Assembly: GCA_016794365.1 (NCBI GenBank) | Contig: JAEUKB010000025.1 | Location: 52,693-116,692, forward strand | Source: Myxococcales bacterium | GTDB lineage: Bacteria > Myxococcota_A > Polyangia > Palsa-1104 > JAEUJZ01 | Direction of reading: 5' to 3' | DNA length: 64,000 nucleotides | Part shown: in pieces, positions 1-64,000 of the stretch | How positions within the stretch are numbered: position 1 is the stretch's first letter | Layout: each line of letters opens with the position of its first letter | Notes under the pieces: generated by a model | Seen by the model: the letters and a program-made list of their open reading frames with translations, nothing else | Told to the model about the DNA's origin: nothing | Database searches by the model: none | Position numbers and translations under genes: made by a program

Positions 1-13
1 GGTCGCTCGGCAT

Positions 14-325
14 GTGCCGATGCGAACTTGCGCTGGGTGTCGAGAAGTCGATGCTCAGACGGAGCTGCTGCGTGCCGTGTCCGATGCGAATGGACGGCTT
101 CAGTTTCGGCTGGGTCATCGACAGGCCGGTCGTGGTACATACGTGCATCGTCGCAAGCGATGCATAGAGGCAGCTTTAAAAGGCGGATTTGCGCGCTCGC
201 TGCGGCGCACTGTCCAGAGCGGTGATGTCGCAGCGCTGTACCAACTTGCTGCCGTCGATGACGGTTCGCTGCCGGGCGCTCATCGCCCCATGGGCAGCTT
301 GAAGAATCAGGACAACCATTCATGA
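14..325 (+). CDS. ylxR: YlxR/DUF448 family RNA-binding protein (nusA-infB operon protein)
   Basis: N-terminal RTCxGCR motif and GRGxYV motif typical of YlxR; directly precedes infB with a 4-nt overlap. Confidence 0.8.
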
Positions 326-3300
326 ACACCGAGAGCGTCGGCACGTCGGGCTCCAAGGTCGCGATTTACGAGTTGGCAAAAGAGCTTGGAATTGCCCACA
401 AGGATTTGGTCGAAAAGGTCCGAGCACTAGGCATCGAGGCCAAGAACCACATGTCGCGTCTTGAACGCGACGAGGTAGACCGCGTCCGACGGGCTTTCGA
501 CAAAGAGCGCCACGAAAACACGGTGCAAGAGCGGCTATCAGAGACGGTGATTCGTCGAAGAGCCAAAGACGGCAGCCGACTGCATCCGGAAGCGCAAGCG
601 CCTGTCGCTGCGCCGATTCCGACTCCACCGCCTGCTCCGCCGGTGATGGAGCCAATGCGCTCGACGGCAGATCCGCCTCGAAGAGTGGTTCGTGTCATCA
701 GTCCTGCGGTCGAAACGCCCGCCCGGCCTGCTCCGGCCCCTGTGGCAGAAGTCAAGCCGTCTGTGGCGGAAAAGCCAGCTCCTGCCAAGGTTGAACCTCC
801 CGTCGCGCGGTCCAAGCCGACGGAGTCTGCGGTGTCCGTGGCTCCGGTGGTGACTGCGCCTGTTGCGGATGTCGCTGCGGCCAAAGCGGCGGAAGCAACC
901 AAAGCGGCGGAAGCAGCCAAAGCGGCGGAAGCAGCCAAAGTTGCAGAAGCAGCCAAAGCGGCAGAAGCAGCCAAAGCGGCAGAAGCAGCCAAAAAGACCG
1001 TGAAGGTCGCAAAGCCCGTCGTCGAAAAGCCAGCTGCCGAAGCCCCTGTGGCGGAAGCCAAGACGGCTGCGCCAGCGGCTGCACCTGTGGCCAAGAGCGA
1101 GCCTTTGCCCACGCCTGCTCCAGCTGTTGTGGATGCCAAGCCTGTGGTCGCTGCGGAGCCCAAGGCTGTCGCTGCCAAGCCCGCAGAGCCTGTGCAGGTT
1201 GCTCCAGCGATCAAGGACAAGGACACGCCCAAAGCTGCTGCGGAGCCCGCGAAGGCTGGCAAAGTCGAAAGAGCCGAAGCCAAGCCGGTGGTGGCCAAGC
1301 ACGGGGCGGACGCGGCTCCCAAGTCTGCGGCTGCGCACGCTTCAAGCAAGCCAGCGACGCATGCTGCTGAAAAATCTGCTGCTCCAGCGGTCAGTGAAAA
1401 GTCAGTGACGGCCAAGCCCGTTGCGCCGATTGTACGTCAGGCAGCGTCCGGTCATACAGAGAGCGCGGCCAAGCCGACCTCGCAGCGTCCGGTCGAAGCG
1501 GCACCGACTCCACACACGGAGTCAGGTCGTGGCGCGGTGGCAAGTGCTCCGTCGAACGCCTCGCCAGCTCCGGCGGCTCCGGCCAAGGTGTTTGTGACGG
1601 CGCAGACACGCCGATCGATGGAAGGCCTAGGCCCGACGGGTCGTGTGATCGACTTGTCAGCGTTTAAGAGCGCTCCAGCGGCCAAGCCGACGGCACCGAG
1701 CAGCGAGAGCCCACGCGGCTTCCGTCCCGAGCGCAGCGGCGAGTCTCCCGATCCGATGAGTGGTCGTGGACCGCGTCAGGAAGTCTCGGGTGAGCGCCTT
1801 CGTGGTCAAGAGCAGCGACGAGGGCCAGTTGGTCCGGTTCCGCCCTCGCGTGGCAAGCTTCCGCCGGGTCGCAAGCCGGGCAAGACCCAGATCACGACGG
1901 CTGCCGAGCACAAGCGCGTCGTCAAGATGGGCGAGTCGATCGTCATCGCGGAACTGGCTCGTCAGATGGCTCAAAAGGCCACCGACGTGCTCAAGAAGAT
2001 CTGGGAGCTTGGCATGCGCCAGGTCATGATCAACTCCTCGATCGACATCGACACCGCGCAGCTTGTGGCTGGTGAGTTTGACTGGCGTGTGGAATCGACG
2101 GCGTTCCAAGAGCAGAGCGTCGTGGCCGAAGTCACCGACAAGCCCGAAGATCTCAAGCCGCGCGCGCCGGTCATTACCATCATGGGTCACGTTGACCACG
2201 GTAAGACCTCGCTGCTGGATGCGATTCGCAATGCCAACGTCGCTGCGGGCGAAGCGGGCGGAATCACCCAGCACATCGGTGCGTACAAGGTGTCGTCGCA
2301 GGCCGGAGACGTCGTGTTCCTGGATACGCCAGGTCACGAAGCGTTTACCGAGATGCGAGCCCGTGGCGCGCAAGTGACCGATATCGTCGTCCTGGTGGTT
2401 GCTGCTGATGACGGTGTGATGCCTCAGACGATCGAGGCGCTCAACCACGCCAAGGATGCCAAGGTTCCGATCATCGTCGCGGTCAACAAGATCGACAAGC
2501 AAGGTGCGCAGCCGGATCGGATTCGGCAGCAGCTTGCCGCGCACGATCTGACGCCGGAAGAGTGGGGCGGAGCGACGATCTACTGCGATGTCTCGGCGCG
2601 AACCAAGGTCGGCGTCGAAAAGTTCCTGGAAATGCTGGCGCTTCAGTCGGACGTGCTCGAGCTGCGCGCGAACCCGAACAAGTCGGCCAAGGGCGCAGTC
2701 ATCGAAGCGCGAATGGATGCCAAGCGTGGTCCGGTCGCGACGATGCTGATCCAAGAAGGAACGCTGCGCGTCGGCGATACCGTGGTGGTCGGCGAAGAGA
2801 TGGGCAAGGTCCGTGCGATGAGCGACGACAAAGGTCGGACGCTGGCACAGGCTGGTCCTTCGACGCCGGTCGAGCTGCTCGGTCTGTCGGGCGTGCCGCG
2901 TGCGGGTGAAGTCCTCAATGCGGTGGTCGATGAGCGCGCGGCCAAGGATCTGGTCGAGCACCGTCGTCAGCGTCGCATCGAGCGCGATCGTGCCAAGGCC
3001 GGTCCGGTGTCGCTCGACAAGCTGATGGACGCAATGAAGGCTGGTCTGAAGGAACTGAAGATCATCCTCAAGGCGGACGTGCAGGGTTCTTCCGAAGCAC
3101 TCGGCAGCGCGCTGGCCAAGCTGACGACCAAAGAGGTCAAGGTCTCGATCATCCAGTCGGGCGTCGGCGGCATCACCGAAAGCGATGTCAACCTGGCCAA
3201 GGCTGGCAACGCGATCATCATCGGCTTCCACGTTCGTCCGGCTGGCAAGGCGGCTTCGCTCGCCGAGCAAGAAGGCGTCGATATCAAGCTGTACGACATC

Positions 3301-3663
3301 ATCTACCAGGCTCTCGACGACGTGAAGCTGGCGATGGCGGGACTGCTTGCGCCGATCAAGCGCGACAAGTACCTGGGCAAAGCCGAAGTGCGCGAGGTCT
3401 TCCACATCCCGAAGGTCGGCGCGGTTGCTGGCTGCGCGGTCATCGATGGTGTCATCAAGCGCTCGGCGCTGGCTCGGCTCATCCGTGACTCGGTGCTGGT
3501 TTACAGCGGCAAGCTGGGATCGCTGCGTCGCTTCAAAGACGACGTGCGCGAAGTCCAGCAGGGCTACGAGTGCGGTATGTCGATCGACGGCTACCTGGAT
3601 GTGAAGGTTGGCGACGTGATCGAGTCGTACGAAGTGGAAGAGATCGCGCCGACGCTGGCGTAA
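322..3663 (+). CDS. infB: translation initiation factor IF-2
   Basis: IF-2 N-terminal domain ([12 protein letters not shown]), G-domain [24 protein letters not shown], conserved C-terminal domains. Long Ala/Pro/Lys-rich linker. Confidence 0.95.
878..996 (+). repeat. 21-bp in-frame tandem repeat (~5.5 copies) encoding (AAKAAEA)n inside infB linker
   Basis: gccaaagcggcggaagcagcc repeated head-to-tail; translates to AAKAAEA repeats in the IF-2 N-terminal linker. Confidence 0.7.
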
Positions 3664-3742
3664 GCAACCAGAGCATGACCGTCGGCCTTGCAAAACAAGG
3701 TCGCACGGTCTTTCCTTTTGTGCAGTTGTTTGGGCAAAGCAG

Positions 3743-4219
3743 ATGATCGTTGGGGTCTGTCGCATCACCTTGCAGCTCGAGGACTGTCACTCCGAAAAGG
3801 ACAAGCGCTCAGTCCTGCGTCGGATCAAGGATCGCGTCCATCAAAAGTGGAACTGCGCGATCGCGGAAGTCGGGGAAGGCGACTCGCTGGACTCGGCGCA
3901 GCTTGGCATCGTCGTGGTGTCTAATCAGCGCGGCTATACCCAGTCGCAGGTTCAGAAGATCTTGCAGTTCATCGACGACCTGGCGTTCGCGCGCCTGACT
4001 GATGATGAGCAAGACTTCATCGACTACGGTGACGGCTCGGTGGAAGACGTAGGGCGCGGCGAGTTTGAGCACTGGGAACCGAGCGAGCCCGCGCCGCACA
4101 AGACGCCACCCAAGCTGTCACCGCCGAAGCTGTCCGAGCCCGCTGACTATCCCTGGGACTCACCGGATCCGACGCCACAGCTTGCCGAGAACGCCTCGGA
4201 AGATCGGGAAGGACAGTAG
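3743..4219 (+). CDS. DUF503 (YlxP-like) protein with acidic/Pro-rich C-terminal extension
   Basis: N-terminal MIVGVCRITLQL...SEKDKRSVLRRIKDRV...AEV pattern matches DUF503 found downstream of infB. Confidence 0.75.
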   Translation: MIVGVCRITLQLEDCHSEKDKRSVLRRIKDRVHQKWNCAIAEVGEGDSLDSAQLGIVVVSNQRGYTQSQVQKILQFIDDLAFARLTDDEQDFIDYGDGSVEDVGRGEFEHWEPSEPAPHKTPPKLSPPKLSEPADYPWDSPDPTPQLAENASEDREGQ

Positions 4220-4222
4220 TCG

Positions 4223-5215
4223 GTGCCGCGCGTCCTGCTTGGACTGTTGGCACTGCTCCTGTCGCAGCTTGGCTGTGCGTCGGTCAATCCTCACAGTGCG
4301 GTGCGGCTGTCGCAGCAGGCGATCGTCAGCACCCACAAGCTGTCCGTCGTGCTTGCCGAGGCGCGGGTCGGACTGCATGCCTACGTCGATGCGCAGACGC
4401 TCAGTGGCTCGCTGCTTCAGCAAGCGCCGCTGTCGAATGAGACGCTGTGCCAGCTTCAGTCGGTGTCAAACAGCCTGCGCCTGAGAGAAGCCCTGCTGCG
4501 ACGACTTGGACATGCCTACGAGCACTATGTCTTGCTTGCGCAGGAAGGCCCCGAGCGCTGGTCCGGTGAGGTGTTCGACAACCTCCTGTTCGATCTAGAC
4601 CCGGCTGAGCTGGCAATGGAGCCGCCGCTGCACGAAGGCTGTCCTTCAGATCCAGCGTCCCTGATTCCGTCTTCGCTGGTGCAGGCGGATCCACCGGCTC
4701 CGCTACGGCTTACGGGCTCGTCGGCGCAGCTCCTGCGGGCGAGTCAGCGCCTGCGTGGGCTGCTCGGCCAGGTCATTGCCATCCTGGATCACGAGCGCCC
4801 GGTCTTTGTGTCGATCCTGCGACAGCAGCTTCGCTCGCGGGCGAGCCTCGCCAAGGTGCTGTACCTGCGCTACGGCGTGCTGGCTCCCGCAGAGCTGCTC
4901 ATTCCGACGCTCAGCGGCCTGGGTCTTTCCTATAGTGAGCTAGAGCTGCGACGGGGAACCAAGGACGCTGATCAGCAGGTGCTGCGACAAGCGGTGGCGC
5001 AGCTCCTGTCCGCGCGGGTGGAACGGCAGGTGGGCCTGCTGACCGCGCAGTACGATCAGCAGGTGGCGATTTTGCGAGCGCTTAGTCGTCAGCATGAACG
5101 CCTGGAAGCCGGTCAGCCGATGGATCTGCGGGTGCTGACCCAGTGGCTTGTGCCGACGCCGCCAGCAGCGGTCGTACCCGCCGGGAGCCTCGCTACGCCT
5201 ACGCTCTTGCCGTAG
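4223..5215 (+). CDS. hypothetical lipoprotein (GTG start)
   Basis: Signal peptide with lipobox-like LSQLGC; no recognisable domain; follows the infB cluster. Confidence 0.5.
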   Translation: MPRVLLGLLALLLSQLGCASVNPHSAVRLSQQAIVSTHKLSVVLAEARVGLHAYVDAQTLSGSLLQQAPLSNETLCQLQSVSNSLRLREALLRRLGHAYEHYVLLAQEGPERWSGEVFDNLLFDLDPAELAMEPPLHEGCPSDPASLIPSSLVQADPPAPLRLTGSSAQLLRASQRLRGLLGQVIAILDHERPVFVSILRQQLRSRASLAKVLYLRYGVLAPAELLIPTLSGLGLSYSELELRRGTKDADQQVLRQAVAQLLSARVERQVGLLTAQYDQQVAILRALSRQHERLEAGQPMDLRVLTQWLVPTPPAAVVPAGSLATPTLLP

Positions 5216-5372
5216 CGGCTGCCCAGCGCTGTGGATCCTGTTCGCAAGGCGTGACCACCCTAACGCTTGTGGGCTGCATCGCGGGTCGTGCTAGGGTCGC
5301 GCGCTGTGGGCTGCCTGGCTGTGGGCAGCGTGCGTGGCGTTTGGCTGAAACCCTCCTCGGAGCGAGGCACTG

Positions 5373-5759
5373 ATGAAGCGAGTCACTGGCATCGGCGGCG
5401 TGTTCTTCAAGTCCAAAGACCCCAAGGCGCTCTCCGCCTGGTATCACAAGCACCTGGGCATCCCGCTGGAGTCCTGGGGTGGAGCGGTGTTTCGCTGGCA
5501 GTCGCCCGACAATCCCTCTGGGGTTGGCTCTACGGTGTGGAGCCCGTTTGCCGAGACCACCTCGTACTTCGGCGGCGGCGACTCGCAGTTCATGCTCAAC
5601 TTTCGGGTTCACGATCTGCGTGCCCTGCTCACCCAGCTGCGCGAAGAAGGCTGCTCGGTGGATGACAAGATCGATGAGTCCGAGCTGGGCTTGTTTGGCT
5701 GGATCACCGATCCCGAAGGCCGCCGCATCGAGCTGTGGCAGCCCCCCGAAGGCCGCTAG
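5373..5759 (+). CDS. VOC (glyoxalase/bleomycin-resistance/dioxygenase) family protein
   Basis: 128 aa; GGVFFKSKDP...WY..LG motif typical of small VOC-fold proteins. Confidence 0.7.
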   Translation: MKRVTGIGGVFFKSKDPKALSAWYHKHLGIPLESWGGAVFRWQSPDNPSGVGSTVWSPFAETTSYFGGGDSQFMLNFRVHDLRALLTQLREEGCSVDDKIDESELGLFGWITDPEGRRIELWQPPEGR

Positions 5760-5760
5760 C

Positions 5761-5957
5761 AGGGTCCAGACCTGGTCCGAACTACACGAGCAGCAGTTGA
5801 GATAGGGTCCAGACCCAGTCCGAACTACACGAGCAGCAGTTGAGATAGGGTCCAGACCCAGTCCGAACTACACGATCAGCAGTTGCGGCATGGTCCCGAC
5901 CCAGAGCGAACTACACGCTCAGCAGTTGCGATAGGGTCCAGACCCAGTCCAAGTGGC
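5761..5957. repeat. 43-bp tandem repeat array (~4.5 units), each unit carrying a GGGTC-NN-GACCC palindrome
   Basis: Unit agggtccagacccagtccgaactacacgagcagcagttgagat repeated head-to-tail with few substitutions; lies between convergent genes (VOC + / flavoprotein -). Confidence 0.85.
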
Positions 5958-5967
5958 TTGCGATGCA

Positions 5968-7647
5968 CTACGCGGAGGGCTTGGTCGGCTGTAGCTCTGG
6001 GTGCGCGTAGACGCCCCCGGCCAGCGAGCGAACATTGTAGCCGTGCTGGGCTAAGATGCGGGCGGCGAAGTAGCTGGTCTTGCCGTGTGCGCACAGGGTA
6101 ACGACCGGCATGCCCTGCTCCAGGGTCGGCAAGGCGTCTCGCAGTGCGGCCAGCGGGATGTTGCGGGCTCCTTCCACCGGCAGCTCCTGAGCGGCTGCGG
6201 CTCCCCGTACATCGACAAGCTGGATCCCGGGCTCTGTCGGCAGCGCAGAAACAGGGCGGACCAGCTCATCGCGCTGGTTGGTTGCCGCAAAGCCCGCCAC
6301 GTTCACCACATCCTTGGCGCTACCGAAGGGCGGAGCGTAGGACAGCTCCAGGTGAACCAGGTCGTCAATCGTCAGCCGACCGCGCAGCGCGGTGGCCAAG
6401 ATGTCCAGCCGCTTATCGACGCCCGCACCGCCGTAGGCTTGCGCACCCAGCACATCGCCGCTCTGCGGATCCCACAAGAGCTTGAGCGTGACCGACTCTG
6501 CCCCGGGATAGTACGAAGCATGCGACGAGCCCGCCACCAGCGTCACGCGGTAGTCTCGCCCAAGGGCCCGCAGCCGCTTTTCAGACAAGCCCGTGACACC
6601 TGCCGTCAGCGCAAACACCCGGACAATCGCCGTCCCCAGCGAGCCCGGATACGGCAGCGCCTTTTCCCCCAGCACAATGTGGTCGGCGCAGGTGCGACCC
6701 TGACGGTTGGCCGGTCCGCCGAGCGGGACGTTGGTCTGCTCTCCGGTAAACAGGTCGGGCGTTGCACAGACATCGCCGAGCGCATAGATCAGCGGATCGC
6801 TCGTCTGCAAGTAAGCGTTGACCGCAATGTGACCACGCGGTGTCAGCGCCAGGCCCGCTTCTTTGCCCAGGCGCGACTCCGGCACCACTCCGATCGACAG
6901 GATCACGGCACCGACCACGATGCGCTCGCCATGGGATGTGATCGCGCAGACGGGTTCGTGGGGCCGCTCGCTGGCTTCAAAAGACACAATCGCGGTGCCC
7001 AGCCGCAGCGCAATACCCTGGCGAACCAGCTCTTGCGCCAGCGGGGCCGCCATGTCCGGGTCGAGCGCGGGCAGCACCTGCGGCTGAAGCTCCACCACAT
7101 GGACGCGCTTGCCCAGGTGCGCAAGCTGCTCGGCCATCTCCAGTCCGATAAAGCCTGCGCCAATCACCAGCACCGACTCCACCTCTTCCACCGCGTGCTT
7201 GATCCGGTCCATGTCCTGCAAGCTGCGCAGGGTCAGGATCTCGGGCCGGTCGATGCCAGGCAGCGAGGGCCGAAGTGGAGCCGCACCCGGTGCCAAGATC
7301 AAATGATCATAGGGAAGCTGCGACTGCTGGCCGCTGCGCAGGTCCACCACCGTCACCGTACGGGTGCTGCGGTCGATGTGCGTGGCTTCGGTCTGGGCGC
7401 GCACGTCAATGTGCAGCAGGCTGCGCAGCGAAGCAGGCGTCTGAATCGTGAGCAGGGAGCGATCGGCAATCTCGCCCCCGATGTGATAGGGCAGCCCACA
7501 GTTGGCAAACGATACGTCGGGCCCGCGCTCCACCAGGGTGATCTGGGCAAACTCATCCAGGCGGCGAAGCCGTGCCGCCGCCGAGGCTCCTCCCGCAACG
7601 CCACCGATGATCACGACACGACGGCTGGGAGTTTTTGCATTCAACAT
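5968..7647 (-). CDS. CoA-disulfide reductase / NADH oxidase-like FAD-dependent pyridine nucleotide-disulfide oxidoreductase with C-terminal rhodanese domain
   Basis: VVIIGGVAGGASAA FAD motif, redox-active Cys in SFANCGLPY, second GAGFIGLE NAD motif, C-terminal rhodanese with CAHGKTS active-site loop. Start moved to the internal ATG (M69 of the ORF), which is preceded by AAGGAG. Confidence 0.8.
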   Translation of the reverse strand: MLNAKTPSRRVVIIGGVAGGASAAARLRRLDEFAQITLVERGPDVSFANCGLPYHIGGEIADRSLLTIQTPASLRSLLHIDVRAQTEATHIDRSTRTVTVVDLRSGQQSQLPYDHLILAPGAAPLRPSLPGIDRPEILTLRSLQDMDRIKHAVEEVESVLVIGAGFIGLEMAEQLAHLGKRVHVVELQPQVLPALDPDMAAPLAQELVRQGIALRLGTAIVSFEASERPHEPVCAITSHGERIVVGAVILSIGVVPESRLGKEAGLALTPRGHIAVNAYLQTSDPLIYALGDVCATPDLFTGEQTNVPLGGPANRQGRTCADHIVLGEKALPYPGSLGTAIVRVFALTAGVTGLSEKRLRALGRDYRVTLVAGSSHASYYPGAESVTLKLLWDPQSGDVLGAQAYGGAGVDKRLDILATALRGRLTIDDLVHLELSYAPPFGSAKDVVNVAGFAATNQRDELVRPVSALPTEPGIQLVDVRGAAAAQELPVEGARNIPLAALRDALPTLEQGMPVVTLCAHGKTSYFAARILAQHGYNVRSLAGGVYAHPELQPTKPSA

Positions 7648-7844
7648 GACCGGGCTCCTTTGGAGGACAGGAATCGGACCCATGCGGATCGCGACGTGCA
7701 GCTTGTGGCTGCTGCGCCGTCCGTACGTCGCATGGGGCCCGCTTCCTGTAGAAAGAGCAGGAACTGTACCAGGACGCGCTGCGCAGTCGCTTCGTCGCTG
7801 TCCGGTCAGACCGGGAAGACCCGGTGCCCGGTGGTGGCTCGCCT

Positions 7845-7890
7845 GTTTCAACTGCGTGTTTCATATCGAAACAGTGCAGCTGAAACAAAG
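7845..7890 (-). terminator. nested inverted repeat (possible terminator of the small peptide gene or a protein-binding site)
   Basis: gtttcaactgcg...tgtttcatatcgaaaca...tgcagctgaaac: inner perfect 6-5-6 palindrome inside an 11/12 outer stem; no U-tract, so weak as an intrinsic terminator. Confidence 0.25.
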
Positions 7891-7905
7891 GCGAGCGCCT
7901 CCTGA

Positions 7906-8091
7906 CTACTTCTTGTCTCCAGCCGGGGCTGGGCCTTTGCCGTCCTGACCCTTGGGGGCCGAGTCGGTCTTTTTGTCATCCTTGGGTGCCGTCTTTTCAT
8001 CCTTGGCCGGGGTCGGTTCGCTGGCGCGTGCTGCCGTCATCGAACCAAACGCAAACAGACCGACCAGTGTAGCGAGCGTCATCTTGTTCAT
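7906..8091 (-). CDS. small secreted Lys/Asp/Pro-rich peptide (61 aa precursor, ~38 aa mature)
   Basis: Sec signal peptide (LATLVGLFAFGSMTAARA/SE); AAGGAGA RBS 7 nt upstream of ATG; low-complexity K/D/P-rich mature part; sigma-54 promoter candidate upstream. Confidence 0.5.
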   Translation of the reverse strand: MNKMTLATLVGLFAFGSMTAARASEPTPAKDEKTAPKDDKKTDSAPKGQDGKGPAPAGDKK

Positions 8092-8165
8092 GGCTGTCTC
8101 CTTGTGAGTAAGTGGGCACAGACTCGGTCTGGGACCGTGTCGAGCCCGGTGTCAGCCAAGTGCTA

Positions 8166-8182
8166 GAGCACTCGTTGTGCCA
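8166..8182 (-). promoter_or_regulatory. sigma-54 (-24/-12) promoter candidate driving the small secreted peptide gene
   Basis: On the minus strand the sequence reads TGGCAC-aacga-gTGCt with canonical GG/GC spacing, ~60 nt upstream of the 8091 start and immediately downstream of a sigma-54 activator gene. Confidence 0.4.
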
Positions 8183-8247
8183 AGGTGTTTGTCGTCGCTG
8201 CGCAGGCCCACTTGGGTCCGCTGCATCGGGAATCGAGCCCGGCTGTA

Positions 8248-8305
8248 CGGGAAAATTTCCTGATCCCCGTTGAAAATCATCCAGCGACCGCGCGGGAAAA
8301 TTTGC
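8248..8305. promoter_or_regulatory. two copies of near-palindromic cGGGAAAATTTsC spaced ~45 bp; candidate enhancer (UAS) for the NtrC-type regulator
   Basis: cgggaaaatttcc at ~8248-8260 and cgggaaaatttgc at ~8293-8305, 65-140 bp upstream of the sigma-54 -24 element. Confidence 0.3.
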
Positions 8306-8401
8306 AGCTCGCTTCTTTCGTACCTGGCTTCGCGCACCCGGCTGCGCGGCGACCTGGGGCTTTGGGGGCGACATCGGCCCCGCGAAACACCGAGTCACAG
8401 G

Positions 8402-9763
8402 CTACGGCTTCTCTTCCGACAGCCAGTTGTAGAGCGTCTTGACATCCACCCCCAGCTTTTCCGCCGCTTGACCACGATGGCCACCTACCTGCGAGAGCGC
8501 CCACGCTGCATAGCGCCGCTGGATCAGGCGAATCGGCAAGATGTCTCCCTCCAGCGAAAACGGCGTGCTGGTCCCCGATGGTCGCAGCGTGGACGGTAGA
8601 TCACTTACACCCACTTCTTCGGATCGTCCCAGCACCACCAGTCGCTCCAGAACGTGAGACAGCTCGCGCACGTTGCCGGGCCACTCGTAGTCCAAGAGGC
8701 GCTGCATCACCTCGGGGCTGACCCGCTGCACCGGAGACTGCGGATGCCGGACCCTGTGCTCATGCAGAAAGTGGCCAATCAGGATCGGAATGTCTTCACG
8801 GCGATGCCGCAGCGCGGGCAGGTGAACCGAGATCACATCCAGCCGATAGTAGAGATCTTCGCGAAAGCGACCCGCTTTGACCGCTTCCCGCAGGTCGCAG
8901 TGCGTGGCCGCGATGATGCGCACGCTCACGCGCTGGGGACGATTGGATCCGACCGGACGAACCACGCCTTCTTCCAAGACGTGCAGCAGCTTGACCTGTA
9001 GCGCGGGCGGTAGATCGCCGATTTCATCGAGAAACAGGATGCCGCCGTGGGCCTCTGCCACCAGTCCTTTGCGGGCTTGGGTTGCGCCGGTAAAGGCTCC
9101 CTTTTCGTGACCGAACAGCTCACTTTCCAGCAGGTGCTCGGGCAGCGCACCGCAGTTGATCGCAACAAACGGACCGCCTGCCCGCAGCCCTTCGGCATGG
9201 ACAACGCGCGCAAACAGGCTCTTGCCGGTTCCTGTTTCGCCCCCGATGAGCAGCGGAACGTCCGCGCCGGACACCCGATCGAGCAGCTCAAACAGCGCGA
9301 GCATCGCTGGACTTTGCCCAATCAGCCCGGTCCGTCCGTTCTTTTCCCGTAGTGTCACCCGCAGCGCACTGGCTTCCCGCCGCACCTTCGCTTCATCGAG
9401 CGCTCGCCGCAGAAAGATCACCAGCTCTTCGATCTTGAACGGCTTGGTCAGGTAGTGCGCAGCGCCTTGACGGATGGACTCGATCGCACTGTCGATGGCC
9501 CCGTGTGCGGTCATGATCAGCACCGGACGCTCGGGAGCCTGCCGCCGGGACTGGGTCAGCAGCGCCAGACCATCGACATCCGGCATGCGCAGGTCCGTCA
9601 CCAGTGCGTCAAACGGCTCTCGACCGAGCAGCGCGGCGGCTTTCTTGCCCGATCCGAGTGGCACTGCATCAAAGCCATGGTCGGTCAGACCTTCGGACAG
9701 GACCTCGGCCATCGCCAGGTGATCATCAACGACTAGGACGCGGGGCCGGACTTCACTTGGCAT
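8402..9763 (-). CDS. sigma-54-dependent response regulator (NtrC family: REC + AAA+ + Fis-type HTH)
   Basis: Receiver LVVDDH...D, Walker [15 protein letters not shown] sigma-54 contact motif, [16 protein letters not shown]-terminal HTH. Start set at M37 of the ORF (overlaps the HK stop by ~11 nt). Confidence 0.9.
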
Positions 9764-11168
9764 GCTCTTCCTCTGGCAAAACGGGCAGTGCGATGTCGGC
9801 GCAGGTTCCACCTTCGGCCCGAGGCGCAATCGCCAGCGTGCCGCGATGACTTTTGACAATCTCGTGTGCAATCGCCAGCCCGAGCCCTGTGCCTTGACCC
9901 GCTGGCTTGGTGGTGAAAAACGGCTCCATGGCGCGCGCGGCGGCCTCCGGGGAGATGCCCGCCCCGCTGTCGATGACCTGAAAGATCACCTTTCCCTCTG
10001 CGATGCGTACGACCAGCTCGACGCAGGATGGACTTGTGGACTTCGCGGTGCAGGCATCGCAGGCATTGAGCAGCAGGTTCACCAGGGCATGCTCCAGCAG
10101 GCGCTGATCGCCACGCAGCAGCGCTGGCGTCGTCGGCTCATCAAGCAGCAGCGGCACCCCGGCTTCGGAAAAGCGATGCTCCACAAGCGACACCGCGCCA
10201 TGGACCACCGCATGCGGCGTCAGCACTTGGGCCGCGACGTTCTGGCCGCGCACAAGCCCGAGCAAGCCGCAGATGATCTGACTCATGCGCTCGGCCTGTT
10301 CCAAGATGACGCGGACGATGCGGAGGTTGCGATCATCGCCTGCGACCTTGGACTGAAGCTGCTCGGCCCGGGCGGTGATGATGCCAAGCGGGGTCGATAG
10401 CTCATGCGTGATGCCCATTGCCAGGGTTCCCATCGTGGCGGCTCGACTGGCGCGCTCTAGCTCGGTATCCCGTCGGCGTCGTGCATCCTCTACCAGCAGC
10501 GAGTGCTGGGCCCGCAGCTCGCGCTTCTGCCCCCACAGCGCAGCTCCACCGAGCAGCAGCATCGCTCCGGCAGCCACCAGCACTGCCAGCACCATCCGCC
10601 AGCTTGCGGCATTTTCCCGATCCCGGGCGCGATATACCGTCGCCACTGCCGCGACCCAGAAGATCTGCTGGCCAGGTGTCTTTTGAGAAGCCAGACCGAC
10701 CACCGCCGCGCGCCGTGGCAGCCGCAGCCGTCCCGCCTCCTCACGAGACATGCGCAGGGTTGTTTGGCCACCATGCACCGCTTGCAGCAGCGTCTCACTG
10801 GCGAAGGTCTGTCCATCGGGCGCATGAAACACCGTCTCACCGGGGGCCAGTACATAGATCGCGAGCGAGCCGGGCTGTTCAATCTGGGCCAGACCTTGCG
10901 CAAGCTGCGCGATCGGTAGCGTCTGGGGCCGCGCGACGGATTCCGGTCTTTGGGCAGACCACAGCGCGATGCGTGCAGACAGCTCACTGGCCAGGCTGCG
11001 AGCCAGCGTCTCTTGGGCGCGCGCATACTCGGACAGCGACTCTGCGTAGCGCCACTTGACATCCTGATACGTCAGCAGGGCCACCGTAGATATCGCAACG
11101 ATCATCAGCACGATCAGCACGCCGGTGCGATGCCAGGGCCTAGACGGGGACAGCGGGAACTTGGTCAC
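9753..11168 (-). CDS. sensor histidine kinase (2 TM, HisKA + HATPase_c)
   Basis: H-box ITHELSTPLG, N/G1/G2 boxes (LLLNACDA, DSGAGI, GTGLGLAI). The long ORF's N-terminal ~330 aa is low-complexity and overlaps the TolC gene on the other strand, so the start was moved to an in-frame GTG preceded by GGAGAG; start uncertain. Confidence 0.75.
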   Translation of the reverse strand: MTKFPLSPSRPWHRTGVLIVLMIVAISTVALLTYQDVKWRYAESLSEYARAQETLARSLASELSARIALWSAQRPESVARPQTLPIAQLAQGLAQIEQPGSLAIYVLAPGETVFHAPDGQTFASETLLQAVHGGQTTLRMSREEAGRLRLPRRAAVVGLASQKTPGQQIFWVAAVATVYRARDRENAASWRMVLAVLVAAGAMLLLGGAALWGQKRELRAQHSLLVEDARRRRDTELERASRAATMGTLAMGITHELSTPLGIITARAEQLQSKVAGDDRNLRIVRVILEQAERMSQIICGLLGLVRGQNVAAQVLTPHAVVHGAVSLVEHRFSEAGVPLLLDEPTTPALLRGDQRLLEHALVNLLLNACDACTAKSTSPSCVELVVRIAEGKVIFQVIDSGAGISPEAAARAMEPFFTTKPAGQGTGLGLAIAHEIVKSHRGTLAIAPRAEGGTCADIALPVLPEEEHAK

Positions 11169-11386
11169 GAGCGACTCTCCAGCGCGCCAGCTTTTGCGCG
11201 ATTCAAAGCAATGGACAGGCCAACAGCGTGGTCGTCTAGGGGACAGTAGATCGCAGCAGCTTGGGCAGCCGATTCGGGAAGTTTTGCCGATTTCGTTCGG
11301 CAATTTTTCCCGGTGCGCTGGCCGGTGCGGCGGCTGTTTGTGCGGTGTAGCGACGGTCTGAACGGGATGTACGCCCGCTGGATACC

Positions 11387-11402
11387 TGGCATGTCCTATG
11401 CA
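11387..11402 (+). promoter_or_regulatory. weak sigma-54 promoter candidate upstream of the efflux operon
   Basis: TGGCAT-gtcct-aTGCa with correct GG/GC spacing. It is very close to the annotated TolC start, which would imply a downstream start codon; uncertain. Confidence 0.25.
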
Positions 11403-11416
11403 CGACAGGGTCTTCT

Positions 11417-12931
11417 GTGGATGCCAACAGGATGAGACCTTCGCTTCCCTCTGTGGTCCTTGCGTGGGCTGCTTCGCTGCTGCTGGGTGAGCATGCTGCC
11501 GCACAGCGCGGACCCGATTCGGCTGCGTCTGTTTCTGTTCCAGCGCGCGCGCAGCAAGCGGCTGCGGCCACTCCTGCGGATGGAAAGACACAAGCTGCTG
11601 CAACGACGCCGGATGGACGGTCGCGAGCGATCCCGGTGCTGTCTCTGTCCGAGGCGCTGACCTATGCCGCCCGACATCAGCCATCGCTTCAAGCGGCGCG
11701 AGCGCGGATCGAAGTGGCGCGGCGCAGTGTCTCGGTGGCGTATGCAGAGTGGCTGCCGCAGCTGGGAGCCACCGCGCAGCTGTTTGGCGGCACGATGAAC
11801 AACAGCACCGCGATGTTTTCTTCAGTGCGGACGATGGATCTGCCGCGCATCGGAGGAAGCAAGTCCCCGACCGAGGTGGATCTACAGGAAGCGTATCCAT
11901 CGACGCTGGTGGGCATCGGTCTGCGACAGACGGTGTTTGACTTTGGCCGGATTGCTGCGCAGGTCGCGCTGGCGGATCACGAGGTCCGCATTGCGTCTCA
12001 TCGCGTAGAGCTGGAGCAGCTAGAGCTGGGGCTCGCGGTGGAGAGTGCCTACTACGCAGTGCTCGCGGCCAAGGCGGTCGAGCGTGCGGCCCAAGAAGCC
12101 TACGCTCGCGCGGTGCTGCGGATGGAACTGGTGCAAGCGGGGGTGGCGCGGGGTCTGCGTCCGCCAATTGATCTGACGCGCGCAGAGGTGGATCGCACCC
12201 GCTTTGATGTGGGAAAGACCCGGGCGCGTGGAAACATCGAGCTGGCCCAAGCGCAGCTGGCCGCCGTGGTGGGATGGACGGAGCCGCTGCTTGATGCGCA
12301 GGACGTAGAGCCAGATGATGAACAGCCGCTGCCGCTGCTTGGGGAAGCGTTCCAGCGCGCGATCGATACCGAGCCGACGGTGCGCGTGGCCGTGGCGCGG
12401 CTTGTGCAGCAGCAGACCGTGACGCGCCAAGCGCTGATGCAGTGGATGCCCAGCTTGCAGCTTACCGCGAGTGTGAGTGGACGGGCGGGAGGAGCTCCCC
12501 TAAGCAGTGGGCCATCGGGCTTTTCTGGCTGGGTTCCTGAAGTGGCCAACTGGGATGTCGGGTTGGTGCTGTCGGTTCCGATCCTTGACGGAGTCCTGAT
12601 CGCGAAACGGAATCAGAGCCACGCGCAGGAGGAGGTGCTTCGGCACGAAGTCGATGCAGCGAAGCGACAGGTCTTGACCAACGTAACCCGCGCGTTTACC
12701 GGCTTTCAGCTTGCACGGGAATCGCTGCGGGCCTTGCGAAGTGCTGCGAGTGCGGCGCGCCAAAACTACGATCAAGCGAGCGCACGGTTTCGCTCTGGTC
12801 TGGCCTCTAGCATCGAGCTGGCGGATGCCGAAGCACTGCGGACAGAGGCCGACATTCAGCTTGCGATTGGACGCTTTGAGATTGCACGCAGCCGGGCTCT
12901 GTTTCAGCGAGCGCTCGCTGCCGGTCTGTAA
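11417..12931 (+). CDS. TolC-family outer membrane efflux protein
   Basis: Signal peptide, two OEP repeats (SLSEALTYAARHQPSLQAA... / LTRAEVDRTRFD...); first gene of an OMP-MFP-RND operon. Confidence 0.85.
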   Translation: MDANRMRPSLPSVVLAWAASLLLGEHAAAQRGPDSAASVSVPARAQQAAAATPADGKTQAAATTPDGRSRAIPVLSLSEALTYAARHQPSLQAARARIEVARRSVSVAYAEWLPQLGATAQLFGGTMNNSTAMFSSVRTMDLPRIGGSKSPTEVDLQEAYPSTLVGIGLRQTVFDFGRIAAQVALADHEVRIASHRVELEQLELGLAVESAYYAVLAAKAVERAAQEAYARAVLRMELVQAGVARGLRPPIDLTRAEVDRTRFDVGKTRARGNIELAQAQLAAVVGWTEPLLDAQDVEPDDEQPLPLLGEAFQRAIDTEPTVRVAVARLVQQQTVTRQALMQWMPSLQLTASVSGRAGGAPLSSGPSGFSGWVPEVANWDVGLVLSVPILDGVLIAKRNQSHAQEEVLRHEVDAAKRQVLTNVTRAFTGFQLARESLRALRSAASAARQNYDQASARFRSGLASSIELADAEALRTEADIQLAIGRFEIARSRALFQRALAAGL

Positions 12932-13006
12932 GTCGCGGCGCTGCCTTGTCCGATTCCTGGCCGAGTCCTTTGGGGTTCTGGCCGAGTCCTTTCCATCGAG
13001 GTTGTC

Positions 13007-14146
13007 ATGTCTACACCCAGTCTGTCTGCTCCTTCCTCGCGACTGCGCGTGCCGCTGTTTTTGGGCCTTGTGGTCTGTCTGCTGATTGGTCTGCTTGCGC
13101 TGCTACAGGCGCGCGCGCGATCGAACACCAACCAAGTAGCGCTCGATTCCACTCCCAAAGGAGTCACAGTGACCAAGGCTGTTCGCGCTACGTATCGACC
13201 ATCGCGTCGCTATGTCGGAACGGTTGCGCCGTGGCTGGAAGCGCGGATCGGACCGCAGATGACTTCTGCCTATGTGGACACTGTGCTGTTGCGACCCGGA
13301 GTGTACGTAAAGCGCGGTCAGGTGCTGGCTACGCTCGACTGTCGCAACGCATCCGAGCAGAGCAAAGCCTTGGCGATGCAAGCACGCGCGCTGCACGCCA
13401 CCCAAGAAGCGCTGGCCAAGGAAACGGGGCGCGTCTCGGGTCTACTGGAAGGTGGCTATGTGTCTCCCAATGAAGTGGATCGGCGCGTCGCGGACAGTGC
13501 CAGCAAACAGGCCGAGCTGCTGGCGGCCAATGCTCGTCTGGCGCGCGCATCACTGGAAGTCGATGACTGTGTGCTGCGGGCTCCGTTTGATGGGGAAGTG
13601 GCGGAGCGATTCCTCGATCCCGGCGCGTTTGCGCGGCCCGGAGCGCCGATTCTGTCTGTGGTCGATCGCGAGCAAGTTCGCATCCTGATCGATGTTCCAG
13701 AGACAGACTTTGCGGTGGTGGAAGTGGGCGCAGAGGCCAAGGTTCGCTTTCTGGCACTGGGGACGGAGCTGGTTGGCAAGATTGCCCGGCGCGCACCCAC
13801 TGCCGACAGCGTCACCCGCACCATTCATGCCGAGATCGACCTGCTGGATGCGCAGCGCAAGATTCCGGTCGGAACGACTGCGGAGCTTACGCTGCACGTT
13901 GGACAGCCAGTGCCTGCGAGTGAGCTGCCGATACGTGCCGCTGCCGTGCGTGGAGAGCAAGCCACCCTGTTTGTCGTGTCTGATGACATCGCGCGCAAGC
14001 GCAAAGTTCCGGTCTTGGGGGAAGTCACCGGGAGTCTGTTTCTGCCGCTTGATGCACTTCCGCCCGAGACGCTGGTGGTTGTGGAAGGTCGCGCGCTGCT
14101 CAGTGATGGGGATCGCGTACTTACCAAGCAGGAGTCACGGCCATGA
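13007..14146 (+). CDS. efflux RND transporter periplasmic adaptor subunit (HlyD/MFP family)
   Basis: N-terminal TM anchor, biotinyl-lipoyl-like hairpin motifs (RGQVLATLD, coiled coil), beta-barrel domain; 4-nt overlap with the RND permease. Confidence 0.85.
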   Translation: MSTPSLSAPSSRLRVPLFLGLVVCLLIGLLALLQARARSNTNQVALDSTPKGVTVTKAVRATYRPSRRYVGTVAPWLEARIGPQMTSAYVDTVLLRPGVYVKRGQVLATLDCRNASEQSKALAMQARALHATQEALAKETGRVSGLLEGGYVSPNEVDRRVADSASKQAELLAANARLARASLEVDDCVLRAPFDGEVAERFLDPGAFARPGAPILSVVDREQVRILIDVPETDFAVVEVGAEAKVRFLALGTELVGKIARRAPTADSVTRTIHAEIDLLDAQRKIPVGTTAELTLHVGQPVPASELPIRAAAVRGEQATLFVVSDDIARKRKVPVLGEVTGSLFLPLDALPPETLVVVEGRALLSDGDRVLTKQESRP

Positions 14147-17100
14147 CGCGGCTTTCGCTCAAGAACCCGATTGCGATCCTGATGCTGAGCCTGGCGCTGA
14201 TCGTGTTCGCTTCTGTGATCGTTCAGCGCCTGTCGATCGATACCTTTCCAGAGCTGACTCCGCCGGTTCTGGTGGTGGGAACGCTGGCACCGGGACTGGG
14301 TCCCAAGGACGTAGAAAAGACGATCACCTGGCGGATCGAAAAGTACGTGAGTGCGACCCCCGGAGTGGATCACGTCCAGAGCTTGTCTCGTAACGATCTG
14401 TCGGTGGTCTATGTCTGGCTCAAGTGGGGGACGGACCTAAACGCAGCGCAGACCTTGGTGCAGCAGCAGGTCGCGTTCGCGATGGCAGCGGTTCCCAAGT
14501 CGCTCGGGGTGCTGCCTCCGTTTGTGCTTCAGTACGATCCGTCGAACGCACCAGTGATTCAGATCGCAGTATCGGGAGACGGCTTTACCGGACCACAGAT
14601 CTACGACTATGCCCAGAACGTCATCGAGCCTGTGATTGAAGGGATCGCGGGTGTTGCCAGCGCGTCACCCAATGGCGGTCGGCAGCGGCAGATCAACGTG
14701 GTGGTCGATCCGGTGCGCGCTCAGGCTCGCGGGCTGACTTCAACCGATGTGGCAGCGGCTGTGGCCCAGACGACCGCGCTGCTTCCTTCGGGCAAGTTCA
14801 TCAACCCACGCTTCGACGCCAACGTCTACACCAACGCAGTCCCAGAGCACGTTCGTCAGATCGGCGAAGCGGTGGTGAAGCAGCGAGCGGGCAAGCCGGT
14901 TCTCCTGCGTGATGTGGCGCGCATCGAAGATGGCGGTGCGGTGGAGACCCAAGCGGTCGCGATCAACGGCAAAGAAGCGGTGTACCTGAACGTGCTGCGG
15001 GTGCCCGGAGGCAACACGCTGGCGATTGTCGATGCGGTCAAAGAAGCGGTGGCGGCGATGCAAAAGACCCTGCCGCCTGGCTTGACCGTGCGCGCGATTT
15101 TCGATCAGTCCACGTTTGTACGAACCAGCTACGAAGGACTGCGCAAAGAAGTGGTGCAGGCACTCGTGCTCATCGCGATCGTGATCCTGATCTTTTTGCA
15201 GAACCTGCGCGCGGTGCTGATCGCGGTGCTGTCGATTCCGATCGCGTTTGCGACGATTCTGCTGGTGCTCTACGCGACTGGACAGACGCTGAACGCGTTT
15301 ACGCTGGGAGGTCTGACGCTGGCGATGGGACCGCTGGTGGACATCTCGGTGGTGGTGCTGGAGTCGATCCATCGTCATCGTCACGGCAGTCGTAGCGAAG
15401 AACAAGCGGCGCTGCATGGCACAAATGCGGTGGCGCTGCCTGCGCTGGCTGCGACGCTGACCACGATTGCAGTGCTGATTCCGGTGCTGCTGCTGGCGGG
15501 CCTGGCCAAGAAGCTGTTTGCTCCGCTGGCGCTGACCGTGGCGACCGGGATGATTGCGGGCTATGTGGTGAGCATGGCGGTGACTCCGGTGGCGTGTCGC
15601 TATCTGCTCGGTCACGGAGAGCCCGGACCGCTGGCTCGCTTTGTCGAAGTGCGCATCCAGCGCCTGGCCGACTGGTATGTGCGACTGCTGCGTGCCACGT
15701 TGGCCTTTCGCGCGGTCCTGATTGGCGGGGCGGTGGTCCTGATTGCGGCGAGCGGTTACTTTGCGTCGCAGCTCCCCAGCACGTTCTTTCCCGAGATCGA
15801 CGAGGGCATGGAGCGCATCTATGTGCGGCTGGCTCCGGGTACGTCGCTGACCGAAGCCCGTCGTCAGATCCTTGCCATGGGCGAGCGACTACAGCGCGAG
15901 TTGCCCGCAGGCTCCGTCAGCTTGGTGCTGGCCAACATTGGATCGCCGCAGAACGCGCGCTCGGCCATGAACAGCCCCAACGCCGGTCCGCACATGGGCT
16001 TTCTTCGCCTGGAACTGAGCGACGCCGCGCATCGCAAGCACTCGCAGCGAGAGATCGCCGATCAGGCCCGGGCGATCCTGACCCGTCACTATCCTGGGGT
16101 CAGCTTCCTTCAGTGGCCCGGCGGCCTGGTCGCCAGCGTCTTTGCCAACGGCTACCTGGCCCCGCTGGTGGTCGAGCTGCGTGGTAGCTCACTCGACGAG
16201 CTGTACGAGCAGTCGCAGGCCATCGCCGAGGTCGCTCGCTCTGTCCCTGGCGTTCGCGACATCACCCCGCAGCTTCAGATCGACTACCCCGAGGTCCGCA
16301 TCGAGCTAGACCGCGCCCAGGCGGGTATGGTCGGTGTGCCGCTGCGCAGTGCGGCCCAGACCACCTTGGAGGCCACGATTGGCAACATCAACTCGCCCGG
16401 CATCTGGGTCGATGGCTCAAATGGCCAGTCCTACTACGTCGTCACCACGTATGACCGCGAGTCCATCCGCGATCCCAGCCTGCTTTCGCAGGTTCCGGCC
16501 CGCTTGTCTGAGCGTGGCATCGCGGTGGCGCTGGGGACGTACGGCAAGGTGCGCCGCTCGCTGGGGCCGATCGCCATCGAGAGAAACCAGCTTGAGCGCA
16601 CCGCCACGGTCTTTATGCAGACCGAAGGCCGGGACATCGGCAGTGCCGCAGCCGAGCTGGAAGCCAAGCTCAAGTCATCATCCAAGACCGCCGGGCTTCA
16701 CTTCCGCTTTGTGGGCCAAGTCGAGCTGATGCGCACCACCTTTGGCGGCATCGGCATCGCCATCGGCTTGGCCGTGATGGTGGTCTTTATGATCATGGCG
16801 TCGCAGTTTCAGTCCTTGCGGCTGCCGCTCATCATGCTGCTGTCGATCCCGGGGGCGCTGGTCGGCATCGTGCTGGCGCTGCTGGCGGCGGGGCAGGGTT
16901 TTTCGATCACGGCGCTGATGGGCGTGCTGATGGTCGTCGGCATTGCTGTGTCAAACGGCATCCTGCTGGTCGATGCAGCCAGTCAGCGTGTCCAGGGGGG
17001 CGAGTCCTTGCTGGAAGCCGCCTTGTCCGCTGCGCGGGTGCGCTTTACGCCAATCGCGATGACCAGCTTGGCCACCATCATTGGCCTTCTGCCGACCGCG

Positions 17101-17244
17101 CTGGGACTTGAACATGGTGCCGAGTCGAACCGACCGCTCGCCCTGGCCGTGGTGGGAGGGCTTTCGACCGCAACGCTGCTCTCGCTGTTTCTGGTTCCCG
17201 CCCTGTTCACCCTCATCGGCAAGCCCGAGCAGCCTGCGCCGTAA
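14143..17244 (+). CDS. efflux RND transporter permease subunit (AcrB/CzcA superfamily)
   Basis: 1033 aa, 12 TM topology with two large periplasmic loops; characteristic N-terminal MTRLSLKNPIAILMLSL... and TM4 GPLVD...VVLES motif. Confidence 0.9.
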   Translation: MTRLSLKNPIAILMLSLALIVFASVIVQRLSIDTFPELTPPVLVVGTLAPGLGPKDVEKTITWRIEKYVSATPGVDHVQSLSRNDLSVVYVWLKWGTDLNAAQTLVQQQVAFAMAAVPKSLGVLPPFVLQYDPSNAPVIQIAVSGDGFTGPQIYDYAQNVIEPVIEGIAGVASASPNGGRQRQINVVVDPVRAQARGLTSTDVAAAVAQTTALLPSGKFINPRFDANVYTNAVPEHVRQIGEAVVKQRAGKPVLLRDVARIEDGGAVETQAVAINGKEAVYLNVLRVPGGNTLAIVDAVKEAVAAMQKTLPPGLTVRAIFDQSTFVRTSYEGLRKEVVQALVLIAIVILIFLQNLRAVLIAVLSIPIAFATILLVLYATGQTLNAFTLGGLTLAMGPLVDISVVVLESIHRHRHGSRSEEQAALHGTNAVALPALAATLTTIAVLIPVLLLAGLAKKLFAPLALTVATGMIAGYVVSMAVTPVACRYLLGHGEPGPLARFVEVRIQRLADWYVRLLRATLAFRAVLIGGAVVLIAASGYFASQLPSTFFPEIDEGMERIYVRLAPGTSLTEARRQILAMGERLQRELPAGSVSLVLANIGSPQNARSAMNSPNAGPHMGFLRLELSDAAHRKHSQREIADQARAILTRHYPGVSFLQWPGGLVASVFANGYLAPLVVELRGSSLDELYEQSQAIAEVARSVPGVRDITPQLQIDYPEVRIELDRAQAGMVGVPLRSAAQTTLEATIGNINSPGIWVDGSNGQSYYVVTTYDRESIRDPSLLSQVPARLSERGIAVALGTYGKVRRSLGPIAIERNQLERTATVFMQTEGRDIGSAAAELEAKLKSSSKTAGLHFRFVGQVELMRTTFGGIGIAIGLAVMVVFMIMASQFQSLRLPLIMLLSIPGALVGIVLALLAAGQGFSITALMGVLMVVGIAVSNGILLVDAASQRVQGGESLLEAALSAARVRFTPIAMTSLATIIGLLPTALGLEHGAESNRPLALAVVGGLSTATLLSLFLVPALFTLIGKPEQPAP

Positions 17245-17245
17245 A

Positions 17246-17494
17246 GGGTGAAGACCCCGCGTGAAGTGGGCGATGAGGGAATGAAGAAGGGTCGCGACCC
17301 CGTACAAAGTGGGCGATGAGGAAGTCAGGAAGGGTTGCGACCCCGTACAAAGTGGGCGATGAGGAAGTCAGGAAGGGTGAAGACCCTGTGCCAGGGGGTC
17401 GATGAGGAAGTCAGGAAGGGTGAAGACCCTGTGCCAAGGGGTCGATGAGGAAGTTAGGAAGGGTGAAGACCCTGCGTGAAGTGGTCTTGAGCGT
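17246..17494. repeat. 43-bp tandem repeat array (~5.8 units) related to the 5761-5957 array; units contain GGGTCGCGACCC (perfect 12-bp palindrome) or GGGTGAAGACCC
   Basis: Units agggtSRmgaccccgYRYRRRGTGGGCGATGAGGAAGTCAGGA repeated head-to-tail; between convergent genes (RND permease + / ppsR -). Confidence 0.85.
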
Positions 17495-17510
17495 ACGTCT
17501 TACGGGGCGC

Positions 17511-18353
17511 TCAGTGCATGGGCGTGCCGGTGCGCTGGTGGTAGCTGCGCAGGACATCGGCGGCGGTCTCTTCGATGGCTTTGCCGGTGACATCAACGAC
17601 CGTCCAGTCGGGATGGCTGCGGAGCAGGTCGCGGGCGAAGTAGATCTCGCGCAGGATGTAGTCGCGCTGGCCGTAGCTGGTGTCGGTGGTCATGTGGATG
17701 CGCAGCAGGCGCTCGCGGCGGATTTGCAGCAGCGCATCGGGCTGGATTTGCAGGGCATAGACGCGCTCGGGTGGCACTTGGTCTAGCTCTGGCGGCAGCG
17801 GCAGGTCGAGCACCAGCGGGACGTTGGCGACGCGGTAGCCTTTCTGCGCCAGGTAGATCGACAGCGGGGTCTTCGAGGTCCGGCTGATGCCGAGCAGCAC
17901 CAAGTCGGCCTTGATCAGGTTTTCGGGACAGCGGCCATCGTCACTTTGAACGGTGAACTCGATGGCTTCCATGCGCCGGTAGTAACTGTCGGACACGGTG
18001 TGCAGAAGTCCCGGAACCTCGCGTGGCTCGACCGACAAAAAGCGCGCCATGGTGCCAAGCAGTGAGCCAATCAGATCGACATACGGGACGCCGCGCTGCT
18101 CGCACTTGGTCTGAAGGACTTTGCGTTCCTCGCCTCGCACCAGGGTGGACACCACCAGGCCCTGGGCGCGCTGGGCATTGCCGACGACTACATCCATGTC
18201 GAGCTCGTGCCGAAGGTGAGGCACGATGCGCAGGTCGGTGGCGTCTTCGCGCAGATCGAACTGGCGCAGGGCGGCCCGGACCATCTTTTCGGCAGTCTCG
18301 CCGGTCGAGTCAGAGACGATGAAGATCGTACGCAGGAGCCCGCAGTCAGCCAT
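17511..18353 (-). CDS. ppsR: pyruvate, water dikinase (PEP synthase) regulatory protein, kinase/pyrophosphorylase (DUF299)
   Basis: IFIVSDSTGETAEK P-loop-like motif and overall PSRP architecture. Start set at internal ATG (M32), since the upstream part of the ORF is Arg/Pro-rich junk. Confidence 0.85.
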   Translation of the reverse strand: MADCGLLRTIFIVSDSTGETAEKMVRAALRQFDLREDATDLRIVPHLRHELDMDVVVGNAQRAQGLVVSTLVRGEERKVLQTKCEQRGVPYVDLIGSLLGTMARFLSVEPREVPGLLHTVSDSYYRRMEAIEFTVQSDDGRCPENLIKADLVLLGISRTSKTPLSIYLAQKGYRVANVPLVLDLPLPPELDQVPPERVYALQIQPDALLQIRRERLLRIHMTTDTSYGQRDYILREIYFARDLLRSHPDWTVVDVTGKAIEETAADVLRSYHQRTGTPMH

Positions 18354-18358
18354 GCGGG

Positions 18359-19675
18359 CTACGCTAACACCTTTAACCGGCGGCGGGGCAGGGAAGCATC
18401 GTCGGAGGACGCGGAAGCGGCGCGGTAGTCGATGACGCGGGGACACTCGGGATCAGGGTCACTGCCGCTGCCGCTGGAATGGACGGAGACCACTCGGCAG
18501 CCGCCGCGACACAGCGATAGGTAGGAGCAGCTTCGGCAGGGCTCCTGGGCGTGCTGGTGATCGCGAAACGGGGCAAAGGCCTGCGGCTCGGCGAAGTAGC
18601 GACGCAAGTCGGTGACTGGGTGATGGGTTGGATGGGCAAACGAACAGGCCGACAGTCGTCCGTCTGCGCGCGTTGCCGCCAGCATGTCGCCCCCTGCGCA
18701 GCCGTAGATCGAAAGAAAGCGCAGCAGTCGATCGTCGAGCTGGTGATGCGCCACAAACGGCACCATAGAGCAGTCGAGACGGACGCGCAGGCGATGGCGC
18801 TTGCCAAGAGCCAGCACGGTGGGCAGCAAGGTGCGGTGCTGCTGGTCGGTACAGCGCAGGGACTGATAGGTGTCCGCGCGCGCGCCTCGGCCCGCAGGCT
18901 TGAGCCGTAGCAGCTCGACTTCGCGCAGGCCGGTGCGATGGGCGTAGGCAAACAGCTCGGGCAGGTGCGGCAAGCCGATACGGGTGACGACGGTGTTGAT
19001 GCCGACATCGGGGAAGGCGCGGAGCAGCGAGCGGATGGCATGGTCGGCCTGGGCAAAGCCCGCGATGCCGCGCACCTGGGTGTATATGTCACCGATGCCA
19101 TCGACGCTGACGTTGACTTGACCGAACAGACCCCGCCGGGCCAGGGCGCAGAGTCGATCGAGGGTGGCTTGGTCGTAGAGTCCGCTGGTGGTCAGGTTGG
19201 GAATGATGCCGCGCTGCCAGCAGTGGGTGAGCAGTTCTCCGAGCCAAGGAAGGTGCGCACTCTCGCCGCCACCGAGCGCAACGTGAAAGACGCCCGCCTC
19301 GGACAGCTCGTCGATGGCGCGGCACCACTGCGAAAGTCCCCACTCGCTGGGCGCACCCTGGGGAGACGCGCCGGTGTAACAGGTTGCGCAGCCAGCCTCG
19401 CAGCGATTGGTTAGCTGGAGATGGACTTCGAGCGGGGCCGACAGCGGCACGGCGGCTTCGAGCGCGGGGGCTGGGTCATCCCACAGGCCGGGCGGCGGCT
19501 GATCGTAGCCAAGCCCTCGGGCTCTATCGCGATCCACGAAGACCAGCGCCTGCGGCCAGCCGTAGCGACCGCCAAGCTGGGCGATCCCGCCGAAGCGCTC
19601 ATAACGAAAAGCGCGCGGCGCCGGGAGGTTGCGACGACTTCGCCATCTGGTCCACGCGGCAAACACGGGCCGCAT
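18359..19675 (-). CDS. radical SAM / SPASM domain protein (peptide-maturase-like)
   Basis: CEAGCATCY CxxxCxxC cluster; C-terminal Cys-rich SPASM-like segment (CAGGD...C.F.....CRSCSYLSLCRGGC). Confidence 0.8.
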   Translation of the reverse strand: MRPVFAAWTRWRSRRNLPAPRAFRYERFGGIAQLGGRYGWPQALVFVDRDRARGLGYDQPPPGLWDDPAPALEAAVPLSAPLEVHLQLTNRCEAGCATCYTGASPQGAPSEWGLSQWCRAIDELSEAGVFHVALGGGESAHLPWLGELLTHCWQRGIIPNLTTSGLYDQATLDRLCALARRGLFGQVNVSVDGIGDIYTQVRGIAGFAQADHAIRSLLRAFPDVGINTVVTRIGLPHLPELFAYAHRTGLREVELLRLKPAGRGARADTYQSLRCTDQQHRTLLPTVLALGKRHRLRVRLDCSMVPFVAHHQLDDRLLRFLSIYGCAGGDMLAATRADGRLSACSFAHPTHHPVTDLRRYFAEPQAFAPFRDHQHAQEPCRSCSYLSLCRGGCRVVSVHSSGSGSDPDPECPRVIDYRAASASSDDASLPRRRLKVLA

Positions 19676-19684
19676 AGTAGCTGA

Positions 19685-21145
19685 CTATTCCTTGGCTGCG
19701 ACAGGTGCGCGTGCGGTCTGCCAGTCTTTGAATGCTTTGTAGTCTTCGCCGACTTGCTTGGCATAAAAAAAGGCAATCTGACGGACTCTGGCCAGGAAGG
19801 CTTGGCGCTGCTTGTCGGTTGCGACCTTGGCCAGCACTTCCTTTTCCAGCTCGTAGGGAATGAGCGGGCTGCTGTCTTGATCGGCTCTGGCGTGGGCGGT
19901 TGCGAGCACTGCGCCCCACTGCTGCACGAGTGGCAGCGCGCGCTGTGGATTGGCGATGTTGCTCAGCTCAAAGGCACTCCGCACCGGGGTCCGCTCGCGC
20001 ACAAAGAAGCGCTCTCCCTGCAAGGACAGAGAGCCAAGGTGTTCGTCGCTGCGATAGCCCATGGCGCGATATCCGAGGACCACCCGTAGCGCATGATCTC
20101 CACCGATTTGATTGAGCAGCTGATCGCGGATCGTCGGGTCCATGTACTGCCAGCCAGCCGGCGCAGACTGCGCTTTGATGTCGAGGATGCGATCGTCATC
20201 CTGACTGGCTGATACTCCTTCGATGAGGACAAAGTAGCGAGTGACGCCGAGCGAGCCCATGCCACCTTTGGTCTTCTGCGCGACATCTTTGATACGAAAG
20301 TAGCCGGGAATCTGCCGCAGCCGCCCGGTGAGCGTCGCTTGATAGGCAGGCATCGCCGCCTGAATCGCTTGTAGAACCGAGGGAGCGACCTGTTGGACGC
20401 CCTGCTTGTCGTAGTCGAACATCCGCTTTCCCGAAGCGACCGTGGTCATCTTCTTGAGCACGCGGAGGTGTGTCTGTTCAGAGAGCTGCACCATCCAGTC
20501 CGACAGAAAGCTTGGCGTGTTTCCTACAGAGTAGGTGGTGATCAGCTCTCCGACGTTGTCACGATAGCTACGCAGTGTGTTGAGGTAGCTGCTGGCAAAC
20601 GCGTCGATGAGCTGCTCTTGGGTCTTCTGTGGGAGTCCTCCGTTTTCGGAGATCGCAAGCAGAATGCTCACCGCCATGCGCCACAGATCGAGTTGGTAGT
20701 CGGCGATCAGCGTTTCATCGAAGTCATCCAGATCGAATACGACGGTGTTTTGGTTGGTCAGCAGCGCGCTCACATTGTCGCAGTGTGCGTCACCCTGTAG
20801 CCAGACTCGCGTGGTGGGACCGCCGAACGTAGCCAGCAGTGGAGAGCTTCCGTAGTCCGCCCAAAACAGATAGTTGGTGGCGCGGAAGAAGGCGAACATA
20901 GTCTCTGCCATGAGCGTGTACTTTTCCGCGCGGAAGGTCGCGGAAAGACTCGCATTCTTCTGGTTGATCTGGCTGATCACCCAGTCTGCGCGGGGCTCTG
21001 CGGACGCAGAAGAAACGATCGAACAGAGCAGCAATAGCGCTGCGATGGCGAGCTGTTTCGCCCGTTCTTTGCCGACGCTGCTGGCAAAGTTATGTGCTCT
21101 GCCCGCAGGATGCACCGGTACGCTCCCCCGCAAACCACTGCGCAC
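19685..21145 (-). CDS. DUF2252 domain-containing secreted protein
   Basis: Signal peptide; hallmark GDAHCDN...FDLDDFDE motifs of DUF2252. Confidence 0.75.
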   Translation of the reverse strand: MRSGLRGSVPVHPAGRAHNFASSVGKERAKQLAIAALLLLCSIVSSASAEPRADWVISQINQKNASLSATFRAEKYTLMAETMFAFFRATNYLFWADYGSSPLLATFGGPTTRVWLQGDAHCDNVSALLTNQNTVVFDLDDFDETLIADYQLDLWRMAVSILLAISENGGLPQKTQEQLIDAFASSYLNTLRSYRDNVGELITTYSVGNTPSFLSDWMVQLSEQTHLRVLKKMTTVASGKRMFDYDKQGVQQVAPSVLQAIQAAMPAYQATLTGRLRQIPGYFRIKDVAQKTKGGMGSLGVTRYFVLIEGVSASQDDDRILDIKAQSAPAGWQYMDPTIRDQLLNQIGGDHALRVVLGYRAMGYRSDEHLGSLSLQGERFFVRERTPVRSAFELSNIANPQRALPLVQQWGAVLATAHARADQDSSPLIPYELEKEVLAKVATDKQRQAFLARVRQIAFFYAKQVGEDYKAFKDWQTARAPVAAKE

Positions 21146-21195
21146 AAAGAATCATCGTAGCGCAAAAGCCTGCGGTCAGCGCCATTTGTCTCGCG

Positions 21196-21951
21196 TTAGC
21201 GCAGCGCGAACTGCCATAGGAGGAGCGCAGACAAGGATACCATCACCAGTAGGAGTGGGAACAGCAGCCACCTCGTGCGAAGCGAGAGTGCGATGGTGCT
21301 GGTGCTCTGGGAGTCGCTACCACCCAGGACAGAGCTTGGGAGCACCGTGAGTCCTGATCGCTCCGGGATCAGCGCGCTGATGGCCTGGATTTCAGGAATC
21401 TCGCGGAAGCGATCGCGAACCACACCGGCACTGGCGGGTCGCTTGGCGGCTTCACGCTCTAAGAGCTGGCCAAGCAGTGTCTGGAGCGCCGTCGAGATCG
21501 GCTGCTCTAGCGCAAGCGGCGGAACCGTCTCTGTGAAGCGACGATGTAGCAGCGTGGTTCCGTCTTCGCGATCTTCGTAGCGCCTTGCAAACGGAAGCAG
21601 TCCGCACAGAAGTTCATGCAGCAGCAGGCCCAGTGCGTAGACATCCATGCGTGGATCTCCAGGGGCACCATCAAAGCGCTCTGGGGCCATGTACAGCGCT
21701 GTCCCTAGATCTGCGTGACTATCGGTGCGAAGGGAGTCCCCGAGCTTGCCGCTGTGTTCCAAGATCTTGGCGATCCCGAAGTCCACCACCTTGGCTTGCT
21801 CACCATTTTCATCATCTTCCACCAAAAGGACGTTCTCTGGCTTGTGATCAGAAGGAGAAATCTTCGTCGAGAAATGGTGTAGGAATCGCGCCCTTGGGAA
21901 GTCCCCGGGAATGTGCGATATCAGCAGTGAAACAGCAGCGAATCGGCGCAA
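21196..21951 (-). CDS. N-terminally truncated Ser/Thr protein kinase-like protein (C-lobe only) with C-terminal TM helix; likely pseudokinase or gene remnant
   Basis: Has catalytic-loop DHKPENVLL, DFG, APE and DVYALG motifs but no Gly-loop, VAIK or helix-C; upstream space is occupied by the 3' end of the neighbouring gene. Confidence 0.55.
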   Translation of the reverse strand: MRRFAAVSLLISHIPGDFPRARFLHHFSTKISPSDHKPENVLLVEDDENGEQAKVVDFGIAKILEHSGKLGDSLRTDSHADLGTALYMAPERFDGAPGDPRMDVYALGLLLHELLCGLLPFARRYEDREDGTTLLHRRFTETVPPLALEQPISTALQTLLGQLLEREAAKRPASAGVVRDRFREIPEIQAISALIPERSGLTVLPSSVLGGSDSQSTSTIALSLRTRWLLFPLLLVMVSLSALLLWQFALR

Positions 21952-21967
21952 AGGGAGTGAAACAGAG

Positions 21968-23431
21968 TCAGCCTACGACATACGAACAGACACCTGTCCG
22001 CTGGTTGCATAGCGTCGGTGCGCAGCAGTCTGCATTGGAAGTACACGCGCCACACGTTCCACCCTTGCAAGCCTGACCGCCGCAGTCCTGACACTTGCTA
22101 CACATCGTTGGGGTTCCGCCACCACCACCGCTGCTGCCGCCACCGCACTCTTGCGATGCGTTGAGGATCGCAATGTCATGATGAATCGTTACGGCTGCGC
22201 TCGGGTTGAAGCTGTTTACAAAGATGGCTCCAAAGACTTCCAGCGGACCCGCTGTCACCAGCGCAGAGCTGGGCGCATAGATGTTGCCTCCGATCACGCT
22301 GTTGGCCGCCAGGTTGATGTTGCGCGATCCTCCCATGTACAGACGAACGCGCGCCGGGGTGTTCTTGTTGCCAAAGTTTAGTGGAGCCGAGCTGGTCAGT
22401 CCTCCATTGATAAACAGATCCAGCTCTCCGGTGGTGCCGACGTTGACAGAGAAGGCGTCGTTGATGTTGACATCACCACCAATGAACAGCGCAGTCCGTC
22501 CGGTGATGTTCAGCGTCACTTTGCCCTGACCACCGATTCGATTCAGATAGAAGCGACCGCAGGGCAGGTTGATGGTCTGGTCCCCGCTGTAGTTGGCCAA
22601 GCGATTGGAATCGAGCGCAATGGCTGAATTGTCGTTGCTCTGGCTGCGCGCGCTGACATATCCCGCGATATCGAAGATGCTGCTGGCTGCGCAGTCACAA
22701 GGAGGCGCAACCGTCACGGGCGCACGCACAATCGATCCAATCGACTGACTGGATGCAGACAGCGTCCGCGTGGCTGGATACGTGAGAGATCCCGCAATCT
22801 TCAGGGCTCCGTTGCACTTCACATCGCCAGCGATCTGCGCGTTCTTTCCAACCGTGACAGAGCTGTTGGCAGACAGCGTATCGTTCATCAGCAGATCGGT
22901 TCCGACCAGCAGATCGTTGACGACCACACCCGCAGCAACTTGCAGGCTCCCGCCCACCGAAAACTTGTTGCTGACGTTGATGTTGGAGTTCATTCCTGCC
23001 GATCCACCGTTTCCAAACGTCGTCGCTCCGGTGGCGCTGCTATCAAACGCATCGATCGTCATGGCAGAGCTGGCAGCGAGCCCATTACATACACACAGAC
23101 CGTAACGGAATGCTGTGGCGGCCACTTGTCCGGTGCAGCGAGCCGCGCTTCCGCTGGCATCACTCACCACAATGGGAGGCCCCTTTCCGCTACAGTACGC
23201 GGCCTGGTCGCCGCCGTCTCCTGCACTACTTCCGCCATCGCTGCCGCCACCGCCGCTTCCTGCGTCATCGGTGAAGCCGCCTTGGGATGTGTCTCCACCA
23301 TCTGTGTCCATTCCGCCAACACTGCTGCCATTGCAGCCATGTACGAACGCGCCGAGGAGGACGCCGCAAAGGAGTGTGTGGAGGACTGGGTTACGTGTCA
23401 CGGTGTATCGCTTGTGTTTGGTGTATTCCAT
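21968..23431 (-). CDS. secreted lipoprotein with beta-helix-like repeats and C-terminal myxobacterial-type Cys-rich domain
   Basis: Lipoprotein signal (LLGAFVHGC), Gly/Ser/Asp-rich linker, repetitive G/N/V-rich beta-strand repeats, C-terminal CSKCQDCGGQACKGGTCGAC...CC..LC Cys-rich module. Start set at M63 (signal peptide). Confidence 0.6.
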   Translation of the reverse strand: MEYTKHKRYTVTRNPVLHTLLCGVLLGAFVHGCNGSSVGGMDTDGGDTSQGGFTDDAGSGGGGSDGGSSAGDGGDQAAYCSGKGPPIVVSDASGSAARCTGQVAATAFRYGLCVCNGLAASSAMTIDAFDSSATGATTFGNGGSAGMNSNINVSNKFSVGGSLQVAAGVVVNDLLVGTDLLMNDTLSANSSVTVGKNAQIAGDVKCNGALKIAGSLTYPATRTLSASSQSIGSIVRAPVTVAPPCDCAASSIFDIAGYVSARSQSNDNSAIALDSNRLANYSGDQTINLPCGRFYLNRIGGQGKVTLNITGRTALFIGGDVNINDAFSVNVGTTGELDLFINGGLTSSAPLNFGNKNTPARVRLYMGGSRNINLAANSVIGGNIYAPSSALVTAGPLEVFGAIFVNSFNPSAAVTIHHDIAILNASQECGGGSSGGGGGTPTMCSKCQDCGGQACKGGTCGACTSNADCCAPTLCNQRTGVCSYVVG

Positions 23432-23771
23432 GCGATGGATCGTACAATGCACGGACTCCCTAGAAAAGCGCATCTCCGACGGTGAATTGATCCACAAAGA
23501 GCTACGCGAAGTTAGCGACAGTCCGTAGGAATCCAGTTCACATGCAGCACCTCTGATGTGACACAGCGCACAACCTGACCGCGATTCCCAAGCAACGACA
23601 TGGCCCGATCTGCGCACCTATCGTGACATCTCGGACATGCGATGCATGTGCTTCTGTGCGACGGAACGCTGCCGGATCGTACGACCACCGCTTCCCTTTC
23701 CATTGTCGCGCTGGATATGATGAAGGTGCTGCTCTTGCGAAAGCTTTGTCTGCAAGAGAAAGGGTGCGGCC

Positions 23772-24848
23772 ATGGATATTGATGCTCACCATGCGGGAAC
23801 GTATGTGGTTGCGCGGCTTGCAGGAATCAGCCATCGCGACGCGGAAGTGATTGCTTATGCATCGCAGTACGTAGACGATGCCACGAACGAAGGAGTCATT
23901 CGCTTCGACAACGGTGCGATGTATCGACGCATCTGTTCTGCGCACAAGATGCTGGACTATCGCAACACTGAATCACTCGCCAGTGCCAGAGTCTGGGTTC
24001 CGTTTCACTTCCTTCCTGGCAACGGCGGACTCCCAGCCGGACAAGATCCACCGAGCAGCGGATCGCAGGGACTCATCGAAAAGATGATCTGTCGCGCTGA
24101 CAGTCCAGTGGCGCAAGACATGGTTCGCGATGCGATCCTTGCGCATGACTCTCCGTATGCGCTGCATCGCTTGGGAATCACCGCGCACGTCTATGTGGAC
24201 ACCTGGGCACATCAAGGCTTTAGCGGCACAAACCATGAATGGAATCGCGCCAGCGATCTGATCGGAGCCGATGGCTCTCCCGATGTCTCGATGATGTCGC
24301 GGCTGAAGGGCTTCTTCATCAGCAGCTCGTGGCCGCTTGGACATGGGGCTGTGCTGGGACATCCTGACCGCCCCTATCTGATCTGGGGATACGTCAATGG
24401 ACGTGGAGAAAAGGTGCTGCGTCACAATCCGCAGGACTACCTTGCCGCGTTCGATGCCATGTGTCGGATGTTCCGCCGCTTCCTGCTGCGCAGTCCTGAT
24501 GCAGACGTACCCGGACTGCAAGATCCAGATCGTACGCTCATCGCCGCGCTGTTCCGAACCCTGACCGATCCGAGCGGAGAAGTTCGGCACAAGCAGTGGC
24601 TGGATGCGCTGTCACAAGGGCACTTCAGCTTCGGAAAAGTGAACCTAACCTATCAGGCCAAAGGGGAAGGTTCCTGGAAACATCACGCGCTCAAGACCGT
24701 CAAAGAAGTCGATGACGAAGACGATGTCTTTCCCTTTCATCCAGACTTCGTACGCAGCAACTGGAAGCGGTTTCACGACGCGCTCTTGCGTCATCAGTTT
24801 CACGTTGTTCATGAGATCCTGCCGCGCTACGGAATCTGCACTGCGTAA
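23772..24848 (+). CDS. hypothetical protein (His-rich motifs; possibly a zinc-dependent phospholipase C/nuclease-like fold, unverified)
   Basis: 358 aa, no TM; several conserved-looking His/Asp clusters (DAHHAGTY, HVYVDTWAHQGF, GHGAVLGHPD). Confidence 0.45.
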   Translation: MDIDAHHAGTYVVARLAGISHRDAEVIAYASQYVDDATNEGVIRFDNGAMYRRICSAHKMLDYRNTESLASARVWVPFHFLPGNGGLPAGQDPPSSGSQGLIEKMICRADSPVAQDMVRDAILAHDSPYALHRLGITAHVYVDTWAHQGFSGTNHEWNRASDLIGADGSPDVSMMSRLKGFFISSSWPLGHGAVLGHPDRPYLIWGYVNGRGEKVLRHNPQDYLAAFDAMCRMFRRFLLRSPDADVPGLQDPDRTLIAALFRTLTDPSGEVRHKQWLDALSQGHFSFGKVNLTYQAKGEGSWKHHALKTVKEVDDEDDVFPFHPDFVRSNWKRFHDALLRHQFHVVHEILPRYGICTA

Positions 24849-24945
24849 TTCCCAAGGCCACCACTACGCTTCCTTTCGCGGTGTGCGATCTCTGTTTCGC
24901 GCGGCGTGGCCCTGGTGCTAGAGTATTCCGTCGCGGAAGCTCATC

Positions 24946-26139
24946 ATGAACGCACACGATGACGGCGGGGACCGCAAGCCCGAAACGCTGAGCCTTGATC
25001 TACGACTTGCGGCGCTTGAGGACTCACCGATCCCGACGTGGGTGATCGATTCGCGAACGATTCGCATCTTGTGGGCCAATGAGCGTGCGCTCGCGCTGTG
25101 GAACGCTTCCAGCAAACAGGAGCTGCTTGCGCGAGTGATTGAGCCGATTCCTGATGCAGTACGGACTCGACTCGATGCCTCGTTTGATAAGCTCCGCAAC
25201 GGACAGAGTCACGCAGAGGAATGGACGCTGTATCCAAGAAGCGTTCCGCATGTCGTGATGCTGCACTTTTCCGCGCTGTATCTGCCAGATGGACACTTGG
25301 TCGCTCTACAGCAAGCGATTCCGCAAGACTCCGTTGATCCACAGACACTGCGCGCAGCGGAAGCGCTGCACCATACTTCAGCAGTGGTTGCGTTTGTGCG
25401 CTTCGATGGAGAGCTGATGCAGCAAAACCCAGCAGCGCTCAAGACGTTTGGGCGCTCGGCGAAGCGCTGGACAGACTGGCTGCGTCATTCCGCAGAAGGA
25501 GTGTCTCTGTTAGAAGCTGTGGCGCGCGATGAAGCGGTGGAAGCAGAGCTGGCGTTTCAAACCCAGCACGGCATACGCTGGCACAAGGTCGAGATGCATC
25601 GTGTCCGGGATGCAGTGACTGGAGAGCTGGTGGCCCTGATTCACCAGACCGATGTGTCGGAGCGGCAGCAAGCAGAAGCAGAGCTCCTGAGCCAGTCCAA
25701 GCTGATGCATGAGCTAGAAGAAGCGCTGTCGCTTCTGGATGAACAGCGTCGTGACATCCTGTCTCTGTCGGCTCCGATTCTGGAAGTGGGAAGTGATACC
25801 TTGGCGCTGCCGCTCATTGGAACGCTCGATCAAGGTCGCTTCGGAGAGATTGCCTCGCGGCTCCTTCATCAGATCAGTCACAACAGAGCCGCGCGCGTGA
25901 TTGTGGATCTGACGGGCGCTTCGATGATGGCAGCATCGAGCGCACTGCACCTCCGTCGCTTGATAAATGCAGTGCAGCTACTCGGCGCTCATGTGATCCT
26001 CACCGGGATCAGCGCGCAGCTGGCCCAGTCTTTACAGCAAGCGGACTGTGATCTGCGCGGCGTTTCCATCTATCGCACGCTGGCCGAAGCAATCCGTCAG
26101 CACAGCACGCAGCCACAGCCGCTACGGACGAAGTCCTAA
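24946..26139 (+). CDS. PAS domain(s) + STAS domain protein (RsbR-like / anti-sigma-factor-antagonist-like)
   Basis: Two PAS-like segments followed by a C-terminal STAS domain (SAPILEVGSDTLALPLIGTLD...VIVDLTGAS...HVILTGIS). Confidence 0.75.
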   Translation: MNAHDDGGDRKPETLSLDLRLAALEDSPIPTWVIDSRTIRILWANERALALWNASSKQELLARVIEPIPDAVRTRLDASFDKLRNGQSHAEEWTLYPRSVPHVVMLHFSALYLPDGHLVALQQAIPQDSVDPQTLRAAEALHHTSAVVAFVRFDGELMQQNPAALKTFGRSAKRWTDWLRHSAEGVSLLEAVARDEAVEAELAFQTQHGIRWHKVEMHRVRDAVTGELVALIHQTDVSERQQAEAELLSQSKLMHELEEALSLLDEQRRDILSLSAPILEVGSDTLALPLIGTLDQGRFGEIASRLLHQISHNRAARVIVDLTGASMMAASSALHLRRLINAVQLLGAHVILTGISAQLAQSLQQADCDLRGVSIYRTLAEAIRQHSTQPQPLRTKS

Positions 26140-27537
26140 GCAGGCAAACAGCCACAAGAGCAGGGTCAGGAGTCGCAGCCGGATGCCTTCCCACAGCGCA
26201 GTCTGGGTTGCGAGCGGCTGAGACTCGGGCAGACTCCACAGCCACGCAAAGTGCGAGGCAAACGCCGACACCACCTGCGTAGACTCTGTTTCAATGTCGG
26301 TTTCCAGATACGCACCACAGAACGAGTTCGGGGTGAAGTTGGCTTGGCCTCCGATAAGACGCGGCCTACGTCCCTGCTTCGCAATGGTCTTGAGATGCAT
26401 CATCTGACCGTGCCGCGAGGAATGAATGCGTACCTGGAAGCGGTCGGCAAAGCGTAGCTGCAAGTCCTTTGCATCTACGAGCACAAGATGATTCACCAAG
26501 TGCTGGGTCAGCCAGGCCGGAATCGCTGGCAGTGGCAGCGCAGCAAGAGAGTCCCACAGCACCCGCACAGACACCCCGCGCAGCAAGGCTTGTTCGAGCT
26601 GCGCAAGCAGTCCGCGATCTGAAAAATACGCGGTCGCGATCAGCACTTCTTCCCCTGCTTCTGCATCATCGATCAGCGCGCAGATCCGATCGCGAATCTG
26701 CTTGGTATCAAGCAGCTGGCAGTGCGGATCCGGGGTCAGCGCAGTCAGTGCATGCGGTACGTCTTCCCAAGGAATCGGATAGTCAGCGATCGGAATTTTG
26801 CGCGGACAGAGTACTTCGTGATTGATTCCTACCGTCGCTGATACGTCTTCCTGTAGGAGCCGCTGGAGCTGCTCCCGGTCCCCTTCCTTCCAGGTGTATG
26901 GAAGCTCGATCGCGGCTTGCAGTGCTCGGATCGCGGTCTGCCATAGCTTGTGCGCGACATCACCCACCAGCCAGAACATGTTTTCATGCCAGTCGTACGC
27001 GGGATCAAAGAAGTTGTGGCTGGTGACAAGTCCAGCGCGACCGCCATCAATCACCAAGTTCTTGCGATGATCTTCGACATTGTGCAGTGACTGCCAGCGA
27101 TTCTGCTGCGCAACGAAGTCCTGAGCAGACACTTTGTGATGATGCAGATGGAAGTTCATCGCAGGCAGCAGCCGACGATGTCGCGCAAACTCTACTTGAA
27201 ACAGATTTGCATGTAGGACGATCACGCCAGCGTCTTCTAGCTGCTTGCGAACCAGCTCTCCCTTGCGTCGTGTTCGCTGCGGATTGTCTGGCGTGTTGGT
27301 GTCCAAGATCACCACGATGATGACCTGGGGATCGCGCCGCTTTTTGTCGCGCAGCCAGCGTGCCACCGTATGTGCGTACGGAAACGAGCCTTCGCGCGGC
27401 AGAAGCAGCGTCTGATCCCCGCTGGCAGCAAACAGATACATCTGCAAGATGATGCTGTGCTGCGCCGCAAAGATGAGCTGATAGACCGCTGACAAGAGCG
27501 CGTGTCGATCACCCAGATAGCCAAGCTGCGAAGTCAT
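26122..27537 (-). CDS. phospholipase D-like (HKD superfamily) protein with C-terminal TM anchor
   Basis: First HKD motif HHKVSAQD; degenerate second motif HLKTIAKQ...GGQANFT; last gene of a 4-gene operon. Confidence 0.55.
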   Translation of the reverse strand: MTSQLGYLGDRHALLSAVYQLIFAAQHSIILQMYLFAASGDQTLLLPREGSFPYAHTVARWLRDKKRRDPQVIIVVILDTNTPDNPQRTRRKGELVRKQLEDAGVIVLHANLFQVEFARHRRLLPAMNFHLHHHKVSAQDFVAQQNRWQSLHNVEDHRKNLVIDGGRAGLVTSHNFFDPAYDWHENMFWLVGDVAHKLWQTAIRALQAAIELPYTWKEGDREQLQRLLQEDVSATVGINHEVLCPRKIPIADYPIPWEDVPHALTALTPDPHCQLLDTKQIRDRICALIDDAEAGEEVLIATAYFSDRGLLAQLEQALLRGVSVRVLWDSLAALPLPAIPAWLTQHLVNHLVLVDAKDLQLRFADRFQVRIHSSRHGQMMHLKTIAKQGRRPRLIGGQANFTPNSFCGAYLETDIETESTQVVSAFASHFAWLWSLPESQPLATQTALWEGIRLRLLTLLLWLFACLGLRP

Positions 27538-27562
27538 CGCGAGTGGTTCGCAATGCGCGTGG

Positions 27563-28468
27563 TTAGGAAGCGGAAGGAAGCTGCTGCCGCAAGAGCGTGG
27601 CCAGCAGAGATCCCAGCGCCACAGGAGACTTTTCTATCTTCGCAGCAAAGCTCTGGATTCCCAGCCGATCGGACTGACTGGGTCCGCGATGAAGCAGGCG
27701 ATGTTTCTGCGCGGCGGTCAGCTCGCACTCTGTCTCGAAGAGCGCGACGACGTTCTGCCACGCGCTGCGTGCGCGCGCATCCACAAAGGCAAGTAGCGGC
27801 AGCATCAGCAGCGTCTCTGCCATGCTGGTGGTGCGCGGATGATCCTCCCTTCGCTGATGCAGCACGCGCGCATCGATGGCGACATGCGGCTGCTCCTCTT
27901 TGGCGTGTAGACGCATCACTTCAGAAATGATCGGTGCGCACTCCGCAGGCTTTACATCAAGCGCGACCGGAACAAACAGCGTGATCTCTTCAAACAGCCA
28001 GGCCAGCAAAAAAAACGAGCCAACCGGAGACAGCGCCACCGCCAGATCATCATGCAGTCCCCAGCGCAGAAAGCGCAGCCCGGTTGTCGTCGTGGTTTTC
28101 GACGAATACAGATCGGGACGCAGCATACACAGCAGGCGCAAGAACGCATCGGAGTGCGCTTTTTCCTCTGCCACAAAGCGATCCAAGCTGGCGGTAGAGA
28201 TCGCCGTGATATTGCGCCGATTTCGTTCCAAATATTCGATCAGGTATCGCTCAAAGTGGATGAACAGCTCGCAGGTGAAGCAGGCAAACAAGCGATTGAG
28301 TCGCTGTCGTGCCGTCGGGGAAAGTCCCAGGCTTTCGACATCCATGTAGTGCGACTCTGTGATGATCAGCCGATCGGCAGGAATCGGAGTCTGCCAGTCG
28401 AGTCGTTCCCAGCGTCTACGTACAAAGTCAATCAAGCGACCATGGGTTTCACTGCGTTCAGAGAGCAT
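27563..28468 (-). CDS. ferritin-like diiron-carboxylate protein, AurF-like (arylamine N-oxygenase family) candidate
   Basis: ~300 aa with spaced ExxH motifs (EEKAHSD, HAKEEQPH) in predicted helices; overlaps the upstream asnB-like gene by 11 nt. Confidence 0.5.
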   Translation of the reverse strand: MLSERSETHGRLIDFVRRRWERLDWQTPIPADRLIITESHYMDVESLGLSPTARQRLNRLFACFTCELFIHFERYLIEYLERNRRNITAISTASLDRFVAEEKAHSDAFLRLLCMLRPDLYSSKTTTTTGLRFLRWGLHDDLAVALSPVGSFFLLAWLFEEITLFVPVALDVKPAECAPIISEVMRLHAKEEQPHVAIDARVLHQRREDHPRTTSMAETLLMLPLLAFVDARARSAWQNVVALFETECELTAAQKHRLLHRGPSQSDRLGIQSFAAKIEKSPVALGSLLATLLRQQLPSAS

Positions 28469-30458
28469 GCTGATGTCCTAAAAATGAATGGGGAGGATCA
28501 GAGGGAGACGGGCTCGGCTGCCACACTGGCAGCTCGCACAGACCACCCCCTATAAACAGGTGATGCCAGAGCTGCGTCATGACCAGCGCGGTGAACGCGC
28601 CATCCAGTACATAGCGACGAGGCCATGAAGCAGGAAGCAGCGCTTGCAAGGCACGCTCACGGCGGACACTCTCTACAGAAAAGTAGCCCGTCTGGCGCAG
28701 CGAAGGAGGACTGAGTAGCTGCTCAACCCAGCGCGGCAGCGGACGTAGCTCACACAGCGCGTTGGCCTTAAACATCTGCTTGGGTGGGTTGGCAATCTGT
28801 TTGGGCAGCAGCTTGTTCGCAATCCGGCGCAGCAGCCACTTGTCCGCAAAGCCGCGCAGCTTGTAGGAAGGCGACAGCGTGCTCACCAAGTCGATGAAGT
28901 CTTCATCCAGAAACGGATAGCGCGTCTCGACGCCAGCGTGCATCGCAACGCGGTCCCCTTTTCCAAGCAGAAGGTGTCCCGGCAGCATCAGCTTGTATTC
29001 CAGATACAGCGCTTGATGCAGCGGATCCCAGTGCTTCATCGCATCGATGCGCAGATCCAGATCCGCAAACGGATTGTGATCGCGCAGCGCGTCCTGCATC
29101 GCATCGGAATACAGCAGCGTCCGCGCTTGTGTCAGCGGCTCATACAGATCGAGCTGGCTCGGTCGCAGACCTTGGAAGTGATGCGCCAGCGACAGCGGAG
29201 TCACACCCGGAGTCGCCAAATAGGAAGCACCTTGCCGTAGCCAGCGCGGCAGGTCGGGATGAAGCAGAGACAGCGCCCGCATGATCTTTGCGGACTTGTG
29301 CCAGACATAGCCGCCCATCGCTTCGTCCGCACCTTCTCCGGTCAGGACAACCTTGAAGCCGCGCGCGGACACTCTCTGTGCCAGCAACAGTAGGCAGGCA
29401 TTCGCGGTGTCCATGATCGGTCCTTCTGCCGCAGTGACCGCAGCCGGAAGGGCCGACAAGATCTGCGCTGCGGAAGGAACCAGTGTCTCTAGCTGTAGCG
29501 ATAGGAGTGCAGCGGAGCGACTCGCGGACGGACGCTCATCAACACCTGCACCATCAAAGCCAACCGTAAAGGCGCTGAGCGGCTGCGTGGGATGAAGGGA
29601 GCGACTGATGCCCGCAATCAGGGTGGAATCGAGTCCTCCTGACAGATAGGAGGCAACCGGACCGTCGGAAGCAAAGCGACGATCCACTGCGCGGCGCAGC
29701 GTCTCTGTGACTTCTTCCTGAATCTGCGCTTCCTCTTGTACGAGCCGCTCCGGTCTTGCGAGCCGCTCTTGTCCTTGCGCAGGAAACTGCAAGTCCCAGT
29801 AGCGATGGATCGAGATCTGTCCGTCCTTCACCCGCAGAAAGTGACCGGGACGTAGTGCAGAGACGTTGGCAAACGCTGTCCGCTGGGTTCCGGCGGCAAA
29901 CAGCGTAAAGACCAGATCGATTCCTTTTCGATCGGGCGCGGCCTGCACAAGTCCTGAAGCCAGCAGACCTTTGATCTCGGACGACCACAGCAGAAATCCA
30001 TCGGCCAACGTGTAATACAGAGGACAGATTCCGATCCGATCCCGACCGAGCAGCAGCGTCCGTTCCGATCGATCATACAGCGCGACGGCAAACTGTCCGC
30101 GCACGCTGGCAAAGCACGCGGTTCCTTTCGCTAGATACAGTGCAGGCCAGACTTCGGTATCGCAGCGGCTGCGGAAGCTCGCTCCGCTGGTCGCGAGATC
30201 CTGACTAAGCGCTTCTGCGTTGTAGATCTCTCCGTTCTGGGACACCCACACCCGTCCGCTTGGATCGGACAGAGGCTGTCGTCCGTGCGCTACGTCTTGA
30301 ATCGCCAGTCGCTGCGCCGCCATGGCGATTCCCACATCGGACCAAGCAAAGGAGTCGTCTGGTCCGCGATGACGAACACTGTGCGCCATCTGCCATAGTC
30401 TGCGCAGCGGCAGCGTTCTGGACCCTTGCAGATCGATTCCTCCTACGATGCCGCACAT
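28458..30458 (-). CDS. asnB: asparagine synthetase B-like glutamine amidotransferase (amide-forming, AsnB family)
   Basis: N-terminal MCGIVG (Ntn Cys2) class-II GATase domain; synthetase domain with SGGLDS PP-loop. Confidence 0.9.
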   Translation of the reverse strand: MCGIVGGIDLQGSRTLPLRRLWQMAHSVRHRGPDDSFAWSDVGIAMAAQRLAIQDVAHGRQPLSDPSGRVWVSQNGEIYNAEALSQDLATSGASFRSRCDTEVWPALYLAKGTACFASVRGQFAVALYDRSERTLLLGRDRIGICPLYYTLADGFLLWSSEIKGLLASGLVQAAPDRKGIDLVFTLFAAGTQRTAFANVSALRPGHFLRVKDGQISIHRYWDLQFPAQGQERLARPERLVQEEAQIQEEVTETLRRAVDRRFASDGPVASYLSGGLDSTLIAGISRSLHPTQPLSAFTVGFDGAGVDERPSASRSAALLSLQLETLVPSAAQILSALPAAVTAAEGPIMDTANACLLLLAQRVSARGFKVVLTGEGADEAMGGYVWHKSAKIMRALSLLHPDLPRWLRQGASYLATPGVTPLSLAHHFQGLRPSQLDLYEPLTQARTLLYSDAMQDALRDHNPFADLDLRIDAMKHWDPLHQALYLEYKLMLPGHLLLGKGDRVAMHAGVETRYPFLDEDFIDLVSTLSPSYKLRGFADKWLLRRIANKLLPKQIANPPKQMFKANALCELRPLPRWVEQLLSPPSLRQTGYFSVESVRRERALQALLPASWPRRYVLDGAFTALVMTQLWHHLFIGGGLCELPVWQPSPSPSDPPHSFLGHQHAL

Positions 30459-30465
30459 GCTGGGT

Positions 30466-32697
30466 TTACGATGCCTCCGCAGCTTGGGAACGGATCAAGC
30501 GAGCGCGCAGCCAGCGATAGCCAAGCTTGGGACCGATCCGCAGCGCAATCGCGCGCAAGAGCGGCGCACTCGATTCGGAGTACGTTGCAAAGCCGCGCCA
30601 GACACGCTGCCAGCACTGCGCAGCCTGCGCTGCATCGGCATGCGTTGCGACATCATCCAGATACAGCGCAATCGCTTCCACAGACCAGGCGGTATGACCC
30701 GTTGCGCCGTTGTCGATCGTGTTGTGCAGCACAAAGAAGTAGGGATCGATCTGATGACTCCGCAGCAGCGCGCTCGCACGGCTGTACATGGTGCCGACTC
30801 CTGCCATCTCGATCGCCAGGTTCAGACCGAGCAGCTCTGGAAAGAAGTCGCGACTGTGTAGCGCATACGCGAGCCACAGCACCGGTGTGGAAAAGGACGC
30901 AGGCAGGAGCTGCGGAAGCGTAACAAAGGCCGCGCTGTCTGCTGTTGGCAGCGTGATTCCCTGCTCTGCCAAGACCTTGCGCATCAGGTTGCCGTGATGT
31001 TGATGACACAGACCGGAGCCCAGCTCATCCCGATAGATTCGCAGCAGCAGACTCGCAGCGCGCGAAGTCTGAACCGCTGGTCGCAGCGTCCCTTGTAGCC
31101 ATGCGCCATCGATCAGCGCCGCCGGAGCGAGCTGAAGCAGCAGCCAGATCACTTCATCTCGGTTGAGGTACTGTTCAGGCAGTGTTGTGTCCGGCGGTTC
31201 GGCTGCGATCACTTGTTCTTGAAGGCGCGCATTCACCCAGTGCTGAAGTCGCTTGATCGACCACGGCCACAGACCCTTCTGGACCAAGTGCGGAACCTGT
31301 CCGGCTCGTTCTACTTCAGACAGTCGCGCTGTCAGATACGCTCGCGCAAGCGCCACCGATTCAGGCTGGGAATGCAGACAGAGCCAGCGATGATAAAGCT
31401 GCGGCAGCGCTGGCATCTTCTGAGACATAGGCACCGGGCTGGGACGTGATGAATCCACAGCCAAGGACGCTGCATTCCGCGCGCTCTGTGCGGGCGCGAG
31501 ATCCAAGCGCGGCGCAGTCTGCGCAACATCAAGTGGCGACGTAGCTTGCTTATCTGTCAGCGATCCAATCCAGCGTGCGATCACGGATAGCTCGGCATCG
31601 TCAAACACGCCGAACATGGGTCCGCCAAACTGGGTTGTATGCGTGAGCAGAGGACTCTGTTCTGGCTGTCCTTTGACAATCCACGCGGACTCTGCCAGCG
31701 CCGACAGAAAGTCCGTCACTTGTGGCTTGCGCGGATCAAAGTACGCATCGATCGATCGATTTCCTAGCTTGACGTGACGATGAAATCCGTAGCCGTGCGC
31801 CAGCTTGCGCAAGACCAGATCCTGCATTTGCTGTTCGATGGAAGGCTCTGGCTGCACGATCAGAGACGACAGCCACTGCCGCTGCGCATCCAGCACCCAC
31901 AGCGCTCCTGTCAGGATCCGCGCAAGCGCTGCTCCGTTTGTCTGGGCATACGCTGAAAGGATCTGGGCCAGCTGCGGCTCTGCTTTGTGCAGCGATGTCC
32001 CTTCATCCAGCGGCTGGTCATTACTTGTCTGTGGGAGACACTGCGCTGCGGCCTCTTGCACCGTTTGCGGCGGGCTCCACAGCGTCATCGCAGCATGCAC
32101 TCCGATCACTTCTGGAAGATGCGCAGCCCCGAGTCTTCCTACCTGTAGCAGCAGCCGTCCGATGCCAAAGTCGGACTCTGCAAAGCGTGGATCAGCGACA
32201 AAGTGCGGACTTGCGAAATCGGGCACAGAAACCCCACACGCCGAGAGCACGCTGCGATACAGAACGCCTCTCTGCTTCGACCATTCCCCCTGTCCGTACA
32301 GCGCAAAGTAGGCTGATAATAGGAGCTGTCCCAGCTCGCTGCTTGTATGTTCCACGGTCACAAGACCAGACAGCCAGCAGCCCGCCAGCAGTCCGGTTGG
32401 CGCAAAGCGTAGCAGCCGATGCTGTGCAGTCATCGCGGGATCAGGAGTGGGCTGGTTTGCCTCTTCACGAAGCGCAGCCAGGTGAGACAGAAGCGTGAGC
32501 GGACTCCGCAGCCCGTCGCGCTGCATCACATCCTGCGCAAGGGACTGGGCATAGACGGACAGCGCAGGCAGCTCGCCGGTCGCTTCGTCAGTCGTCTGCC
32601 CGAGCAGCCGATGATAGTCCGCGCGTGTGCTTTGTAATGGAACCGATCCAGCCAAGCCTGCTTCCCCACACAGCCCCAAGGGACCGCAGCCAGCCAC
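30466..32697 (-). CDS. hypothetical 743-aa protein; two internally similar helical segments weakly resembling heme-oxygenase-like/iron-containing redox enzyme family (unverified)
   Basis: Segments HLPEVIGVHAAMTLW and FFPELLGLNLAIEMAGVG...H...H..D..H. First gene of the operon with asnB-like, AurF-like and PLD-like genes. Confidence 0.45.
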   Translation of the reverse strand: MAGCGPLGLCGEAGLAGSVPLQSTRADYHRLLGQTTDEATGELPALSVYAQSLAQDVMQRDGLRSPLTLLSHLAALREEANQPTPDPAMTAQHRLLRFAPTGLLAGCWLSGLVTVEHTSSELGQLLLSAYFALYGQGEWSKQRGVLYRSVLSACGVSVPDFASPHFVADPRFAESDFGIGRLLLQVGRLGAAHLPEVIGVHAAMTLWSPPQTVQEAAAQCLPQTSNDQPLDEGTSLHKAEPQLAQILSAYAQTNGAALARILTGALWVLDAQRQWLSSLIVQPEPSIEQQMQDLVLRKLAHGYGFHRHVKLGNRSIDAYFDPRKPQVTDFLSALAESAWIVKGQPEQSPLLTHTTQFGGPMFGVFDDAELSVIARWIGSLTDKQATSPLDVAQTAPRLDLAPAQSARNAASLAVDSSRPSPVPMSQKMPALPQLYHRWLCLHSQPESVALARAYLTARLSEVERAGQVPHLVQKGLWPWSIKRLQHWVNARLQEQVIAAEPPDTTLPEQYLNRDEVIWLLLQLAPAALIDGAWLQGTLRPAVQTSRAASLLLRIYRDELGSGLCHQHHGNLMRKVLAEQGITLPTADSAAFVTLPQLLPASFSTPVLWLAYALHSRDFFPELLGLNLAIEMAGVGTMYSRASALLRSHQIDPYFFVLHNTIDNGATGHTAWSVEAIALYLDDVATHADAAQAAQCWQRVWRGFATYSESSAPLLRAIALRIGPKLGYRWLRARLIRSQAAEAS

Positions 32698-32839
32698 CCG
32701 ATCGCGCGTGGCGCAGCGTAGTCCTTTGGGAGATTGTGTTAGGAAGTCCGACCACTGTCACGGAGTTTTTCTGTCCCTGCGCGATCTGGCTTGGATCGAT
32801 GCACATTTCCGTCTGTGGCAAGACAGGCAGCGCTCGCGC

Positions 32840-34081
32840 TTACGGAAGAGCGACAGGCTTCAGACCGAGCGCCGCTCCGAGTGCCCGGGTGGCTTCCTTT
32901 TCAAACGGAGCCGCTCCCGGTGCTTTGGCGCGGGCCAGCATGCCGTCGTAAAAGGCGCGCAGCTCGGTCTTGTTCATCGGACGTTCCTTTCCTCCTCCGA
33001 CCGCGATAAAAAACTTTCCGCGCGTGGGAGAGCCGTCCTTTTCGTCCTGACGAACAACCACCATCAGCGCGCCCGCCGTTCCTGTCAGGGTCCAGCTTCC
33101 GTTTCCGTGTACCGCTGTGGGGTAATAGGTCTTGAGGTCCGCTGCTTTGAACTTCGCCACCGCCGCCGGACTGGCCGGAGCCGGAGCCGCAGTCGCAGTA
33201 GGAGCCGGAGTAGGAGTCGCAACTGGAGTAGGAGCCGGAGTAGGAGCCGGAGTAGGAGCCGGAGTAGGAGCCGGAGTAGGAGTCGGAGTAGGAGCCGGAG
33301 TCGGAGTCGGAGTAGGAGTCGCAGCCGGCATGACCGGCGAGATCAGTGCGCAGTTTTTGACGTTCAGATCGACGGTGTCCATCTCTTCGACCGTCGCGCT
33401 CACCACTGCTTCGGTCGTAGACGGTAGGTTCTGAACAAATGACACGACCGGACCGGACAGACGACAGGAAACCGAGTTGAACTCGTTGCCACGGATCTTC
33501 AGCTTATCGCCCGATACCGAAGCAATCCGACCGCTGATGGTCAGCGCCTTTCCCTTGTACTTTAGCGTCGCCGCCACCGAGTTCTTCAGATAGTCCGTCA
33601 GCATGTCTTTGGCGGTTACAGAGTCTCCGCTCAGTGGCAGATTTACCGTCGCTGGGAGCACCGGATCAAGCAGCTTGATGATCTTGCAGTTTTGGAGCCG
33701 CAGTGAATACGTTCCGATCGCAGCGACTCCCGTGACCACCAGTGTCTGTCCCACCGCCAGCTTGGCCAGCTCTGGGGAATCGGACAGCGCGGACTCACAC
33801 GCGATGTAGTCGAAGTACTTGGGCGAGCGCAGATCGATCGCCGGATTTTTGCGTCCAAGCGAGTCGTTGACTGCGAAGAAGCCGTTCACACGCAGATTGA
33901 ACACCTCTAGCTGCTTGCCGTTGTAGCCAGCCGCCGCCGCGCCGCCTGTTTTTTGCGCAGCAATCAGATCGACGCCATCCACCCGCTGCGCCGTCTGCGC
34001 ATGGGCCGTCATTTCAACCAGAGACAGAAGCGCAACGGCAACACCTTGCGCAACACAGATCAGGGAACCAGTGCGAGACAT
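32840..34081 (-). CDS. secreted two-domain protein with tRNA_anti-like OB-fold repeats and PT-rich linker
   Basis: Signal peptide; two OB-fold-like repeats ([14 protein letters not shown]..., [24 protein letters not shown]); (PTPTPAPT)n linker; AGGAG RBS before the ATG at 34081. Confidence 0.6.
33165..33340 (-). repeat. coding tandem repeat (ggagccggagtagga...) encoding the Pro/Thr/Ala linker
   Basis: Seen as a (PTPAPT)n run in the - frame and as GAGVGAGVG / RSRSRS runs in other frames. Confidence 0.6.
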
Positions 34082-34210
34082 GAACACACTCCTATGCAAA
34101 GTCTACAGTAGCAAAGAGACGGCCTCATAGGTGCTTCCTTCAGCGTGCGCGCGCAGCGATTGGTACAGCGCAGTCTGTTCGTAGAAGCGCACTGTGAATG
34201 AATCGAACAT

Positions 34211-34300
34211 CCAGAACCAGACACCCAGAACCAGACACCCGGTCGTCGATCGCCAGACAGAGTCAGACAGAGTCAGACAGAGTCAGACAGAGTCAGACAC
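34211..34300. repeat. short tandem repeats in promoter region: (ccagaaccagacac)x2 and (cagacagagt)x~4.5
   Basis: Located 130-220 bp upstream of the 34081 start, downstream of the TonB receptor stop. Confidence 0.7.
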
Positions 34301-34328
34301 ACATGGGACAGACGCTGGGTTTCCGTTT

Positions 34329-36635
34329 CTATCGCTGCCAGTTCCATTCGATTCCGAAGAACACCTGACGATATCCTGCGGGCTGAATTCCCGACGGAGC
34401 ACGGCTGGCGATGTAGATCTGATTGCCAAGGTTTTTTCCAGCCACGTAACCAGTCAGGCCAAGGCGTCGGTAGGTGTAGGCGATGCGCGCATCGATCGTC
34501 AGATAGCCAGGAATCTCTCCGACCAGTCCGTCGCGTGACGAAAAGGTGGTATTTTCTTTGTCCGCAAACTGTTTGCCGACATAGCCAAGCTGGACCTGTG
34601 CTTCGATTCCGATGCGATGCGCCACGCGATACTGCGCGTTCAGCTGATGCATCGGAGCATACGGCAGTCGGAGTCCGTCATTGATGCCTCCGACAAACAT
34701 CGCCATGGGGACAAACGTATATCCAAAGGAGATCGGAATCGACAGAGCGGACCAGCCAAGGGGGCCCGCAACATCGAACATTCCGGATGATTCCAGACCG
34801 ATGTGACGACTCCTTCCGGCGTTAAAGGAACCCGCAGAGACAGCGCCTCCTGACTCACTGGGCGGAATGATCTGGTTTTCAAACTCCAGCCAAAAGCCGG
34901 TGGCTTCGAAGCTGAGCCAGCGTCCTACTTGCAGTCGCGTACCCAGCTCACTGTTCCATGACAGCTCTGGATCGAGCTGAAGATCTTGTCCAGAAGGAGA
35001 CACCGCATCCTTGGATCGTGGTGGGGCGTAGCCGCGATGAACCCCTGCATACAGCGTCATGGGATCGATGACTTTGGCAGAGACTCCGATGCCAGGAATT
35101 GCTGCGAAGCTAAACGCTTCCCCCAACGAGTCGGTGTTGCGTGATGCCATGGTTCCATCAGGCTGCCGGACCTGCTGACGAAGGACGCGTCGATCAGAGA
35201 AGTAGTTTTCGATCCGGACACCGGGCGTGACAAACAGTCTGTCCCACAGCGCAAAGCGATTTTGAATCGCTGCGGCGACTGCGTAGCCATGGCGAAGCTC
35301 ATCATCGCGAATGTCACCGGATAGATCGGTCGGTGTCTCGGTTCCCAGAATCTGTTCACGCGCGCGCTCATAGTGAAGACGAACCAGCGCTGTCAGCTCT
35401 CCTTTGAATGCGGAGGATGCCTTCCAGTTCCACAGCAGTCGCGGCTCGATTCCTGCGACTTCATATTGACGATTGCGAATCACTGAAGAGCTTCGGAAGT
35501 AGACTGATCCACCGTCAGATGTTGGCCTGATCTCAGGGCTTCCACGCAGACCACAGCGAGCCTGCTCATCACAGATCCGCTCATACGGAATTCCCTGATC
35601 TTGGCGATCGTATTCCTGTCGTCTCCATGCGCGCGCAGTGTGATAGCCATAGAGCACGGTCTGGAGCTGGAGAGACTCTCTTAGCCACTGCTGATGCGTT
35701 ACAGAGGCCGCGTAGCGACGAACCAAGAATCGATCGTTGTGCGCAAGGTTTAGGTACGGATCGTGCGCAAACTGCGCGGTGGTTGGTCCCAGATACGTTG
35801 CAGCAGAGGACTCATCGTAGACGCTCAGCTTGACACGCAGCACCGATGTCTGGGAAAGCTGAAGCCGCAGCTTGGCTGTTGCATCCGTCAGCGCGAGATC
35901 GAGCTTTCTTGGACCGTCAAACCTTCGGTGCGAGACATCAACTTGCCAGCCTACTGATCCATGCGTGGCACCGATTCCTGCTTGCGCCAGGACATAACCA
36001 AAGGAGCCGTAACGTACATCGGCCCGAGCGGCCAGATCAGACGGTGGATCGCGCGACAGAAAGTTAATCACGCCACCGATGGTCTGCGGTCCATACAGAA
36101 TCTGACCGCTTCCTTTGAGGACTTCGATTCGCTCCATTCGCTCGATCGGGGGCGTGTAGTACTGCTCTGGAACGCCATACGGATTGAGCGTGATGGGAAC
36201 GCCATCTTCCAGGACCAGAACCTTGCGACTGCGATTCGGATCAAGTCCGCGAATGCCGATGTTGAGTCGCAGACCGATTCCTTCTTCAGACACCACATGA
36301 AGTCCGGGCACGCTGCGGAGTACGTCTGCACTGCTCTGTGCTGCTTGCCTGCGAATGTCTGACTGCGTGATCAGGGCGACGGTACCGGGAATCTTGTCAA
36401 TCGGTCGGATGGCACGTACCAAGGTAGACAGAGACGGACTGGAAGACAGAGACGGACCGGAAGACGGAAGTGACTGCGCAGACTCTTGTGGCAACGAGGG
36501 GTCAGACACAATCGCATCCGGCGATGCGGCGGATTGATCCACACCCTGTGCTTGCGTGCGCTCTGCATGCAAAGACAGCAGCGCAGCCAAGAGGAGCTGA
36601 GCAGAGCGCGTACTGTAAGGACTCTGTACGATCAT
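34329..36635 (-). CDS. TonB-dependent outer membrane receptor
   Basis: Signal peptide, plug domain, 22-strand barrel features, C-terminal aromatic terminus (WNWQR). Confidence 0.9.
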   Translation of the reverse strand: MIVQSPYSTRSAQLLLAALLSLHAERTQAQGVDQSAASPDAIVSDPSLPQESAQSLPSSGPSLSSSPSLSTLVRAIRPIDKIPGTVALITQSDIRRQAAQSSADVLRSVPGLHVVSEEGIGLRLNIGIRGLDPNRSRKVLVLEDGVPITLNPYGVPEQYYTPPIERMERIEVLKGSGQILYGPQTIGGVINFLSRDPPSDLAARADVRYGSFGYVLAQAGIGATHGSVGWQVDVSHRRFDGPRKLDLALTDATAKLRLQLSQTSVLRVKLSVYDESSAATYLGPTTAQFAHDPYLNLAHNDRFLVRRYAASVTHQQWLRESLQLQTVLYGYHTARAWRRQEYDRQDQGIPYERICDEQARCGLRGSPEIRPTSDGGSVYFRSSSVIRNRQYEVAGIEPRLLWNWKASSAFKGELTALVRLHYERAREQILGTETPTDLSGDIRDDELRHGYAVAAAIQNRFALWDRLFVTPGVRIENYFSDRRVLRQQVRQPDGTMASRNTDSLGEAFSFAAIPGIGVSAKVIDPMTLYAGVHRGYAPPRSKDAVSPSGQDLQLDPELSWNSELGTRLQVGRWLSFEATGFWLEFENQIIPPSESGGAVSAGSFNAGRSRHIGLESSGMFDVAGPLGWSALSIPISFGYTFVPMAMFVGGINDGLRLPYAPMHQLNAQYRVAHRIGIEAQVQLGYVGKQFADKENTTFSSRDGLVGEIPGYLTIDARIAYTYRRLGLTGYVAGKNLGNQIYIASRAPSGIQPAGYRQVFFGIEWNWQR

Positions 36636-36647
36636 GGGATGCTGCTC

Positions 36648-38762
36648 TTAGTCGTGATCACCTTCCACGCGACGCGGCGGAGCGATCGATAGCGCAGCGG
36701 TGAAGTCTTGCTTGAGAGAGTCTGTGAGCAGCTTGATCGCGTCATAGATGCGCAGCACAGACATGCTGTCGGACTGAAGTTTTTGCGAAAGACTCTGATC
36801 CCCGAGCTGCGCGATCACAGCTTGGGCACCGTCGATGTCTCGCAAGATTCGGTTTGTCACATCATCCGCAGAGACAGAGCGCAGCAGATCATCAAAGCCA
36901 AGTGCGGCTGGGGATTCTCGGCCTCCCAAAAACAGTGTACGGAATCCTGTGAGGTTGTTTTGCAGATGCTCTCTGTCTGCATCGGCCCACTGCGACTCGA
37001 GTGCTTCAGGACACAGTGGCTTTGTGCAGTCGCGTAGACCGAGCGGCTGCGCCAACTTGCGATCTTTGACTGTGATCTCCAGATAAAACAGCGCTTCACT
37101 GACGGAGTTTAGCGCTGCTTGCTGGGTTGCGTAGACGACGCTGCCCTGGCCTGCGCTGGCAAGCTGAATCAGAAAGTTTCCTTTTTCCCAGGCTGAAAGG
37201 AGTGTCCGAACTTGGGTGAGGAGATCGGCCACAGCCGCTTTGGCATACGCTACCTTTCGCTTCTGTAGCTCTGTTATAGACAGTGCAGCCCAGGTTCCCA
37301 TGGCATTGATCGGAGCATCTGCCGCACAGCCGTTGTCCGTTCCTTTGTAGAACAAAAGATACTCCAGCGCGCCGAGTCCTCTTCCTGATTCTGCCGTCGC
37401 TGGGAACAGCTCTCCTTCATAGATGCGACTGACCAGCTGCTGATCGATGACACAGCGACTTTGATCAGGAAATGCATAGATTTTGTTGCGCAGACCAAGC
37501 CCGCCAGCACTGGGCGCACTGGCCAGAGGACCGAACTGAAATAGCTCGACTTGTTGCCACGCTGCCATTGCGCGCTTCCATGCTCTCTGTGATGCAAGGC
37601 TCGGGGCTTCTTGGTCTTGCTCGATGGCTTGGGCGAGCAGGATCGCTTCCTGTTCAAAGCCTCGATAGGAAGTCAGTGCCGCTTCTCCCAAAGAAGTCAG
37701 CAGGGCTGCGCGATCGATGCGCTTGCTTGATGTGCAGCCGATAAGACAGAGCAGCACCGATAGACCGATTCCGGTCCGCAGAGCTGAGCGGTAGCGACGA
37801 AGGATTGTGTAAAGCATGATGGCTGTCTCCTGAAGAGGACGAAGTAGTGCAGCCATGACCGTCGGGTAGGGCTGCGATAAGGGGCCTTCCAGTCCGAAGC
37901 GGGGAGGAGTCTGGTTGTGCGCAGACAGATGCGTACCAAACAGTCGATCCCAGACTGCAAGAACAGTCCCAAAGTTGCGATCATGATGTGCGGACGCTGC
38001 GCTGTGATGAAGCTGATGCTGCGCAGGGCTGATCAGCCACTGCTCGATGCGCGCACCGTAGGAAAGAAAGACATGGGAATGGCGAAGATTTGCGCCACAC
38101 AAGCTCCAGACAAAGCCGATCGCATCGACCCCAAGGAGCTCAAAGCAGTAGAGCTGGGAACCAAACAGATAGATCAAACATCCCGTCGCTGTTCCCATTG
38201 TCAAGGCACCACGTAAGCCACTGAGGATTCCTTCGAGCGGATGGGTGCGATACAAAGAAAATGGCGTCAGCACTTCCGCAGAGTGATGGACTTTGTGCAG
38301 CGTCCATAGGATCGGAATGCGATGCATCAGCAAGTGCAGCGCGAAGTGACTGAAGTCATCGATCAGAAACAAGATCAGCGTGCTTAGCAGTCCCAAAAGC
38401 AGCGGCGGCATGGTCAGCAGAGGCGGCGGTCCACACAGTGCGTGCAGTCCGCGATGAACCTGCTGCGTGATCGTGATCACAGACACAAACAGCGGTGCCA
38501 ACAGCGTCGCTTTCAGGACTGCTTTGACCCACAGCAGCTTGTAGTCAAGCAGTGCGGAAGGATGCAGACAGACAGCGGGAGAAAGCAGCGCGGAGAGCTG
38601 CCGCCACGGCTTCTGTTTTGGTGCGCTGCGCACAAGTCCGATCAGCACCGCAACCAAAAGAAATGGTGCAAAGACACGCTTAGCTGGATCCAGGAGCATC
38701 GTCGCTGGAGCCGTCAGCGCATCCGTCAGCGGAGCAATCAGTGTGCGGAGCAGCTCGGCCAT
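36648..38762 (-). CDS. fusion protein: N-terminal fatty acid hydroxylase/sterol desaturase (membrane diiron, His boxes) + C-terminal imelysin-like (EfeO/IrpA-like) periplasmic domain
   Basis: His boxes HKVHHS and HQLHHS with TM helices in the first ~300 aa; C-terminal four-helix-bundle region with an imelysin-like GALEYLLF motif. Confidence 0.6.
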   Translation of the reverse strand: MAELLRTLIAPLTDALTAPATMLLDPAKRVFAPFLLVAVLIGLVRSAPKQKPWRQLSALLSPAVCLHPSALLDYKLLWVKAVLKATLLAPLFVSVITITQQVHRGLHALCGPPPLLTMPPLLLGLLSTLILFLIDDFSHFALHLLMHRIPILWTLHKVHHSAEVLTPFSLYRTHPLEGILSGLRGALTMGTATGCLIYLFGSQLYCFELLGVDAIGFVWSLCGANLRHSHVFLSYGARIEQWLISPAQHQLHHSAASAHHDRNFGTVLAVWDRLFGTHLSAHNQTPPRFGLEGPLSQPYPTVMAALLRPLQETAIMLYTILRRYRSALRTGIGLSVLLCLIGCTSSKRIDRAALLTSLGEAALTSYRGFEQEAILLAQAIEQDQEAPSLASQRAWKRAMAAWQQVELFQFGPLASAPSAGGLGLRNKIYAFPDQSRCVIDQQLVSRIYEGELFPATAESGRGLGALEYLLFYKGTDNGCAADAPINAMGTWAALSITELQKRKVAYAKAAVADLLTQVRTLLSAWEKGNFLIQLASAGQGSVVYATQQAALNSVSEALFYLEITVKDRKLAQPLGLRDCTKPLCPEALESQWADADREHLQNNLTGFRTLFLGGRESPAALGFDDLLRSVSADDVTNRILRDIDGAQAVIAQLGDQSLSQKLQSDSMSVLRIYDAIKLLTDSLKQDFTAALSIAPPRRVEGDHD

Positions 38763-39898
38763 CAGTAGTTGATCTTGCTGTCTTCTACTTGCGCTGCGGT
38801 CAGTCCGTAGATCGTCGCGATCTTTTGGATGGTCAGCGTAAGCTTTGGTAGCTCATCCACAGAGCTGGTGATGAACTTGTACGCAGTGGACTCTGTACCC
38901 GGATCGGACAGAAGCAGCCGAAGCAGCTCATCCACTTGCGCATCTGTGATGATGCGACGATCTGAAGGAAGCTGACGCCAGCCATGCACAAAGCCGACGG
39001 CTTCCCCCAGCGCATGCAGCGCTGCGGACTGATCAGCCGCCGTTGGTGCTGCTGCGCTGAGCTTCTTGCTGGCATCGTTTAGGTAGTAAATCACCGTCTG
39101 AAACGTAGCTCGTTCCCACTCTGTTCGGAACACTTGCAGAGACGCGCTGACTTCACCTGTGCAGGCGCTTCCTTTTTGCAGCGCAGCTTGTGCGCGAATC
39201 ATCGCTTGCTTGATCTTCAGGTACGGACCCGGATTGAGCGGATCGCGCTTGTCACGACGCTTGGCGTAGGCTGCGACAAACTCATCAGGATGTTGCATCG
39301 CAGCGGTGTCTGCTGGAAAGCTTGCATGCGCACCGAAGATCGCGATCAGTCGATCCAGTGTGGCCACAGAGACAGGCTGTGACAGAAGGGACAGCGCGTG
39401 GTTGTACAGGGCTGCGGCAAACATTCCTTTTTCGATCCCCTGCCGCAGATCAACCCCTTGTGCAGAGAAAATATAGGAACCGAACTTGCCTCCTGTTCCA
39501 CTGGGAATTGCCGTCGGAGTCCAGTTGTTTCCAGCCGCTTTTTCAAAGGCCGCAAACAGCGTTTCAACTCTAGGTGCGTAGTAGCTGCTGGTGAGCGATC
39601 GCAGGCTGGGATTTCCAGCATTCCATAGCGCCATCAGCTCTGTCTGGGAAGGCTTCACAGACAGACTGGCTTCCGCATCTTTGAGCGGCTGAAGCATCGC
39701 TTTGAACCTGGTTCGGACCTCGCGCTCGACGACGGTGTTCTGATCGTAGGAGTCGCTCTGATAGCTGTCTGGAAGGGCAGACAGCTCGCAAGCGGGTGGC
39801 GGCTCTGTCATTTCATGCTGACCCTCATCGCAAGCCAGCAGAGAAACAGAGAACAGGAGAGCGCTGTAGGGGGTGGGTTTCACGGCGAGTTGCTCCAC
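38762..39898 (-). CDS. putative lipoprotein associated with the TonB receptor / imelysin locus
   Basis: Lipoprotein signal (LLACDEG); no confident domain. Confidence 0.5.
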   Translation of the reverse strand: MEQLAVKPTPYSALLFSVSLLACDEGQHEMTEPPPACELSALPDSYQSDSYDQNTVVEREVRTRFKAMLQPLKDAEASLSVKPSQTELMALWNAGNPSLRSLTSSYYAPRVETLFAAFEKAAGNNWTPTAIPSGTGGKFGSYIFSAQGVDLRQGIEKGMFAAALYNHALSLLSQPVSVATLDRLIAIFGAHASFPADTAAMQHPDEFVAAYAKRRDKRDPLNPGPYLKIKQAMIRAQAALQKGSACTGEVSASLQVFRTEWERATFQTVIYYLNDASKKLSAAAPTAADQSAALHALGEAVGFVHGWRQLPSDRRIITDAQVDELLRLLLSDPGTESTAYKFITSSVDELPKLTLTIQKIATIYGLTAAQVEDSKINY

Positions 39899-40239
39899 TT
39901 GTTGGACGATCTGCTTGATCGCGATCGTGTCCGTTGAATTTGAAAACGCTTTTCATTTTCTAACTGATTCAGGGTCTGTCAAGTACGAACTGCGCAAGCA
40001 GGGCTTGTCTGATCCCTGTTAATTAAGGCGAATTACCGTCGCTGATTGGTGCGGTGTGGACGAACTCTTTGCGCCAGAGCAGCCCAGATGAGATGTGGAA
40101 TTTGTCGGACCAATTTCAAGGCGCTGTGCAAGTGAACCGGGATGTGCGGACCACATGCTGCCCAGGATCGCTGTCTTACCGCTGGGTCAGTGAGCGATTC
40201 CTATCCTGTGAGTCCTGTATCTCCACAGTACATTGTAGG

Positions 40240-40299
40240 AGAGCGAGCAGAGAGCGAGCAGAGAGCGAGCAGAGAGCGAGCAGAGAGCGAGCAGAGAGG
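40240..40299. repeat. 11-bp tandem repeat (agagcgagcag)x5 immediately after the stop codon of the hydrolase gene
   Basis: Perfect head-to-tail copies abutting the TAA (minus strand) at 40301. Confidence 0.8.
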
Positions 40300-40300
40300 C

Positions 40301-41662
40301 TTAGGGAAGGACTTTTAGGATGGCACCGATCATGGCTTGGGGACGATAGCGCAGTGCGCTGGGGGTCAGTCCCATGCGCACCACCACGAGCTGCTTGGAG
40401 GGAATCACCGCGACTGTCTGTCCATCGTGACCAGACAGCCAGTAGGTGTCGCTTGGCAGTCCGTGGTCCGCATCGGGATTCTTTCTGGCATCCGGATCTC
40501 GACCTGGACCCATGCGCCAGATCTGACCGCGTGCATACTGACCTTTGGACTGCTCCGTCGCTGTGGTGATGTGTGCTACGTAGCCCGCAGGAAGGATTCG
40601 CTGTCCGTTCCAGACTCCGTCTTGCAAAAGAAACTGACCAAAACGCGCCCAGTCTTGCGCAGTTGCGTACAGATAGCTGGATCCCACCAAGGTTCCGCGC
40701 GCGTCTGCTTCCAGGACGGCGCTGCTCATACCCAGCGGAGCAAACAGTCGCTGATAGGGAAACAGAAGCGCGTCTTTGGCGACGGTTTGCTGCCAGACAT
40801 GGGACAGAAATACAGTGGTTCCGCTCGAGTAATTCCAGACCGATTTGGGCGGATGAATCAGCGGTCGCGCTTTCATAAACGCAGCCATGTCCGGTTCCAA
40901 ATACAGCATCCGTGTCACATCAGAGACCGCGCCATACTCTTCGTTAAACTGTAGTCCATCTTGCATCGACAGCAGATCACCAAGAGAGATGGACTCCTTT
41001 CCGCCTGCCGGACTTTGCCAAAATCCGGTGCGATCCAGAAAGAGGTTTCCGTCGCTGATCAGGACTCCTATCAGGGCAGCCGTCACCGACTTGGTCATCG
41101 ACCAGCCGAGCAGCAGAGTGGTAGAAGAAAAGCCTGAACCGTAATGCTGAGCGATCAGCTTTCCTTGATGAATCACCACCACAGCACGCGCACCTGGACC
41201 ATGCAGCGCGGGCTGATCGACAAGCTGCTGGACGGTAGCGACTGGCTCTGCGGCACTCCCTTGCGGCCACGGCTGATCTGGTCTGGGACTGGGAATGTGT
41301 GGTCGCTCTGCGCTGACCTGACGTGCAGCATCCAGGTTTCCGTCGGGAACAGCTGCGCAGCCGGTTCCTTTGCGATAGACCGCAAGACCCTTTCCCAAAA
41401 ATCCCAGAAACCCAGCACGGACTACTTTCTGTTTCGGATCGACGCGCACATGAATCAGCTTGAGCAGTGGATGTCCGGGCGCTTGTAGGTCATTGCGAAC
41501 GATGTCATCCACTTCACGCTGCGCCAAAAAGACGTTGGAACAGACGATCTTGGCGGAATAGCTCGCACCGACCCGTAGCAGCTCTGGGGGATCTGCCGTG
41601 AGCCAGGTAATGCCTGCGGACACAATGGCCAAAGCGATGAGCGTCTTTTTGGGGGCCGCCAT
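40301..41662 (-). CDS. serine hydrolase, beta-lactamase/transpeptidase-like family
   Basis: SMTKS (SxxK) active-site motif, signal peptide, ~450 aa class-C-like fold. Confidence 0.8.
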   Translation of the reverse strand: MAAPKKTLIALAIVSAGITWLTADPPELLRVGASYSAKIVCSNVFLAQREVDDIVRNDLQAPGHPLLKLIHVRVDPKQKVVRAGFLGFLGKGLAVYRKGTGCAAVPDGNLDAARQVSAERPHIPSPRPDQPWPQGSAAEPVATVQQLVDQPALHGPGARAVVVIHQGKLIAQHYGSGFSSTTLLLGWSMTKSVTAALIGVLISDGNLFLDRTGFWQSPAGGKESISLGDLLSMQDGLQFNEEYGAVSDVTRMLYLEPDMAAFMKARPLIHPPKSVWNYSSGTTVFLSHVWQQTVAKDALLFPYQRLFAPLGMSSAVLEADARGTLVGSSYLYATAQDWARFGQFLLQDGVWNGQRILPAGYVAHITTATEQSKGQYARGQIWRMGPGRDPDARKNPDADHGLPSDTYWLSGHDGQTVAVIPSKQLVVVRMGLTPSALRYRPQAMIGAILKVLP

Positions 41663-41906
41663 GTACAGCTAGTCCTCGTCGATAAAGAGATCTTGGGTTC
41701 GCGTGCGCGAACGTCACATGGTGACACGTTGGCGCGCGAATCGAAATGGTCCACTGTCCGATGTCGGCTGTCGCTTCGTCGCTTCGTCTATGACCAGGTA
41801 GGTAGACCCGCTCTGTTCTGGTTCGGTCTGCGGATGCCGACCAGATAAGAGGCAGAGCAAATGTATCTTATCTGGAACAACTTCTGAGACACTGCCAGAA
41901 TCGGAG

Positions 41907-42689
41907 CTACGCCGCACTGACTTGTCGCGCCAGCACAGAGATGGTCAGATCTGATGCGTAGATCCCAGGGTTTTGGTCGCGTTCTGCTTGAAGTTGCTGG
42001 GGCAGGGTCCGTACATCGATCTGGCCTTCTGTGATGACCTGCTGCTTGCGCATGCGTGGAATCATCCACTCCACAATGCTGTGCAGTGGATGTTGTCCTT
42101 GTTCTAGGCCCACCACGGTTGCTGCCGCAGAGACCGTTACGACAAAGCCCAGCCGCGTAAGCAGACGTGGCAGCATCACACCGAGCTTGGGATCGGCTCC
42201 TTCTTTGCGAACAGTTTCCCAGATCCACGTCATGAGCTGATCGTGAAGCGGCCACTGTCCCAGGCGGTCGCTTATCAGGCTCTGCGTCTGTTCCTGAAAG
42301 GCGCAGATTCCACCTGTACGCAGACCACTGCAAAGTCGCTGTAGCACCGCAAAAGGATTCCGAACATACATCAGGACGCGACGACCGACGATCGCATCAA
42401 AGGAGTCTCTGTCTGGCTGGTAGATCTGTAGATCCGCTTGAACATACCGGATGTTTTGAAGGCCTGACTCTGTGGTCTGTGCGCGCGCCAGATCGAGGCT
42501 AGCTGCATCACTGTCAATTCCTACGACGGTGCCGGTGCTTCCCACCAGCTGTGCGATGCGGCGTGTAACGATTCCCATGCCACAGCCAATATCGAGCACG
42601 CGCATTCCTTCTGTGATGCCTGCATCTTCTAGGAGTCGCTGCGTCACCACATCAAACGTACTCATAGATGTCTCCTTCTGCATGCTCAC
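41907..42689 (-). CDS. class I SAM-dependent methyltransferase
   Basis: Motif I VLDIGCGMG; ~260 aa. Confidence 0.8.
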   Translation of the reverse strand: MSMQKETSMSTFDVVTQRLLEDAGITEGMRVLDIGCGMGIVTRRIAQLVGSTGTVVGIDSDAASLDLARAQTTESGLQNIRYVQADLQIYQPDRDSFDAIVGRRVLMYVRNPFAVLQRLCSGLRTGGICAFQEQTQSLISDRLGQWPLHDQLMTWIWETVRKEGADPKLGVMLPRLLTRLGFVVTVSAAATVVGLEQGQHPLHSIVEWMIPRMRKQQVITEGQIDVRTLPQQLQAERDQNPGIYASDLTISVLARQVSAA

Positions 42690-42750
42690 TTCCGCGCGCT
42701 AAGCGGCCTGTGGCAGGCCTTACGGTCTATCTGTTACCGACGCTGTGCTG

Positions 42751-42984
42751 TCAGCTTGCGCTGCGATCCAGTTCTTCCAGGGCTTGCGCAAACCAGCGCT
42801 TCACAGACTGGTAATGCTGCTCTCCGTACAGGGATCGAAAGCTACGATTTTCTGCGCTGTTTTGCTCTGACAAGGTGGCGATTCGTGCGGTCACATAGGG
42901 CCTGGTGAGCTGGATTCCGCACTTGACGGTGATGCAATGTTTCCACTGCGCATAGGTCGTGGGAATGGACGAATGACTCATCAT
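42751..42984 (-). CDS. small hypothetical Cys/His-containing protein (78 aa from internal ATG; the longest ORF extends to 43029 into the AT-rich operator region)
   Basis: WKHCITVKCG motif; divergent from the COG0523 operon across a Zur-box-like region. Confidence 0.35.
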   Translation of the reverse strand: MMSHSSIPTTYAQWKHCITVKCGIQLTRPYVTARIATLSEQNSAENRSFRSLYGEQHYQSVKRWFAQALEELDRSAS

Positions 42985-43010
42985 CCTGAGACTGTAGTGC
43001 AGTTTTTTGT

Positions 43011-43031
43011 AAACGCAACTAATTTGCATTT
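43011..43031. promoter_or_regulatory. Zur-box-like palindrome copy 1 (AAAcGCAA-N5-TTGCATTT)
   Basis: AT-rich 21-bp dyad in an otherwise GC-rich genome, in the divergent intergenic region. Confidence 0.4.
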
Positions 43032-43075
43032 ACACTCTTAAAATATTCTAATTTCATTCGATGTCCTTAGAATTT

Positions 43076-43096
43076 AAATGCAATTGATTTGCATTT
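43076..43096. promoter_or_regulatory. Zur-box-like palindrome copy 2 (AAATGCAA-ttgat-TTGCATTT), ~58 nt upstream of the COG0523 gene
   Basis: AAATG-N11-CATTT architecture, the same as the gamma-proteobacterial Zur box; adjacent to a COG0523 zinc-chaperone gene. Confidence 0.5.
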
Positions 43097-43153
43097 GAAT
43101 TGGGCTATGTGTTACCGATGAAGTGCGGCTGAAATGACAGCGCGTAGATCGAC

Positions 43154-44533
43154 TTGAGACTGCTGGAGACTCCGATGACTGCTGACTCGCGTGTGCCGGT
43201 GACTGTACTGACAGGATTTCTGGGGGCCGGAAAGACGACACTCCTGAACCGCATCTTGAACGAGCAGCACGGCAAGCGGATCGCCGTGATTGAGAACGAG
43301 TTTGGCGAAGTCGGGGTTGATCAAGAGCTGGTGATCGGTGCAGAAGAAGAGATCTTCGAGATGAACAACGGCTGCATCTGCTGCACCGTGCGCGGCGATC
43401 TGATCCGCATCCTGGGAAGCTTGATGAAGCGACGTGAGAAGTTTGACTTCATCTTGGTGGAGACCACAGGACTGGCCGATCCGGGGCCCGTTGCACAGAC
43501 ATTCTTCGTCGATGATGAGCTACGCAGCAAGCTGCGACTGGATGGCATTGTCACGGTGGTGGATGCACATCACATCGCGCAGCACATTGATGACAGCGAA
43601 GAAGCGCGCGAACAGATTGCGTTTGCCGATGTGATCATCTTAAACAAGATTGATCTGGTGACGCAGCAGCAGGCGGATGCGCTGTGTGAACGACTGCATC
43701 GAATGAACGGACCCGCGAAGCTGCTTCGTGCGCAGAATGCAGACATTGCGATTGCGCAGATTCTACATGTTGGCGGCTTCAACCTTCAGCGGGCGATGGA
43801 AGTGGACCCGAAGTTCTTGGAACCAGAGTATCCCTTTGAGTGGGCCGGAGTCTTTGCGTTCGACGCTGAACGTTATCGCTTGTCGCTTCAACCAGGGCCG
43901 GATCCACTGATGGATGTTGCGATCTTGGCGGCTTACGGAAGTGTGCTGACTGGTTCTGCAAGCGAGCTGATTGGGCAGCAGACAGAGCCTGCGGTGCGAC
44001 TGTTTGCAGAGCATCCGCAGCGGGTGTCAAAAGACTCTCAACTGTGGCCCAGTCGTGCGCCTTGGCAGATGGAGATTTCCGGTGGTGGCGACTTCATCCT
44101 TACGATAGGACAGAGTGGTCATTATGTTTTGTTTACCGAGCATCAACCCACAGAGTTTTCGCTGCGGATTCTGTCTTCTGTGGGGGAAGTGAAGCCACTT
44201 GCAGAGCGTCTGTTTAAGCCCGATCACGAGCATGATGACGAAGTCACTTCGGTCGGAATCGAGCTACCCGGCAGCGTCGATCCTGTGCGCGTGAACAAGT
44301 GGCTGGGAACCCTTCTTCAGCAGCGTGGACAAGACATTTTCCGATCGAAGGGAGTCCTAAGCGTCAAAGGAGAGTCGCGCCGACACATCTTCCAAGGTGT
44401 TCACATGCTGCTTGATGCACAACCGGATCGCCCGTGGGGACCGAGCGAGCCGCGTATCAACAAGCTGGTGTTCATTGGTCGCAACCTGGATCGCGCAGAG
44501 CTACAGCGTGGCTTTCGGAGCTGCTTGGTATAG
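43154..44533 (+). CDS. COG0523/CobW-family GTPase (zinc metallochaperone, ZigA/YeiR-like) with CobW_C domain
   Basis: P-loop [11 protein letters not shown], CxCC motif GCICCT, switch regions, C-terminal CobW_C; TTG start on the track with an in-frame ATG at +21. Confidence 0.9.
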
Positions 44534-44551
44534 CCAGATGAGGATGCGCAC

Positions 44552-45271
44552 ATGCTGTTTTTCTTTCATCCAGGCAGCGGCGTGATGATTGGCTCTGCGG
44601 CGCTTTTGGGCCTGACGCTGGGCGCAAGACACGCACTGGAGCCGGATCATCTGGCCGCTGTCTCTGCAATGACGATTGGGAGTCGCAGTCCTTGGCATGG
44701 TGCGGCTCTCGGTGTGCTGTGGGGCGTCGGACATTCGCTGGCGCTGCTCTGCTTGGGCGGACTGCTGCTCTGTTTGGGGAAGAAGACTCCACCGTATGTG
44801 GAGACTGCGATTGAGCTGGTCACTGCGATTGCGATGCTGTGGATTGGTCTTCTGAGCCTGCTGCGGCGACCCCTTGCGCGACCGCTTGATGCGATGGGAC
44901 AGGGAGACGTGCGAGCGACTCTGCTGCAACCATTGCCGCGTCGCATGGGTCAGCGGACATTGCTTGTGGGGTTTGTTCACGGTCTGGGCGGAAGTGGGGC
45001 GCTGATGGCGTTTCTCGTCGTTGGATTGCGTGGCACGCTGGCGCGGCTCTTGTATCTGCTGCTCTTTTCTGTGGGTTCGATTGTGGCGATGGCGCTGCTT
45101 TCGGGACTGCTTGGCTGGCCTGCAACCAGACTCGCTGCGTATCCGCGTGTGGAGCGCGCCTTGTGCATCGCTGCGGGACTCCTCTCTGTTGTGATTGGGA
45201 TGTCCTATCTGTCTCGCGTACTGTCTGTGGATTCCAGTCCGGTCTTTGTCCGTGCAGAGGGAAGCGTATGA
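44552..45271 (+). CDS. NiCoT/NicO-like divalent metal transporter family membrane protein (6 TM, HAxxxDH motif)
   Basis: HALEPDH signature in TM2, multiple TM helices; GAGGA RBS; translationally coupled to neighbours. Confidence 0.55.
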   Translation: MLFFFHPGSGVMIGSAALLGLTLGARHALEPDHLAAVSAMTIGSRSPWHGAALGVLWGVGHSLALLCLGGLLLCLGKKTPPYVETAIELVTAIAMLWIGLLSLLRRPLARPLDAMGQGDVRATLLQPLPRRMGQRTLLVGFVHGLGGSGALMAFLVVGLRGTLARLLYLLLFSVGSIVAMALLSGLLGWPATRLAAYPRVERALCIAAGLLSVVIGMSYLSRVLSVDSSPVFVRAEGSV

Positions 45272-46305
45272 GTCCGAAACGATCTCAAGGAAAGACTGCT
45301 GCAAGGGAACTGAATCCGAAGTGGCGTACGCAGCTCTCTGATCACGTCATCGGTCTGTGCTGGCATCCGAGCTGCAAGTCGATCGCTGTGGCAACCGTGG
45401 ATGGACACGTTGCGCTGATCGATGCAGCAGATGGACGCACAATTTGGCAGCGACAGATCCATCGCGTAGGTGCAGCAGACTTGCATTTGTCAGTGCAGGG
45501 AGATCGCCTGGTCAGCGCAGGTCACGACGGAGTGGCCAAGCTCTTATCGGCGGATGGCGGGGATGTTATCGCAGAGCTGCCAGGTGGAACGAGCTGGGTC
45601 GAGCGTGTCTCTTTTAGCCCAAGCGGAGAGCTGATCTTGGTCGCAGCAGGTAAGCATGTCCGTCTGTTTGGAAGTAGCGGTGAGCTGCTGCTTTCGCTGC
45701 CGGATACACCGTTTACTGTGTCTGACATCGCGTGGTTCCATCACGATCCGTGCTTCGCGGTGCTGACGTACGGGGTGCTGCGGTTGTTCGTGCCAAGCGA
45801 GACAGATCCCGTGCAGAGCTATGAGTGGAAGGGCTCCATGCTGAAGCTGGCGGTGAGTCCCAACGGTCGCTATCTGGCCACTGGAAATCAGGACTGTAGC
45901 GTTCATCTGTTTTTGACTGGAACCACCAAAGATCTTGAGATGTCGGGATACCCAGCGAAGGTCCGCTTGCTAAGCTGGGATCATCAGAGTCGGTTTCTGG
46001 CGACGGGCGGCGGCGCAGCCTGCTGTGTCTGGGACTTTGCGGGTGGCGGTCCAGCAGGAAGCAAGCCCAAGACGCTGTCGGCTTCCCGCAGTCCCCTGTC
46101 AGCGCTGGCTTTTCAGCATCGGGGAGAGCTTCTTGCGTCGGGGAATGAAGACGGAACGCTGGCACTCTGGCTTCCCAAACAGGATGAAGTCGTGCGCGGT
46201 CAGGTATGCTTAGCGGCAGAGATCTCGCAGCTTGGGTGGGCTCCCGATGATCGCGGGCTTGCCGCAGGATGTGCAGATGGATCGGTCTGTTTCTTTGCGC
46301 TGTAG
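45268..46305 (+). CDS. WD40/beta-propeller repeat protein
   Basis: Repeated ...DG.V.L.D..G... WD-like blades; start set at internal ATG overlapping the upstream stop (ATGA) with a GAGGGA RBS. Confidence 0.7.
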   Translation: MSPKRSQGKTAARELNPKWRTQLSDHVIGLCWHPSCKSIAVATVDGHVALIDAADGRTIWQRQIHRVGAADLHLSVQGDRLVSAGHDGVAKLLSADGGDVIAELPGGTSWVERVSFSPSGELILVAAGKHVRLFGSSGELLLSLPDTPFTVSDIAWFHHDPCFAVLTYGVLRLFVPSETDPVQSYEWKGSMLKLAVSPNGRYLATGNQDCSVHLFLTGTTKDLEMSGYPAKVRLLSWDHQSRFLATGGGAACCVWDFAGGGPAGSKPKTLSASRSPLSALAFQHRGELLASGNEDGTLALWLPKQDEVVRGQVCLAAEISQLGWAPDDRGLAAGCADGSVCFFAL

Positions 46306-46356
46306 CGGCACGGATGCTTGAAGATCTTCGTCGCTGCGCTGAAGAATTTTGATTAC

Positions 46357-46377
46357 AAATGCAATTCATTTGCATTT
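46357..46377. promoter_or_regulatory. Zur-box-like palindrome copy 3 (AAATGCAA-ttcat-TTGCATTT) ~19 nt upstream of the phosphodiesterase-family gene
   Basis: Near-identical to the 43076 copy. Confidence 0.5.
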
Positions 46378-46395
46378 GATTTACCATCGTACGCA

Positions 46396-47313
46396 ATGTG
46401 TATCTTGCGGCTGATCCCCTGGTTCTTGGTGGTCACTTGCTTGCTCGGGCAAAGCGCCTCTGCGCAGCATGAGGGCTCTGCTGCTGCGCCTGTTGCTGCT
46501 GTGACTCCGCCGGTTCGACGAGTCCAGCATGTGCTGGTCATCAGCGAGGACGGAATGCATCCGGCGCTGATCCAAAAACAGACGCTTCCCAATCACGAGC
46601 GCTTGTATCGTAACGGCGCATATTCTTTTGTGGCGCGAACCATCAGCACTGCTTCGACACTCCCATCTCATGCTGCGATGCTATCGGGGGTCGATGTCTA
46701 TGAGCACGGTCTGCGCTGGAACAACTGGCGACCCACGCTGGGCTTTATCAAGACGCCCACGATTTTTTCACTCGCTACAGAGGAGGGACTGTCTACCTCT
46801 GCTGTCGTTGGGAAGTTCAAGCTGCGTCACATCCTGCCGCAAGGGACGGTCGATTCCTTTCTGCGTCCGGGCTACTTCTGTCGAAAGGTTAGTGAAGAAG
46901 CGGCGCAGCAGATTCGGAATGGACAGCCCGAGCTGATGTTCGTTCACTTTTCGGATCCTGATGAGCACGGTCACTCAAGTGGCTGGCTGTCGGCGGCGCA
47001 GTGGCAAGCTGCCAGAGAGTGCGATCGCTGCTTGGGAATCATTCTGTCTGCACTGGATGCGGCAGGCACGCTGGATGACACTCTGGTCATTGTGTCGGCG
47101 GATCACGGCGGACATGGCAGCGGTCACAGCGGCATTCGGCTAAGCGACATCCAGATTCCGTGGATTGCGCACGGACCCAACGTCCGGCGCGGTCATGTGC
47201 TGCACAGCAAGGTCTCAACCATGGATACGGCTGCGACGGTGCTGTATGCGCTGGGACTGGTTCCCAAAGCCCGTCTGCGTGGCAAACCCGTCCGTGAGAT
47301 CTTCGCTCAGTAG
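46396..47313 (+). CDS. alkaline phosphatase superfamily, type I phosphodiesterase/nucleotide pyrophosphatase (Phosphodiest) family protein, secreted
   Basis: Signal peptide; metal-ligand motifs (VSADHGGHG..H) typical of the ENPP/Phosphodiest family. Start moved to internal ATG (M27), since the longer ORF would cover the operator. Confidence 0.75.
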   Translation: MCILRLIPWFLVVTCLLGQSASAQHEGSAAAPVAAVTPPVRRVQHVLVISEDGMHPALIQKQTLPNHERLYRNGAYSFVARTISTASTLPSHAAMLSGVDVYEHGLRWNNWRPTLGFIKTPTIFSLATEEGLSTSAVVGKFKLRHILPQGTVDSFLRPGYFCRKVSEEAAQQIRNGQPELMFVHFSDPDEHGHSSGWLSAAQWQAARECDRCLGIILSALDAAGTLDDTLVIVSADHGGHGSGHSGIRLSDIQIPWIAHGPNVRRGHVLHSKVSTMDTAATVLYALGLVPKARLRGKPVREIFAQ

Positions 47314-47416
47314 CTCGATTCCTTCTGCGGGTCTGTTTCCGTTCATTCTGCTTTCGCTGCGATGTGGCGTCGATCCGTGGTGCCGATCTGGTGTAACATT
47401 TCGGAGAGGCATCCAA

Positions 47417-47887
47417 GTGACGCAACAGGAACAGTCAGCGCAGACGCTGCACGCGGAAGGACGCTGGGTCGGTGTGGGCTGCGTGGTCCTGACTGGATCT
47501 GTGCTGGCGGTGACTGTCCGACCGTCGCTGCCGCTGGGTCTGCTGCTCGGACTGCTGACGTTGTCGCAGGCGCTTTTTGCGTATCGAGTCGGCAGTACGG
47601 TTGGACCCCTGATCGCGCAGCGGACTTGGTGGTGGGCTCCACTTTTGGGCGCGCTGGCGGGACTGATTCTGCTTGGATCGACGGCGCTGGCTGCGATGGG
47701 AATTGGGCTGTGCTGGGGTCTTTTGGAAGGCATCCACGGAAGCGACTGGGCGTATAGCTATCTGGGGAAGCCTCCGCTGGCGGTGCTGGTGTATGGATCG
47801 CTGATTGCACTGCCGCTGGGCACGGTGGGAGGACTCCTGATTCGCTTGCTGACCTGGCTGCGGAGTCGTCTGTCTGCTGCGCAATAG
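47417..47887 (+). CDS. small hypothetical membrane protein (4 TM, GTG start)
   Basis: GGAGAGG RBS 8 nt upstream of GTG; hydrophobic helices; no known domain. Confidence 0.4.
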   Translation: MTQQEQSAQTLHAEGRWVGVGCVVLTGSVLAVTVRPSLPLGLLLGLLTLSQALFAYRVGSTVGPLIAQRTWWWAPLLGALAGLILLGSTALAAMGIGLCWGLLEGIHGSDWAYSYLGKPPLAVLVYGSLIALPLGTVGGLLIRLLTWLRSRLSAAQ

Positions 47888-47927
47888 GAAGCTACAATCG
47901 ATAGCCCGCGCGGCTGCGTAACGGAAA

Positions 47928-49703
47928 TTAGCCCCAGGTGGCTTTTTCGACGAACTGCGCGAAGCTCTTGGCGAGTGCTCTTCCGGCCCCCGTTTCGTGA
48001 TCAAAGTCGAACACTTGACCTGCTTTCGGTCCGCTTAGCACGACGCAGGCATGGTTTCCCGCGCCATCATCTGTCAGCGGCAACCACTCGGGCGGAAACG
48101 GATGACGGAGCGACAGCGATAGCAGCGTGGCGCGCCGCGCGATTGCGGACTCCAGATCATACAGTCGGCAGCCTCGGAAACACTCGTCATTCCCTGCGCC
48201 ATTGTGAAGCCGATAAAACGATCGAACGTCTTCGGGAAGTGGCGCTGGAAGCTTCGCAGAAAGAGCAGCCAGCGCGGCATCTGGGAGTCCGCTTGGGAGT
48301 CGAATTTCCTTTGCCCAGCTCTTTTCGCGCGCGGTCTGCCACGCTTTCTGATGCGCGGGCGGAAGTCCTGTCAGGTCGCTTTCCGCATACGGAATCGGTG
48401 GCGCTTTCTTGGCGATTCCTACTCGTTTGGCAAACGTCTTGGTGTAGTGACCAAACGCAATCGGATGCTGTTCTACCCAGTCGATCAACACCTGCTGCGC
48501 CGCTCCGCTCGGCTTGGGAAAGCGCTCGATGACATAGATCGCCATGGTGTGTGCTGACAGATAGCTCACCTCATCGGGATGGCCATCGAGATCTGTTCCC
48601 TTGCCACTCCGTACACCGAGCGGATCCTCAGGATGTTCGACGACCAAGCGTGCCAGCTCCATCCAGAATGCGTGCGCGGATACCGCTCCTTTGTCACAGC
48701 GATCGAGCGCTTGGTCCACTCGTTCCAAAAAGATCTTGCCCGAAACGGTCTGCGCAAAGCTACGCAGCGCCAGCTCTCCGAGCGACGGAGTAACCGCTGC
48801 TGACTTTCCCTTTTTGCCACCACTGCGCGCGTCATCCGCTTTCTTGGCCAGCGTAAGAAGTGGGACCAAAGAGACAGGCTCTTTGCTGGTTCCGTGACTC
48901 ACTGCGATGCGAATGTGTTCTTCATCCACCAGCTTGATCAGCGCTCCGTCATCGTAGCGCAGCAGCGCTTCCCACGCTTCGACCCCGAGCGCCGGATGAT
49001 GGTCCGTAATGAGCGTCTTCCAGCGCGCCATCACCGACGGAGAATCCCGCAGTCCCAAGATCGGAACCGCACTGGCCAGATCGGCAGGCTGGGCGTTCGA
49101 TAGCCGGTCAGGATCGCTCACCAGCAGCGCGCGAAGGTAGTCGGGCGCAGTCTGCTTGGCCAAGGAAAGGAGTCTGTTTCGGCTGGGATGTGCAGCCAAC
49201 ATAGAAGCACCCAGGCCAGCTCGCGTCAGCACTTCTACAGCCACTTCTGGTGCAGCAGGGATCAGCGCTGGCACGACATACGGATACGTCAGCTCGGTCT
49301 GAAATACGCACGCGGATCCAGGCGGATCGGACAGAAGCTGTGCGACGATCTGCACCAGAGCGCGCAGGTTCATGCTGTCTTGCTGCGACAAGCTGGCAAA
49401 GGAGTCTGTCCCATACGGATCCAACATAGGAAGCGCAGGCAGAGCACTCGACAGCGCCGTGGTCACTTGTTCCTGATGATCGTGATAGGAAAGGACAATC
49501 GCCCACTTGGTTGCAACATCAGGCAGAGGAACCAGCGCAGCCACAAGCTGAGCCGCTGCTTCAATGTCCGCAAGCTGGGTCACAAGCGCCAAAACGGTCT
49601 TGTTTGCGGACTGGTTCTTGGATTCTTTGGGCACGATGGTCTTCCTCATGAGATGGCGTGGCACTCGCTTACAGCGGTGCTGATGAAGCAGTACTTCCTT
49701 CAT
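47928..49703 (-). CDS. protein with C-terminal SMI1/KNR4 (SUKH-superfamily, immunity-protein-like) domain; helical N-terminal region
   Basis: C-terminal FYRLHNGAGND...LPLTDDGAGNHACV...VFDFDHETG matches the SMI1/KNR4 fold. The N-terminal 150 aa of the long ORF are low-complexity, so the start was moved to M149 (49649 is an alternative). Confidence 0.55.
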   Translation of the reverse strand: MKEVLLHQHRCKRVPRHLMRKTIVPKESKNQSANKTVLALVTQLADIEAAAQLVAALVPLPDVATKWAIVLSYHDHQEQVTTALSSALPALPMLDPYGTDSFASLSQQDSMNLRALVQIVAQLLSDPPGSACVFQTELTYPYVVPALIPAAPEVAVEVLTRAGLGASMLAAHPSRNRLLSLAKQTAPDYLRALLVSDPDRLSNAQPADLASAVPILGLRDSPSVMARWKTLITDHHPALGVEAWEALLRYDDGALIKLVDEEHIRIAVSHGTSKEPVSLVPLLTLAKKADDARSGGKKGKSAAVTPSLGELALRSFAQTVSGKIFLERVDQALDRCDKGAVSAHAFWMELARLVVEHPEDPLGVRSGKGTDLDGHPDEVSYLSAHTMAIYVIERFPKPSGAAQQVLIDWVEQHPIAFGHYTKTFAKRVGIAKKAPPIPYAESDLTGLPPAHQKAWQTAREKSWAKEIRLPSGLPDAALAALSAKLPAPLPEDVRSFYRLHNGAGNDECFRGCRLYDLESAIARRATLLSLSLRHPFPPEWLPLTDDGAGNHACVVLSGPKAGQVFDFDHETGAGRALAKSFAQFVEKATWG

Positions 49704-49753
49704 CGGGATCGACGGGCTGCGATGTCTCTTTATGATATGCCAATCGCGCGCTG

Positions 49754-51145
49754 TTAGGCTTGGGCGCGACTGCGACGCCAGCGAACCCGAACCGGAACCG
49801 GACCAGCGGGTCGCAGCGTGATGCCTGCTTGGATGCGGACAGCGTCCGGGGCATCCATTGAAATGCGCGTGTGCTGGAGCAGCGTGGCCAGCATCACCGT
49901 GGCTTCCGTCAGCGCAAAGATGTTGCCGATGCAGATCCGGGGACCGAGCGAAAACGGAAGGTACGCATAGTGATGACGAGACTTCGCGCGATCGGGAGCA
50001 AAGCGATCCGGATCGAAACGCTCGGGATGGGGCCAGAACGCGGGATGACGCTGCACCAGATAGATCGCGGGCAGCACCAAGTCGCCAGCGCGGACATGAA
50101 AGCCGCCGATCACATCGTCTGCTACGGTGTCGCGGGCGATGCTCCACGCGGGGGGACGCAGGCGCAGCGCTTCATCAATGATCTGACGCAGATAGACCAG
50201 CTTGGGCACATCATCAGCAGTGGGCTCGCGATTCCCAAGCACTGCATCCACTTCCGCTTCCGCGCGCTCGACCACTTGGGGACTGCGTGACAGGAGCGTA
50301 AACAGCCAGGTCAAAAGCAGCGCTGTGGTTTCGTGTCCGGCGAGAAACAGCGTCATCAGCTCGTTGCGTAGCTCGCGATCGGTGAGTCCTTGTCCGGTGT
50401 CTTCATCGCGCGCTTGCAGCAGCATGTGAACCAGCGTAGGAACCGCGCGGGGCTCTGTTTCTTTGCGCGCAGCGTCGAGAATGCGATAAACCTCGGTATC
50501 CAGAGTCTGCAAGATGCGGCGGAAGCGCAGATTGCCGGGGGTCGGAATGTGAAGCGGAAGTCGTACGCCGGTGTTGCCGCGATCGGACAGCACCTTGAGC
50601 GCTTCCGCAAACGCGCGTCCCGAGGTATCACCCGCAGCTTCCCCCATGCGCTGGCCGAACAGCGTCTCTGCCACCACTTCCAGCGTCAGCAGCATCATCT
50701 CGTGATGAAGGTCCAGCGTGCCTCCGTTCGGAATCCGCCAGCGCCATGCGGCCAGCGCTTCTTGGGAAATGCCGCTAATCGAACGGACAAAGCGCCGGAC
50801 GCTCTCTCGATGAAACGCTGGATTGGCCATTCTCCGCCGGGTGCGCCAGGTGTCACCTTCCAGCGTCAGCAGTCCGTCTCCGGTGAGCAGCCGCATCGAG
50901 TCGTACGACGTCTTCTTGATGTAGTTGTCGCGGTTTGTACCGAGCACGCGCTCGATTCCATCGGGATGCGCGATCACAAACATCTGGCGCGGACCGAGCG
51001 TCAGACGGAAGTAATCACCGCGCTCGCGCTGCTCTTTGGCCAGAAAGTCCCACATGCCATGGTGCGCAACATGTAGAAGATGCCCCACCCACGGCAGCGG
51101 CTTTCCTTGCGGAGCCTCGCGTGCCGTCATCGTCTCCATCGTCAT
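49754..51145 (-). CDS. cytochrome P450
   Basis: Heme-binding FSLGPRICIGNIFA (FxxGxRxCxG), ExxR motif, I-helix AGHETT. Confidence 0.9.
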   Translation of the reverse strand: MTMETMTAREAPQGKPLPWVGHLLHVAHHGMWDFLAKEQRERGDYFRLTLGPRQMFVIAHPDGIERVLGTNRDNYIKKTSYDSMRLLTGDGLLTLEGDTWRTRRRMANPAFHRESVRRFVRSISGISQEALAAWRWRIPNGGTLDLHHEMMLLTLEVVAETLFGQRMGEAAGDTSGRAFAEALKVLSDRGNTGVRLPLHIPTPGNLRFRRILQTLDTEVYRILDAARKETEPRAVPTLVHMLLQARDEDTGQGLTDRELRNELMTLFLAGHETTALLLTWLFTLLSRSPQVVERAEAEVDAVLGNREPTADDVPKLVYLRQIIDEALRLRPPAWSIARDTVADDVIGGFHVRAGDLVLPAIYLVQRHPAFWPHPERFDPDRFAPDRAKSRHHYAYLPFSLGPRICIGNIFALTEATVMLATLLQHTRISMDAPDAVRIQAGITLRPAGPVPVRVRWRRSRAQA

Positions 51146-51843
51146 GACCGTTTTCCTTTTGCCGCTTGTCTGCTTGCGGCAGCCTTTCGTCGGTTGGGAC
51201 TCGCTGGTTCACCGACGGACTCAGCCGGTGTTCCATAGCGAGCCAGAAACGTTCGTACGCCCTCGCGGACCACTTGTTCGCGATACGCAGCAGAGACCTG
51301 TCCGTGCAGGTGCATGACGCCCGACCAAAACAGACCGCCAAAGACCAGCCCCCACAGCTGGGAGGCTGCCAGCTCTCTGCTTGCGATCAGGAGTCGTCCG
51401 TGCGCACTCTCTTCGTCCAGAATCGTTTCAATCCCAAGCAGCTGTTCATACGAAGAGTCTCGTCGCCAAGCCCGCGACAGCTCGGGCGCTCGCATCGACT
51501 CGGTCATCACCGCGCGGAAGATGCCGAGCACTTCCGGATCGAGAAGCACTTGGAGCCGCTCGCACGCAAACGCAACCAGGCGATCCTCGATTCCCTGCGG
51601 CGAAGGAAGCGGCGGCTGCGAGAGCGTCTGGAGCCGTGCCCAGTAGCCTTCGATCACTGCATCAAACAGCGCATCCTTCGACGGAAAGTGATTGTAGAGC
51701 GTTCGCTTGGACACCCCCGCGCGCTCGGCGATGCGATCGGTGCTGGTGGCCAAAAATCCTTCATGACGAAAGGACTCTGCTGCTGCGCGCAGGATCGCTG
51801 CACGCTTTCTCTCTGTCAGGGTCGGTGGCTTGTCCGGTTCCAT
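51142..51843 (-). CDS. TetR/AcrR family transcriptional regulator
   Basis: N-terminal HTH RKRAAILRAAAESFRHEGFLATSTDRIAERAGVSKRTLYNHF; 4-nt overlap with the P450 gene. Confidence 0.85.
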   Translation of the reverse strand: MEPDKPPTLTERKRAAILRAAAESFRHEGFLATSTDRIAERAGVSKRTLYNHFPSKDALFDAVIEGYWARLQTLSQPPLPSPQGIEDRLVAFACERLQVLLDPEVLGIFRAVMTESMRAPELSRAWRRDSSYEQLLGIETILDEESAHGRLLIASRELAASQLWGLVFGGLFWSGVMHLHGQVSAAYREQVVREGVRTFLARYGTPAESVGEPASPNRRKAAASRQAAKGKRS

Positions 51844-52091
51844 TCGGGTGTCCGCTGTGCTGGCTGATCGCTCCGCTACGGTGCAGCGCGGAGTTCTAAG
51901 TCAATTGCCTGCAATGTTAGCAGCGGATCGGTCAAAACGTGGCAAAAAGTAAACTGTACGGTGTAGTGTTTCCGGCGCTGGGCTGGGGCGCTTGAGGGCT
52001 CGCACAGACTGCCAATCGGCTGGACCTGGCGTGAAATGATCACGCTGGCGCTGTTCTTGCTTTGTCCACGCAGCGAACTGGGGGTTTGTCT

Positions 52092-53609
52092 ATGAGTCTG
52101 TGTGAGTCGCTTTCGTCCATTGCTGCTGTCAAGCCGACTGATGTTGTCATCTCTGCGCCTGCGCTAAATCGACGTGCGATACGGCAAATCATCAATCGCG
52201 CACTGGGCAGCCCGGCAGAGCTGGATGCGTTTCTGATCGATTACTTTCCAGAGATCTATCGGCTAACCAGCGATGCCATGAATCGCGATGTCAAGCTGAA
52301 CCTACTTCTGTGGAATACGGAAGAAGAAGAGCTGCGCTCGCAGGTGGAGCAGTCGTTTCCGCAGCATGTCAAAGAGGTGCGTACGCTGCTGGCGGATCAG
52401 GCGACCTCGACCGAGCTGCCCGGCGACGACACGCGCAAGCGCTTTGTGGTGATCTTGTCCGCGACGATCGAAGAAGCGGACCGGCATCAGGTCGTGGCGC
52501 TGCTGCGGCACATGCGGCTGTACACCAGCGACGCAGAGCTGACGATCGAAGCGGTCCAAAGTGGCAGCGTCGTCTTGATCTGTTCGGCGACCGATGAAGC
52601 GTTTCACAAGCTGTTTGAAGAGTTTGTCGTCGGACACTTGCCGAAGCTGTTGCACTTTTCGATCCTCGACATCTATCCGGCGCACCTGCCGCAGTGGCGA
52701 AAGCGTCCGGCGGCGAGCAGTCCGGCGACGAGCGATCCGGCGATGAGCGATCCGGCCAAGCGTCGTGAGCAGGAGTGGGCCGTCGCGAGTCTTTCGCGAC
52801 CCACGGATGTCGATCTCGATCGCAACGCCCAGACGCTGCGGATAGAGCGAGCATCCCCGTGGCTGCTGTATGCGGTGATTTCGTTCTTGGTGACGGTCGG
52901 CATTGGGCTGCTTTTGCTGTCGCTGGTCCTGCCGCGCGCGTTTTGGCAAGAGCCGGGCTGGACCAATTCTTCGAGGCTGGGCATCATCGATCTGGGCAGT
53001 CAGCAGGCAGCGCATCCCAGTCCGCCCGTCCGCATCGAGTCATCCGCTTCAGTCGCGTCAGCACCGCACGATCTGGCCGCTGCGAGCGACGATGAGCCGC
53101 TTCATGCCACCGAGCCGTCCGCGCTGTCCGTCCCGTCCCCCAGCCGAGCGCCTGCTGCGCGTTCTGCAAAGTCTTTTGCGTCAGCGCCCGAGCCTGAGCC
53201 CGAGCCCGAGCCCGCGCTTGAGCCTGAACCTGAGCCTGCACCGTCCCCGCTCAAGTCATCCAAGCGTCGTGTTGGTATCCAAACAACCAGCAAAGCGCAT
53301 GAAAGCAAAGAAGTGTTTCAGATCTCTGCGTTTTGTGGACCGTCCATCGAATGTCAGAATAGTCAGATCTCTGTGTGGGTGAAAAAGTGCCTAACAGATG
53401 TCCAGCCTGACGACATCAAACTGCGCGCAGAAGAACCGACTATTTTGAAAAAAATAGGAGATCGCTATTTTCCATACAGCCACTATGCTGATGATGGAAT
53501 GCGCGCTCGTATGCAGCAGATTTGTACGTGTGTGCAAGAACAGCTAGCGGACAATCAGCCCGATATGACGCGCTGGCCTGTTCATATCTGGATCTTGCCC
53601 GGTTCGTAA
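52092..53609 (+). CDS. hypothetical single-pass membrane protein: cytoplasmic N-terminal alpha/beta domains, TM helix, Pro/Glu-rich linker, extracytoplasmic Cys-containing C-terminal domain
   Basis: TM helix WLLYAVISFLVTVGIGLLLLSLVL; (EPEP)n linker; no recognised domain. Track ORF starts at TTG 52062; the ATG at 52092 has a G-rich RBS. Confidence 0.45.
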   Translation: MSLCESLSSIAAVKPTDVVISAPALNRRAIRQIINRALGSPAELDAFLIDYFPEIYRLTSDAMNRDVKLNLLLWNTEEEELRSQVEQSFPQHVKEVRTLLADQATSTELPGDDTRKRFVVILSATIEEADRHQVVALLRHMRLYTSDAELTIEAVQSGSVVLICSATDEAFHKLFEEFVVGHLPKLLHFSILDIYPAHLPQWRKRPAASSPATSDPAMSDPAKRREQEWAVASLSRPTDVDLDRNAQTLRIERASPWLLYAVISFLVTVGIGLLLLSLVLPRAFWQEPGWTNSSRLGIIDLGSQQAAHPSPPVRIESSASVASAPHDLAAASDDEPLHATEPSALSVPSPSRAPAARSAKSFASAPEPEPEPEPALEPEPEPAPSPLKSSKRRVGIQTTSKAHESKEVFQISAFCGPSIECQNSQISVWVKKCLTDVQPDDIKLRAEEPTILKKIGDRYFPYSHYADDGMRARMQQICTCVQEQLADNQPDMTRWPVHIWILPGS

Positions 53610-53622
53610 GCTGGCTACAAAG

Positions 53623-54552
53623 GTGAGGTTTGTAACTTCACCTGCACTTGCCAAACCAAGTCAGCGAACTGGCTCTGCTTTTCCCATAGACGGCGCGATC
53701 GGCTCGCGATACACCGATGCGGTGCGGGCGGCACAAAGCTTTTCTATCTTTTTCCCCATGTACAACGAGCGGGACAACATCGCGGCGACGCTACGGCAGA
53801 CCCTCGCGGTGATTCCCAAGCTCGGGTTTTCTGACTACGAGATCCTGGTTGTCGATGACGGCAGCAAGGATGGCTCGGCGGAGGTGGTGCAGCGCTTTAT
53901 GCTAGACAACCCCCACGTTCGGCTGGTTCAGCATCCGAAAAACCTCGGGTACGGAGCCGCCTTGCGAACGGGCTTTCAGTCGGCGCGCTGTGACTTGGTG
54001 TTCTATACCGACAGCGATCTGCCGGTGGATCTGCAAGTGCTGGTCGATGCGCTGCCGCAGGCGTTACAGACGGACCTGCTGATTGGCTATCGGCTCCAAC
54101 GCTACGATACGCCGCGTCGAGCGCTGTATTCACGGGTGTACAACCTGCTGGTGCGGCTGCTGTTCGGGGTGAAGGTGCGCGACGTGAACTTTTCGTTCAA
54201 GTTTGTGCATCGGCGTGTGCTGGACGCGATCAAGCTTACCGCCAGCTCGGTGTTCATCGACGGACAGCTTCTCGCGGAAGCGAAGCGGCACGGCTTTCAC
54301 ATCAGCGAGCGACCGATTGAGTATCACCCTCGCGTGATCGGTGCGTCGAGCTTCAACTCGCTGCGCGCAGCGTGGGTGACCTTGGTGGAGATCTTCAAGC
54401 ATCGCTTTTCGCCGGGGTCGCTCGTGGCGCAGGGTCCAAAAGCAATAGAGGTTCATACAGAGCCCGCGTTGCTTCCGACGCTGCCTTCCCCAGAGCTTTT
54501 GGCGGAGCTGGCCAAGCAGCACTCTGACCCGTCGCTGCCGCGTCTTGGTTGA
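53623..54552 (+). CDS. family 2 glycosyltransferase (DPM1/ArnC-like polyprenyl-phosphate sugar transferase)
   Basis: SIFFPMYNE...ILVVDDGSKDGS, DxD-type motifs, ~300 aa. Confidence 0.8.
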   Translation: MRFVTSPALAKPSQRTGSAFPIDGAIGSRYTDAVRAAQSFSIFFPMYNERDNIAATLRQTLAVIPKLGFSDYEILVVDDGSKDGSAEVVQRFMLDNPHVRLVQHPKNLGYGAALRTGFQSARCDLVFYTDSDLPVDLQVLVDALPQALQTDLLIGYRLQRYDTPRRALYSRVYNLLVRLLFGVKVRDVNFSFKFVHRRVLDAIKLTASSVFIDGQLLAEAKRHGFHISERPIEYHPRVIGASSFNSLRAAWVTLVEIFKHRFSPGSLVAQGPKAIEVHTEPALLPTLPSPELLAELAKQHSDPSLPRLG

Positions 54553-54584
54553 AACAAACCCGGTAAGTCGCCGACAATCAAGGG

Positions 54585-55892
54585 ATGGTCCCTGTCCGTC
54601 CCGATTTTCTGTACAAGACCCCAGGACGCGTTGCGTTGGTGCTGGCTGGTGGTGCCGCGCGTGGTGCGTACGAAGTAGGTGTCGTCCAGCACATCGTCGA
54701 AGAGGTGGCGCGCGATCTCGGTCGCGATGTACCGCTCGACATCATCTGTGGAACCTCTGTGGGGGCGATCAACGGCTGTGGACTGGCTGCGTTTGCGGAT
54801 GCTCCGCGCAGTCGTGCGCGTCGTCTGGTGTCGCAGTGGCAAGCGCTCAAGATGAGTGATGTGGTGCGGATTCGTTCGTCTCATCTGTGGCGCTTTGCAC
54901 GCAGCTTGATCGGTCGATCTCCGCTGGCTTCGGAGGTCAAAGAGGATCGCTACGGAGGACTGATCGAGCCGTCAGGAATGGAAGACATCATCAAGAACGC
55001 GATTCCGTTTGAGCGCATCACCGAGCATCTGCAGTCCGGACTTCTGCAAGCGGTGACGGCTTCCGCAACGCACATTGCGACGGGAAATACGGTGGTGTTC
55101 ATCTCTCGATCCAGCCATGGTGTGCCGCGCTGGTCGCGCGATCCCAAAGTGGTTCCGCGCAAGGTGTCGCAGCTACGGATTCAGCATGCGCTGGCCTCTG
55201 CGGCGATTCCGCTCGTGTTTCCTTCGGTCCGTATTGATGGAGAGTTTTACTGTGATGGCGGTCTGCGGCAGAACGTCCCGCTGTCTCCGGCGCGGCACCT
55301 CGGGGCGAACGGAATGATCGTGGTCAGCCCGCGCTACATCGGTGAAATCCAGAAGATTCCAGAGCGTCCGAACCCGAGCGCGAAGATGCCAAGTCCGCTG
55401 TTCTTGGTGGGAAAGGCGCTCAACGCGCTGCTGCTCGATCGCGTGGAAAATGACATCGAGCGACTTCAGCGCATCAATCAGATCCTCACCGCAGGACAGA
55501 GTCAGTTTGGGGAAGAGTTCCTTCCCAAGCTCAACACCGCGATGGGATACCAGAACAAGACAGAAGGAATGAAGCCGCTGCCAGCGCTGCTGGTGCGTGC
55601 GTCCGACAACATTGGCAAGCTGGCGGTGGACTATGTCTGTTCTCCCACGTTTGCGAAGCGCACGCCCGGAACGCTGGGACGGATCGCCAAGATGATCTGT
55701 GAATCGGATGAAGAAGACGAAAGCGATCTGCTTTCCTATCTTCTGTTCGATGGCGAGTTCGCGATGCAGCTCATCGAGCTGGGCCGTCGCGATGCCAAGG
55801 CAGTTCACGGTGATCTACTGCGCTTTTTTACAGAGCTGCCCGGTGATCTCAATCCAGCGATCCATCCGCCCGCACCGGAAAACAAACACTGA
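54585..55892 (+). CDS. patatin-like phospholipase family protein
   Basis: GGxRG oxyanion motif (LAGGAARGAYEVG), GxSxG nucleophile elbow (GTSVGA), DGG catalytic Asp motif (CDGGLRQN). Confidence 0.85.
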   Translation: MVPVRPDFLYKTPGRVALVLAGGAARGAYEVGVVQHIVEEVARDLGRDVPLDIICGTSVGAINGCGLAAFADAPRSRARRLVSQWQALKMSDVVRIRSSHLWRFARSLIGRSPLASEVKEDRYGGLIEPSGMEDIIKNAIPFERITEHLQSGLLQAVTASATHIATGNTVVFISRSSHGVPRWSRDPKVVPRKVSQLRIQHALASAAIPLVFPSVRIDGEFYCDGGLRQNVPLSPARHLGANGMIVVSPRYIGEIQKIPERPNPSAKMPSPLFLVGKALNALLLDRVENDIERLQRINQILTAGQSQFGEEFLPKLNTAMGYQNKTEGMKPLPALLVRASDNIGKLAVDYVCSPTFAKRTPGTLGRIAKMICESDEEDESDLLSYLLFDGEFAMQLIELGRRDAKAVHGDLLRFFTELPGDLNPAIHPPAPENKH

Positions 55893-56067
55893 CAGCGTGC
55901 GGCGGGACGGACTCTGCTTCTGTGCGGTGTGCGCGCGCGCTGCTCGCACACAGGCTGCTCGCACGCAGTAGGAGTCCATTTTCCGACGGAAGACTGAAGA
56001 AACAGAGTCGCTTCTGCGCTGGCGCAAGACCTGCATAAAACAGGGTGTTCCGCAGCAAGGAGCCCTC

Positions 56068-57465
56068 ATGCCTACACCGTTTGATCCAGCGGGTCTGCTC
56101 GATCTGTCCAAAGCCAAGCGAACCGATTTTGTCGAACTTCCCAAAGTGCTCGCGGCGTACAAACCGAAGCGGGAATCCGACAAGGAAAATGTGCTGTTTG
56201 ATGCGCCGCCAGAGCATACAGATCTGGAATCCCTGAAAGCTGCGAAGCCGTTTGATCCGAGCCTCTTTTATAGCTTCAGCTCACTGCTTGGCGGACTCCC
56301 TTCCGGTCCGGCAGTGGTGATGGGACTGTTCCGCTGTCAGGGTCGCGAGCAGGTGGTGGTGCGACTGTTCGATCCGCAGCGACCGCAGGACGGAGTGCCG
56401 CTTTCGCCGATGTATTTTTTGCTACACAGAGGCCACGCGCAGCTGGCCAAAGACAAGCAGTGGGTGTCCCAAGATGCACCGCTGTGGCTGGCTCTGTACG
56501 CAGCGGCGTACTACAGCATGATCGAGGATCGAAAGGCGTTTTATCGGCGCGAAGATCTGGGTGGACCGGACAACGCGGCCTGGCTGGTTCTGTACGGAAA
56601 GGACAGCAGTCGCGCCAAGTATCCCAAGGAAGAAGCGCAAGGCGAAGGAGAGGAAGGGGGCGACGGAACCAGAGCACTCCTTCATCAAGTCTTGGGATGT
56701 CACAGCGAGCTACCGAACCTGGATCTTTATCAAGATGCGCTGTCGATCCTCGATCCGAAGGTTCAGAAAAAGTACAGCAAGGCGTGGCAGGCGTTCCTAG
56801 ACAAGCGTCCCTATGTTCCGTCGTCGGGACTGCGCACCGGACTGCGCGCAACGTCGATGCAGCTCTGTAGCATGATGGATGCGTGGCTGCGCAGCAAGCC
56901 GGGTCTGTGTGAAGAACAGATCTCGCTGCTGTTGTGGTATCTGGAAGCAAACGGAGCGATCGCGGAAAAAGGAAAGCAGCGCTATCACAAAGGGGCGCGG
57001 AGCCTGTGGCAGGGTGTGCAGCAGACGCTGGTGAAGCGGACTCCGTGTGCGCTGACGGTTCGCAAAGACAGCCCGCTGCTGGCGGTGCTTCCGGATCGGA
57101 AGAGCAAAGAAGAAGAGGAAGAGGACGCTGGACGGACGTGGGAAGTCGTCTCTGTCGGAGCGCTGGATCTGCCGCCCAAGAAAGAAGAGTCGCGTCGGCT
57201 GCTGTTTGTGGGAATCGCGGATCGCAGTGGCACTGGCCGCAAGTTTGTGTGGGAAGAGACAGACAAAGAGTCCCAGCGATTCAAGCTACAGACCAAGCCC
57301 AGCAAAAAGGGAGAGTTCTGGATCGAGCTGGATCAGATCATGACGGAAGTGGATCGCATCCATGTGGGCGCAGCCGCGAAAGTAGCGCTGGCGAGTCAGG
57401 GAGACGGACAGACGTTTGTGCTGTCCGGAGAACGGAACCTGAAGCTCGATTGGAAGCAGCAGTGA
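56068..57465 (+). CDS. hypothetical protein (465 aa, no recognised domain)
   Basis: Strong AAGGAG RBS; mixed alpha/beta composition with Lys/Glu-rich segments; co-directional with the patatin gene. Confidence 0.5.
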   Translation: MPTPFDPAGLLDLSKAKRTDFVELPKVLAAYKPKRESDKENVLFDAPPEHTDLESLKAAKPFDPSLFYSFSSLLGGLPSGPAVVMGLFRCQGREQVVVRLFDPQRPQDGVPLSPMYFLLHRGHAQLAKDKQWVSQDAPLWLALYAAAYYSMIEDRKAFYRREDLGGPDNAAWLVLYGKDSSRAKYPKEEAQGEGEEGGDGTRALLHQVLGCHSELPNLDLYQDALSILDPKVQKKYSKAWQAFLDKRPYVPSSGLRTGLRATSMQLCSMMDAWLRSKPGLCEEQISLLLWYLEANGAIAEKGKQRYHKGARSLWQGVQQTLVKRTPCALTVRKDSPLLAVLPDRKSKEEEEEDAGRTWEVVSVGALDLPPKKEESRRLLFVGIADRSGTGRKFVWEETDKESQRFKLQTKPSKKGEFWIELDQIMTEVDRIHVGAAAKVALASQGDGQTFVLSGERNLKLDWKQQ

Positions 57466-57488
57466 AGCAGAAATTCCGTACAAAAGAT

Positions 57489-57585
57489 GAAACAGACTTG
57501 CATCTGTAACGAAGCGGAAGCGGCGATTCTGTGAAGAAGAAGGCGCAGAGATGCTGCACAGAAGCTGAAACAGACTTGCATCTGT
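57489..57585. repeat. two copies of a 19-bp hairpin-forming element (gaaacagacttgcatctgt) 78 bp apart
   Basis: Each copy contains acaga-N6-tctgt dyad; located between convergent genes. Confidence 0.6.
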
Positions 57586-57603
57586 GTGGGATTCTGTTTG
57601 GAA

Positions 57604-57687
57604 GGGAATCGCGAAAGGAATGGGAAGGGAATCGCGAAAGGAATCGCGAAAGGAATCGCGAAAGGAATCGCGAAAGGAATCGCTTGC
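57604..57687. repeat. 12-bp tandem repeat (aatcgcgaaagg)x~6 abutting the stop codon of the rlmB-like gene
   Basis: Perfect copies with one variant unit; ends exactly at the minus-strand stop at 57687. Confidence 0.8.
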
Positions 57688-58493
57688 TACTGAAGTCGCT
57701 GCTGACGGAGACACTCGTACAACAGGACGGCTCCAGCGGCAGAGACATTGAGCGATGCACCGTGCAGACCGGACGGCATGGGAATCTCAGCCCGGAGATC
57801 ACAGGTCTTGCGCACGAGCGGACGCAGACCACTCCCTTCCCCGCCAAGCACGACGCCAATCGGAACCGACAGATCCAGATCCCACAGCGGCTGTCCGCCT
57901 TGACCGGGAGCAACCGCAGCGACGAGCCACAGTCCTCCCTCTTTGAGCTGTTCCATCGCGCGTACCAGGTTGGCAACCTTGACGATCGGAAGCTGTGAGG
58001 TCGCTCCAGCGGCGGCTTTGATGGCTCCAGCGGTGACTTGCGCGGCGCGATCTTGCGGAATCACCACTGCATCGGCTCCCAGCACACAGGCCGAACGAAT
58101 CAGCGCACCCAGGTTTTGGGGGTCGGTCACTCCGTCGAGGATCAGCACAACCGGAGTCTTCCCAGCTTCCTGCGCGCGCCGCACCGGAGCCAGTGGATCG
58201 CTCTCATACGCGAACTCTGCACACAGCGCGACCACTCCTTGATGGACGCCGTTTTGACTGATGCGATCCAGCTCACTGCGCGACTTGAGGACCGGACGAA
58301 TGCGTGCTTTTTCAGCAGCCTGACGCACGAGCGACAGCGCATCGGGCTTTTCGTCGCGACCCGGCTTTGGGTCTGGCTTGCTTCCTTCGAGCAGATACAG
58401 CGACTGAACGTCTTGGGGACGCCGCTCGAGGACTTCACGAACAGCGTGGATTCCGTAGATCACTTGCGCGGACGGGCTTTGCTGTAGTTGCAT
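57687..58493 (-). CDS. rlmB: TrmH-family 23S rRNA (guanosine-2'-O)-methyltransferase RlmB-like
   Basis: N-terminal IYGIHAVREVL substrate-binding domain, SPOUT motifs (GVHQGVVAL, VVLILDGVTDPQNLGALIR, VIPQDR). Start set at internal ATG M84; the upstream ORF segment is SQSV-repeat junk. Confidence 0.75.
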   Translation of the reverse strand: MQLQQSPSAQVIYGIHAVREVLERRPQDVQSLYLLEGSKPDPKPGRDEKPDALSLVRQAAEKARIRPVLKSRSELDRISQNGVHQGVVALCAEFAYESDPLAPVRRAQEAGKTPVVLILDGVTDPQNLGALIRSACVLGADAVVIPQDRAAQVTAGAIKAAAGATSQLPIVKVANLVRAMEQLKEGGLWLVAAVAPGQGGQPLWDLDLSVPIGVVLGGEGSGLRPLVRKTCDLRAEIPMPSGLHGASLNVSAAGAVLLYECLRQQRLQ

Positions 58494-58593
58494 GCCCGCC
58501 TTGTACCGGAAATTCCGGCGGAAGCCCACGAAGTCGAGCGCACAGGTGGTGATTTGCAGCGCATCGCCACAATGTGAGCGCTTCGGCTGGGGG

Positions 58594-60000
58594 TCACGGA
58601 CGGACTGGCTGACCGATTGGCTGACCGAGCGGCTGACCGATTGGCTGACCGAGCGCCCGCAGCAGCTGAGCCCGCGCACTGGCGAGCGCATACTCCGCTT
58701 GCACAAGCTGCGCCGACGCTGTGGTGAAGGCAAGCTGCGCATCGCCCAGCTCGATCATGCTACCGACGCCGGTTCGATAGCGCGCTTCCGCAAGTCGCAG
58801 TCGTTCCCCGGCGCTCTGCTGGGCTTGCTGCACGGCAACACAGGTCGCTTTGCTGGCGCGCACTTGCAGCCGGGCCGACGAAAGCTCGACGCGGACTTGC
58901 TGACGGAGGCTCTGCAACTGGGCATCCAGCGCGGTCAGGTTGGCGCTCTGTTCTTTGACCTGCGACAGCGTGAGCAGACCTTGAAAGATCGGCCAGCTCA
59001 GGTTGACCGACGCGCTGAGGTTGAGCGCCAGCTGCGAGATGTTTGTGCCCGCATCGGTTAGGCTCATCGTGGCCCCGAGCGACGGTCCGTACCCACCTTT
59101 GGCTGCCGAAAGAAGCAGCTTCTGCGCCGCAAGCTGTCGGGACAAGACCAGAAACTCGGGCCGCTCGGCGAGCGCGGTCGGCAACAGCTCCTCGGTGGGC
59201 TGATCTTCGCCGGGCACGGGCGGAAGCTGTTCGTCTTGCACATCAAAATCGACGCTGTCTTCGACGCCCATTGCGGCGCGCAGCTGGGCCTTGGCGATCT
59301 CGTAGCTGTTTTCGCTGGCAATCACCTGGACGGATGCGTTGGCGCGATCGGTGCGAGCCTGCGCGAGGTCGATCTCGGGCCGTGTTCCGACGGAAACAAA
59401 CGCAGTGACCTGAACCAAGTGACGATCCTGATTGGCCAGGTTGTCGCGTGCCACTTGCAGCAGCGCGCGCTGGGCCCGCGCCGCAAAGTAGGCATTTTGC
59501 ACGGTGGTCGCGATCTGTAGCGCGGTGACCTGCTCACTTGCGTGCTGGGCGTCGGCGCTGGCGGAAGCGGCCTGCCACCTGCGCGTCGTCTGTCCGAAGT
59601 CCCAGATGTACTGCGAAAGCTGCATGCCGAAGCTAAAGAAGTTGAAGGTATCGAGCGAGATCGCCGTCGCGCTGCTGGCAAACTGCGACGGAACGGCTCC
59701 CGGTCGAGCGACAAAGTTGGCGGTGGTGCGCTGATACGACGCTGTGCCGGTAAGCTGCGGCAAGATCGGGGCGCGGGCTTGATCGGCGCGGGCGCGGGCT
59801 GCCATCGTCTGAGCCCTTGCCAAAAGGAGCTGCGGCTGATGCTCTTTGGCCGTCTGGAGCGCGTCCTGCAAGCTCAGCACCTTCAGCGCGCTCGGTGGGG
59901 CCATGGCGGGCTGCGCTTGGGTCGCTCGCTCCTCGGCAGCAAGCGACGTAAGGGAAACCGGGCCCAGCACAGCGGCTGTCACGAACACGTAAGCTCTCAT
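58594..60000 (-). CDS. TolC-family outer membrane efflux protein with C-terminal (GQPI)n repeat
   Basis: Signal peptide, two OEP repeats; the C-terminal tail GQPIGQPLGQPIGQPV is encoded by a 12-bp DNA tandem repeat (58596-58650); 4-nt overlap with the upstream RR gene. Confidence 0.8.
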   Translation of the reverse strand: MRAYVFVTAAVLGPVSLTSLAAEERATQAQPAMAPPSALKVLSLQDALQTAKEHQPQLLLARAQTMAARARADQARAPILPQLTGTASYQRTTANFVARPGAVPSQFASSATAISLDTFNFFSFGMQLSQYIWDFGQTTRRWQAASASADAQHASEQVTALQIATTVQNAYFAARAQRALLQVARDNLANQDRHLVQVTAFVSVGTRPEIDLAQARTDRANASVQVIASENSYEIAKAQLRAAMGVEDSVDFDVQDEQLPPVPGEDQPTEELLPTALAERPEFLVLSRQLAAQKLLLSAAKGGYGPSLGATMSLTDAGTNISQLALNLSASVNLSWPIFQGLLTLSQVKEQSANLTALDAQLQSLRQQVRVELSSARLQVRASKATCVAVQQAQQSAGERLRLAEARYRTGVGSMIELGDAQLAFTTASAQLVQAEYALASARAQLLRALGQPIGQPLGQPIGQPVRP

Positions 60001-61397
60001 GCCTTTTCGCTCTCTTCTGCGTCGGAACGGATGGTTAGGCCGTGCTCTTCCAGCTTGGCGTATAGGTTCGGTCTGCCGATGCCGAGCTGCCTTGCGGCTT
60101 CGGAGCGATTGCCTCCCGCTCGCTGGAGCGCGCGCAGCAGCATGTACTTTTCCAGCTGCTGGACCGCTTCTTTGAGCGTGCCGTCCTCGGGAATCTGCCA
60201 GCTTTCGGTGCGGCCCACATCCTTGGCAGTCACCGTCGAGGATGTTGTACAGAGTCCTATCGGCAGCGCGGGCACATCAATGACTTCTCCGCCACAGAGC
60301 ACCGCCGAGCGCTTGATGACATGCATCAGCTCGCGCACGTTGCCTGGCCAGCGATAGTTCATCAGACAGCCCATCGCTTCTTCGGACACCGCGCGCGCCG
60401 GGGTTCCTTCCAGCGCATGTGCGACGAGCAGCGGAATGTCACTGCGACGCGCACGCAGCGGCGGAACCGAGATCTCGATGACCGCCAGTCGATAGTACAG
60501 ATCTTCGCGCAGCACGCAGCCTGGCTCAGCGGGATGCACGGGCTTGTGGGTGGCGGTGATGACGCGCGCGCGGTTTTGCAGCGTCTCGCTGCCCCCGATT
60601 CGCTCGAAGCAGCCGTCGGCCAGCACGCGCAGCAGCTTGGTCTGAAGCGCTCCTTCCAGATCGCCAATCTCGTCGAGAAACAGCGTTCCTTGCGCCGCCA
60701 GCTCCAGCCGTCCAGCGCGCCGCACCGTGGCTCCGGTAAATGCTCCTTTTTCGTGTCCAAACAGCTCGCTTTCCAGAAGCGACGACGGCACCGCTGCCAG
60801 ATTGACCGCCACAAACGGCTGCTGTGCGCTGGTGCTGTAGTCATGAATCGCGCGCGCAACCAGCTCTTTTCCGGTTCCCGTTTCGCCCGTGATCAGCACT
60901 GGAACTTGCGTCGCTGCGGCGCGTCCAATCAGCTTCCAAATCGCGAGCATTGCCGTGCTGGTTCCCACCAGGCTTCCCGCTTGCAGAGGCGACGGAACTT
61001 TCGGCTGTTCACTGTGAAGCGTCTGGGTCAGCGTCCGCTGCTTTATGGCTCGCTCGACGGTAGACAGCAGCACAGGAACGTCAAACGGCTTGGTCAGATA
61101 GTCAAAGGCTCCGTCGCGCATGGCTCGAATCGTGCGCTCGCTGTCGCCGTACGCCGTCACCATCACGACGGGCACATCGCGCCGGGCTCCCTGTCGTAGC
61201 TCGCGCAGCAGCTCCAGTCCGTCTCCGTCACGTAGCCGAATGTCGAGCAGCACGCAGTCGATCTCACTTCTGGATAGAAGCTCGCGTGCGACAGAAATTC
61301 CCGGTGATAGTAGTGCGCGATGACCCAGCGTCTCGACGGCAGCTTGTAAGCCTTCGCGGATTCCTTTTTCATCTTCAACGATCAAGATGGTGCTCAT
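59997..61397 (-). CDS. sigma-54-dependent response regulator (NtrC family)
   Basis: REC domain (ILIVEDE...D), GETGTGKE Walker A, GAFTGA, C-terminal HTH; overlaps the HK gene by 4 nt. Confidence 0.9.
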
Positions 61398-62836
61398 ACA
61401 GACTCTCTCTTTGGCTCTGCCAACGCCTTGGGCAGCGACAGCTCGAAGCGGGTGCGCTCAGTGCCGGATTCCTGTTCGATTCCGTCTGATGCCGGGAAAG
61501 GAACGCGGGCGTAGCTGACATCTCCACCGTGGGCTCTGGCAATCGCGCGCGAGATCGGGAGTCCCAGGCCGGTTCCGTCGGGCTTGGTGGTAAAGAAGGG
61601 CTCGAACAGCTCGCTGGGACGCGGCACTCCTTCGCCTTCGTCTTCGACGCGGATCGAGACGGACTCTCGCTCTTCCCGAAGGCTTACGTAGACGCTGCGT
61701 GCGATCGGGGACGCTTCGACGGCGTTACGCAGCAGGTTGTCAATCGCGCGGGACACCGACTCTGGATCGATGACAGCGGAACAGTCCGATGAAGCGTGGA
61801 TGACAACGTGAACGCCGCGCTGTGCTGCCCACGGGGACAGAGTCTCTGCGCGGGCTTGGACCAGTTGATCGAGCGAGGTCAGCTTGCGCGGTCCCAGGTG
61901 TCTGCCTGCGACCACCAGCAGATCCGCCACCAAGCGATCGAGTCGCGCGATCTCGGCAGCAGAGTGCTCGATGGCGCTGGCTGCAAGCTTCGGCAGCGGC
62001 TCTGCCACAGCGGCCAGATCGAGACGCAGCTTGATCGATGCGAGCGGGTTGCGGACTTCATGCGCGACACCCGCGACCACCCGACCAAGCGCCACCAAGC
62101 GATCCTTTTGCGCAAGCTTCTGCGCCATGCGGCTCTGTTCTTCACGGGCGTGACGCAGGCTCTGCGCCAGCTGTGCGATTCCGTCCGCCACTTCCGCCAG
62201 CTCGCGAATGCGCAGCCGTGGCACCGGCGTGGAGAGATCTTCCCCGAGCTTCACCAAGCATTGATGCAAGTCATTTGCACTACGCAGAAAGGACACGCTG
62301 GCCCCTACTGCGCTCGTACACAGAATCGCGGTCGCGAGCGCCAGCACAATCACCACCGTCAGCCAGAAGCGATGATGAAACAGGGGGGGAACCATCACTC
62401 CGGCCCACGCAAGCTGCTGTCCTTCTGCCGGTCGCGCCGCCACAAGGAGAGTAGACAGTCCTTGGCGTAGCTCCATCACGGTGGTCGCGTGGCGTTGCTG
62501 TGCTTGGGACAGCGCCGACATCACCGTCGCCTGCCAGTCTGCTGGAACCCCCGAAAGGTCGCTGTCTTGGGCGCGGAAAAAGCCACCGCGCATGCCGATG
62601 AGCGCACTGGCAGGAGCCACAGAGAGCGCTTCCTTTCGCGCAGAAGGAGTCGCGCGGGACAGTCGATCCAGCTCGCTGCGTAGGCCATCGCGGGCGCGCT
62701 CGATCCGTCCTTCGGTGGTCAGGGACAGCACCTTCCACAGCGCGGTCAGAGAGAGCGCTGACATGATGGCACCGACGACAACAATGGTAAGGATTCGATA
62801 ACGGATGATGCGCACGGCTTGCTCTGATGTGGACAA
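61394..62836 (-). CDS. sensor histidine kinase (2 TM, HisKA + HATPase_c)
   Basis: H-box VAHEVRNPLASI, N-box LLRNAVEAS, G-boxes DEGEGV / GTGLGLPIS. Confidence 0.85.
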   Translation of the reverse strand: MSTSEQAVRIIRYRILTIVVVGAIMSALSLTALWKVLSLTTEGRIERARDGLRSELDRLSRATPSARKEALSVAPASALIGMRGGFFRAQDSDLSGVPADWQATVMSALSQAQQRHATTVMELRQGLSTLLVAARPAEGQQLAWAGVMVPPLFHHRFWLTVVIVLALATAILCTSAVGASVSFLRSANDLHQCLVKLGEDLSTPVPRLRIRELAEVADGIAQLAQSLRHAREEQSRMAQKLAQKDRLVALGRVVAGVAHEVRNPLASIKLRLDLAAVAEPLPKLAASAIEHSAAEIARLDRLVADLLVVAGRHLGPRKLTSLDQLVQARAETLSPWAAQRGVHVVIHASSDCSAVIDPESVSRAIDNLLRNAVEASPIARSVYVSLREERESVSIRVEDEGEGVPRPSELFEPFFTTKPDGTGLGLPISRAIARAHGGDVSYARVPFPASDGIEQESGTERTRFELSLPKALAEPKRESV

Positions 62837-62931
62837 GTAGCAAGCTTCGTTCCTGCTGCCTATGCAGATTCCTTTGCACCGATCAGAGAGGACGAGCGCA
62901 CAGTCACAGGATCAAAAAGACAGTGCGATGG

Positions 62932-62969
62932 CTGTCCAAAACGGAAACAGGTGTCTTGATTTTGGACAG
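62932..62969. promoter_or_regulatory. 10-bp inverted repeat ctgtccaaaa-N18-ttttggacag, a candidate activator-binding site ~150 bp upstream of the sigma-54 promoter
   Basis: Perfect arms in the HK/RR-MFP divergent region. Confidence 0.3.
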
Positions 62970-63115
62970 GCGCAGAGCGCTCATCATGAAGAGGTAGCGC
63001 TGCGTGCGGAGTCCGCAGTGCGGTCTTTCGGATTCCTAGCAAACGCGGAATCTGCGACGGTGTAGATCTCGCGTAGTGCGATGAATCGCTTGCGCGGACT
63101 TTCGATGGCGGCGGC

Positions 63116-63131
63116 TGGCCTGGGCATTGCT
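63116..63131 (+). promoter_or_regulatory. sigma-54 (-24/-12) promoter candidate for the RND adaptor gene
   Basis: TGGCCT-gggca-TTGCT with canonical GG/GC spacing, ~100 nt upstream of the ATG at 63232; divergent from the sigma-54 activator operon. Confidence 0.45.
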
Positions 63132-63231
63132 GAACGTCTCTGTTATGCGATCTGATGTTCCGAACCGAGGGAATGCGAAGCGATCAGCCGCTGCCCGCTG
63201 CGCTGTGCGATCAGGAGTCCGTCCCGGTGTG

Positions 63232-64000
63232 ATGCTGCCTGGGTGTCTGATCCTTTTGTGCGCACTGGCTGGCTGTCACAAGGGCAAAGATGCAGCCGGT
63301 TCCGCAGAGAGTGGAGTCGCGCGTCCGGTGTCTGTCCTGACCGCGCAGGTCCAGCAAAAGGATCTTCCGATTTACGTAGATGGACTGGGAACGGTGTCTG
63401 CGTTTCAGACGGTGACGGTGCGTACGCAGGTCGATGGTCGCTTAGAAAAAGTTCTGTTTCGGGAAGGTCAGCGGGTCGTGCGCGGAGAACTGCTGGCGCA
63501 GGTCGATTCCCGACCGTTTGTGGCGTCGCTTCATCAAGCAGAGAGTGCGCTGTTGCGAGACACTGCGCTGCTTGAAAACGCGCGCAAGAACCTGTCACGC
63601 TATCAAGAGCTTCGTACGCAGAACCTGATCAGTCAGCAGCAGGTCGATGATCAGCAAGCGCTGGTTCATCAGTATGAAGGATCGGTCGGTGTCGATCGCG
63701 CTGCCGCAGAGTCAGCCAAGCTCAGCGTCGAGTATTCACGGATTGTCGCACCGATTGATGGGGTCACAGGGGTGCGTCTGATCGATGAAGGAAACGTGGT
63801 GCATCCAAGCGATGCAAGTGGTCTGGTGGTGATCACCCAGATCGATCCGATCGCAGTCCTGTTTACGCTGCCGGAAGATGATCTGCCGCGCATCATCGCG
63901 CGACTGGATGCACTCCGAACAGACAAAGGGAATGACAAAGGGAATGACAAAGGGAGTGACAAATGGAGTGGCTCGCTGGGGCTCTCTGTTGCGGCCCTGG
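63232..64000 (+). CDS. efflux RND transporter periplasmic adaptor subunit (MFP), lipoprotein; partial, runs off the window end
   Basis: Lipobox LLCALAGC; hairpin/lipoyl motifs (VRGELLAQVDSRPF..., YSRIVAPIDGVTGVRLIDEGNVV). No stop before position 64000; contains an in-frame (DKGN)n 12-bp repeat near 63925-63962. Confidence 0.7.
   Translation, partial: MLPGCLILLCALAGCHKGKDAAGSAESGVARPVSVLTAQVQQKDLPIYVDGLGTVSAFQTVTVRTQVDGRLEKVLFREGQRVVRGELLAQVDSRPFVASLHQAESALLRDTALLENARKNLSRYQELRTQNLISQQQVDDQQALVHQYEGSVGVDRAAAESAKLSVEYSRIVAPIDGVTGVRLIDEGNVVHPSDASGLVVITQIDPIAVLFTLPEDDLPRIIARLDALRTDKGNDKGNDKGSDKWSGSLGLSVAAL

Follow-up and report, generated by a model that had tools for sequence, protein, structure and literature searches.

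Dispersed non-coding 43-bp tandem repeat arrays with a palindromic core in a Myxococcota lineage

Comparison with described repeat systems

REP elements are short (20-40 bp) imperfect stem-loop palindromes located outside genes, which are present in high copy number; most of them stand singly or form inverted doublets (REPINs), and their orientation alternates in BIMEs. A tetranucleotide tag, GTAG or CGTC, is conserved at one end of the REP palindrome, and tandem REP clusters have been documented as well (PMC3733652). In E. coli, the REP325 array was reported to act as a terminator and mRNA stabiliser in the 3'UTR (bioRxiv 10.64898/2026.03.23.713779). REPIN/RAYT systems also provide a precedent for long-lived intragenomic repeat populations. 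The F-plasmid sopC site, which consists of 12 direct 43-bp repeats (44 or 45 bp in some relatives), carries a 16-bp inverted repeat, TGGGACC-AC-GGTCCCA, in its repeat unit; the remainder of the unit is dispensable for binding, and the repeats at the edges are degenerate (PMC3177203).

The 64-kb window studied here (the whole stretch of DNA that was analysed) carries two arrays, which belong to a dispersed non-coding 43-bp tandem repeat family in a Myxococcota lineage. The family is most like REP/BIME elements in habit, as it consists of short, tandemly reiterated extragenic palindromes with hairpins, which adjoin stop codons, sit between convergent genes and vary between strains. Similar to REPs, its two palindromic elements, a first dyad (D1, 14 bp) and a second hairpin (D2, 15-19 nt), are stem-loop palindromes in intergenic DNA. 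However, the family is not a member of REP/BIME as defined, because the tetranucleotide tag, the singlet/doublet organisation and the high copy number are missing. Neither GTAG/CTAC nor CGTC/GACG is conserved beside D1 or D2 in the consensus of 187 units, GTAG being found in the D2 arm of array 1 only. Unlike REP, in which one palindrome is repeated in alternating orientation, the 43-bp units run strictly head-to-tail with D1 and D2 alternating; singlets and inverted doublets (REPINs) are almost absent, and copy density is low. In addition, no RAYT link was found among the array neighbours (106 ORFs), which is a weak test as it covers neighbours only, and the host is a Myxococcota lineage, in which no REP system has been described as far as we found. 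The initial annotation had offered REP/BIME-like elements, protein-binding sites and sRNAs without a choice among them; REP/BIME proved the closest in habit, but several of its defining features are lacking.

The geometry of the family is common with sopC, whereas its sequence and context are not. Both consist of direct tandem repeats of 43 bp (with variants of 42 and 44 bp here, and of 44 and 45 bp there), in each unit there is a single inverted repeat, which contains GGG and has a 2-bp centre, the edges are degenerate, and the units of an array are also conserved outside the inverted repeat; judged from sequence, the family fits the description of ~43-bp direct repeats with one inverted-repeat motif each. 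However, the SopB box TGGGACCACGGTCCCA has no match in D1 (AGGGTC-YR-GACCCT), GGG and the 2-bp-centre design being what they have in common, and the centre is Py-Pu in D1 but Pu-Py in sopC. In contrast to sopC-type sites, with one locus per replicon, the arrays are chromosomal, with several per genome, are gained and lost between close relatives, and possess a second, covarying hairpin. As well, neither sopA/sopB nor parA/parB was found beside the arrays, either among the window neighbours (VOC, CoADR, RND and PpsR genes) or among the 106 neighbouring ORFs.

MIRU/VNTR elements are intergenic tandem repeats of 40-100 bp, which are found at many loci directly beside genes and differ in copy number from strain to strain. 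MIRUs lie within operons, where their small ORFs overlap the neighbouring stop and start codons, and they have no conserved palindrome core. Compared with MIRUs as they are generally known, the 43-bp family is similar in being dispersed and intergenic, in its strain-variable copies and in abutting the flanking genes. However, it is built around a conserved palindrome, and both arrays are non-coding, since 43 cannot be divided by three and no reading frame is kept, in agreement with the lack of coding potential that had been noted at the outset. Coding or MIRU-like mini-ORFs were considered and rejected, as the ATG...TGA frames of array 2 shift with each unit and are not conserved.

No Rfam family matched the whole window at gathering thresholds, and matches at E up to 10 over both arrays were at chance level (E 0.07 or worse), including miRNA, snoRNA, viroid and unrelated eukaryotic or archaeal families. 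The literature search returned REP/RAYT work in other phyla, and no description of a 43-bp family or of a myxobacterial REP system was found. The palindrome-bearing 43-bp repeat family is apparently undescribed so far, and the possibility that it is a known annotated repeat family, which had been raised for the unit, found no counterpart in Rfam or in published descriptions.

The two arrays and their flanking genes

The window is ordinary chromosome, carrying infB, sigma-54 activators, histidine kinases and an RND efflux operon according to domain search. Array 1 was called by TRF at 5761-5950 (period 43, 4.4 copies, 88% matches, no indels). Its core at 5762-5945 (no strand assigned), which was delimited by the TRF call, the register and profile matches (E 1e-9 to 1e-11), consists of four full 43-bp units, starting in register at 5762, 5805, 5848 and 5891, and a terminal D1 dyad at 5934-5945; it is of type B, in which D1 is accompanied by the second hairpin. 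The D1 palindrome GGGTCCAGACCC at 5805-5816, with further copies at 5762-5773, 5848-5859, 5891-5902 and in the terminal dyad (none assigned to a strand), is perfect in three of the five copies, while the edge copy at 5762 reads GGGTCCAGACCT and the copy at 5891 reads TGGTCCCGACCC. A short perfect dyad had been described as opening each unit; the dyad is indeed in phase, but perfect in these three copies only. The D2 hairpin lies on the minus strand at 5823-5841 (further copies at 5780-5798, 5866-5884 and 5909-5927), with its centre 21.5 bp from that of D1. It reads AACTAC-ACGAGCA-GCAGTT (AACTAC-N7-GCAGTT) on the plus strand and AACTGC-ugcucgu-GUAGUU on the minus strand, where it includes a G.U pair.

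Array 1 begins 2 nt downstream of the stop codon of a plus-strand VOC/glyoxalase-like gene (5373-5759; Glyoxalase_6, E = 7e-6), which is convergent with a minus-strand gene for a CoA-disulfide-reductase-like (CoADR) flavoprotein with a rhodanese domain (5968-7650; Pyr_redox_2, E = 4.7e-61; Rhodanese). Comparison with the family consensus revealed a diverged terminal unit, GGGTCCAGACCCAGTCCAAGTGGCTTGCGATGCACTACGCGGA, at 5934-5976 (end approximate, no strand assigned), in which AAGTGG and the family core TGCGATGCA are present and which overlaps the stop codon of the CoADR gene (5968-5970). Once this unit is counted, array 1 fills the intergenic gap of 5760-5967, as the initial annotation had stated with its count of about 4.5 copies. 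Neither a canonical promoter nor an intrinsic terminator was found in 5300-6300, which covers array 1 and its surroundings.

Array 2 was called by TRF at 17244-17472 (period 43, 5.3 copies, 87%), and its core at 17246-17472 (plus strand), which was delimited by the TRF call, the register and the composition, comprises five 43-bp units of type A plus a terminal D1, with a partial sixth unit extending to ~17493. The plus strand is G-rich (GC skew +0.42) and purine-rich, with two GGA motifs per unit (GAGGAAG and CAGGAAG). The D1 palindrome, to which no strand is assigned, reads GGGTCGCGACCC at 17289-17300, and its other copies, which start at 17246, 17332, 17375, 17418 and 17461, read GGGTGAAGACCC or GGGTTGCGACCC. 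Unit positions 26-32 are occupied by a CGATGAG block on the plus strand (17314-17320; other copies at 17271, 17357, 17400 and 17443), which is common to array 2 and the type A arrays of other genomes. The array starts 1 nt after the stop codon of a plus-strand RND (AcrB-family) efflux pump gene (14143-17244), whose product matches a protein of an NCBI 'Myxococcales bacterium' MAG at 100% identity, and is followed by a convergent minus-strand gene for a PpsR-type kinase/pyrophosphorylase (17511-18350).

The motif GGGTNNNNACCC (GGGT-N4-ACCC) occurs 10 times in the window, compared with 0.45 expected, a number reached in none of 100 shuffles, and nine of these occurrences fall inside the two arrays, exactly in 43-bp phase. 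In the same register, the consensus units of the two arrays are identical at 26 of 43 positions by manual count, so that they are diverged relatives rather than copies of each other. The related array that had been proposed at 17246-17494 is thus borne out by the same period, the same-phase dyads and this identity. A profile built from the units found no further convincing copy in the window, the best extra match (E = 0.015) lying inside a kinase gene.

The minus strand of array 1 folds strongly, at z = -5.76, compared with -1.75 for its plus strand, which together with both strands of array 2 folds marginally better than shuffles (z about -2). G.T outnumbers A.C, which is diagnostic of strand, by 28 to 12, or by 16 to 8 when pair 26:30 is left out, and this signal is partly circular, because the position of pair 26:30 influences how the near-palindromic arrays are oriented. 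The assignment of strand from G.U wobbles is suggestive.

Unit structure, distribution and turnover of the family

The unit consensus was derived from 47 oriented arrays, which gave 187 distinct units. D1 is the palindrome A-GGGTC-YR-GACCC-T with a symmetric Y-R central dinucleotide, in which positions A0, C5, G8 and T13 are each ~85% conserved though unforced by the searches. The inter-dyad segment of 29-31 nt is uniform within an array and different between arrays. In type B arrays, which are many and include array 1, it contains D2 at ~21.5 bp (half a period) from the D1 centre, as in CCCATGC-GAT-GCATGGG. Five stem pairs of D2 exceed all 500 shuffles, with compensatory changes; when one unit per array is taken, both sides have changed at five of six pairs, and a D1-D2-D1 model outscores all shuffles and every slid control. 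The unit thus has more structure than the short dyad of the initial annotation, as the dyad is a longer palindrome than described and many units hold a covarying second hairpin.

Type A units, such as those of array 2, possess CGATGAG at positions 26-32 in place of D2, with little pairing and no convincing second hairpin. G30 is kept in 176 of the 187 units. Both types coexist in single genomes and are shared across genomes, and type B arrays are near-identical to their own reverse complement. Among the D1 sites in 472 kb, 184 lie in head-to-tail arrays and five are solo, and successive copies are all in direct register at 43 bp. When RNAalifold was applied to units bounded by D1 on either side, it favoured pairs formed between adjacent dyads. 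Such pairing is an equally valid, periodic alternative to local D1 hairpins, and sequence alone cannot separate the two.

The search of related genomes proposed for the unit has extended the family beyond the two loci to at least 47 arrays, mainly in Myxococcota MAGs and metagenomes. A scan of GTDB for three dyads at intervals of 40-46 bp, in which a single genome represented each species, returned at least 113 stretches. Among the matches listed, arrays with the oriented core GGGTC-NNN-ACCC-T are concentrated in Myxococcota, with several per genome, and their period, for which 40-46 bp was allowed, is 43 bp in 59 intervals, 42 in 12 and 44 in one; these matches also include arrays in which the same dyad recurs every 21-23 bp. 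A fixed-period scan of metagenomes added ~31 further clear members. In IMG/VR viral contigs, the oriented two-unit pattern had no match, and a loose three-dyad wide-gap pattern returned unrelated repeats only, none of which has a 43-bp period. In ~150 kb of relatives' DNA fetched by protein, the only arrays were the CoADR-linked ones. The family is sparse, with a low copy density. The relatives of PpsR and CoADR come from Myxococcales or 'Deltaproteobacteria' MAGs, and a CoADR orthologue at 74% identity sits on a Myxococcales MAG with four arrays. Similar arrays of dyad and hairpin, which turned up in a Verrucomicrobiae MAG and among low-GC contigs from metagenomes, were judged analogous rather than homologous, because the search pattern itself picks dyad and period.

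All arrays examined are intergenic, often at 10 nt or less from a stop codon. By crude gene calls, the neighbouring genes are convergent in seven cases, tandem in nine and divergent in three, and gene 5' ends are bordered by arrays almost as often as 3' ends (35 versus 28). A manual tally of array against flanking gene direction gave ~13 co-directional cases and 8 others, with no clear bias. Neither a Pfam search of 106 neighbouring ORFs nor an all-against-all comparison of ORFs near arrays revealed a recurrent transposase, ParA, ParB, other DNA-binding or cas gene. Ser/Thr kinases were the sole recurrent neighbour family (8 of the 106 ORFs), and such kinases are abundant across this phylum.

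The fate of the arrays differs between sites. The contig L178 and its relatives are syntenic with the window over 5968-14860 (82-97% aa identity over four proteins), and in them an array also lies directly after the CoADR stop codon, so that a post-CoADR array is present in the window and in both lineages at ~86% aa identity. Strains with an identical CoADR protein carry six or seven units with differently ordered unit variants, and in another 86% CoADR lineage two adjoining sub-arrays make up ~11 units; the four units of the window differ in type from those of the 86% lineages. The gene beyond the CoADR array is different in all three lineages. Contigs of the same species contain array 2 and end within it; relatives with an RND protein of 91, 90 and 79% identity lack it downstream of the pump gene, and the neighbouring gene is a different one in each of them. 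Behind PpsR, the relatives have another gene directly and no array. A candidate proto-unit in the RND flank of the 91% relative, where no array is present, was rejected, as it gave a weak pairwise alignment and no profile match. As well, an orthologous pair of loci (L050 and L093) with a flanking protein 74% identical has kept the array in both, and species at 74-86% aa identity thus retain arrays at shared sites.

Both window arrays lie at synteny breakpoints, short-read contigs end inside arrays, and within arrays the units at the edges have decayed furthest, in keeping with growth by internal duplication. Judging from strain copy-number variation and from persistence, gain and loss that depend on the site, the arrays behave as VNTRs marking synteny breakpoints. 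They probably grow and shrink in place via slippage or unequal exchange between units, which would homogenise the inner units and leave older, degenerate ones at the edges. Moreover, arrays appear to be gained, lost and swapped over short evolutionary times and to tend toward gene-order junctions.

Possible roles of the arrays

The best explanation, which we favour tentatively and by analogy, is that of a REP/BIME-like repeat that would grow by slippage and may form hairpins at transcript 3' ends. It is based on the covariation of D2, the minus-strand fold of array 1, the adjacency to stop codons and the convergent setting. By analogy with REP/BIME of E. coli, the arrays would be transcribed as tails of the flanking, often convergent, genes, and the serial D1 and D2 hairpins might slow or stop read-through and block 3'-to-5' exonucleases, and thereby set mRNA 3' ends and stability. 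As arrays begin 1-2 nt after stop codons, they could affect translation termination as well. The strong sequence conservation of D1 suggests recognition by some trans-acting protein, for which a nuclease, a transposase, or an RNA- or DNA-binding protein would be candidates. An RNA role is weakened by the lack of a clear orientation bias, by 5' ends being bordered nearly as often, by the lack of a canonical terminator or promoter in or beside array 1, by the marginal folds of the other strands, by the drop of the G.T excess without pair 26:30 and by the missing second hairpin of type A units. The Y-R centre of D1, the strict period and the rarity of solo sites would suit recognition of double-stranded DNA no less well, if not better.

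The main rival is a sopC-like protein-binding array, in which, by analogy, a dimeric protein would occupy each D1 as an iterated double-stranded DNA site and build a nucleoprotein array; the 43-bp period, of about four helical turns and with a half-period of 21.5 bp to D2, would put the sites on one helix face, and the whole might serve as a chromosomal boundary, insulator, topological or segregation-type element at gene ends. Such a role, which we regard as rather unlikely, is consistent with the geometry shared with sopC, the symmetric Y-R centre and sequence-level conservation of D1, the strict 43-bp period together with same-dyad arrays at 21-23 bp, the near absence of solo D1, the degenerate edge units and an orientation relative to genes that looks random. 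However, no ParA, ParB or other DNA-binding gene recurs among the 106 adjacent ORFs or in the all-against-all comparison, many arrays per chromosome lie in ordinary intergenic gaps and none in viral contigs, and turnover between close relatives is unexpected for an essential architectural site. Moreover, D2 stems covary while their sequences differ among arrays of one genome, which points to base pairing and not to the specificity of one protein, and the D1 arms, at 6 bp, are one base shorter than those of the SopB box, with GGG alone in common. A bolder form of the same analogy would make the arrays the cis half of an unrecognised chromosomal system, in which a dimeric protein on 43-bp-phased D1 copies would form nucleoprotein blocks at gene ends, which would insulate transcription or DNA topology, or be hotspots where recombination produces the lineage-specific rearrangements at both window arrays; this appears quite unlikely to us.

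A purely selfish or neutral repeat seems possible, though on balance unlikely: a small palindromic element without host function would seed permissive intergenic sites and expand as a VNTR, being spread by an in-trans transposase, recombination or gene conversion, with D1 kept solely for the mobilising enzyme. The shifts of presence and absence among close relatives, unit types swapped at one site, strain copy-number variation, arrays at synteny breakpoints, two unit subtypes within single genomes and shared across genomes, and the lack of a consistent orientation or gene context all fit this possibility. Solo units and inverted doublets are the usual products of transposition, but both are nearly absent here; no transposase lies beside any array, a result that concerns neighbours only and that a single-copy RAYT elsewhere in the genome would escape. 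The sparseness of the family, of which the ~150 kb of DNA from relatives yielded no additional array, also counts against it, and same-site persistence at 74-86% aa identity with compensatory change in D2 suggests some constraint. It is very improbable that each array is a non-coding RNA gene of its own, such as a multi-hairpin sRNA, a protein sponge or tandem sRNA genes. CsrB/RsmZ-type RNAs carry repeated GGA motifs, which the purine-rich array 2 recalls with its two GGA per unit, the D1 and D2 hairpins are supported, and the GAUGA block gives a weak, sub-threshold Rfam likeness to box C/D RNAs; but no Rfam family reaches its gathering threshold, the GGA of type B units lies inside an extended D1 stem, unit sequences diverge freely between arrays, and neither a promoter-like site nor a terminator was found, arrays that start 1-2 nt past stop codons having no room for a promoter of their own. 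A box C/D k-turn or CsrA sponge was rejected, as it has short GAUGA/GGA motifs alone, with GGA paired in type B and no family support, and a hammerhead or other ribozyme from CGAUGAG was rejected by inspection, as the block is not CUGANGA and has no adjoining stem II. CRISPRs have unique spacers between 24-48-bp repeats and cas genes nearby. A CRISPR-like or other guide-RNA array (degenerate CRISPR, TIGR-like) would match the regularly spaced short palindromic repeat that both opens and closes each array, but it is effectively refuted, the initial annotation having already argued against CRISPR, by the 31-nt inter-dyad segments, which are near-identical within an array (87-88%) and not unique, by a conserved repeat of just 12-14 bp, by a 43-bp period below those of CRISPRs, and by the lack of cas domains or recurrent associated genes among the neighbours.

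Myxococcota genomes are large and heavily rearranged. The architecture of the 43-bp family, with head-to-tail units, a 14-bp palindrome and a covarying second hairpin, is distinctive and easily recognised in them; the arrays explain why short-read assemblies break exactly at gene ends, and they are strain-level VNTR markers for uncultured myxobacteria that mark synteny breakpoints as well. The parallel with sopC leads to a testable question, namely whether D1 is read by a protein as double-stranded DNA, or as an RNA or single-stranded DNA hairpin. If the REP/BIME-like explanation is true, REP/BIME-type biology, i.e., structured and fast-evolving repeats at gene ends, would extend to Myxococcota.

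The block bounded by the two arrays

Array 1 and array 2, the two 43-bp arrays of the window, flank both ends of an 11.3-kb block (window 5946-17245), which comprises the genes of the CoA-disulfide-reductase-like flavoprotein (CoADR), an EBP, a histidine kinase, an OEP, an MFP and the RND pump. Synteny with much of this block was found in the P0003 lineage of relatives, and the genes beyond it are not the same from lineage to lineage. In one relative, GCA_964608355.1, the pump operon and CoADR lie apart. As well, an SMI1_KNR4-family gene is located immediately downstream of the CoADR arrays in the relative L218, while its orthologue in the window (47934-49049, minus strand, 76% identity) lies 42 kb away from CoADR, which illustrates the extensive rearrangement of this region.

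The genome whose RND protein shares 91% identity with that of the window carries no array after its RND gene. A segment of its RND 3' flank (L236, 5822-5900) aligns weakly to the first unit of array 2 (...GCGAGCGGGATGAAGGAAGG...) and could be a proto-unit or a decayed remnant. A profile search of the same segment gave no significant match. Among the 106 ORFs neighboring the family arrays (alignment A2), in which some loci may be one locus duplicated across samples, eight contain Ser/Thr protein kinase domains, a recurrence that probably reflects the mere abundance of kinases in Myxococcota.

Arrays of similar design in other genomes

The GGGTC-NN-GACCC-T dyad is also present in arrays with periods of 21, 22 and 23 bp (L114 and L077, from a Polyangiaceae MAG; L105; and L082), which are about half of 43 bp. 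Analogous arrays were identified in a Verrucomicrobiae MAG, MFD00731, from an unrelated phylum (L047, L053, L065, L097, L123, L138, and L143), with which L167, L185, and L203 were grouped. This design has at least seven arrays per genome with a period of 42-44 bp, and its unit consists of GGGTCGCCACCC and the hairpin GCCTCGC-TTG-GCGAGGC with a 7-bp stem. Because dyad and period were themselves the selection criteria of the search that found these arrays, their likeness may represent convergence or a broader class. Low-GC contigs (L164, L171, L174, L191, L196, L209, and L062, the last from a Fibrobacter sp. MAG; 37-42% GC) carry arrays with a 43-bp period and as many as 11 units. With the unit GGGTAYAAACCC-TCTGAGGTAG...AAAAACCGTTTT...AAGGTAG, these arrays are a separate repeat family, whose dyad and period are identical to those of the window family.

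Other tandem repeats in the window

Two tandem repeats lie inside genes, namely an 18-bp unit repeated 6.3 times in the N-terminal region of infB (880-993) and 11 copies of the 6/12-bp repeat GGAGCCGGAGTA (33176-33321) within the ORF 32840..34099. Others are intergenic. About seven copies of the 12-bp unit GAAAGGAATCGC (57601-57683) occupy most of the convergent gap between the ORFs 56068..57465 (+) and 57687..58742 (-), and its plus strand, as in array 2, is purine-rich. Several further short repeats, perfect in some cases, include GAGAGCGAGCA (5.5 copies, 40239-40298), directly past a stop codon, ACACCCAGAACCAG (2.4 copies) followed by CAGACAGAGT (4.6 copies) at 34207-34299, GACAAAGGGAAT (3.8 copies, 63922-63967), and an 18-bp unit (2.2 copies, 36426-36465). 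In the source genome, purine-rich repeats in tandem seem to arise readily where genes end.

Follow-up and report, generated by a model that had tools for sequence, protein, structure and literature searches.

A predicted sigma-54-dependent two-component regulon comprising an efflux pump, its regulator genes and a small exported peptide in uncultured Myxococcota

Introduction

Which genes does an NtrC-type response regulator control when a sigma-54-type promoter and an ORF of only 61 codons lie directly behind its gene? The question arises in a 64-kb stretch of DNA (the window, meaning the whole stretch analysed) in which a kinase–regulator pair stands between this small gene and a divergent efflux operon. 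An earlier note placed enhancer sites, promoter and secreted-peptide gene under the adjacent pair, took the peptide to be the pair's dedicated output and suspected co-regulation with the efflux operon. From the comparison of this DNA with related loci, we conclude that the two-component regulator very probably switches on the efflux pump, its own genes and the small exported peptide from sigma-54 promoters. The full explanation, an envelope-facing sigma-54-dependent two-component regulon of pump, regulator genes and peptide, is in our judgement likely.

Results

All the elements that the earlier note had described 3' of the regulator gene are present on the minus strand (Table 1): two near-palindromic repeats about 45 bp apart, a TGGCAC-N5-gTGCt −24/−12 element, and a 61-aa ORF with a strong ribosome-binding site, encoding a signal peptide and a K/D/P-rich mature part of about 38 residues. 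The repeat cores are GGGAAAATTTCC (8249-8260) and GGGAAAATTTGC (8294-8305), at a distance of 45 bp. When one mismatch is allowed, the core matches three times in the 64-kb window, against 0.21 expected, and none of 100 shuffles reached three. A position-weight-matrix scan of the same 64 kb returned only four strong sites, arranged as two pairs, each adjoining a sigma-54 match.

Table 1. Coordinates of the predicted regulon and neighbouring features in the window.
Feature	Coordinates	Strand	Details
44-bp palindrome	7844..7887		four TGTTTCA/TGAAACA repeats; directly 3' of small ORF
Small ORF	7906..8091	-	61 codons + stop; signal peptide 8091..8023, mature part 8022..7909
Ribosome-binding site	8098..8103	-	AAGGAG; 6 nt 5' of ATG at 8091
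Sigma-54 -24/-12 promoter	8182..8167	-	TGGCACAACGAGTGCT; TGGCAC-N5-GTGCT; predicted start ~8156-8154; leader ~65 nt
Half-site-like element	8224..8234	-	TTCCCGAT, CGATTCCCGAT on minus strand; between UAS2 and promoter
UAS2, proximal enhancer-like site	8248..8262		CGGGAAAATTTCCTG on +; centre ~-98; UAS1-UAS2 45 bp
UAS1, distal enhancer-like site	8293..8307		CGGGAAAATTTGCAG on +; centre ~-143 from predicted transcription start
NtrC-family sigma-54-dependent response regulator	8402..9763	-	453 aa; receiver, AAA+, Fis-type HTH
Cognate sensor histidine kinase	9753..11168	-	GTG start, GGAGAG RBS; HisKA + HATPase_c
Sigma-54-like promoter	11207..11222	-	TGGCCTGTCCATTGCT; faces kinase-regulator operon (autoregulation)
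Second enhancer-site pair	11275..11312		CGGGAAGTTTTGCCG (11275-11289) + CGGCAATTTTTCCCG (11298-11312); centres 23 bp apart
Sigma-54-like promoter	11387..11402	+	TGGCATGTCCTATGCA; faces efflux operon
Tripartite efflux operon	11432..17244	+	Pfam OEP, HlyD_D23, ACR_tran
Outer-membrane factor	11432..12931	+	ATG at 11432; ORF opens 11417
Adaptor	13007..14146	+	
RND permease	14143..17244	+	

The promoter TGGCACAACGAGTGCT is the sole full −24/−12 match within the 64 kb; it has GG at −24 and GC at −12 with exactly 10 nt between them, close to TGGCAC-N5-TTGCW. Taken alone it is weak evidence, because 0.30 matches are expected per window and 26 of 100 shuffles contained at least one. As we read the sequence comparison, the significance of the cis-elements rests on conservation rather than on window statistics. 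Both enhancer-like sites lie at the distance usual for sigma-54 promoters (about 80–150 bp), with an NtrC-type regulator gene adjacent, and no sigma-70-like site was found between 7500 and 8600. The half-site-like element, in which T84, C86 and C87 are invariant in an eight-lineage alignment, may serve as a weak third site for the regulator or play an architectural part.

Eight lineages of uncultured Myxococcota share the module of two sites, TGGCAC-N5-nTGCT, ribosome-binding site and small ORF. Across their alignment the enhancer sites follow the consensus CGGGAAAtTTTCCCG and stand 43–45 bp apart; TGGCAC and TGCT are invariant, so that the −24/−12 element is conserved in related loci, while the N5 and the other spacers vary. 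A purine-rich ribosome-binding site is kept in all lineages. The module was seen in three genomic contexts. The enhancer sites lie directly 3' of the regulator gene in four lineages; L081 and L082/L083 have regulators 92% identical and 61-aa ORFs about 75% identical, and L087 and L092 carry an ORF of 72–73 aa 3' of the regulator (83% identical). In L090/L091, L093 and L094/L095 the peptide gene lies apart from the two-component system, with a Trypsin_2 protease gene as its divergent neighbour; tblastn detected no copy of that protease in the 64-kb window. In L096 the divergent neighbour is a DUF302 gene. Clear terminators, a hairpin followed by a T-run, end the modules of L087, L090 and L093, and the peptide unit is therefore monocistronic.

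Regulators were accepted as orthologues only at 75% identity or above, because P0010, at 69%, turned out to be an orphan paralogue whose context is unrelated. The regulator orthologues range from 99 to 75% identity and lie in matching context. Orthologous pairs only partly keep a small ORF downstream: L081, L082/L083, L087 and L092 do, whereas L084/L085, L086 and L088 retain pump and regulator with no peptide module beside the regulator. The peptide is therefore dispensable, at least locally, for the pump/regulator core, and this already argues against its being a dedicated output. A regulator search of genome contigs gave, among the matches listed, only paralogues of at most 47% identity and no orthologous loci.

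The small ORF translates as MNKMTLATLVGLFAFGSMTAARA before and SEPTPAKDEKTAPKDDKKTDSAPKGQDGKGPAPAGDKK after the predicted cleavage site. A Sec (type I) signal peptide was assigned by inspection, looking for a basic n-region, an h-region of 10–15 residues and a small-X-small motif; the corresponding segments are MNK, MTLATLVGLFAFGSM and TAARA, with cleavage between ARA and S after residue 23. All family members have an AXA cleavage motif (ARA, ALA, ASA or AQA). The remaining 38 residues form a K/D/P-rich polyampholyte; across the nine family members examined, the net charge of the mature part is +1 except in L094, where it is +2. AlphaFold2 models only the signal-peptide helix (residues 3-15) and gives the mature part a pLDDT of 45–54, which predicts that the mature peptide is probably disordered. 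A KD(D/E)KKTD core and a C-terminal G-x-A-P-x-G-G motif are invariant in the family. This conservation suggests that the peptide works by contacting a specific partner and not by bulk charge, with the kinase sensor domain or an envelope protein as candidates.

By substitution pattern, the small ORF is under purifying selection: dN/dS is 0.13 between the window and L082 and 0.21 between L092 and L093, and 24 of the 41 differences between the window and L082 ORFs fall at third codon positions. The ORF is thus conserved with its cis-module in the eight lineages, and it was on this comparative ground, together with the selection, that the proposed arrangement under the adjacent pair found support. 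The same data bear on whether the transcript could instead be a sigma-54-dependent non-coding RNA resembling glmY/glmZ, with the ORF untranslated. Small RNAs under sigma-54 enhancer-binding proteins are known, as with GlrR and glmY/glmZ (PMC4987338); the encoded product is very short and low in complexity, and a leader hairpin is conserved in the "long" subfamily. However, the low dN/dS with its third-position bias, the whole-codon length differences within the family and the retention of start codon, ribosome-binding site, signal-peptide n-, h- and c-regions and AXA site all speak for translation, and the region matches no Rfam family; we consider a non-coding product extremely improbable. 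Two overlapping ORFs, 7997..8398 (minus strand, 133 aa) and 7952..8107 (plus strand), were set aside as artefacts of GC-rich sequence: both run across the conserved non-coding promoter region, and neither has homologues.

A word-based search with the peptide returned one near-identical cluster, and the family members came from profile and exhaustive HMMER searches. The latter yielded 31 representatives (E ≤ 1e-3) among 1.84 billion, all of them small; family sizes are 53–100 aa. A scan of metagenome contigs with the peptide profile re-found L091 and nothing further. The window peptide matched no Pfam family at E ≤ 0.01 and nothing in NCBIfam, and solved structures, searched by profile, yielded no more than spurious immunoglobulin light-chain matches and matches to signal peptides. 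Among seven family members, Pfam returned only sub-threshold DUF4148 and DEC-1_N noise; membership in DUF4148 was rejected, its best E-value being 0.0078 (three of the seven members), below the gathering threshold, with no match for the window peptide. By these searches, the family is previously undescribed, with no relative in Pfam, NCBIfam or solved structures.

Could the promoter instead serve the gene that comes next on the same strand, a CoA-disulfide reductase–rhodanese gene at 7647..5968, with the small ORF as a leader or an accident? The intervening palindrome folds as RNA at −39.9 kcal/mol (z −7.6); this hairpin has no U-tract, and read-through into the reductase gene is therefore possible. 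Moreover, the reductase gene directly follows the regulator in L084/L085. Yet entirely different genes lie downstream in L082, L087, L090, L092, L093 and L096, canonical terminators close the module in three of these (L087, L090, L093), and L084, which has no module, retains the reductase's own conserved sigma-54-like promoter together with the palindrome, there directly 3' of the regulator stop codon. Given also the purifying selection on the small ORF, we regard a promoter dedicated to the reductase as very unlikely. The palindrome itself could be a terminator hairpin or an enhancer for the sigma-54-like promoter of the next gene.

The regulator translation shows the D57 acceptor, Walker A and B motifs, LFLDEIG and GAFTGA, as expected of an NtrC-family enhancer-binding protein; Pfam assigns it PF00072 (3e-25), PF00158 (3e-68), PF25601 and, weakly, PF02954 (1e-3), that is, receiver, Sigma54_activat, AAA_lid and HTH_8 domains. 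The kinase gene overlaps the regulator start by 11 nt, and its product has transmembrane segments at residues 15–35 and 189–212 flanking a periplasmic domain at about 36–188 (about 150 residues). A second enhancer-binding protein is encoded elsewhere in the window, at about 60261-60971.

Between the kinase and efflux genes lies a second pair of enhancer sites with a sigma-54-type promoter on each side, one per direction; the earlier note had missed these features. The site pair is kept in L082, L084, L086 and L088. The efflux-facing promoter is identical in L082 and L084 and reads TGGTATGGCGCGTGCA in L086 and TGGTATGCGCCGTGCA in L088, and the kinase-facing promoter is kept in L082, L084 and L086; five orthologous loci retain the layout of the divergent region. 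Sequence comparison thus supports the co-regulation with the efflux operon that the earlier note suspected. Because the second pair is flanked by promoters both ways, the predicted regulon comprises pump, regulator genes and peptide, and to call the peptide the pair's dedicated output therefore overstates its place: the pump and kinase/regulator operons carry the same sites.

We link the sites to this regulator through their co-localisation, and another transcription factor might bind the palindromes, the adjacency of peptide gene and two-component system being incidental. The module does occur away from two-component systems in L090/L091, L093, L094/L095 and L096, and the window's other enhancer-binding protein might be considered. 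However, all five orthologous loci have the sites within the divergent promoter region that belongs to the system itself, and four lineages have them directly 3' of the regulator gene; sigma-54 promoters depend on an enhancer-binding protein, and it is the adjacent regulator whose gene consistently accompanies the sites. Binding by another factor accordingly seems to us improbable.

The pump also speaks to a metal-related reading, in which the peptide would be a periplasmic metal-handling protein of the CusF/ZraP/CzcI kind for a heavy-metal RND pump under a metal-sensing system. Orthologous regulators are annotated as HydG (=ZraR) by JGI, the adaptor matches CzcB-type domains, and an Asp/Glu-rich peptide could bind hard cations. 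Heavy-metal RND permeases carry a DFG-DGA-VEN charge-relay motif in TM4; here TM4 is atypical (LGGLTLAMGPLVDISVVVLES) and has no such signature. None of the efflux operon proteins reached an NCBIfam cut-off: the permease scored 431 bits on the CusA/CzcA model TIGR00914 (cut-off 701) and higher on multidrug models, the best being RND_permease_2 (604 against 1250). We rejected membership of the CzcCBA/CusCBA class on the TIGR00914 score and TM4. The mature peptide contains no His, Met, Cys or Trp, and regulator and kinase fall far below the ZraR and ZraS cut-offs. With no metal-ligand residues in the peptide and no heavy-metal signature in the pump, we reject the metal reading as unlikely to be correct.

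Discussion

We propose that, in an uncultured myxobacterium of the class Polyangia or nearby, the kinase, which has a periplasmic domain of about 150 residues, would phosphorylate the NtrC-type regulator, which would then bind the 15-bp palindromic sites. The pair between the kinase and efflux genes would serve the sigma-54 promoters on either side, so that the pump is induced and the system regulates itself, and the pair 3' of the regulator gene would drive the canonical sigma-54 promoter of the monocistronic 61-codon gene. Sec export and cleavage after ARA would leave a charge-balanced Lys/Asp/Pro-rich peptide of 38 residues in the periplasm. We infer the binding of the regulator to these sites, the sigma-54 dependence of the promoters and the role of the peptide; by analogy with ZraP, CpxP and Spy of enterobacteria, our best guess for that role is a periplasmic accessory factor of a stress/efflux response.

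The peptide might instead be a signalling ligand, either for the sensor domain of its own kinase (autocrine feedback) or as a sigma-54-controlled signal between myxobacterial cells. Its exit from the cell could be aided by the co-induced RND/TolC-type pump, or by processing through the co-regulated trypsin-like lipoprotein protease. The sequence-specific conservation (KD(D/E)KKTD, G-x-A-P-x-G-G; dN/dS about 0.13–0.2) is compatible with a linear binding motif; we hold a signalling role to be a minor possibility.

For an uncharacterised NtrC-like activator of the Myxococcota, a phylum in which PMC11287280 describes 53 such activators for M. xanthus, the envelope regulon proposed here amounts to a testable prediction of binding motif, three promoters and target genes. 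It also defines a new, previously unannotated family of small secreted proteins, of a kind largely missed by gene callers and databases. Two sites, a sigma-54 promoter, a small ORF and a terminator together form a self-contained module, a clear instance from nature of a portable sigma-54 cassette, and the predicted link between sigma-54 and an RND pump bears on myxobacterial tolerance of detergents and antibiotics. Literature searches returned only eukaryotic papers for the binding motif and, for sigma-54 with RND efflux, nothing describing this system.

Envelope-stress systems that co-induce an RND pump and a small periplasmic protein include BaeSR (mdtABCD, acrD, spy) and CpxAR–CpxP of E. 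coli, and CpxP is an accessory protein able to feed back on its kinase. BaeR and CpxR differ from the present regulator in being OmpR-type sigma-70 activators rather than sigma-54 enhancer-binding proteins; Spy and CpxP, for their part, fold into helical proteins longer than 100 aa.

Within the same phylum, M. xanthus DcaR (Nla13, MXAN_3811) is described as a sigma-54 response regulator whose gene follows that of its kinase, MXAN_3812, in one operon; a gain-of-function allele raises efflux pumps and deoxycholate resistance, and DcaR is apparently autoregulated (PMC11287280). By that description it resembles the present regulator in standing behind its kinase, and its apparent autoregulation and link to efflux pumps match what is predicted here. 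The main text of PMC11287280 mentions neither a binding motif nor a target that is a small secreted peptide.

Among known circuits the nearest is ZraSR–ZraP (HydH/HydG) of E. coli and Salmonella, although the membership tests fail: on the NCBIfam equivalogs the regulator scores 375.8 bits against a ZraR cut-off of 760, and the kinase 133.1 against 479 for ZraS. In the present locus an RND efflux operon takes the divergent position, the peptide gene is served downstream by a site pair and a promoter of its own, and the 38-aa K/D/P peptide, predicted to be disordered, matches no Pfam family, the CpxP/Spy/ZraP type included. Both are sigma-54-dependent two-component systems with a periplasm-sensing kinase. 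ZraR acts on the divergent sigma-54 promoters of zraP and zraSR (PMC4987338), and shared sites, divergent promoters, autoregulation and a small Sec-exported periplasmic protein as principal target, all described there, are predicted here. ZraSR–ZraP is a textbook precedent (PMC4987338) for a small periplasmic protein under a sigma-54 enhancer-binding protein; the earlier note had thought small secreted peptides under such control poorly described. Should the present peptide modulate its kinase or protect the envelope, ZraP, CpxP and Spy would have in it a counterpart that is minimal and disordered.

Small peptide gene and its predicted promoter

The kinase, regulator, peptide promoter and small ORF all lie on the minus strand, and every element proposed in the earlier note is present: two repeats about 45 bp apart, a -24/-12 element, a ribosome-binding site and a 61-codon ORF. 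The regulator combines receiver, Sigma54_activat AAA+, AAA lid and weak Fis-type HTH domains (Pfam), and its translation shows the acceptor Asp57 and the GAFTGA, Walker A and Walker B motifs. Domain and transmembrane analysis of the translated kinase revealed a periplasmic domain of ~150 residues between two transmembrane segments and no HAMP domain. Regulator orthologues of graded identity were found in metagenome assemblies, and the annotation 'Myxococcales bacterium' is attached to one of the cluster members.

Coordinates of the genes and regulatory elements in the window
Feature	Position	Strand	Remarks
CoA-disulfide reductase-rhodanese gene	7647..5968	-	own sigma-54-like promoter TGGTACAGTTCCTGCT, 7756-7771 (-)
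44-bp palindrome	7844-7887		four TGTTTCA/TGAAACA repeats, ~75-115 bp upstream of TGGTACAGTTCCTGCT
Small ORF	8091..7906	-	61 codons, encodes MNKMTLATLVGLFAFGSMTAARA|SEPTPAKDEKTAPKDDKKTDSAPKGQDGKGPAPAGDKK (bar, predicted signal-peptide cleavage)
Ribosome-binding site AAGGAG	6 nt 5' of ATG at 8091	-	
-24/-12 element TGGCACAACGAGTGCT	8182..8167	-	pattern match
Repeat GGGAAAATTTCC	8249-8260		3' of regulator stop codon, 45 bp from GGGAAAATTTGC
Repeat GGGAAAATTTGC	8294-8305		3' of regulator stop codon, 45 bp from GGGAAAATTTCC
Regulator gene	9763..8402	-	453 aa, NtrC-type response regulator
Histidine-kinase gene	11168..9753	-	3' end overlaps regulator gene by 11 nt
Sigma-54-type promoter TGGCCTGTCCATTGCT	11222..11207	-	faces kinase gene, flanks second site pair
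Second site pair	11275-11289, 11298-11312		intergenic, between kinase gene and divergent efflux operon
Sigma-54-type promoter TGGCATGTCCTATGCA	11387-11402	+	faces outer-membrane-factor gene, flanks second site pair
Second sigma-54 activator gene	~60261-60971	-	central domain 51% identical to regulator's

The repeat pattern is clearly non-random in the window (3 matches versus 0.21 expected; at least 3 in 0/100 shuffles). The -24/-12 match by itself is not clearly so, with 0.30 matches expected and at least one in 26/100 shuffles. No sigma-70-like promoter was predicted within 7500-8600.

The small ORF is conserved, and its pattern of conservation identifies it as a gene: dN/dS is 0.13 between the window and the homologous locus L082 and 0.21 between loci L092 and L093, third codon positions account for 24 of the 41 nucleotide differences between the window and L082, and family members differ in length by whole codons. 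The MNKK start, hydrophobic core and AXA cleavage motif are kept across the family alignment. Mature peptides span 38-50 aa. They contain 9-10 Lys against 7-9 Asp+Glu and carry a net charge of +1 in eight of the nine sequences examined and +2 in L094; Cys, His, Met, Trp and aromatic residues are absent from all nine. At the protein level, an internal direct repeat of 21 nt (7973-8014) is a seven-residue xxPKD(D/E)K unit present twice. Searched exhaustively with a profile, 1.84 billion representatives yielded 31 small proteins at E ≤ 1e-3; about a dozen of these have a C-terminal KKDDAKGGAPAGGxKK signature in common, and one homologue is annotated 'Polyangia bacterium'. The family has no relative in Pfam, NCBIfam or solved structures, the module matched no Rfam family, and AlphaFold2 predicted no secondary structure beyond the helix of the signal peptide, with pLDDT 45-54 in the mature part. 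Judged by these searches, these small secreted proteins form a family not described before.

Related small secreted proteins (P0136, P0141, P0142, P0143, P0147 and P0154) combine a K/D/E-rich region with a signal peptide of the MNKKALAALVSTLAFGSV type, and end in paired Cys motifs (e.g. SCGGEKGCGG) that the window family lacks. They may form a sister family with a different role, perhaps metal- or redox-related.

A relocatable module

Orthologous regulators are followed by a small ORF at some loci only. The homologous loci L082/L083 (regulator 92% identical) share the efflux operon, kinase, regulator, two sites and TGGCACATGCGGTGCT, with a 61-aa ORF ~75% identical; the same layout with a 72-73-aa ORF occurs in L087 (83%) and in L092, where the contig reaches just the C-terminal part of a similar regulator gene. 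The module is absent beside the regulator in L084/L085 (88%), L086 (82%) and L088 (75%), where pump and regulator are retained. In the alignment, the boundaries of a ~490 bp indel coincide exactly with the regulator stop codon and the end of the small ORF. In L090/L091, L093 and L094/L095 no two-component system is linked to the peptide gene, whose divergent neighbour is a Trypsin_2-family protease gene; in L096 that neighbour is a DUF302 gene.

Upstream of the peptide gene, all eight lineages that carry it retain a pair of palindromic sites spaced 43-45 bp, a half site resembling TTCCCGAT, a TGGCAC-N5-nTGCT element invariant except for its variable spacer, and a purine-rich ribosome-binding site; the -24/-12 match is conserved at other loci. 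Together with the canonical hairpin-plus-T-run terminators that close the module in L087, L090 and L093, these elements mark it out as a self-contained, monocistronic, relocatable cassette.

The protease (L090, L093, L094) carries a probable lipoprotein signal (..GFGC / ..GLGC) and is probably a lipoprotein; no copy occurs within the 64-kb window. A sigma-54-like GCGG(C/A)TC(A/G)GATCTTGCGC is conserved 5' of its gene (L090 8650-8815; L093 1925-2175; L094 60-300). This suggests a promoter that would share enhancer sites with the divergent peptide gene, placing the protease in the same regulon there.

In the 'long' peptide subfamily, a leader hairpin (GTCAGGTC...GACCTGC) is conserved just 5' of the ribosome-binding site (L087 2284-2349; L090 8935-9000; L092, L093 and L094 leaders), with a folding energy in L087 of -34.3 kcal/mol (z -3.4) and a possible influence on the stability or translation of the mRNA. 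The leader of the window/L082 clade differs. A GAGACGG-like element (GCGACGAC in the window, 8195-8203, minus strand) is conserved 10-22 nt upstream of the -24 element (mostly 10-14, ~22 in the L082 kinase promoter). Besides the peptide promoters, those of the kinase-regulator operon in L084 and L082 have it. An architectural protein could bind there, or the regulator could make an additional contact.

Shared sites at the divergent efflux operon

The site motif of the peptide promoter recurs as an inverted pair between the kinase gene and the efflux operon, which the earlier note had missed. A position weight matrix found only these two pairs, four strong sites, in 64 kb, a partly circular result given that the matrix was built from all sites, the window's own included. 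The divergent layout, a pair 23 bp apart with outward sigma-54-type promoters, is kept in the window, L082, L084, L086 and L088, and supports the suspected co-regulation of peptide and pump. Pfam domains identify the products of the operon as outer-membrane factor, adaptor and RND permease. The permease reached no NCBIfam cut-off (604 bits to a multidrug model, 431 bits to CusA/CzcA), and its TM4 reads LGGLTLAMGPLVDISVVVLES, matching neither the heavy-metal nor the AcrB-type motif. In L084, about five copies of a 15-bp GGGAGTCCGTTTGGG-like unit stand in tandem at the 5' end of the gene for the outer-membrane factor (~5200-5290); the window has no such repeat. A weak site-matrix match, CGGGAATTTCTGTCG (14.3 bits, 61289-61303), lies ~300 bp from the second activator gene.

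Neighbouring genes

The sigma-54-like reductase promoter and the 44-bp palindrome are conserved in L081 and L084 (TGGTACGGTTTCTGCT), and L088 has GTTTCA-N4-TGAAAC plus CGGCACTTGAGTTGCT after the regulator gene. The spacers between palindrome repeats are not complementary in L084, which favours an enhancer bound by another activator protein over an RNA hairpin alone. A 76-aa ORF after the L082 peptide gene (8916-9146) is a degenerate remnant of the reductase N-terminus (MLNAKASSLRV.. versus MLNAKTPSRRVVIIGG.. in L081); the reductase gene therefore decayed in that lineage, with the peptide module intact. A sub-threshold Rfam match to the Vibrio antisense RNA V_AS7 over its full model length (7436-7604, plus strand; 71.9 bits versus a gathering score of 90, E 1e-12) lies antisense inside the reductase gene and probably reflects protein-coding conservation, not an RNA gene.

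Proposed circuit and comparison with known systems

The earlier reading, in which the adjacent two-component pair controls a secreted peptide through a sigma-54 promoter, is supported overall, with two corrections. In the model best supported by the sequence elements and their co-conservation, the kinase would sense a periplasmic or envelope cue and phosphorylate the regulator, which we infer binds the CGGGAAAtTTTCCCG sites. The regulator would then turn on three putatively sigma-54-dependent promoters, those of the efflux operon, the kinase-regulator operon (autoregulation) and the peptide gene, so that three outputs are predicted and the peptide is not the 'dedicated' one. Sec would export the peptide, releasing it into the periplasm as a disordered polyampholyte. 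Its role is the weakest step of the model. We favour a periplasmic accessory or effector of an envelope-stress-type response, acting via a specific partner, because of the predicted co-regulation with an RND pump, the sites shared with the divergent protease gene elsewhere and the sequence-specific invariant motifs. Feedback on the kinase's sensor domain, through a hypothetical interaction, is plausible.

Functionally, the BaeSR regulon (mdtABCD, spy) and CpxAR-CpxP are comparable, but their regulators are of the sigma-70 type. The closest architecture is that of ZraSR-ZraP, which shares with the predicted circuit sigma-54 two-component control, divergent sigma-54 promoters on which the regulator acts and a small periplasmic protein among the targets (PMC4987338). 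It is a precedent for sigma-54 control of a small periplasmic protein; the earlier note had considered such control of small secreted peptides poorly described. Membership in that system was rejected: the regulator falls far short of the ZraR cut-off and the kinase of the ZraS cut-off, the peptide has no relationship to ZraP, CpxP or Spy, and the gene order differs. Within the phylum, the closest studied case, judged from its published description, is M. xanthus DcaR/Nla13, a sigma-54 regulator whose gene shares an operon with that of its kinase; with a gain-of-function allele, efflux pumps and resistance to deoxycholate go up (PMC11287280). Our literature search found no paper on the site motif or the peptide family. 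The circuit, predicted throughout by computation, is a variant of a kind already known, and the peptide family in it is new to description.

Follow-up and report, generated by a model that had tools for sequence, protein, structure and literature searches.

What is the 43-bp tandem repeat that fills the gap between two converging genes in this genome, and what holds its unit length constant while its interior varies? We addressed this in a 64,000-nt stretch of DNA (60% GC), hereafter the window, that comes from a Myxococcales MAG. The initial annotation had placed a 43-bp array at 17246-17494, in a convergent gap between an RND permease gene (+) and ppsR (-). The array was confirmed by TRF, by the sequence and by unit alignment, and both flanking genes were confirmed by Pfam; the permease protein showed 100% identity to an NCBI protein labelled 'MAG: Myxococcales bacterium'. 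TRF reported a 43-bp repeat at 17244-17472 (5.3 copies, 87% matches, score 283), and unit alignment resolved it into five 43-bp units plus a terminal head at 17245-17472, which we term array B. The features of this locus and of a second array, array A, are listed below; arrays, units and heads carry no strand.

14143-17244, + strand: RND efflux permease (AcrB/CzcA type), Pfam ACR_tran 5.6e-208; its stop abuts array B
17245, 17288, 17331, 17374 and 17417: starts of the five array B units, leading A included; the sixth start, 17460, is that of the terminal head
17246-17257: head of unit 1, GGGTGAAGACCC
17289-17300: head of unit 2, GGGTCGCGACCC, a perfect 12-bp palindrome
17332-17343: head of unit 3, GGGTTGCGACCC, one mismatch from a palindrome
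17461-17472: terminal head of array B, from sequence and unit alignment
17473-17494: decayed partial unit on the PpsR side of array B, TGCGTGAAGTGGTCTTGAGCG, like the start of the unit 1 interior
17511-18446, - strand: PpsR/PSRP (PEP synthase regulatory kinase/pyrophosphorylase), Pfam Kinase-PPPase 3e-85
5761-5946: array A, four 43-bp units plus a terminal head (5934-5945), from TRF, head matches and alignment

Array B starts 1 nt, and its first head 2 nt, past the TAA of the RND permease gene (17242-17244), and the PpsR stop codon (17511-13) lies 38 nt beyond the end of the last head. The partial unit that follows the terminal head runs to about 17494 and resembles unit 1 (TGCGTGAAGTGG). The perfect palindrome had been assigned to units 2 and 3, which is correct for unit 2 and one base off for unit 3; the variant GGGTGAAGACCC, assigned to units 4 to 6, was indeed found there (17375, 17418 and 17461) and heads unit 1 as well. 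C5 is therefore missing from 4/6 array B heads, all of the GGGTGAAGACCC type, and the head of unit 2 is the only one in array B that matches the head motif on both strands. This motif, GGGTNNNGACCC, matched 14 times across the window, where shuffles predicted 0.33, and all but one of the matches fell in arrays A and B.

Array A was reported by TRF as a 43-bp repeat at 5761-5950 with 4.4 copies and 88% matches. It begins 1 nt past the stop codon of a glyoxalase-like gene; at the other end, 22 nt separate its terminal head from the stop codon of a gene for a CoA-disulfide-reductase/rhodanese (CoADR). The two arrays are alike in period, phase and orientation. When their interiors were compared in phase and ungapped, the mean identity was 14.75/31 (48%) against a permutation null of 8.2 +/- 1.95 (p about 0.001), and no significant similarity was found in reverse orientation. 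The proposal that the two arrays are homologous thus holds, though the similarity is weak. Both lie in convergent gaps. Of the four remaining convergent gene pairs of the window, three overlapped at their 3' ends with no gap at all (26122-26139, 44501-44533 and 49754-49757), indicating that arrays A and B make up most of the spacing at their own sites and that convergent junctions free of arrays are extremely tight in this genome.

The window contains tandem repeats of other kinds as well. An 18-bp unit is repeated 6.3 times in frame in the N-terminal region of IF-2 (880-993), and a 6/12-bp unit 24 times in frame at 33176-33321, within a 419-aa ORF that had no Pfam match. Perfect or near-perfect repeats with 10-14-bp units were found at 34254-34299, 40239-40298, 57601-57683, 63922-63967 and 34207-34240, with units such as CAGACAGAGT (x4.6), GAGAGCGAGCA (x5.5), GAAAGGAATCGC (x7) and GACAAAGGGAAT (x3.8). 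Most of the latter lie between genes of a TonB-receptor/imelysin/beta-lactamase-like cluster, where they might alter promoter spacing or be prone to slippage.

We then asked how far the 43-bp repeat extends beyond this genome. One genome per species was scanned for two heads 40-46 bp apart, a head-based pattern that gives a biased census. Among the matches listed were dozens of Myxococcota loci, including Myxococcota MAGs and Polyangium fumosum DSM 14668, the latter with some 10 units at NZ_SSMQ01000016.1 (L079 651-1108). TRF and in-register printing of the family loci revealed a common layout, n copies of a head plus about 30 nt closed by one terminal head, and every true array examined was intergenic. 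Interiors differed between arrays, even inside one genome. The head-to-head distances among the matches listed were 43 bp in 75 cases, 42 bp in 17 and 44 bp in 10, with one case each at 40, 41 and 45 bp; units inside one array are not independent, and roughly 13 independent 43-bp arrays stand behind these counts. Because the scan admitted any distance from 40 to 46 bp, the pattern does not account for the sharp peak at 43 bp. Distances of 21-22 bp formed a second mode (59 cases among the matches listed), made up of half-modules and Polyangiaceae arrays with a 21-bp period, and the period of 43 +/- 1 bp corresponds to two modules of 21-22 bp (~21.5 bp each). Two arrays were present in the 64 kb of the window; the MAG of a sister species had at least three loci and MAG-83 at least five.

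These results support the initial annotation in its reading of the repeat as a dispersed, evolving family with a fixed unit length and a variable interior, and not a local duplication: further copies exist both in the sister species (L110/L197, L007/L017 and L012) and in many other Myxococcota MAGs. Two loci of the Polyangiaceae MAG JBKQKP01 (L018 3653-3878 and L048 7427-7593) have the heads GGGTCGCGACCC / GGGTAACGACCC at a period of 20-21 bp, half the usual unit, with T-runs after some units. The literature collection searched, which is incomplete, yielded no account of such arrays in myxobacteria, so that a prior description is possible. Array B is one locus of an apparently undescribed non-coding tandem-repeat family in Myxococcota. 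The family is phylum-level and apparently unremarked until now; its kind, bacterial interspersed repeats and minisatellites, is already known.

To define what is conserved in the family, we aligned the 206 in-array heads among the matches listed. They gave the consensus GnAGGGTCnnGACCCTnC with a strict core of GGGT-N4-ACCC. Position 5 was C in 155/206 and position 13 was T in 168/206, both outside what the scan pattern had selected. The two central bases were free, and position -1, upstream of the head, was not conserved. At pair 5/8 there were 125 C/G heads and 81 departures (G/G, A/G, C/C, C/T, T/G and C/A), and not one of the 81 was a compensatory G/C, A/T or T/A. At the symmetric pairs from 6/7 out to -5/18, complementarity equalled the expectation from column frequencies for each pair. 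The initial annotation had proposed a search for compensatory changes that preserve the dyad; they did not appear at pair 5/8, and complementarity was at chance level everywhere. The conservation of the head thus concerns bases, not pairing. Moreover, a C5:G8 pair would close a loop of 2 nt, which is impossible in a hairpin, and therefore a hairpin cannot explain the conserved C5:G8.

These observations bear on whether the arrays act at the RNA level, as 3'-UTR elements of the REP/BIME sort whose head stem-loops would block exonucleases or terminate converging transcripts. The position of arrays A and B, starting 1-2 nt past a stop codon and filling otherwise tiny convergent gaps, agrees with such a role, as do hairpin plus T-run motifs in L004 (CGGGACGATGTCCCGTTTT), L093 (a terminal head followed by T7) and L018. 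However, the bare head forms a stem of just 4-5 bp (-4.4 to -7.4 kcal/mol), and single 43-nt units had no folding advantage over shuffles, whichever strand was used (z -1.07 to +1.02). Folding of whole arrays gave z values of -2 to -5.5, and we rejected this as a sign of structured RNA, since it arose only through pairing between the heads of different units. The terminator scan returned one weak terminator-like match, on the minus strand at 17301-17288, which was not above shuffle expectation. Covariation was absent, wobble-type changes favoured neither strand consistently, and arrays were also found in divergent gaps (L035 and L048). An RNA-level role is accordingly quite improbable. No Rfam family matched the window or 12 family loci at the gathering score, and E <= 10 yielded noise only; the promoter scan found no promoter-like sites. 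A candidate sigma54 promoter at TGGCAC in units 4-5 was rejected, the -12 element being absent as judged by eye.

The genomic placement of the family was examined next. Among 16 arrays with both flanks callable, using rough GC3-based ORFs as gene calls, six lay in convergent, six in co-directional and four in divergent gaps, which is near the 4/8/4 of random placement. The bias to convergent gene ends that arrays A and B seem to show was therefore not a property of the family. In the sister species the gap that contains the array is co-directional, with CoADR before the array and a TetR gene after it, and the divergent gaps of L035 and L048 are promoter gaps.

We next compared the window with the sister species, represented by L110, a locus recovered by a PpsR-based metagenome scan with 82-86% nucleotide identity to the window. 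L110 9150-9400 is the same locus as L024, from the MAG CALMML01 ('uncultured Myxococcales bacterium'). A 7-unit, 43-bp array adjoins the same CoADR gene there, and 24 nt lie between the terminal head of this array and the CoADR stop codon. The unit differs from that of the window (GGGYGWYGACCC TTCCTGAGTACTCCCAGGACCACTTTCACCA), and it contains a degenerate head, GGGCGATGACCC. The reverse complement of array B was identical to the L110 interior at 16-19/31 positions and equally similar to another sister-species array, L007/L017. Same-strand comparison with interiors of either type (the CoADR-adjacent array is array P below) gave 8-12/31, suggesting that the canonical reading direction of the repeat family is the minus strand of the window. 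Array B may be the ortholog of array P, but their flanks aligned with only about 56% identity, and array B is as similar to arrays of the L007/L017 type as to array P.

The sister species is also represented by L197, another metagenome copy, which was 98.6% identical to L110 over 7 kb. The CoADR-adjacent array nevertheless had six units in L197 versus seven in L110, and the order of unit variants was different. Such differences in copy number and variant order between near-identical genomes are consistent with unequal exchange or slippage. Higher-order patterns were seen in the arrays (a-b-b-a-b, super-periods of 86/87 bp), edge units were decayed in array B and L110, and units were ~90% alike within arrays while arrays diverged from one another. 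Comparison of orthologous sites revealed that arrays are gained and lost between relatives: a relative with 91% RND identity had no array 3' of the RND gene, and six relatives had none 3' of PpsR. In the PpsR-based scan the downstream neighbour of PpsR was different in every relative, and no clean filled/empty pair was obtained. In MAG-83, a 42-bp array of 5.4 copies with 95% matches (L200 3047-3271, JAEUKA010000024.1) has a relative in the L004 array, which lies in that MAG too (z 3.5). Each unit of the 42-bp array bears the drifted head GGCGCCGGATCGCC, and the 42-bp array is still homogeneous. The interiors of related arrays were 52-61% identical, compared with 70% at PpsR 4-fold sites. Collectively, the arrays behave as a minisatellite under concerted evolution.

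The same data are the ground for the main rival explanation, that the repeat is a functionless, self-perpetuating minisatellite. It would grow, shrink and become uniform through slippage and unequal exchange, perhaps aided by hairpins or cruciforms at the palindromic head, and be tolerated wherever genes are spared, with head and period conserved solely through descent and concerted evolution. The copy-number and order changes at 98.6% genome identity, the orthologous sites with and without arrays, the decayed edge units, the degenerate heads of array B and L110, and interior identities at or under the PpsR 4-fold-site value all accord with it. The L200 array, which keeps its 42-bp period and 95% unit identity despite its drifted head, suits a functionless minisatellite equally well, and common descent with concerted evolution could explain part of the conservation of period and head. 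Three observations weigh against this rival. The period of 43 +/- 1 bp and the 21-22-bp half-module are kept though interiors have become unalignable, where neutral drift should add indels; conservation of the 18-bp dyad consensus extends to positions outside the selection made by the scan; and the CoADR-adjacent array has been kept in both species. On balance we consider a functionless repeat unlikely, if still a serious contender.

Comparison of gene order by blastn and gene tables revealed a rearrangement at the arrays, which involves the following segment.

5968-17244, no strand: segment S2 (CoADR, sigma54 response regulator and kinase, OEP-MFP-RND)

S2 (11.3 kb) is inverted relative to the sister species between collinear outer flanks, IF2/DUF503 on one side and PpsR/radical-SAM on the other. 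The order in the sister species (L110 and L197) is radical-SAM+, PpsR+; 537-aa-, PSCyt3-, TetR-; array P; S2 from CoADR- to RND+; 341-aa-, 1189-aa-, porin-; DUF503-, IF2-. In the window, taken as its reverse complement, the order is radical-SAM+, PpsR+; array B, S2 and array A, each reverse-complemented; glyoxalase-, 330-aa-; DUF503-, IF2-. Arrays therefore stand at both S2 junctions in the window (A and B) and at one in the sister species. The distance from the CoADR stop to the nearest head is 22-24 nt in both species, and the attached array differs, apparently in opposite orientation. The junctions also bear indels of 1.5-5.6 kb, and several relatives that lack an array at the PpsR 3' end show a break in synteny at this point. 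The 330-aa protein at the end of S1 had no similarity to the 341-aa protein encoded beside the RND gene in L197. The inversion fits breakage and rejoining at palindromic heads but is no proof of it.

These junctions raise the possibility of a non-autonomous mobile or recombination element, in which the heads would be sites for an enzyme encoded elsewhere and acting in trans, such as a RAYT-like transposase or a site-specific recombinase. Each array would then be the product of successive insertions or recombination events at its heads, and recombination between heads would rearrange the genome. Crossover sites of serine recombinases are dyads with a free 2-bp centre, and the head has this form. 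The dispersal of the family, with one subfamily at different loci, points the same way, as do the inverted S2 with arrays at both of its junctions and the constant distance between the CoADR stop and the head. In addition, the GGGTCnnGACCC core is common to GTAG-tagged REPIN doublets of Clostridia and a Haemophilus parasuis REP (PMC2817692). Against this, a transposase, recombinase, Rep, dnaA, Cas or Y1-transposase domain was found in none of the 45 window ORFs, a GTAG tag is not conserved, and the repeats are direct and tandem, not inverted doublets. Solo heads outside arrays were not found in the 64 kb, bar one GGGTNNNGACCC match; the PpsR 3' end breaks synteny in relatives that lack the array; and the junction indels are such that no clean site-specific event took place. 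We regard a mobile element as improbable. A bolder version, in which a head-specific protein machine builds and keeps the arrays by measuring 43 bp (two 21.5-bp modules) regardless of interior sequence, with heads as crossovers and arrays as programmed joints that invert gene blocks in Polyangia, S2 between arrays A and B being the example, is speculative and appears improbable to the same degree.

To place the arrays among known systems, we compared them with REP/BIME clusters, with MIRUs (mycobacterial interspersed repetitive units; Supply et al. 2000, as cited in PMC3294723), with iterons and with CRISPR. BIMEs are known to serve IHF, DNA gyrase and Pol I as platforms, and they affect termination (PMC2817692). 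The arrays share with REP/BIME elements, which often lie just past stop codons, an extragenic and dispersed distribution and palindrome-bearing units at regular spacing. In contrast to BIMEs, in which unit orientation alternates, the units of array A, array B, L110 and other arrays all point the same way, head to tail, at a fixed 43-bp period. REPs have an imperfect palindrome of about 20-40 nt that forms a stable stem-loop; the dyad of the arrays spans 12-18 bp around a centre of 2 bp. REP/BIME elements have a 5' GTAG/GGAG tag and an associated RAYT gene; position -1 upstream of the head is not conserved in the arrays, and no Y1 transposase was found among the 45 window ORFs. The arrays are not excluded from divergent gaps, as REPs are.

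The loci matched by the pattern scan further included classical GTAG-tagged, REPIN-like inverted doublets (GTAGGGGAGGGTCTTGACCCTCCC ... GGGAGGGTCAAGACCCTCCCCTAC), many per genome, at L008, L013, L014, L025, L034, L039, L052 and L078, all of which are Oscillospiraceae/Clostridia MAG loci. Like the arrays, these doublets contain the GGGTCnnGACCC core, within a longer palindrome (GGGAGGGTCTTGACCCTCCC); unlike them, they are inverted, with a GTAG/CTAC tag and 9-bp stems, and form no tandem arrays. The shared core may reflect the search pattern only. The H. parasuis REP carries GGGTCTTGACCC (PMC2817692).

The arrays resemble MIRUs as direct tandem repeats in the 40-100-bp class at multiple intergenic loci. 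They also resemble them as VNTRs, the orthologous array having seven units in L110 and six in L197. MIRUs are direct tandem repeats of 40-100 bp found at many intergenic loci with strain-variable copy number; they lie inside operons in sense orientation, and their lengths and small ORFs are tied to the flanking stop and start codons. Arrays A and B differ from them in occupying convergent gaps, and the family differs in having a period that is not a multiple of 3, a palindromic head and a place in any gap type. No sequence relation to MIRUs was seen. By analogy, the arrays would function most like REP/BIME clusters; they evolve like MIRU-type minisatellites, and they appear to belong to neither.

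The fixed length and variable interior had also been likened to iterons, and a related idea is a degenerate or orphan CRISPR array. Iterons are asymmetric, are bound by an initiator and lie at one origin beside a rep gene. The arrays have in common with plasmid and phage iterons a phased direct repeat, with a module of 21-22 bp that is typical iteron spacing, a conserved core with a variable remainder, and a presumed role as protein sites; short, regularly spaced repeats with a conserved core also recall CRISPR. However, rep, dnaA and cas genes were not found in the 64 kb, the flanking genes of array B are an RND permease and PpsR, the core is palindromic, the head is merely 12-18 bp, and the many copies are scattered over dozens of gaps among ordinary chromosomal genes. 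The family was nearly absent from viral contigs (two matching stretches) and had no match in plasmids by blastn. CRISPR arrays have unique spacers, a leader and usually cas genes; here the would-be spacers are 87-92% identical inside one array. Origin iterons and CRISPR are both effectively refuted, and array B is not an iteron in the strict sense, having no rep gene or origin nearby. The broader idea behind the comparison, a phased protein-binding array, is the best inference from the sequence.

We therefore favour, with a probability of roughly 0.55, an explanation in which the arrays are lineage-wide, non-coding, palindrome-headed minisatellites of the Polyangia/'Myxococcales' MAG type, REP/MIRU-like in character, whose heads are putative dsDNA sites for a dimeric protein held in fixed helical phase. 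The argument for a protein site is threefold: base identity and not pairing is conserved; length is kept while interiors diverge to roughly neutral levels (52-61% versus 70%); and strand and gap type make no difference. The degenerate heads in some arrays, namely array B and L110, speak against it. In the proposed mechanism, each head would be recognized as double-stranded DNA by a symmetric, probably dimeric, protein, and the spacing of two and four helical turns would set the bound proteins along the same face of the double helix. The array could then serve as a binding platform or a barrier between neighbouring transcription units, and not as an RNA element, and its palindromic heads may double as rearrangement joints.

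The arrays have practical consequences for genome work in Myxococcota, where they recurrently break short-read MAG contigs. Among the matches listed, 12 of about 30 MAG-locus arrays lay at contig ends, and the short-read contigs of the window genome itself reach 45 nt into array A and 79 nt into array B before they end. Contigs ending inside arrays were L106-L109, L190-L192, L003, L005, L007, L012, L017, L024, L026, L044, L051, L083, L089 and L096; an assembly break appears to have cut one array in two, giving L007 and L017. Gene callers also make spurious ORFs from arrays, such as a 90-aa 'gene' in L200. Given that copy number varies in near-identical genomes, the arrays could be used as strain-typing (VNTR) markers. 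If the favoured explanation is true, Myxococcota would possess a class of interspersed repeat of their own, marked by a conserved dyad and by a unit length kept unusually strictly, which would point to a DNA-binding partner and to a possible role in the insulation of transcription units or in genome rearrangement.

Follow-up and report, generated by a model that had tools for sequence, protein, structure and literature searches.

Published Zur boxes typically overlap the -35 and -10 promoter elements, and pairs of boxes are possible. The gamma-proteobacterial (GAAATGTTATANTATAACATTTC) and Bacillus (TAAATCGTAATNATTACGATTTA) boxes are 23-bp AT-rich palindromes with an 11-1-11 layout and outer AAAT(G/C)...(C/G)ATTT arms, and they lie upstream of znuA, COG0523 and ribosomal-paralog genes. 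In B. subtilis, the COG0523 gene yciC (zagA) is under Zur control, with two boxes in its regulatory region, and S. coelicolor's znuA promoter likewise contains two Zur boxes in a single regulatory region. Also in S. coelicolor, the nickel-responsive Fur-family regulator Nur governs sodF and nikABCDE through an operator (tTGCaa-N5-ttGCAA). Haas et al. (2009) reported clusters, downstream of predicted Zur sites, in which WD40 genes accompany COG0523 subfamily 5, and that DUF1826 is also present in predicted Zur regulons or clusters. In Pseudomonas aeruginosa, cobalt uptake is under Zur control, which constitutes a precedent for the import of a substitute metal during zinc starvation.

Here, we analysed a 64-kb stretch of DNA (the window) from an uncultured Myxococcales bacterium, in which the 21-bp palindrome AAATGCAA-N5-TTGCATTT is present in three promoter-type copies (43011, 43076 and 46357). 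On comparative grounds, these boxes are very probably the Zur-binding sites of a zinc-starvation regulon comprising a small gene, a COG0523-permease-WD40 operon and a phosphodiesterase gene. The features of the locus are the following:

42751..42984, minus strand: orphan small protein gene, 77 aa, divergent from box 1
43011..43031, no strand: predicted Zur box 1, degenerate (AAACGCAA-CTAAT-TTGCATTT; reads AAACGCAACTAATTTGCATTT), one mismatch
43076..43096, no strand: predicted Zur box 2 (AAATGCAATTGATTTGCATTT), exact match
43107..43174, plus strand: conserved leader from box 2 to the COG0523 start codon, near-identical with the sister contig L001
43175..44533, plus strand: COG0523 G3E GTPase, 452 aa, putative zinc metallochaperone, cobW and CobW_C domains
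44552..45271, plus strand: NicO-superfamily 6-TM permease, 239 aa, HALEPDH at aa 27, weak NicO match
45268..46305, plus strand: cytoplasmic WD40 beta-propeller protein, 345 aa, matching Pfam WD40 and beta-propeller families
46357..46377, no strand: predicted Zur box 3 (AAATGCAATTCATTTGCATTT; extended 23-bp palindrome CAAATGCAATTCATTTGCATTTG), exact match
46396..47313, plus strand: minimal NPP-type phosphodiesterase of the alkaline-phosphatase superfamily, predicted secreted, 305 aa, Pfam Phosphodiest, preceded by its own box 3

Architecture of the boxes and of the operon

A preliminary description of this DNA had claimed three copies of an AT-rich palindrome resembling the proteobacterial Zur box. 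Both points were confirmed: one copy carries a single mismatch (43011) and two are exact (43076 and 46357), and the gamma-proteobacterial consensus shares the AAATG-N11-CATTT frame. From the base composition of the 64-kb window, only ∼2e-6 exact matches would arise by chance, and six matches with up to three mismatches were found in the window versus 0.17 expected from shuffles. The weak or core matches at 26456/26459, 27194, 45468 and 62262 are located within long ORFs and those at 57485/57563 between convergent gene ends, leaving boxes 1 to 3 as the sole promoter-type sites in the window. The GC content of ∼65% assumed for the background was too high, the window mean being 0.60 and the local values 0.54-0.60.

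The box consensus, nAAATGCAA-wtNwa-TTGCATTTn, has a 23-bp 11-1-11 layout, shares the outer AAATG/CATTT with classical Zur boxes, and is an AT-rich inverted repeat of the Fur-family layout (7-1-7, 9-1-9 or 23-bp palindrome). Its two TGCA cores are 11 bp apart, approximately one helical turn, which fits the spacing expected for a winged-helix dimer. However, the inner core, CAAwt/awTTG here, differs from that of gamma-proteobacteria (TTATA/TATAA) and of Bacillus (GTAAT/ATTAC). Box 1 precedes the divergent small ORF by 26 nt, and box 2 precedes the start codon of COG0523 by 78 nt. In contrast to yciC and to the S. coelicolor znuA promoter, where the boxes are stacked over one promoter, these two are placed 65 bp apart, and each serves one gene of a divergent pair. 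Box 3 is indeed upstream of the phosphodiesterase gene, but the distance is not the 19 nt initially given: the end of the box is separated by 18 nt from the ATG at 46396 or by 27 nt from the TTG at 46405 used in the NCBI gene model (302 aa).

The leader separating box 2 from the COG0523 gene is nearly identical in L001 although the adjacent spacer has diverged. It gave no Rfam match and no significant fold (z = 0.19), and it may contain promoter -10, transcription start or 5'UTR elements. A simple scan for sigma-70 promoters gave none in the region, so the overlap of the boxes with promoters is something that we infer.

The small gene is divergent as first described, but its 77-aa product, with 2 Cys and 3 His, is not Cys/His-rich. 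Compared with L001, its codons show 20 synonymous and 10 non-synonymous differences, and 22 of the 35 nucleotide changes fall in third positions. The protein has no Pfam or NCBIfam hit and only two clusters at ≥90% identity among 5.8 billion proteins; it is an orphan restricted to close relatives.

The operon encodes the COG0523 GTPase, the 6-TM NicO-like HALEPDH protein and the WD40 protein, as had been claimed. Of the two junctions described as translationally coupled, only that of the permease and WD40 genes has overlapping stop and start codons (ATGA); between the COG0523 and permease genes there are 18 nt, which include a GAGGA Shine-Dalgarno sequence. The COG0523 protein (identical to MBL8632561.1) matches cobW (3.5e-63) and CobW_C (5.2e-25) in Pfam, with a ∼125-aa insert separating the two domains, and its nearest solved structure is E. 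coli YjiA (6e-63). It shares with the zinc-linked COG0523 subgroup the Walker A motif (GFLGAGKT), the CxCC metal motif (CICC), the CobW_C domain and an upstream box, here box 2. Its scores remain under the equivalog cut-offs for YjiA, CobW and ZigA, indicating that it is not an ortholog of any of these named members. The 345-aa WD40 protein lacks a signal sequence, and its gene keeps its position beside the COG0523 and permease genes in three related loci (L001, L004 and L126). As in the subfamily 5 clusters, compared by gene neighbourhood, the WD40 gene adjoins COG0523 with a predicted Zur site upstream. The WD40 protein is therefore not the unusual partner of a zinc module that it was first taken for, since this clustering was already found by Haas et al. 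(2009).

The permease and the secreted phosphodiesterase

The permease shares with the NiCoT/NicO proteins (HoxN, NixA and NhlF) an HX4DH signature in an early transmembrane helix and weak profile matches. However, NiCoTs have ∼330-380 aa and eight transmembrane helices with HX4DH in TM2, whereas this protein has 239 aa and about six hydrophobic stretches. Its scores are below the cut-offs of Pfam NicO (23.7 bits versus 27.7) and of TIGR00802 (18.6 versus 333 bits). Membership of the NiCoT family (HoxN/NixA/NhlF, TC 2.A.52) was thus ruled out, and by its sequence the protein is best classed as a NicO-superfamily relative. It belongs to a narrow clade of its own that is associated with COG0523 and WD40, within which residues H27, E30, D32, H33, H61 and H143 are invariant, and no solved structural relative was found.

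Many relatives of the permease are fused to cobalt-type nitrile-hydratase (NHase) accessory proteins and occur within NHase operons, so zinc is not established as its substrate; the metal may be Zn or a substitute, Co or Ni. Together with the NiCoT-type signature and the weak NicO/NiCoT matches, these fusions speak for another reading, that the palindrome is the operator of a Nur-like, Ni/Co-responsive Fur-family protein and the cluster a Ni/Co acquisition module. The COG0523 family also includes cobalt (CobW) and NHase-activator members. Considering the gene neighbours described below, we regard this reading as highly improbable.

The phosphodiesterase scores well above the cut-off of Pfam Phosphodiest (3.7e-24; 86.4 bits versus 23), and its N-terminus is signal-like. 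The best PDB match is the Xanthomonas NPP 2gsn, with which the bimetal ligands and the Thr nucleophile align: SEDG (Asp), STLPSH (Thr nucleophile), PDEHGH (Asp/His) and ADHG (Asp/His). As ∼100 aa of NPP are missing here, GSGHSG is presumed to provide the last His ligand. Both the domain score and the aligned residues place the protein among the NPPs.

Conservation of the boxes in myxobacterial relatives

In L001, whose proteins are 80-89% identical to those of the window, equivalents of the three boxes are found at 1328 (box 1, two mismatches), 1393 (box 2, arms exact) and 4674 (box 3), and a fourth box precedes a DUF1826 gene. The alignment shows that the arms are conserved in the orthologous promoters whereas the N5 spacer, the flanks and the surrounding non-coding DNA have diverged. 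The loci L126 and L127, from a more distant myxobacterial lineage (permease 44% identical), share the phosphodiesterase, COG0523, WD40 and NicO-like set, and contain in addition genes for DUF1826, an L28 paralog and a TonB receptor, as well as an embedded Fur-family gene that is Zur-like, with CxxC pairs. In L126, boxes at 1502, 1686, 2013, 4599 and 5555 place one before every transcription unit. That at 4599, weaker but equivalent to box 3, precedes the orthologous phosphodiesterase gene, which is therefore preceded by a box in both L001 and L126. In L004, the module is linked to L28 and L33 paralogs, DUF1826 and a second COG0523 gene. In two other Myxococcota loci (L136 and L134), boxes adjoin genes of the Fur-family clade seen in L126; another locus of this Zur-like clade, L135, has no box. 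Hence the motif is found at zinc-gene promoters both in the window (COG0523) and in the relatives (L28, DUF1826, COG0523, TonB receptor and a FUR-containing operon).

These comparisons also bear on a non-regulatory origin of the palindromes as REP-like repeats, mobile-element remnants or transcription terminators. The sites are intergenic AT-rich inverted repeats, and box 3 comes just past the WD40 stop codon, as such elements might. However, the arms are only 8 bp long and A/T-rich, without a G+C-rich stem or a T-run, the terminator scan was negative at the sites, and in every relative the sites lie upstream of genes. Moreover, conserved arms around a variable 5-nt spacer are a signature of protein recognition and not of a hairpin function in RNA or DNA. 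The comparative data have effectively refuted this explanation, which we consider exceedingly improbable.

Recurrence across phyla and probable identity of the regulator

An exact-motif scan was performed over 185,579 reference genomes, with counts taken as a sample from the first 120 matches. Among the matches listed, the 148 ORFs flanking the motif include 22 ZnuA, 11 FUR, 9 cobW/COG0523 and 2 ZrgA genes, along with 3-4 TonB-receptor domains, and a ZnuA, Fur-family, COG0523 or ZrgA gene directly adjoins the motif at 48 of 109 loci (44%). Among these matches, the exact motif precedes zinc genes in Clostridia, Bacteroidota, Betaproteobacteria, Dehalococcoidia and Myxococcota. The TGCAA-N5-TTGCA core was absent from 399 kb of metagenomic control loci and from ∼75 kb of other control loci. 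Recurrence before canonical zinc genes, which the preliminary description had set in advance as its test, was thus observed in other genomes, with ZnuA, COG0523 and ZrgA as neighbours.

These neighbours argue against a Ni/Co operator. Nickel and cobalt genes (nik, sodN, urease, hydrogenase, B12 or NHase) flank the motif neither in the 148 ORFs of the matches listed nor in the myxobacterial relatives; ZnuA, ZrgA, L28/L33 paralogs and DUF1826 are instead hallmarks of zinc starvation. In addition, the outer AAATG/CATTT arms are common to published Zur boxes and absent from the Nur box. Two observations had been counted against Zur: the core resembles the Streptomyces Nur box, and the permease falls in a Ni/Co transporter superfamily. 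The motif and the Nur box, both with a TGCAA-N5-TTGCA core, match at 5 of 6 core positions per half-site; identity with the Nur box was nevertheless rejected, as no nickel-related gene flanks the motif in the matches listed or in the relatives, and zinc genes do.

The sites could also be read by another Fur paralog (for example Fur, Mur or PerR) or by an unrelated dimeric factor, the zinc-like gene content then being coincidental. No Fur-family gene, and hence no zur gene, is present in the 64-kb window, and no JNM40_ protein was found among the homologs that would correspond to the zur gene of the source MAG. Furthermore, a distinct Fur-like palindrome, ATTTGAAAACGCTTTTCATTT, lies 3 kb away before a TonB-receptor operon, which suggests that several Fur-family specificities probably coexist in the genome. 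However, the motif accompanies ZnuA, COG0523, ZrgA and Fur-family genes at 44% of the independent loci among the matches listed, a pattern specific to zinc systems, and iron or peroxide genes are not enriched in the 148 flanking ORFs of these matches. The ATTTGAAAACGCTTTTCATTT palindrome differs by a symmetric C-to-A/G-to-T change, an argument for separate proteins recognising the two kinds of site. We therefore judge a regulator other than Zur to be highly improbable.

The existence of the sites, their conservation and their association with zinc genes within and across phyla are direct observations. From these we infer that the binding protein is Zur, that it acts by repression at boxes overlapping the promoters, and which roles the products play; box conservation in the relatives and the zinc-gene neighbours across phyla support the zinc-regulon interpretation proposed at the outset. 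When zinc is sufficient, Zn-loaded Zur would occupy the boxes, over or directly adjacent to the core promoters, and prevent transcription. Under zinc scarcity, the boxes would be vacated by Zur and the three units derepressed: the orphan small gene from box 1, the weaker site, the COG0523-permease-WD40 operon from box 2 and the secreted phosphodiesterase from box 3. The NicO-like protein might then act as an inner-membrane metal importer feeding COG0523, a GTP-dependent metal chaperone for which WD40 would be the adaptor, and the phosphodiesterase might be a bimetal enzyme of the periplasm that cells need, or re-metallate, when zinc is limiting. In P. aeruginosa, by contrast, the transport machinery consists of a pyochelin-cobalt receptor and other operons.

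The predicted regulon is of an ordinary kind with a few lineage-specific members. The COG0523-WD40 link was already known, and the subfamily 5 clusters of Haas et al. (2009) differ in that neither a NicO-like permease between these genes nor a Zur-controlled NPP-type phosphodiesterase is mentioned for them; neither protein was seen at the 120 cross-phylum loci among the matches listed. What is new here is a NicO-like 6-TM permease and a minimal NPP-type phosphodiesterase as lineage-specific members of a predicted Zur regulon.

Palindromic sites and the genes they precede

A preliminary description of this region had placed a palindrome of the form AAATGCAA-N5-TTGCATTT at three sites, and all three were found in their places by a motif scan. 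These sites (boxes 1 to 3) and the small ORF next to the first of them are as follows.

Palindrome copies from the motif scan, and adjacent small ORF
43011-43031, box 1, one mismatch, beginning AAACGCAA
43076-43096, box 2, no mismatch
46357-46377, box 3, no mismatch
42751-42984, minus strand, orphan small ORF of 77 aa

When up to three mismatches were allowed, the window contained six matches against 0.17 expected from shuffles of its sequence, and there were two exact matches against ∼2e-6 expected from its base composition. The local GC content is 0.54-0.60, lower than the ∼65% assumed previously. Boxes 1 and 2 share a divergent intergenic region, 65 bp apart from centre to centre; box 1 is 26 nt from the 77-aa ORF and box 2 is 78 nt from the start, at 43175, of a COG0523 gene. 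Box 3 lies 3' of the stop codon of a WD40 gene and 5' of a Phosphodiest-family gene, 18 nt from its start if translation begins at ATG 46396 or 27 nt if it begins at TTG 46405, as in the 302-aa NCBI model. The proteins of the cluster are identical to MBL8632561-64.

Other matches in the window were rejected as operators, either because they are inside long ORFs (weak or core matches at 26456/26459, 27194, 45468 and 62262) or because they fall between two convergent gene ends (weak matches at 57485 and 57563). The latter belong to two copies of AG[AC]TGAAACAGACTTGCATCTGT (57485-57505 and 57563-57583, 78 bp apart), located between a plus-strand gene (56068-57465) and a minus-strand SpoU-type methylase gene (57687-58742). 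This pair is not in a promoter position; at ∼57600-57680 it is followed by a tandem array of GGAATCGCGAAA with about six units.

Zur boxes typically overlap the -35/-10 region and may occur in pairs. A simple scan for sigma-70 consensus promoters gave none in 42700-46500, so that we only infer an overlap of the boxes with promoters. Candidate -35/-10 elements picked manually (e.g. ATGCAA-17-TACCAT at box 3) were weak, and we make no claim for them.

Conservation of the sites and the Zur reading

The sister contig L001 (GCA_964607205.1) has the same gene order, and its proteins are 80-89% identical to those of the window. The motif is present at each of the three corresponding positions (1328, two mismatches; 1393 and 4674, both exact), and a DUF1826 gene has a fourth copy 80 nt upstream of it, at 6413. 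When aligned, the two sequences agree in the box arms but have diverged in the 5-nt spacer and in the intergenic DNA around each box. The ∼68-nt leader between box 2 and the COG0523 start (43107-43174) is also almost identical in L001, the neighbouring spacer having diverged. We rejected a riboswitch-type element here, given that the leader had no Rfam match at E<=1 and no fold beyond that of shuffles. It contains the tiny ORFs MCYR* and MKCG*, and may correspond to a -10/transcription start region or to a translational element.

In the more distant relatives L126/L127, where the permease is 44% identical to that of the window, boxes at 1502, 1686, 2013, 4599 and 5555 (0-4 mismatches) precede each transcription unit. 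The genes comprise those for a TonB receptor, an L28 paralog, DUF1826, a COG0523 protein, a Fur-family protein with two CxxC pairs and a phosphodiesterase ortholog, as well as a 108-aa protein, a second COG0523 protein (the close ortholog of that in the window), a WD40 protein and the NicO-like permease. L004, whose permease is 58% identical, has a single long operon combining COG0523-permease-WD40 with DUF1826, L28 and L33 paralogs and a second COG0523 gene, its upstream end missing from the contig. The window itself holds no Fur-family gene, and a search for the zur gene of the source MAG recovered no JNM40_ or MBL8632xxx protein among the homologs found for the L126 Fur-family protein. Members of the clade that includes this L126 protein are annotated in MAGs of Myxococcales and Polyangia. 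At three other Myxococcota loci carrying a gene of this clade, a box separates it from a TonB-receptor operon (L136), a core box lies 3' of it (L134) and no box was found at it (L135). In L135 (8881-12586), the Fur-family gene stands between two sulfatase/alkaline-phosphatase-superfamily genes, which is another link of the L126-type regulator clade to enzymes of this superfamily.

Two further features were seen in these relatives. A protein of 91-108 aa with the motif ...ELxCTEPGCPPLETV... (L126 5650-5976; L004 1859-2134; L073, a locus from the cross-phylum scan, ∼2081-2284) accompanies their COG0523/WD40 operons and, in a Cytophagaceae contig, is encoded beside a COG0523 gene. The protein falls into no Pfam family, and the window does not encode it. 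The sequence coding for the COG0523 metal motif (E-M-Q-N-G-C-I-C, AGATGCAAAACGGCTGCATCT) resembles the Zur box with three mismatches (L004 4323-4343, L126 2973-2993) and is a predictable false positive in motif scans.

We also performed an exact-match scan of reference genomes, one per species, which returned at least 120 stretches; among the matches listed, loci from Clostridia, Bacteroidota, Rhodocyclaceae, Methylophilus, a Dehalococcoidales MAG and a Nannocystaceae MAG are included. No contig of the source MAG was among them. We collected the ORFs that begin no farther than 200-300 bp from a listed match, in both directions, and the 148 scanned against Pfam contained most often ZnuA (22), FUR (11), cobW (9), CobW_C (7) and MerC (6), followed by TonB-receptor-associated domains (3-4) and ZrgA (2). 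In 48 of 109 loci among the matches listed, the motif is immediately next to a gene for ZnuA, a Fur-family protein, COG0523 or ZrgA; this holds for 16 of the 28 with a GC content of at least 0.5. In such GC-rich loci, chance matches to an AT-rich motif are least likely. As a negative control, the core TGCAA-N5-TTGCA was absent from 399 kb of metagenomic loci with distant permease homologs, and from five other control loci. MerC-family membrane proteins (6/148) and 10-TM ArsP_2 exporters (3/148), encoded by ORFs flanking the listed exact matches, are possible unrecognised members of the Zur regulon in those lineages.

The motif has the same 23-bp frame and AAATG...CATTT arms as the gamma-proteobacterial Zur consensus GAAATGTTATANTATAACATTTC and is similar to the Bacillus consensus TAAATCGTAATNATTACGATTTA. 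Its core, however, also resembles the Streptomyces Nur box tTGCaa-N5-ttGCAA, which, together with the NicO-like permease, made a nickel/cobalt regulon a serious rival. The gene context is contrary to this at every locus examined, and nickel, urease, hydrogenase and iron families were not enriched among the 148 flanking ORFs of the listed matches. We consider a nickel/cobalt regulon very improbable. Gene context in relatives and across phyla instead supports the reading first proposed, and the motif is very probably a Zur box. A second Fur-family-like palindrome, ATTTGAAAACGCTTTTCATTT, is located at 39938-39958, ∼40 nt upstream of a minus-strand operon (34329-39898) encoding DUF4856, an imelysin/fatty-acid-hydroxylase protein and a TonB-dependent receptor. 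Compared with the Zur box, its core (TGAAA...TTTCA) shows a symmetric C-to-A/G-to-T change, and the palindrome is probably recognised by another Fur paralog, e.g. an iron-responsive one.

Components of the cluster

The operon downstream of box 2 encodes the COG0523 protein, a 239-aa NicO-like membrane protein and a 345-aa WD40 protein, in this order, with an 18-nt gap containing GAGGA at the first junction and an ATGA overlap at the second. The COG0523 protein does not reach the equivalog cut-offs of YjiA, CobW or ZigA; its closest solved relative is YjiA. Between its GTPase and CobW_C domains is an insert of ∼125 aa (residues ∼206-345, window ∼43790-44230), common to the window and L001 proteins (452 aa) and absent from the close L126 ortholog (326 aa); the insert gave no Pfam match and, with three His and no Cys, is not rich in His. 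No signal sequence was found in the WD40 protein. This partner had been regarded as unusual but is not new, because the COG0523-WD40 pairing, along with DUF1826, was already reported in predicted Zur regulons (Haas et al. 2009).

The permease does have six hydrophobic stretches and the HAxxxDH motif (here HALEPDH), but it is not a bona fide NiCoT, being short, with ∼6 TM helices and scores below the Pfam and TIGRFAM cut-offs. We found no solved relative. Its family occurs in three contexts: a narrow COG0523/WD40/Zur clade (P0001-P0008), fusions to nitrile-hydratase (NHase) accessory domains within NHase alpha/beta operons, and stand-alone genes. The metal substrate of the permease therefore cannot be read from family membership. 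In L128 (8001-9158) and L129 (2101-3258), the homologs are fused to an NHase beta-like accessory domain and lie directly 3' of the NHase alpha and beta genes, which suggests a cobalt-supply role for this branch. The distant homologs at L130-L133 are stand-alone genes without boxes. Metagenomic matches to the clade profile were rejected as further orthologs, having at most 46% identity and unrelated contexts.

The 77-aa ORF evolves as a coding gene, judging from its excess of synonymous over non-synonymous codon changes relative to L001 (20 and 10) and the third-position bias of the differences (22/35). Its product had been described as a small Cys/His protein. With only two Cys and three His, no family match (Pfam, NCBIfam) and close relatives in only two clusters among 5.8 billion proteins, it is an orphan and not a Cys/His metalloprotein.

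The phosphodiesterase has a signal-like N-terminus and keeps the Asp, Thr-nucleophile, Asp/His and Asp/His motifs of nucleotide pyrophosphatases/phosphodiesterases (NPP), although ∼100 residues of the Xanthomonas NPP are missing from it. A box lies 5' of its gene in all three lineages (window, L001 and L126). Neither the permease nor the WD40 protein nor the phosphodiesterase occurs beside the motif among the at least 120 cross-phylum loci listed, indicating that the three are lineage-specific additions.

Proposed role and significance

On the basis of motif and gene context, the cluster is best described as a predicted Zur regulon, a system of a well-known kind with two modestly novel lineage-specific components. 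A more specific proposal, which we consider rather unlikely, is that COG0523, permease and WD40 protein form a self-contained, Zur-controlled route of metal import and delivery, with zinc-sparing by metal substitution and the phosphodiesterase as a possible recipient. In this scheme, zinc or, as a substitute, cobalt (or nickel) would enter through a permease drawn from the nickel/cobalt transporter superfamily and would be passed to client proteins by the GTPase chaperone, with the WD40 propeller as its docking element; the co-regulated secreted phosphodiesterase, with its full bimetal site, could be one such enzyme, re-metallated or using an alternative metal. For cobalt uptake under Zur control that makes up for a shortage of zinc, there is a precedent in Pseudomonas aeruginosa.

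In the open literature, as far as our incomplete coverage extends, we found neither a study of Zur in Myxococcota nor a report of a Zur/COG0523/WD40 operon that includes a NicO-type permease. The present data yield a Zur-box consensus that can be put to use, together with an initial outline of the regulon in Myxococcota, and they show this precise 21-bp form as a marker of zinc genes across many phyla. Moreover, they add two candidate zinc-starvation functions to the standard lists, a short NicO-superfamily permease and a minimal secreted NPP-type phosphodiesterase. Permeases of this clade are always found with COG0523 and a WD40 protein, and COG0523 GTPases are still poorly understood. If the permease imports zinc or a substitute metal for COG0523, the way in which these GTPases obtain their metal could be approached by simple genetics.
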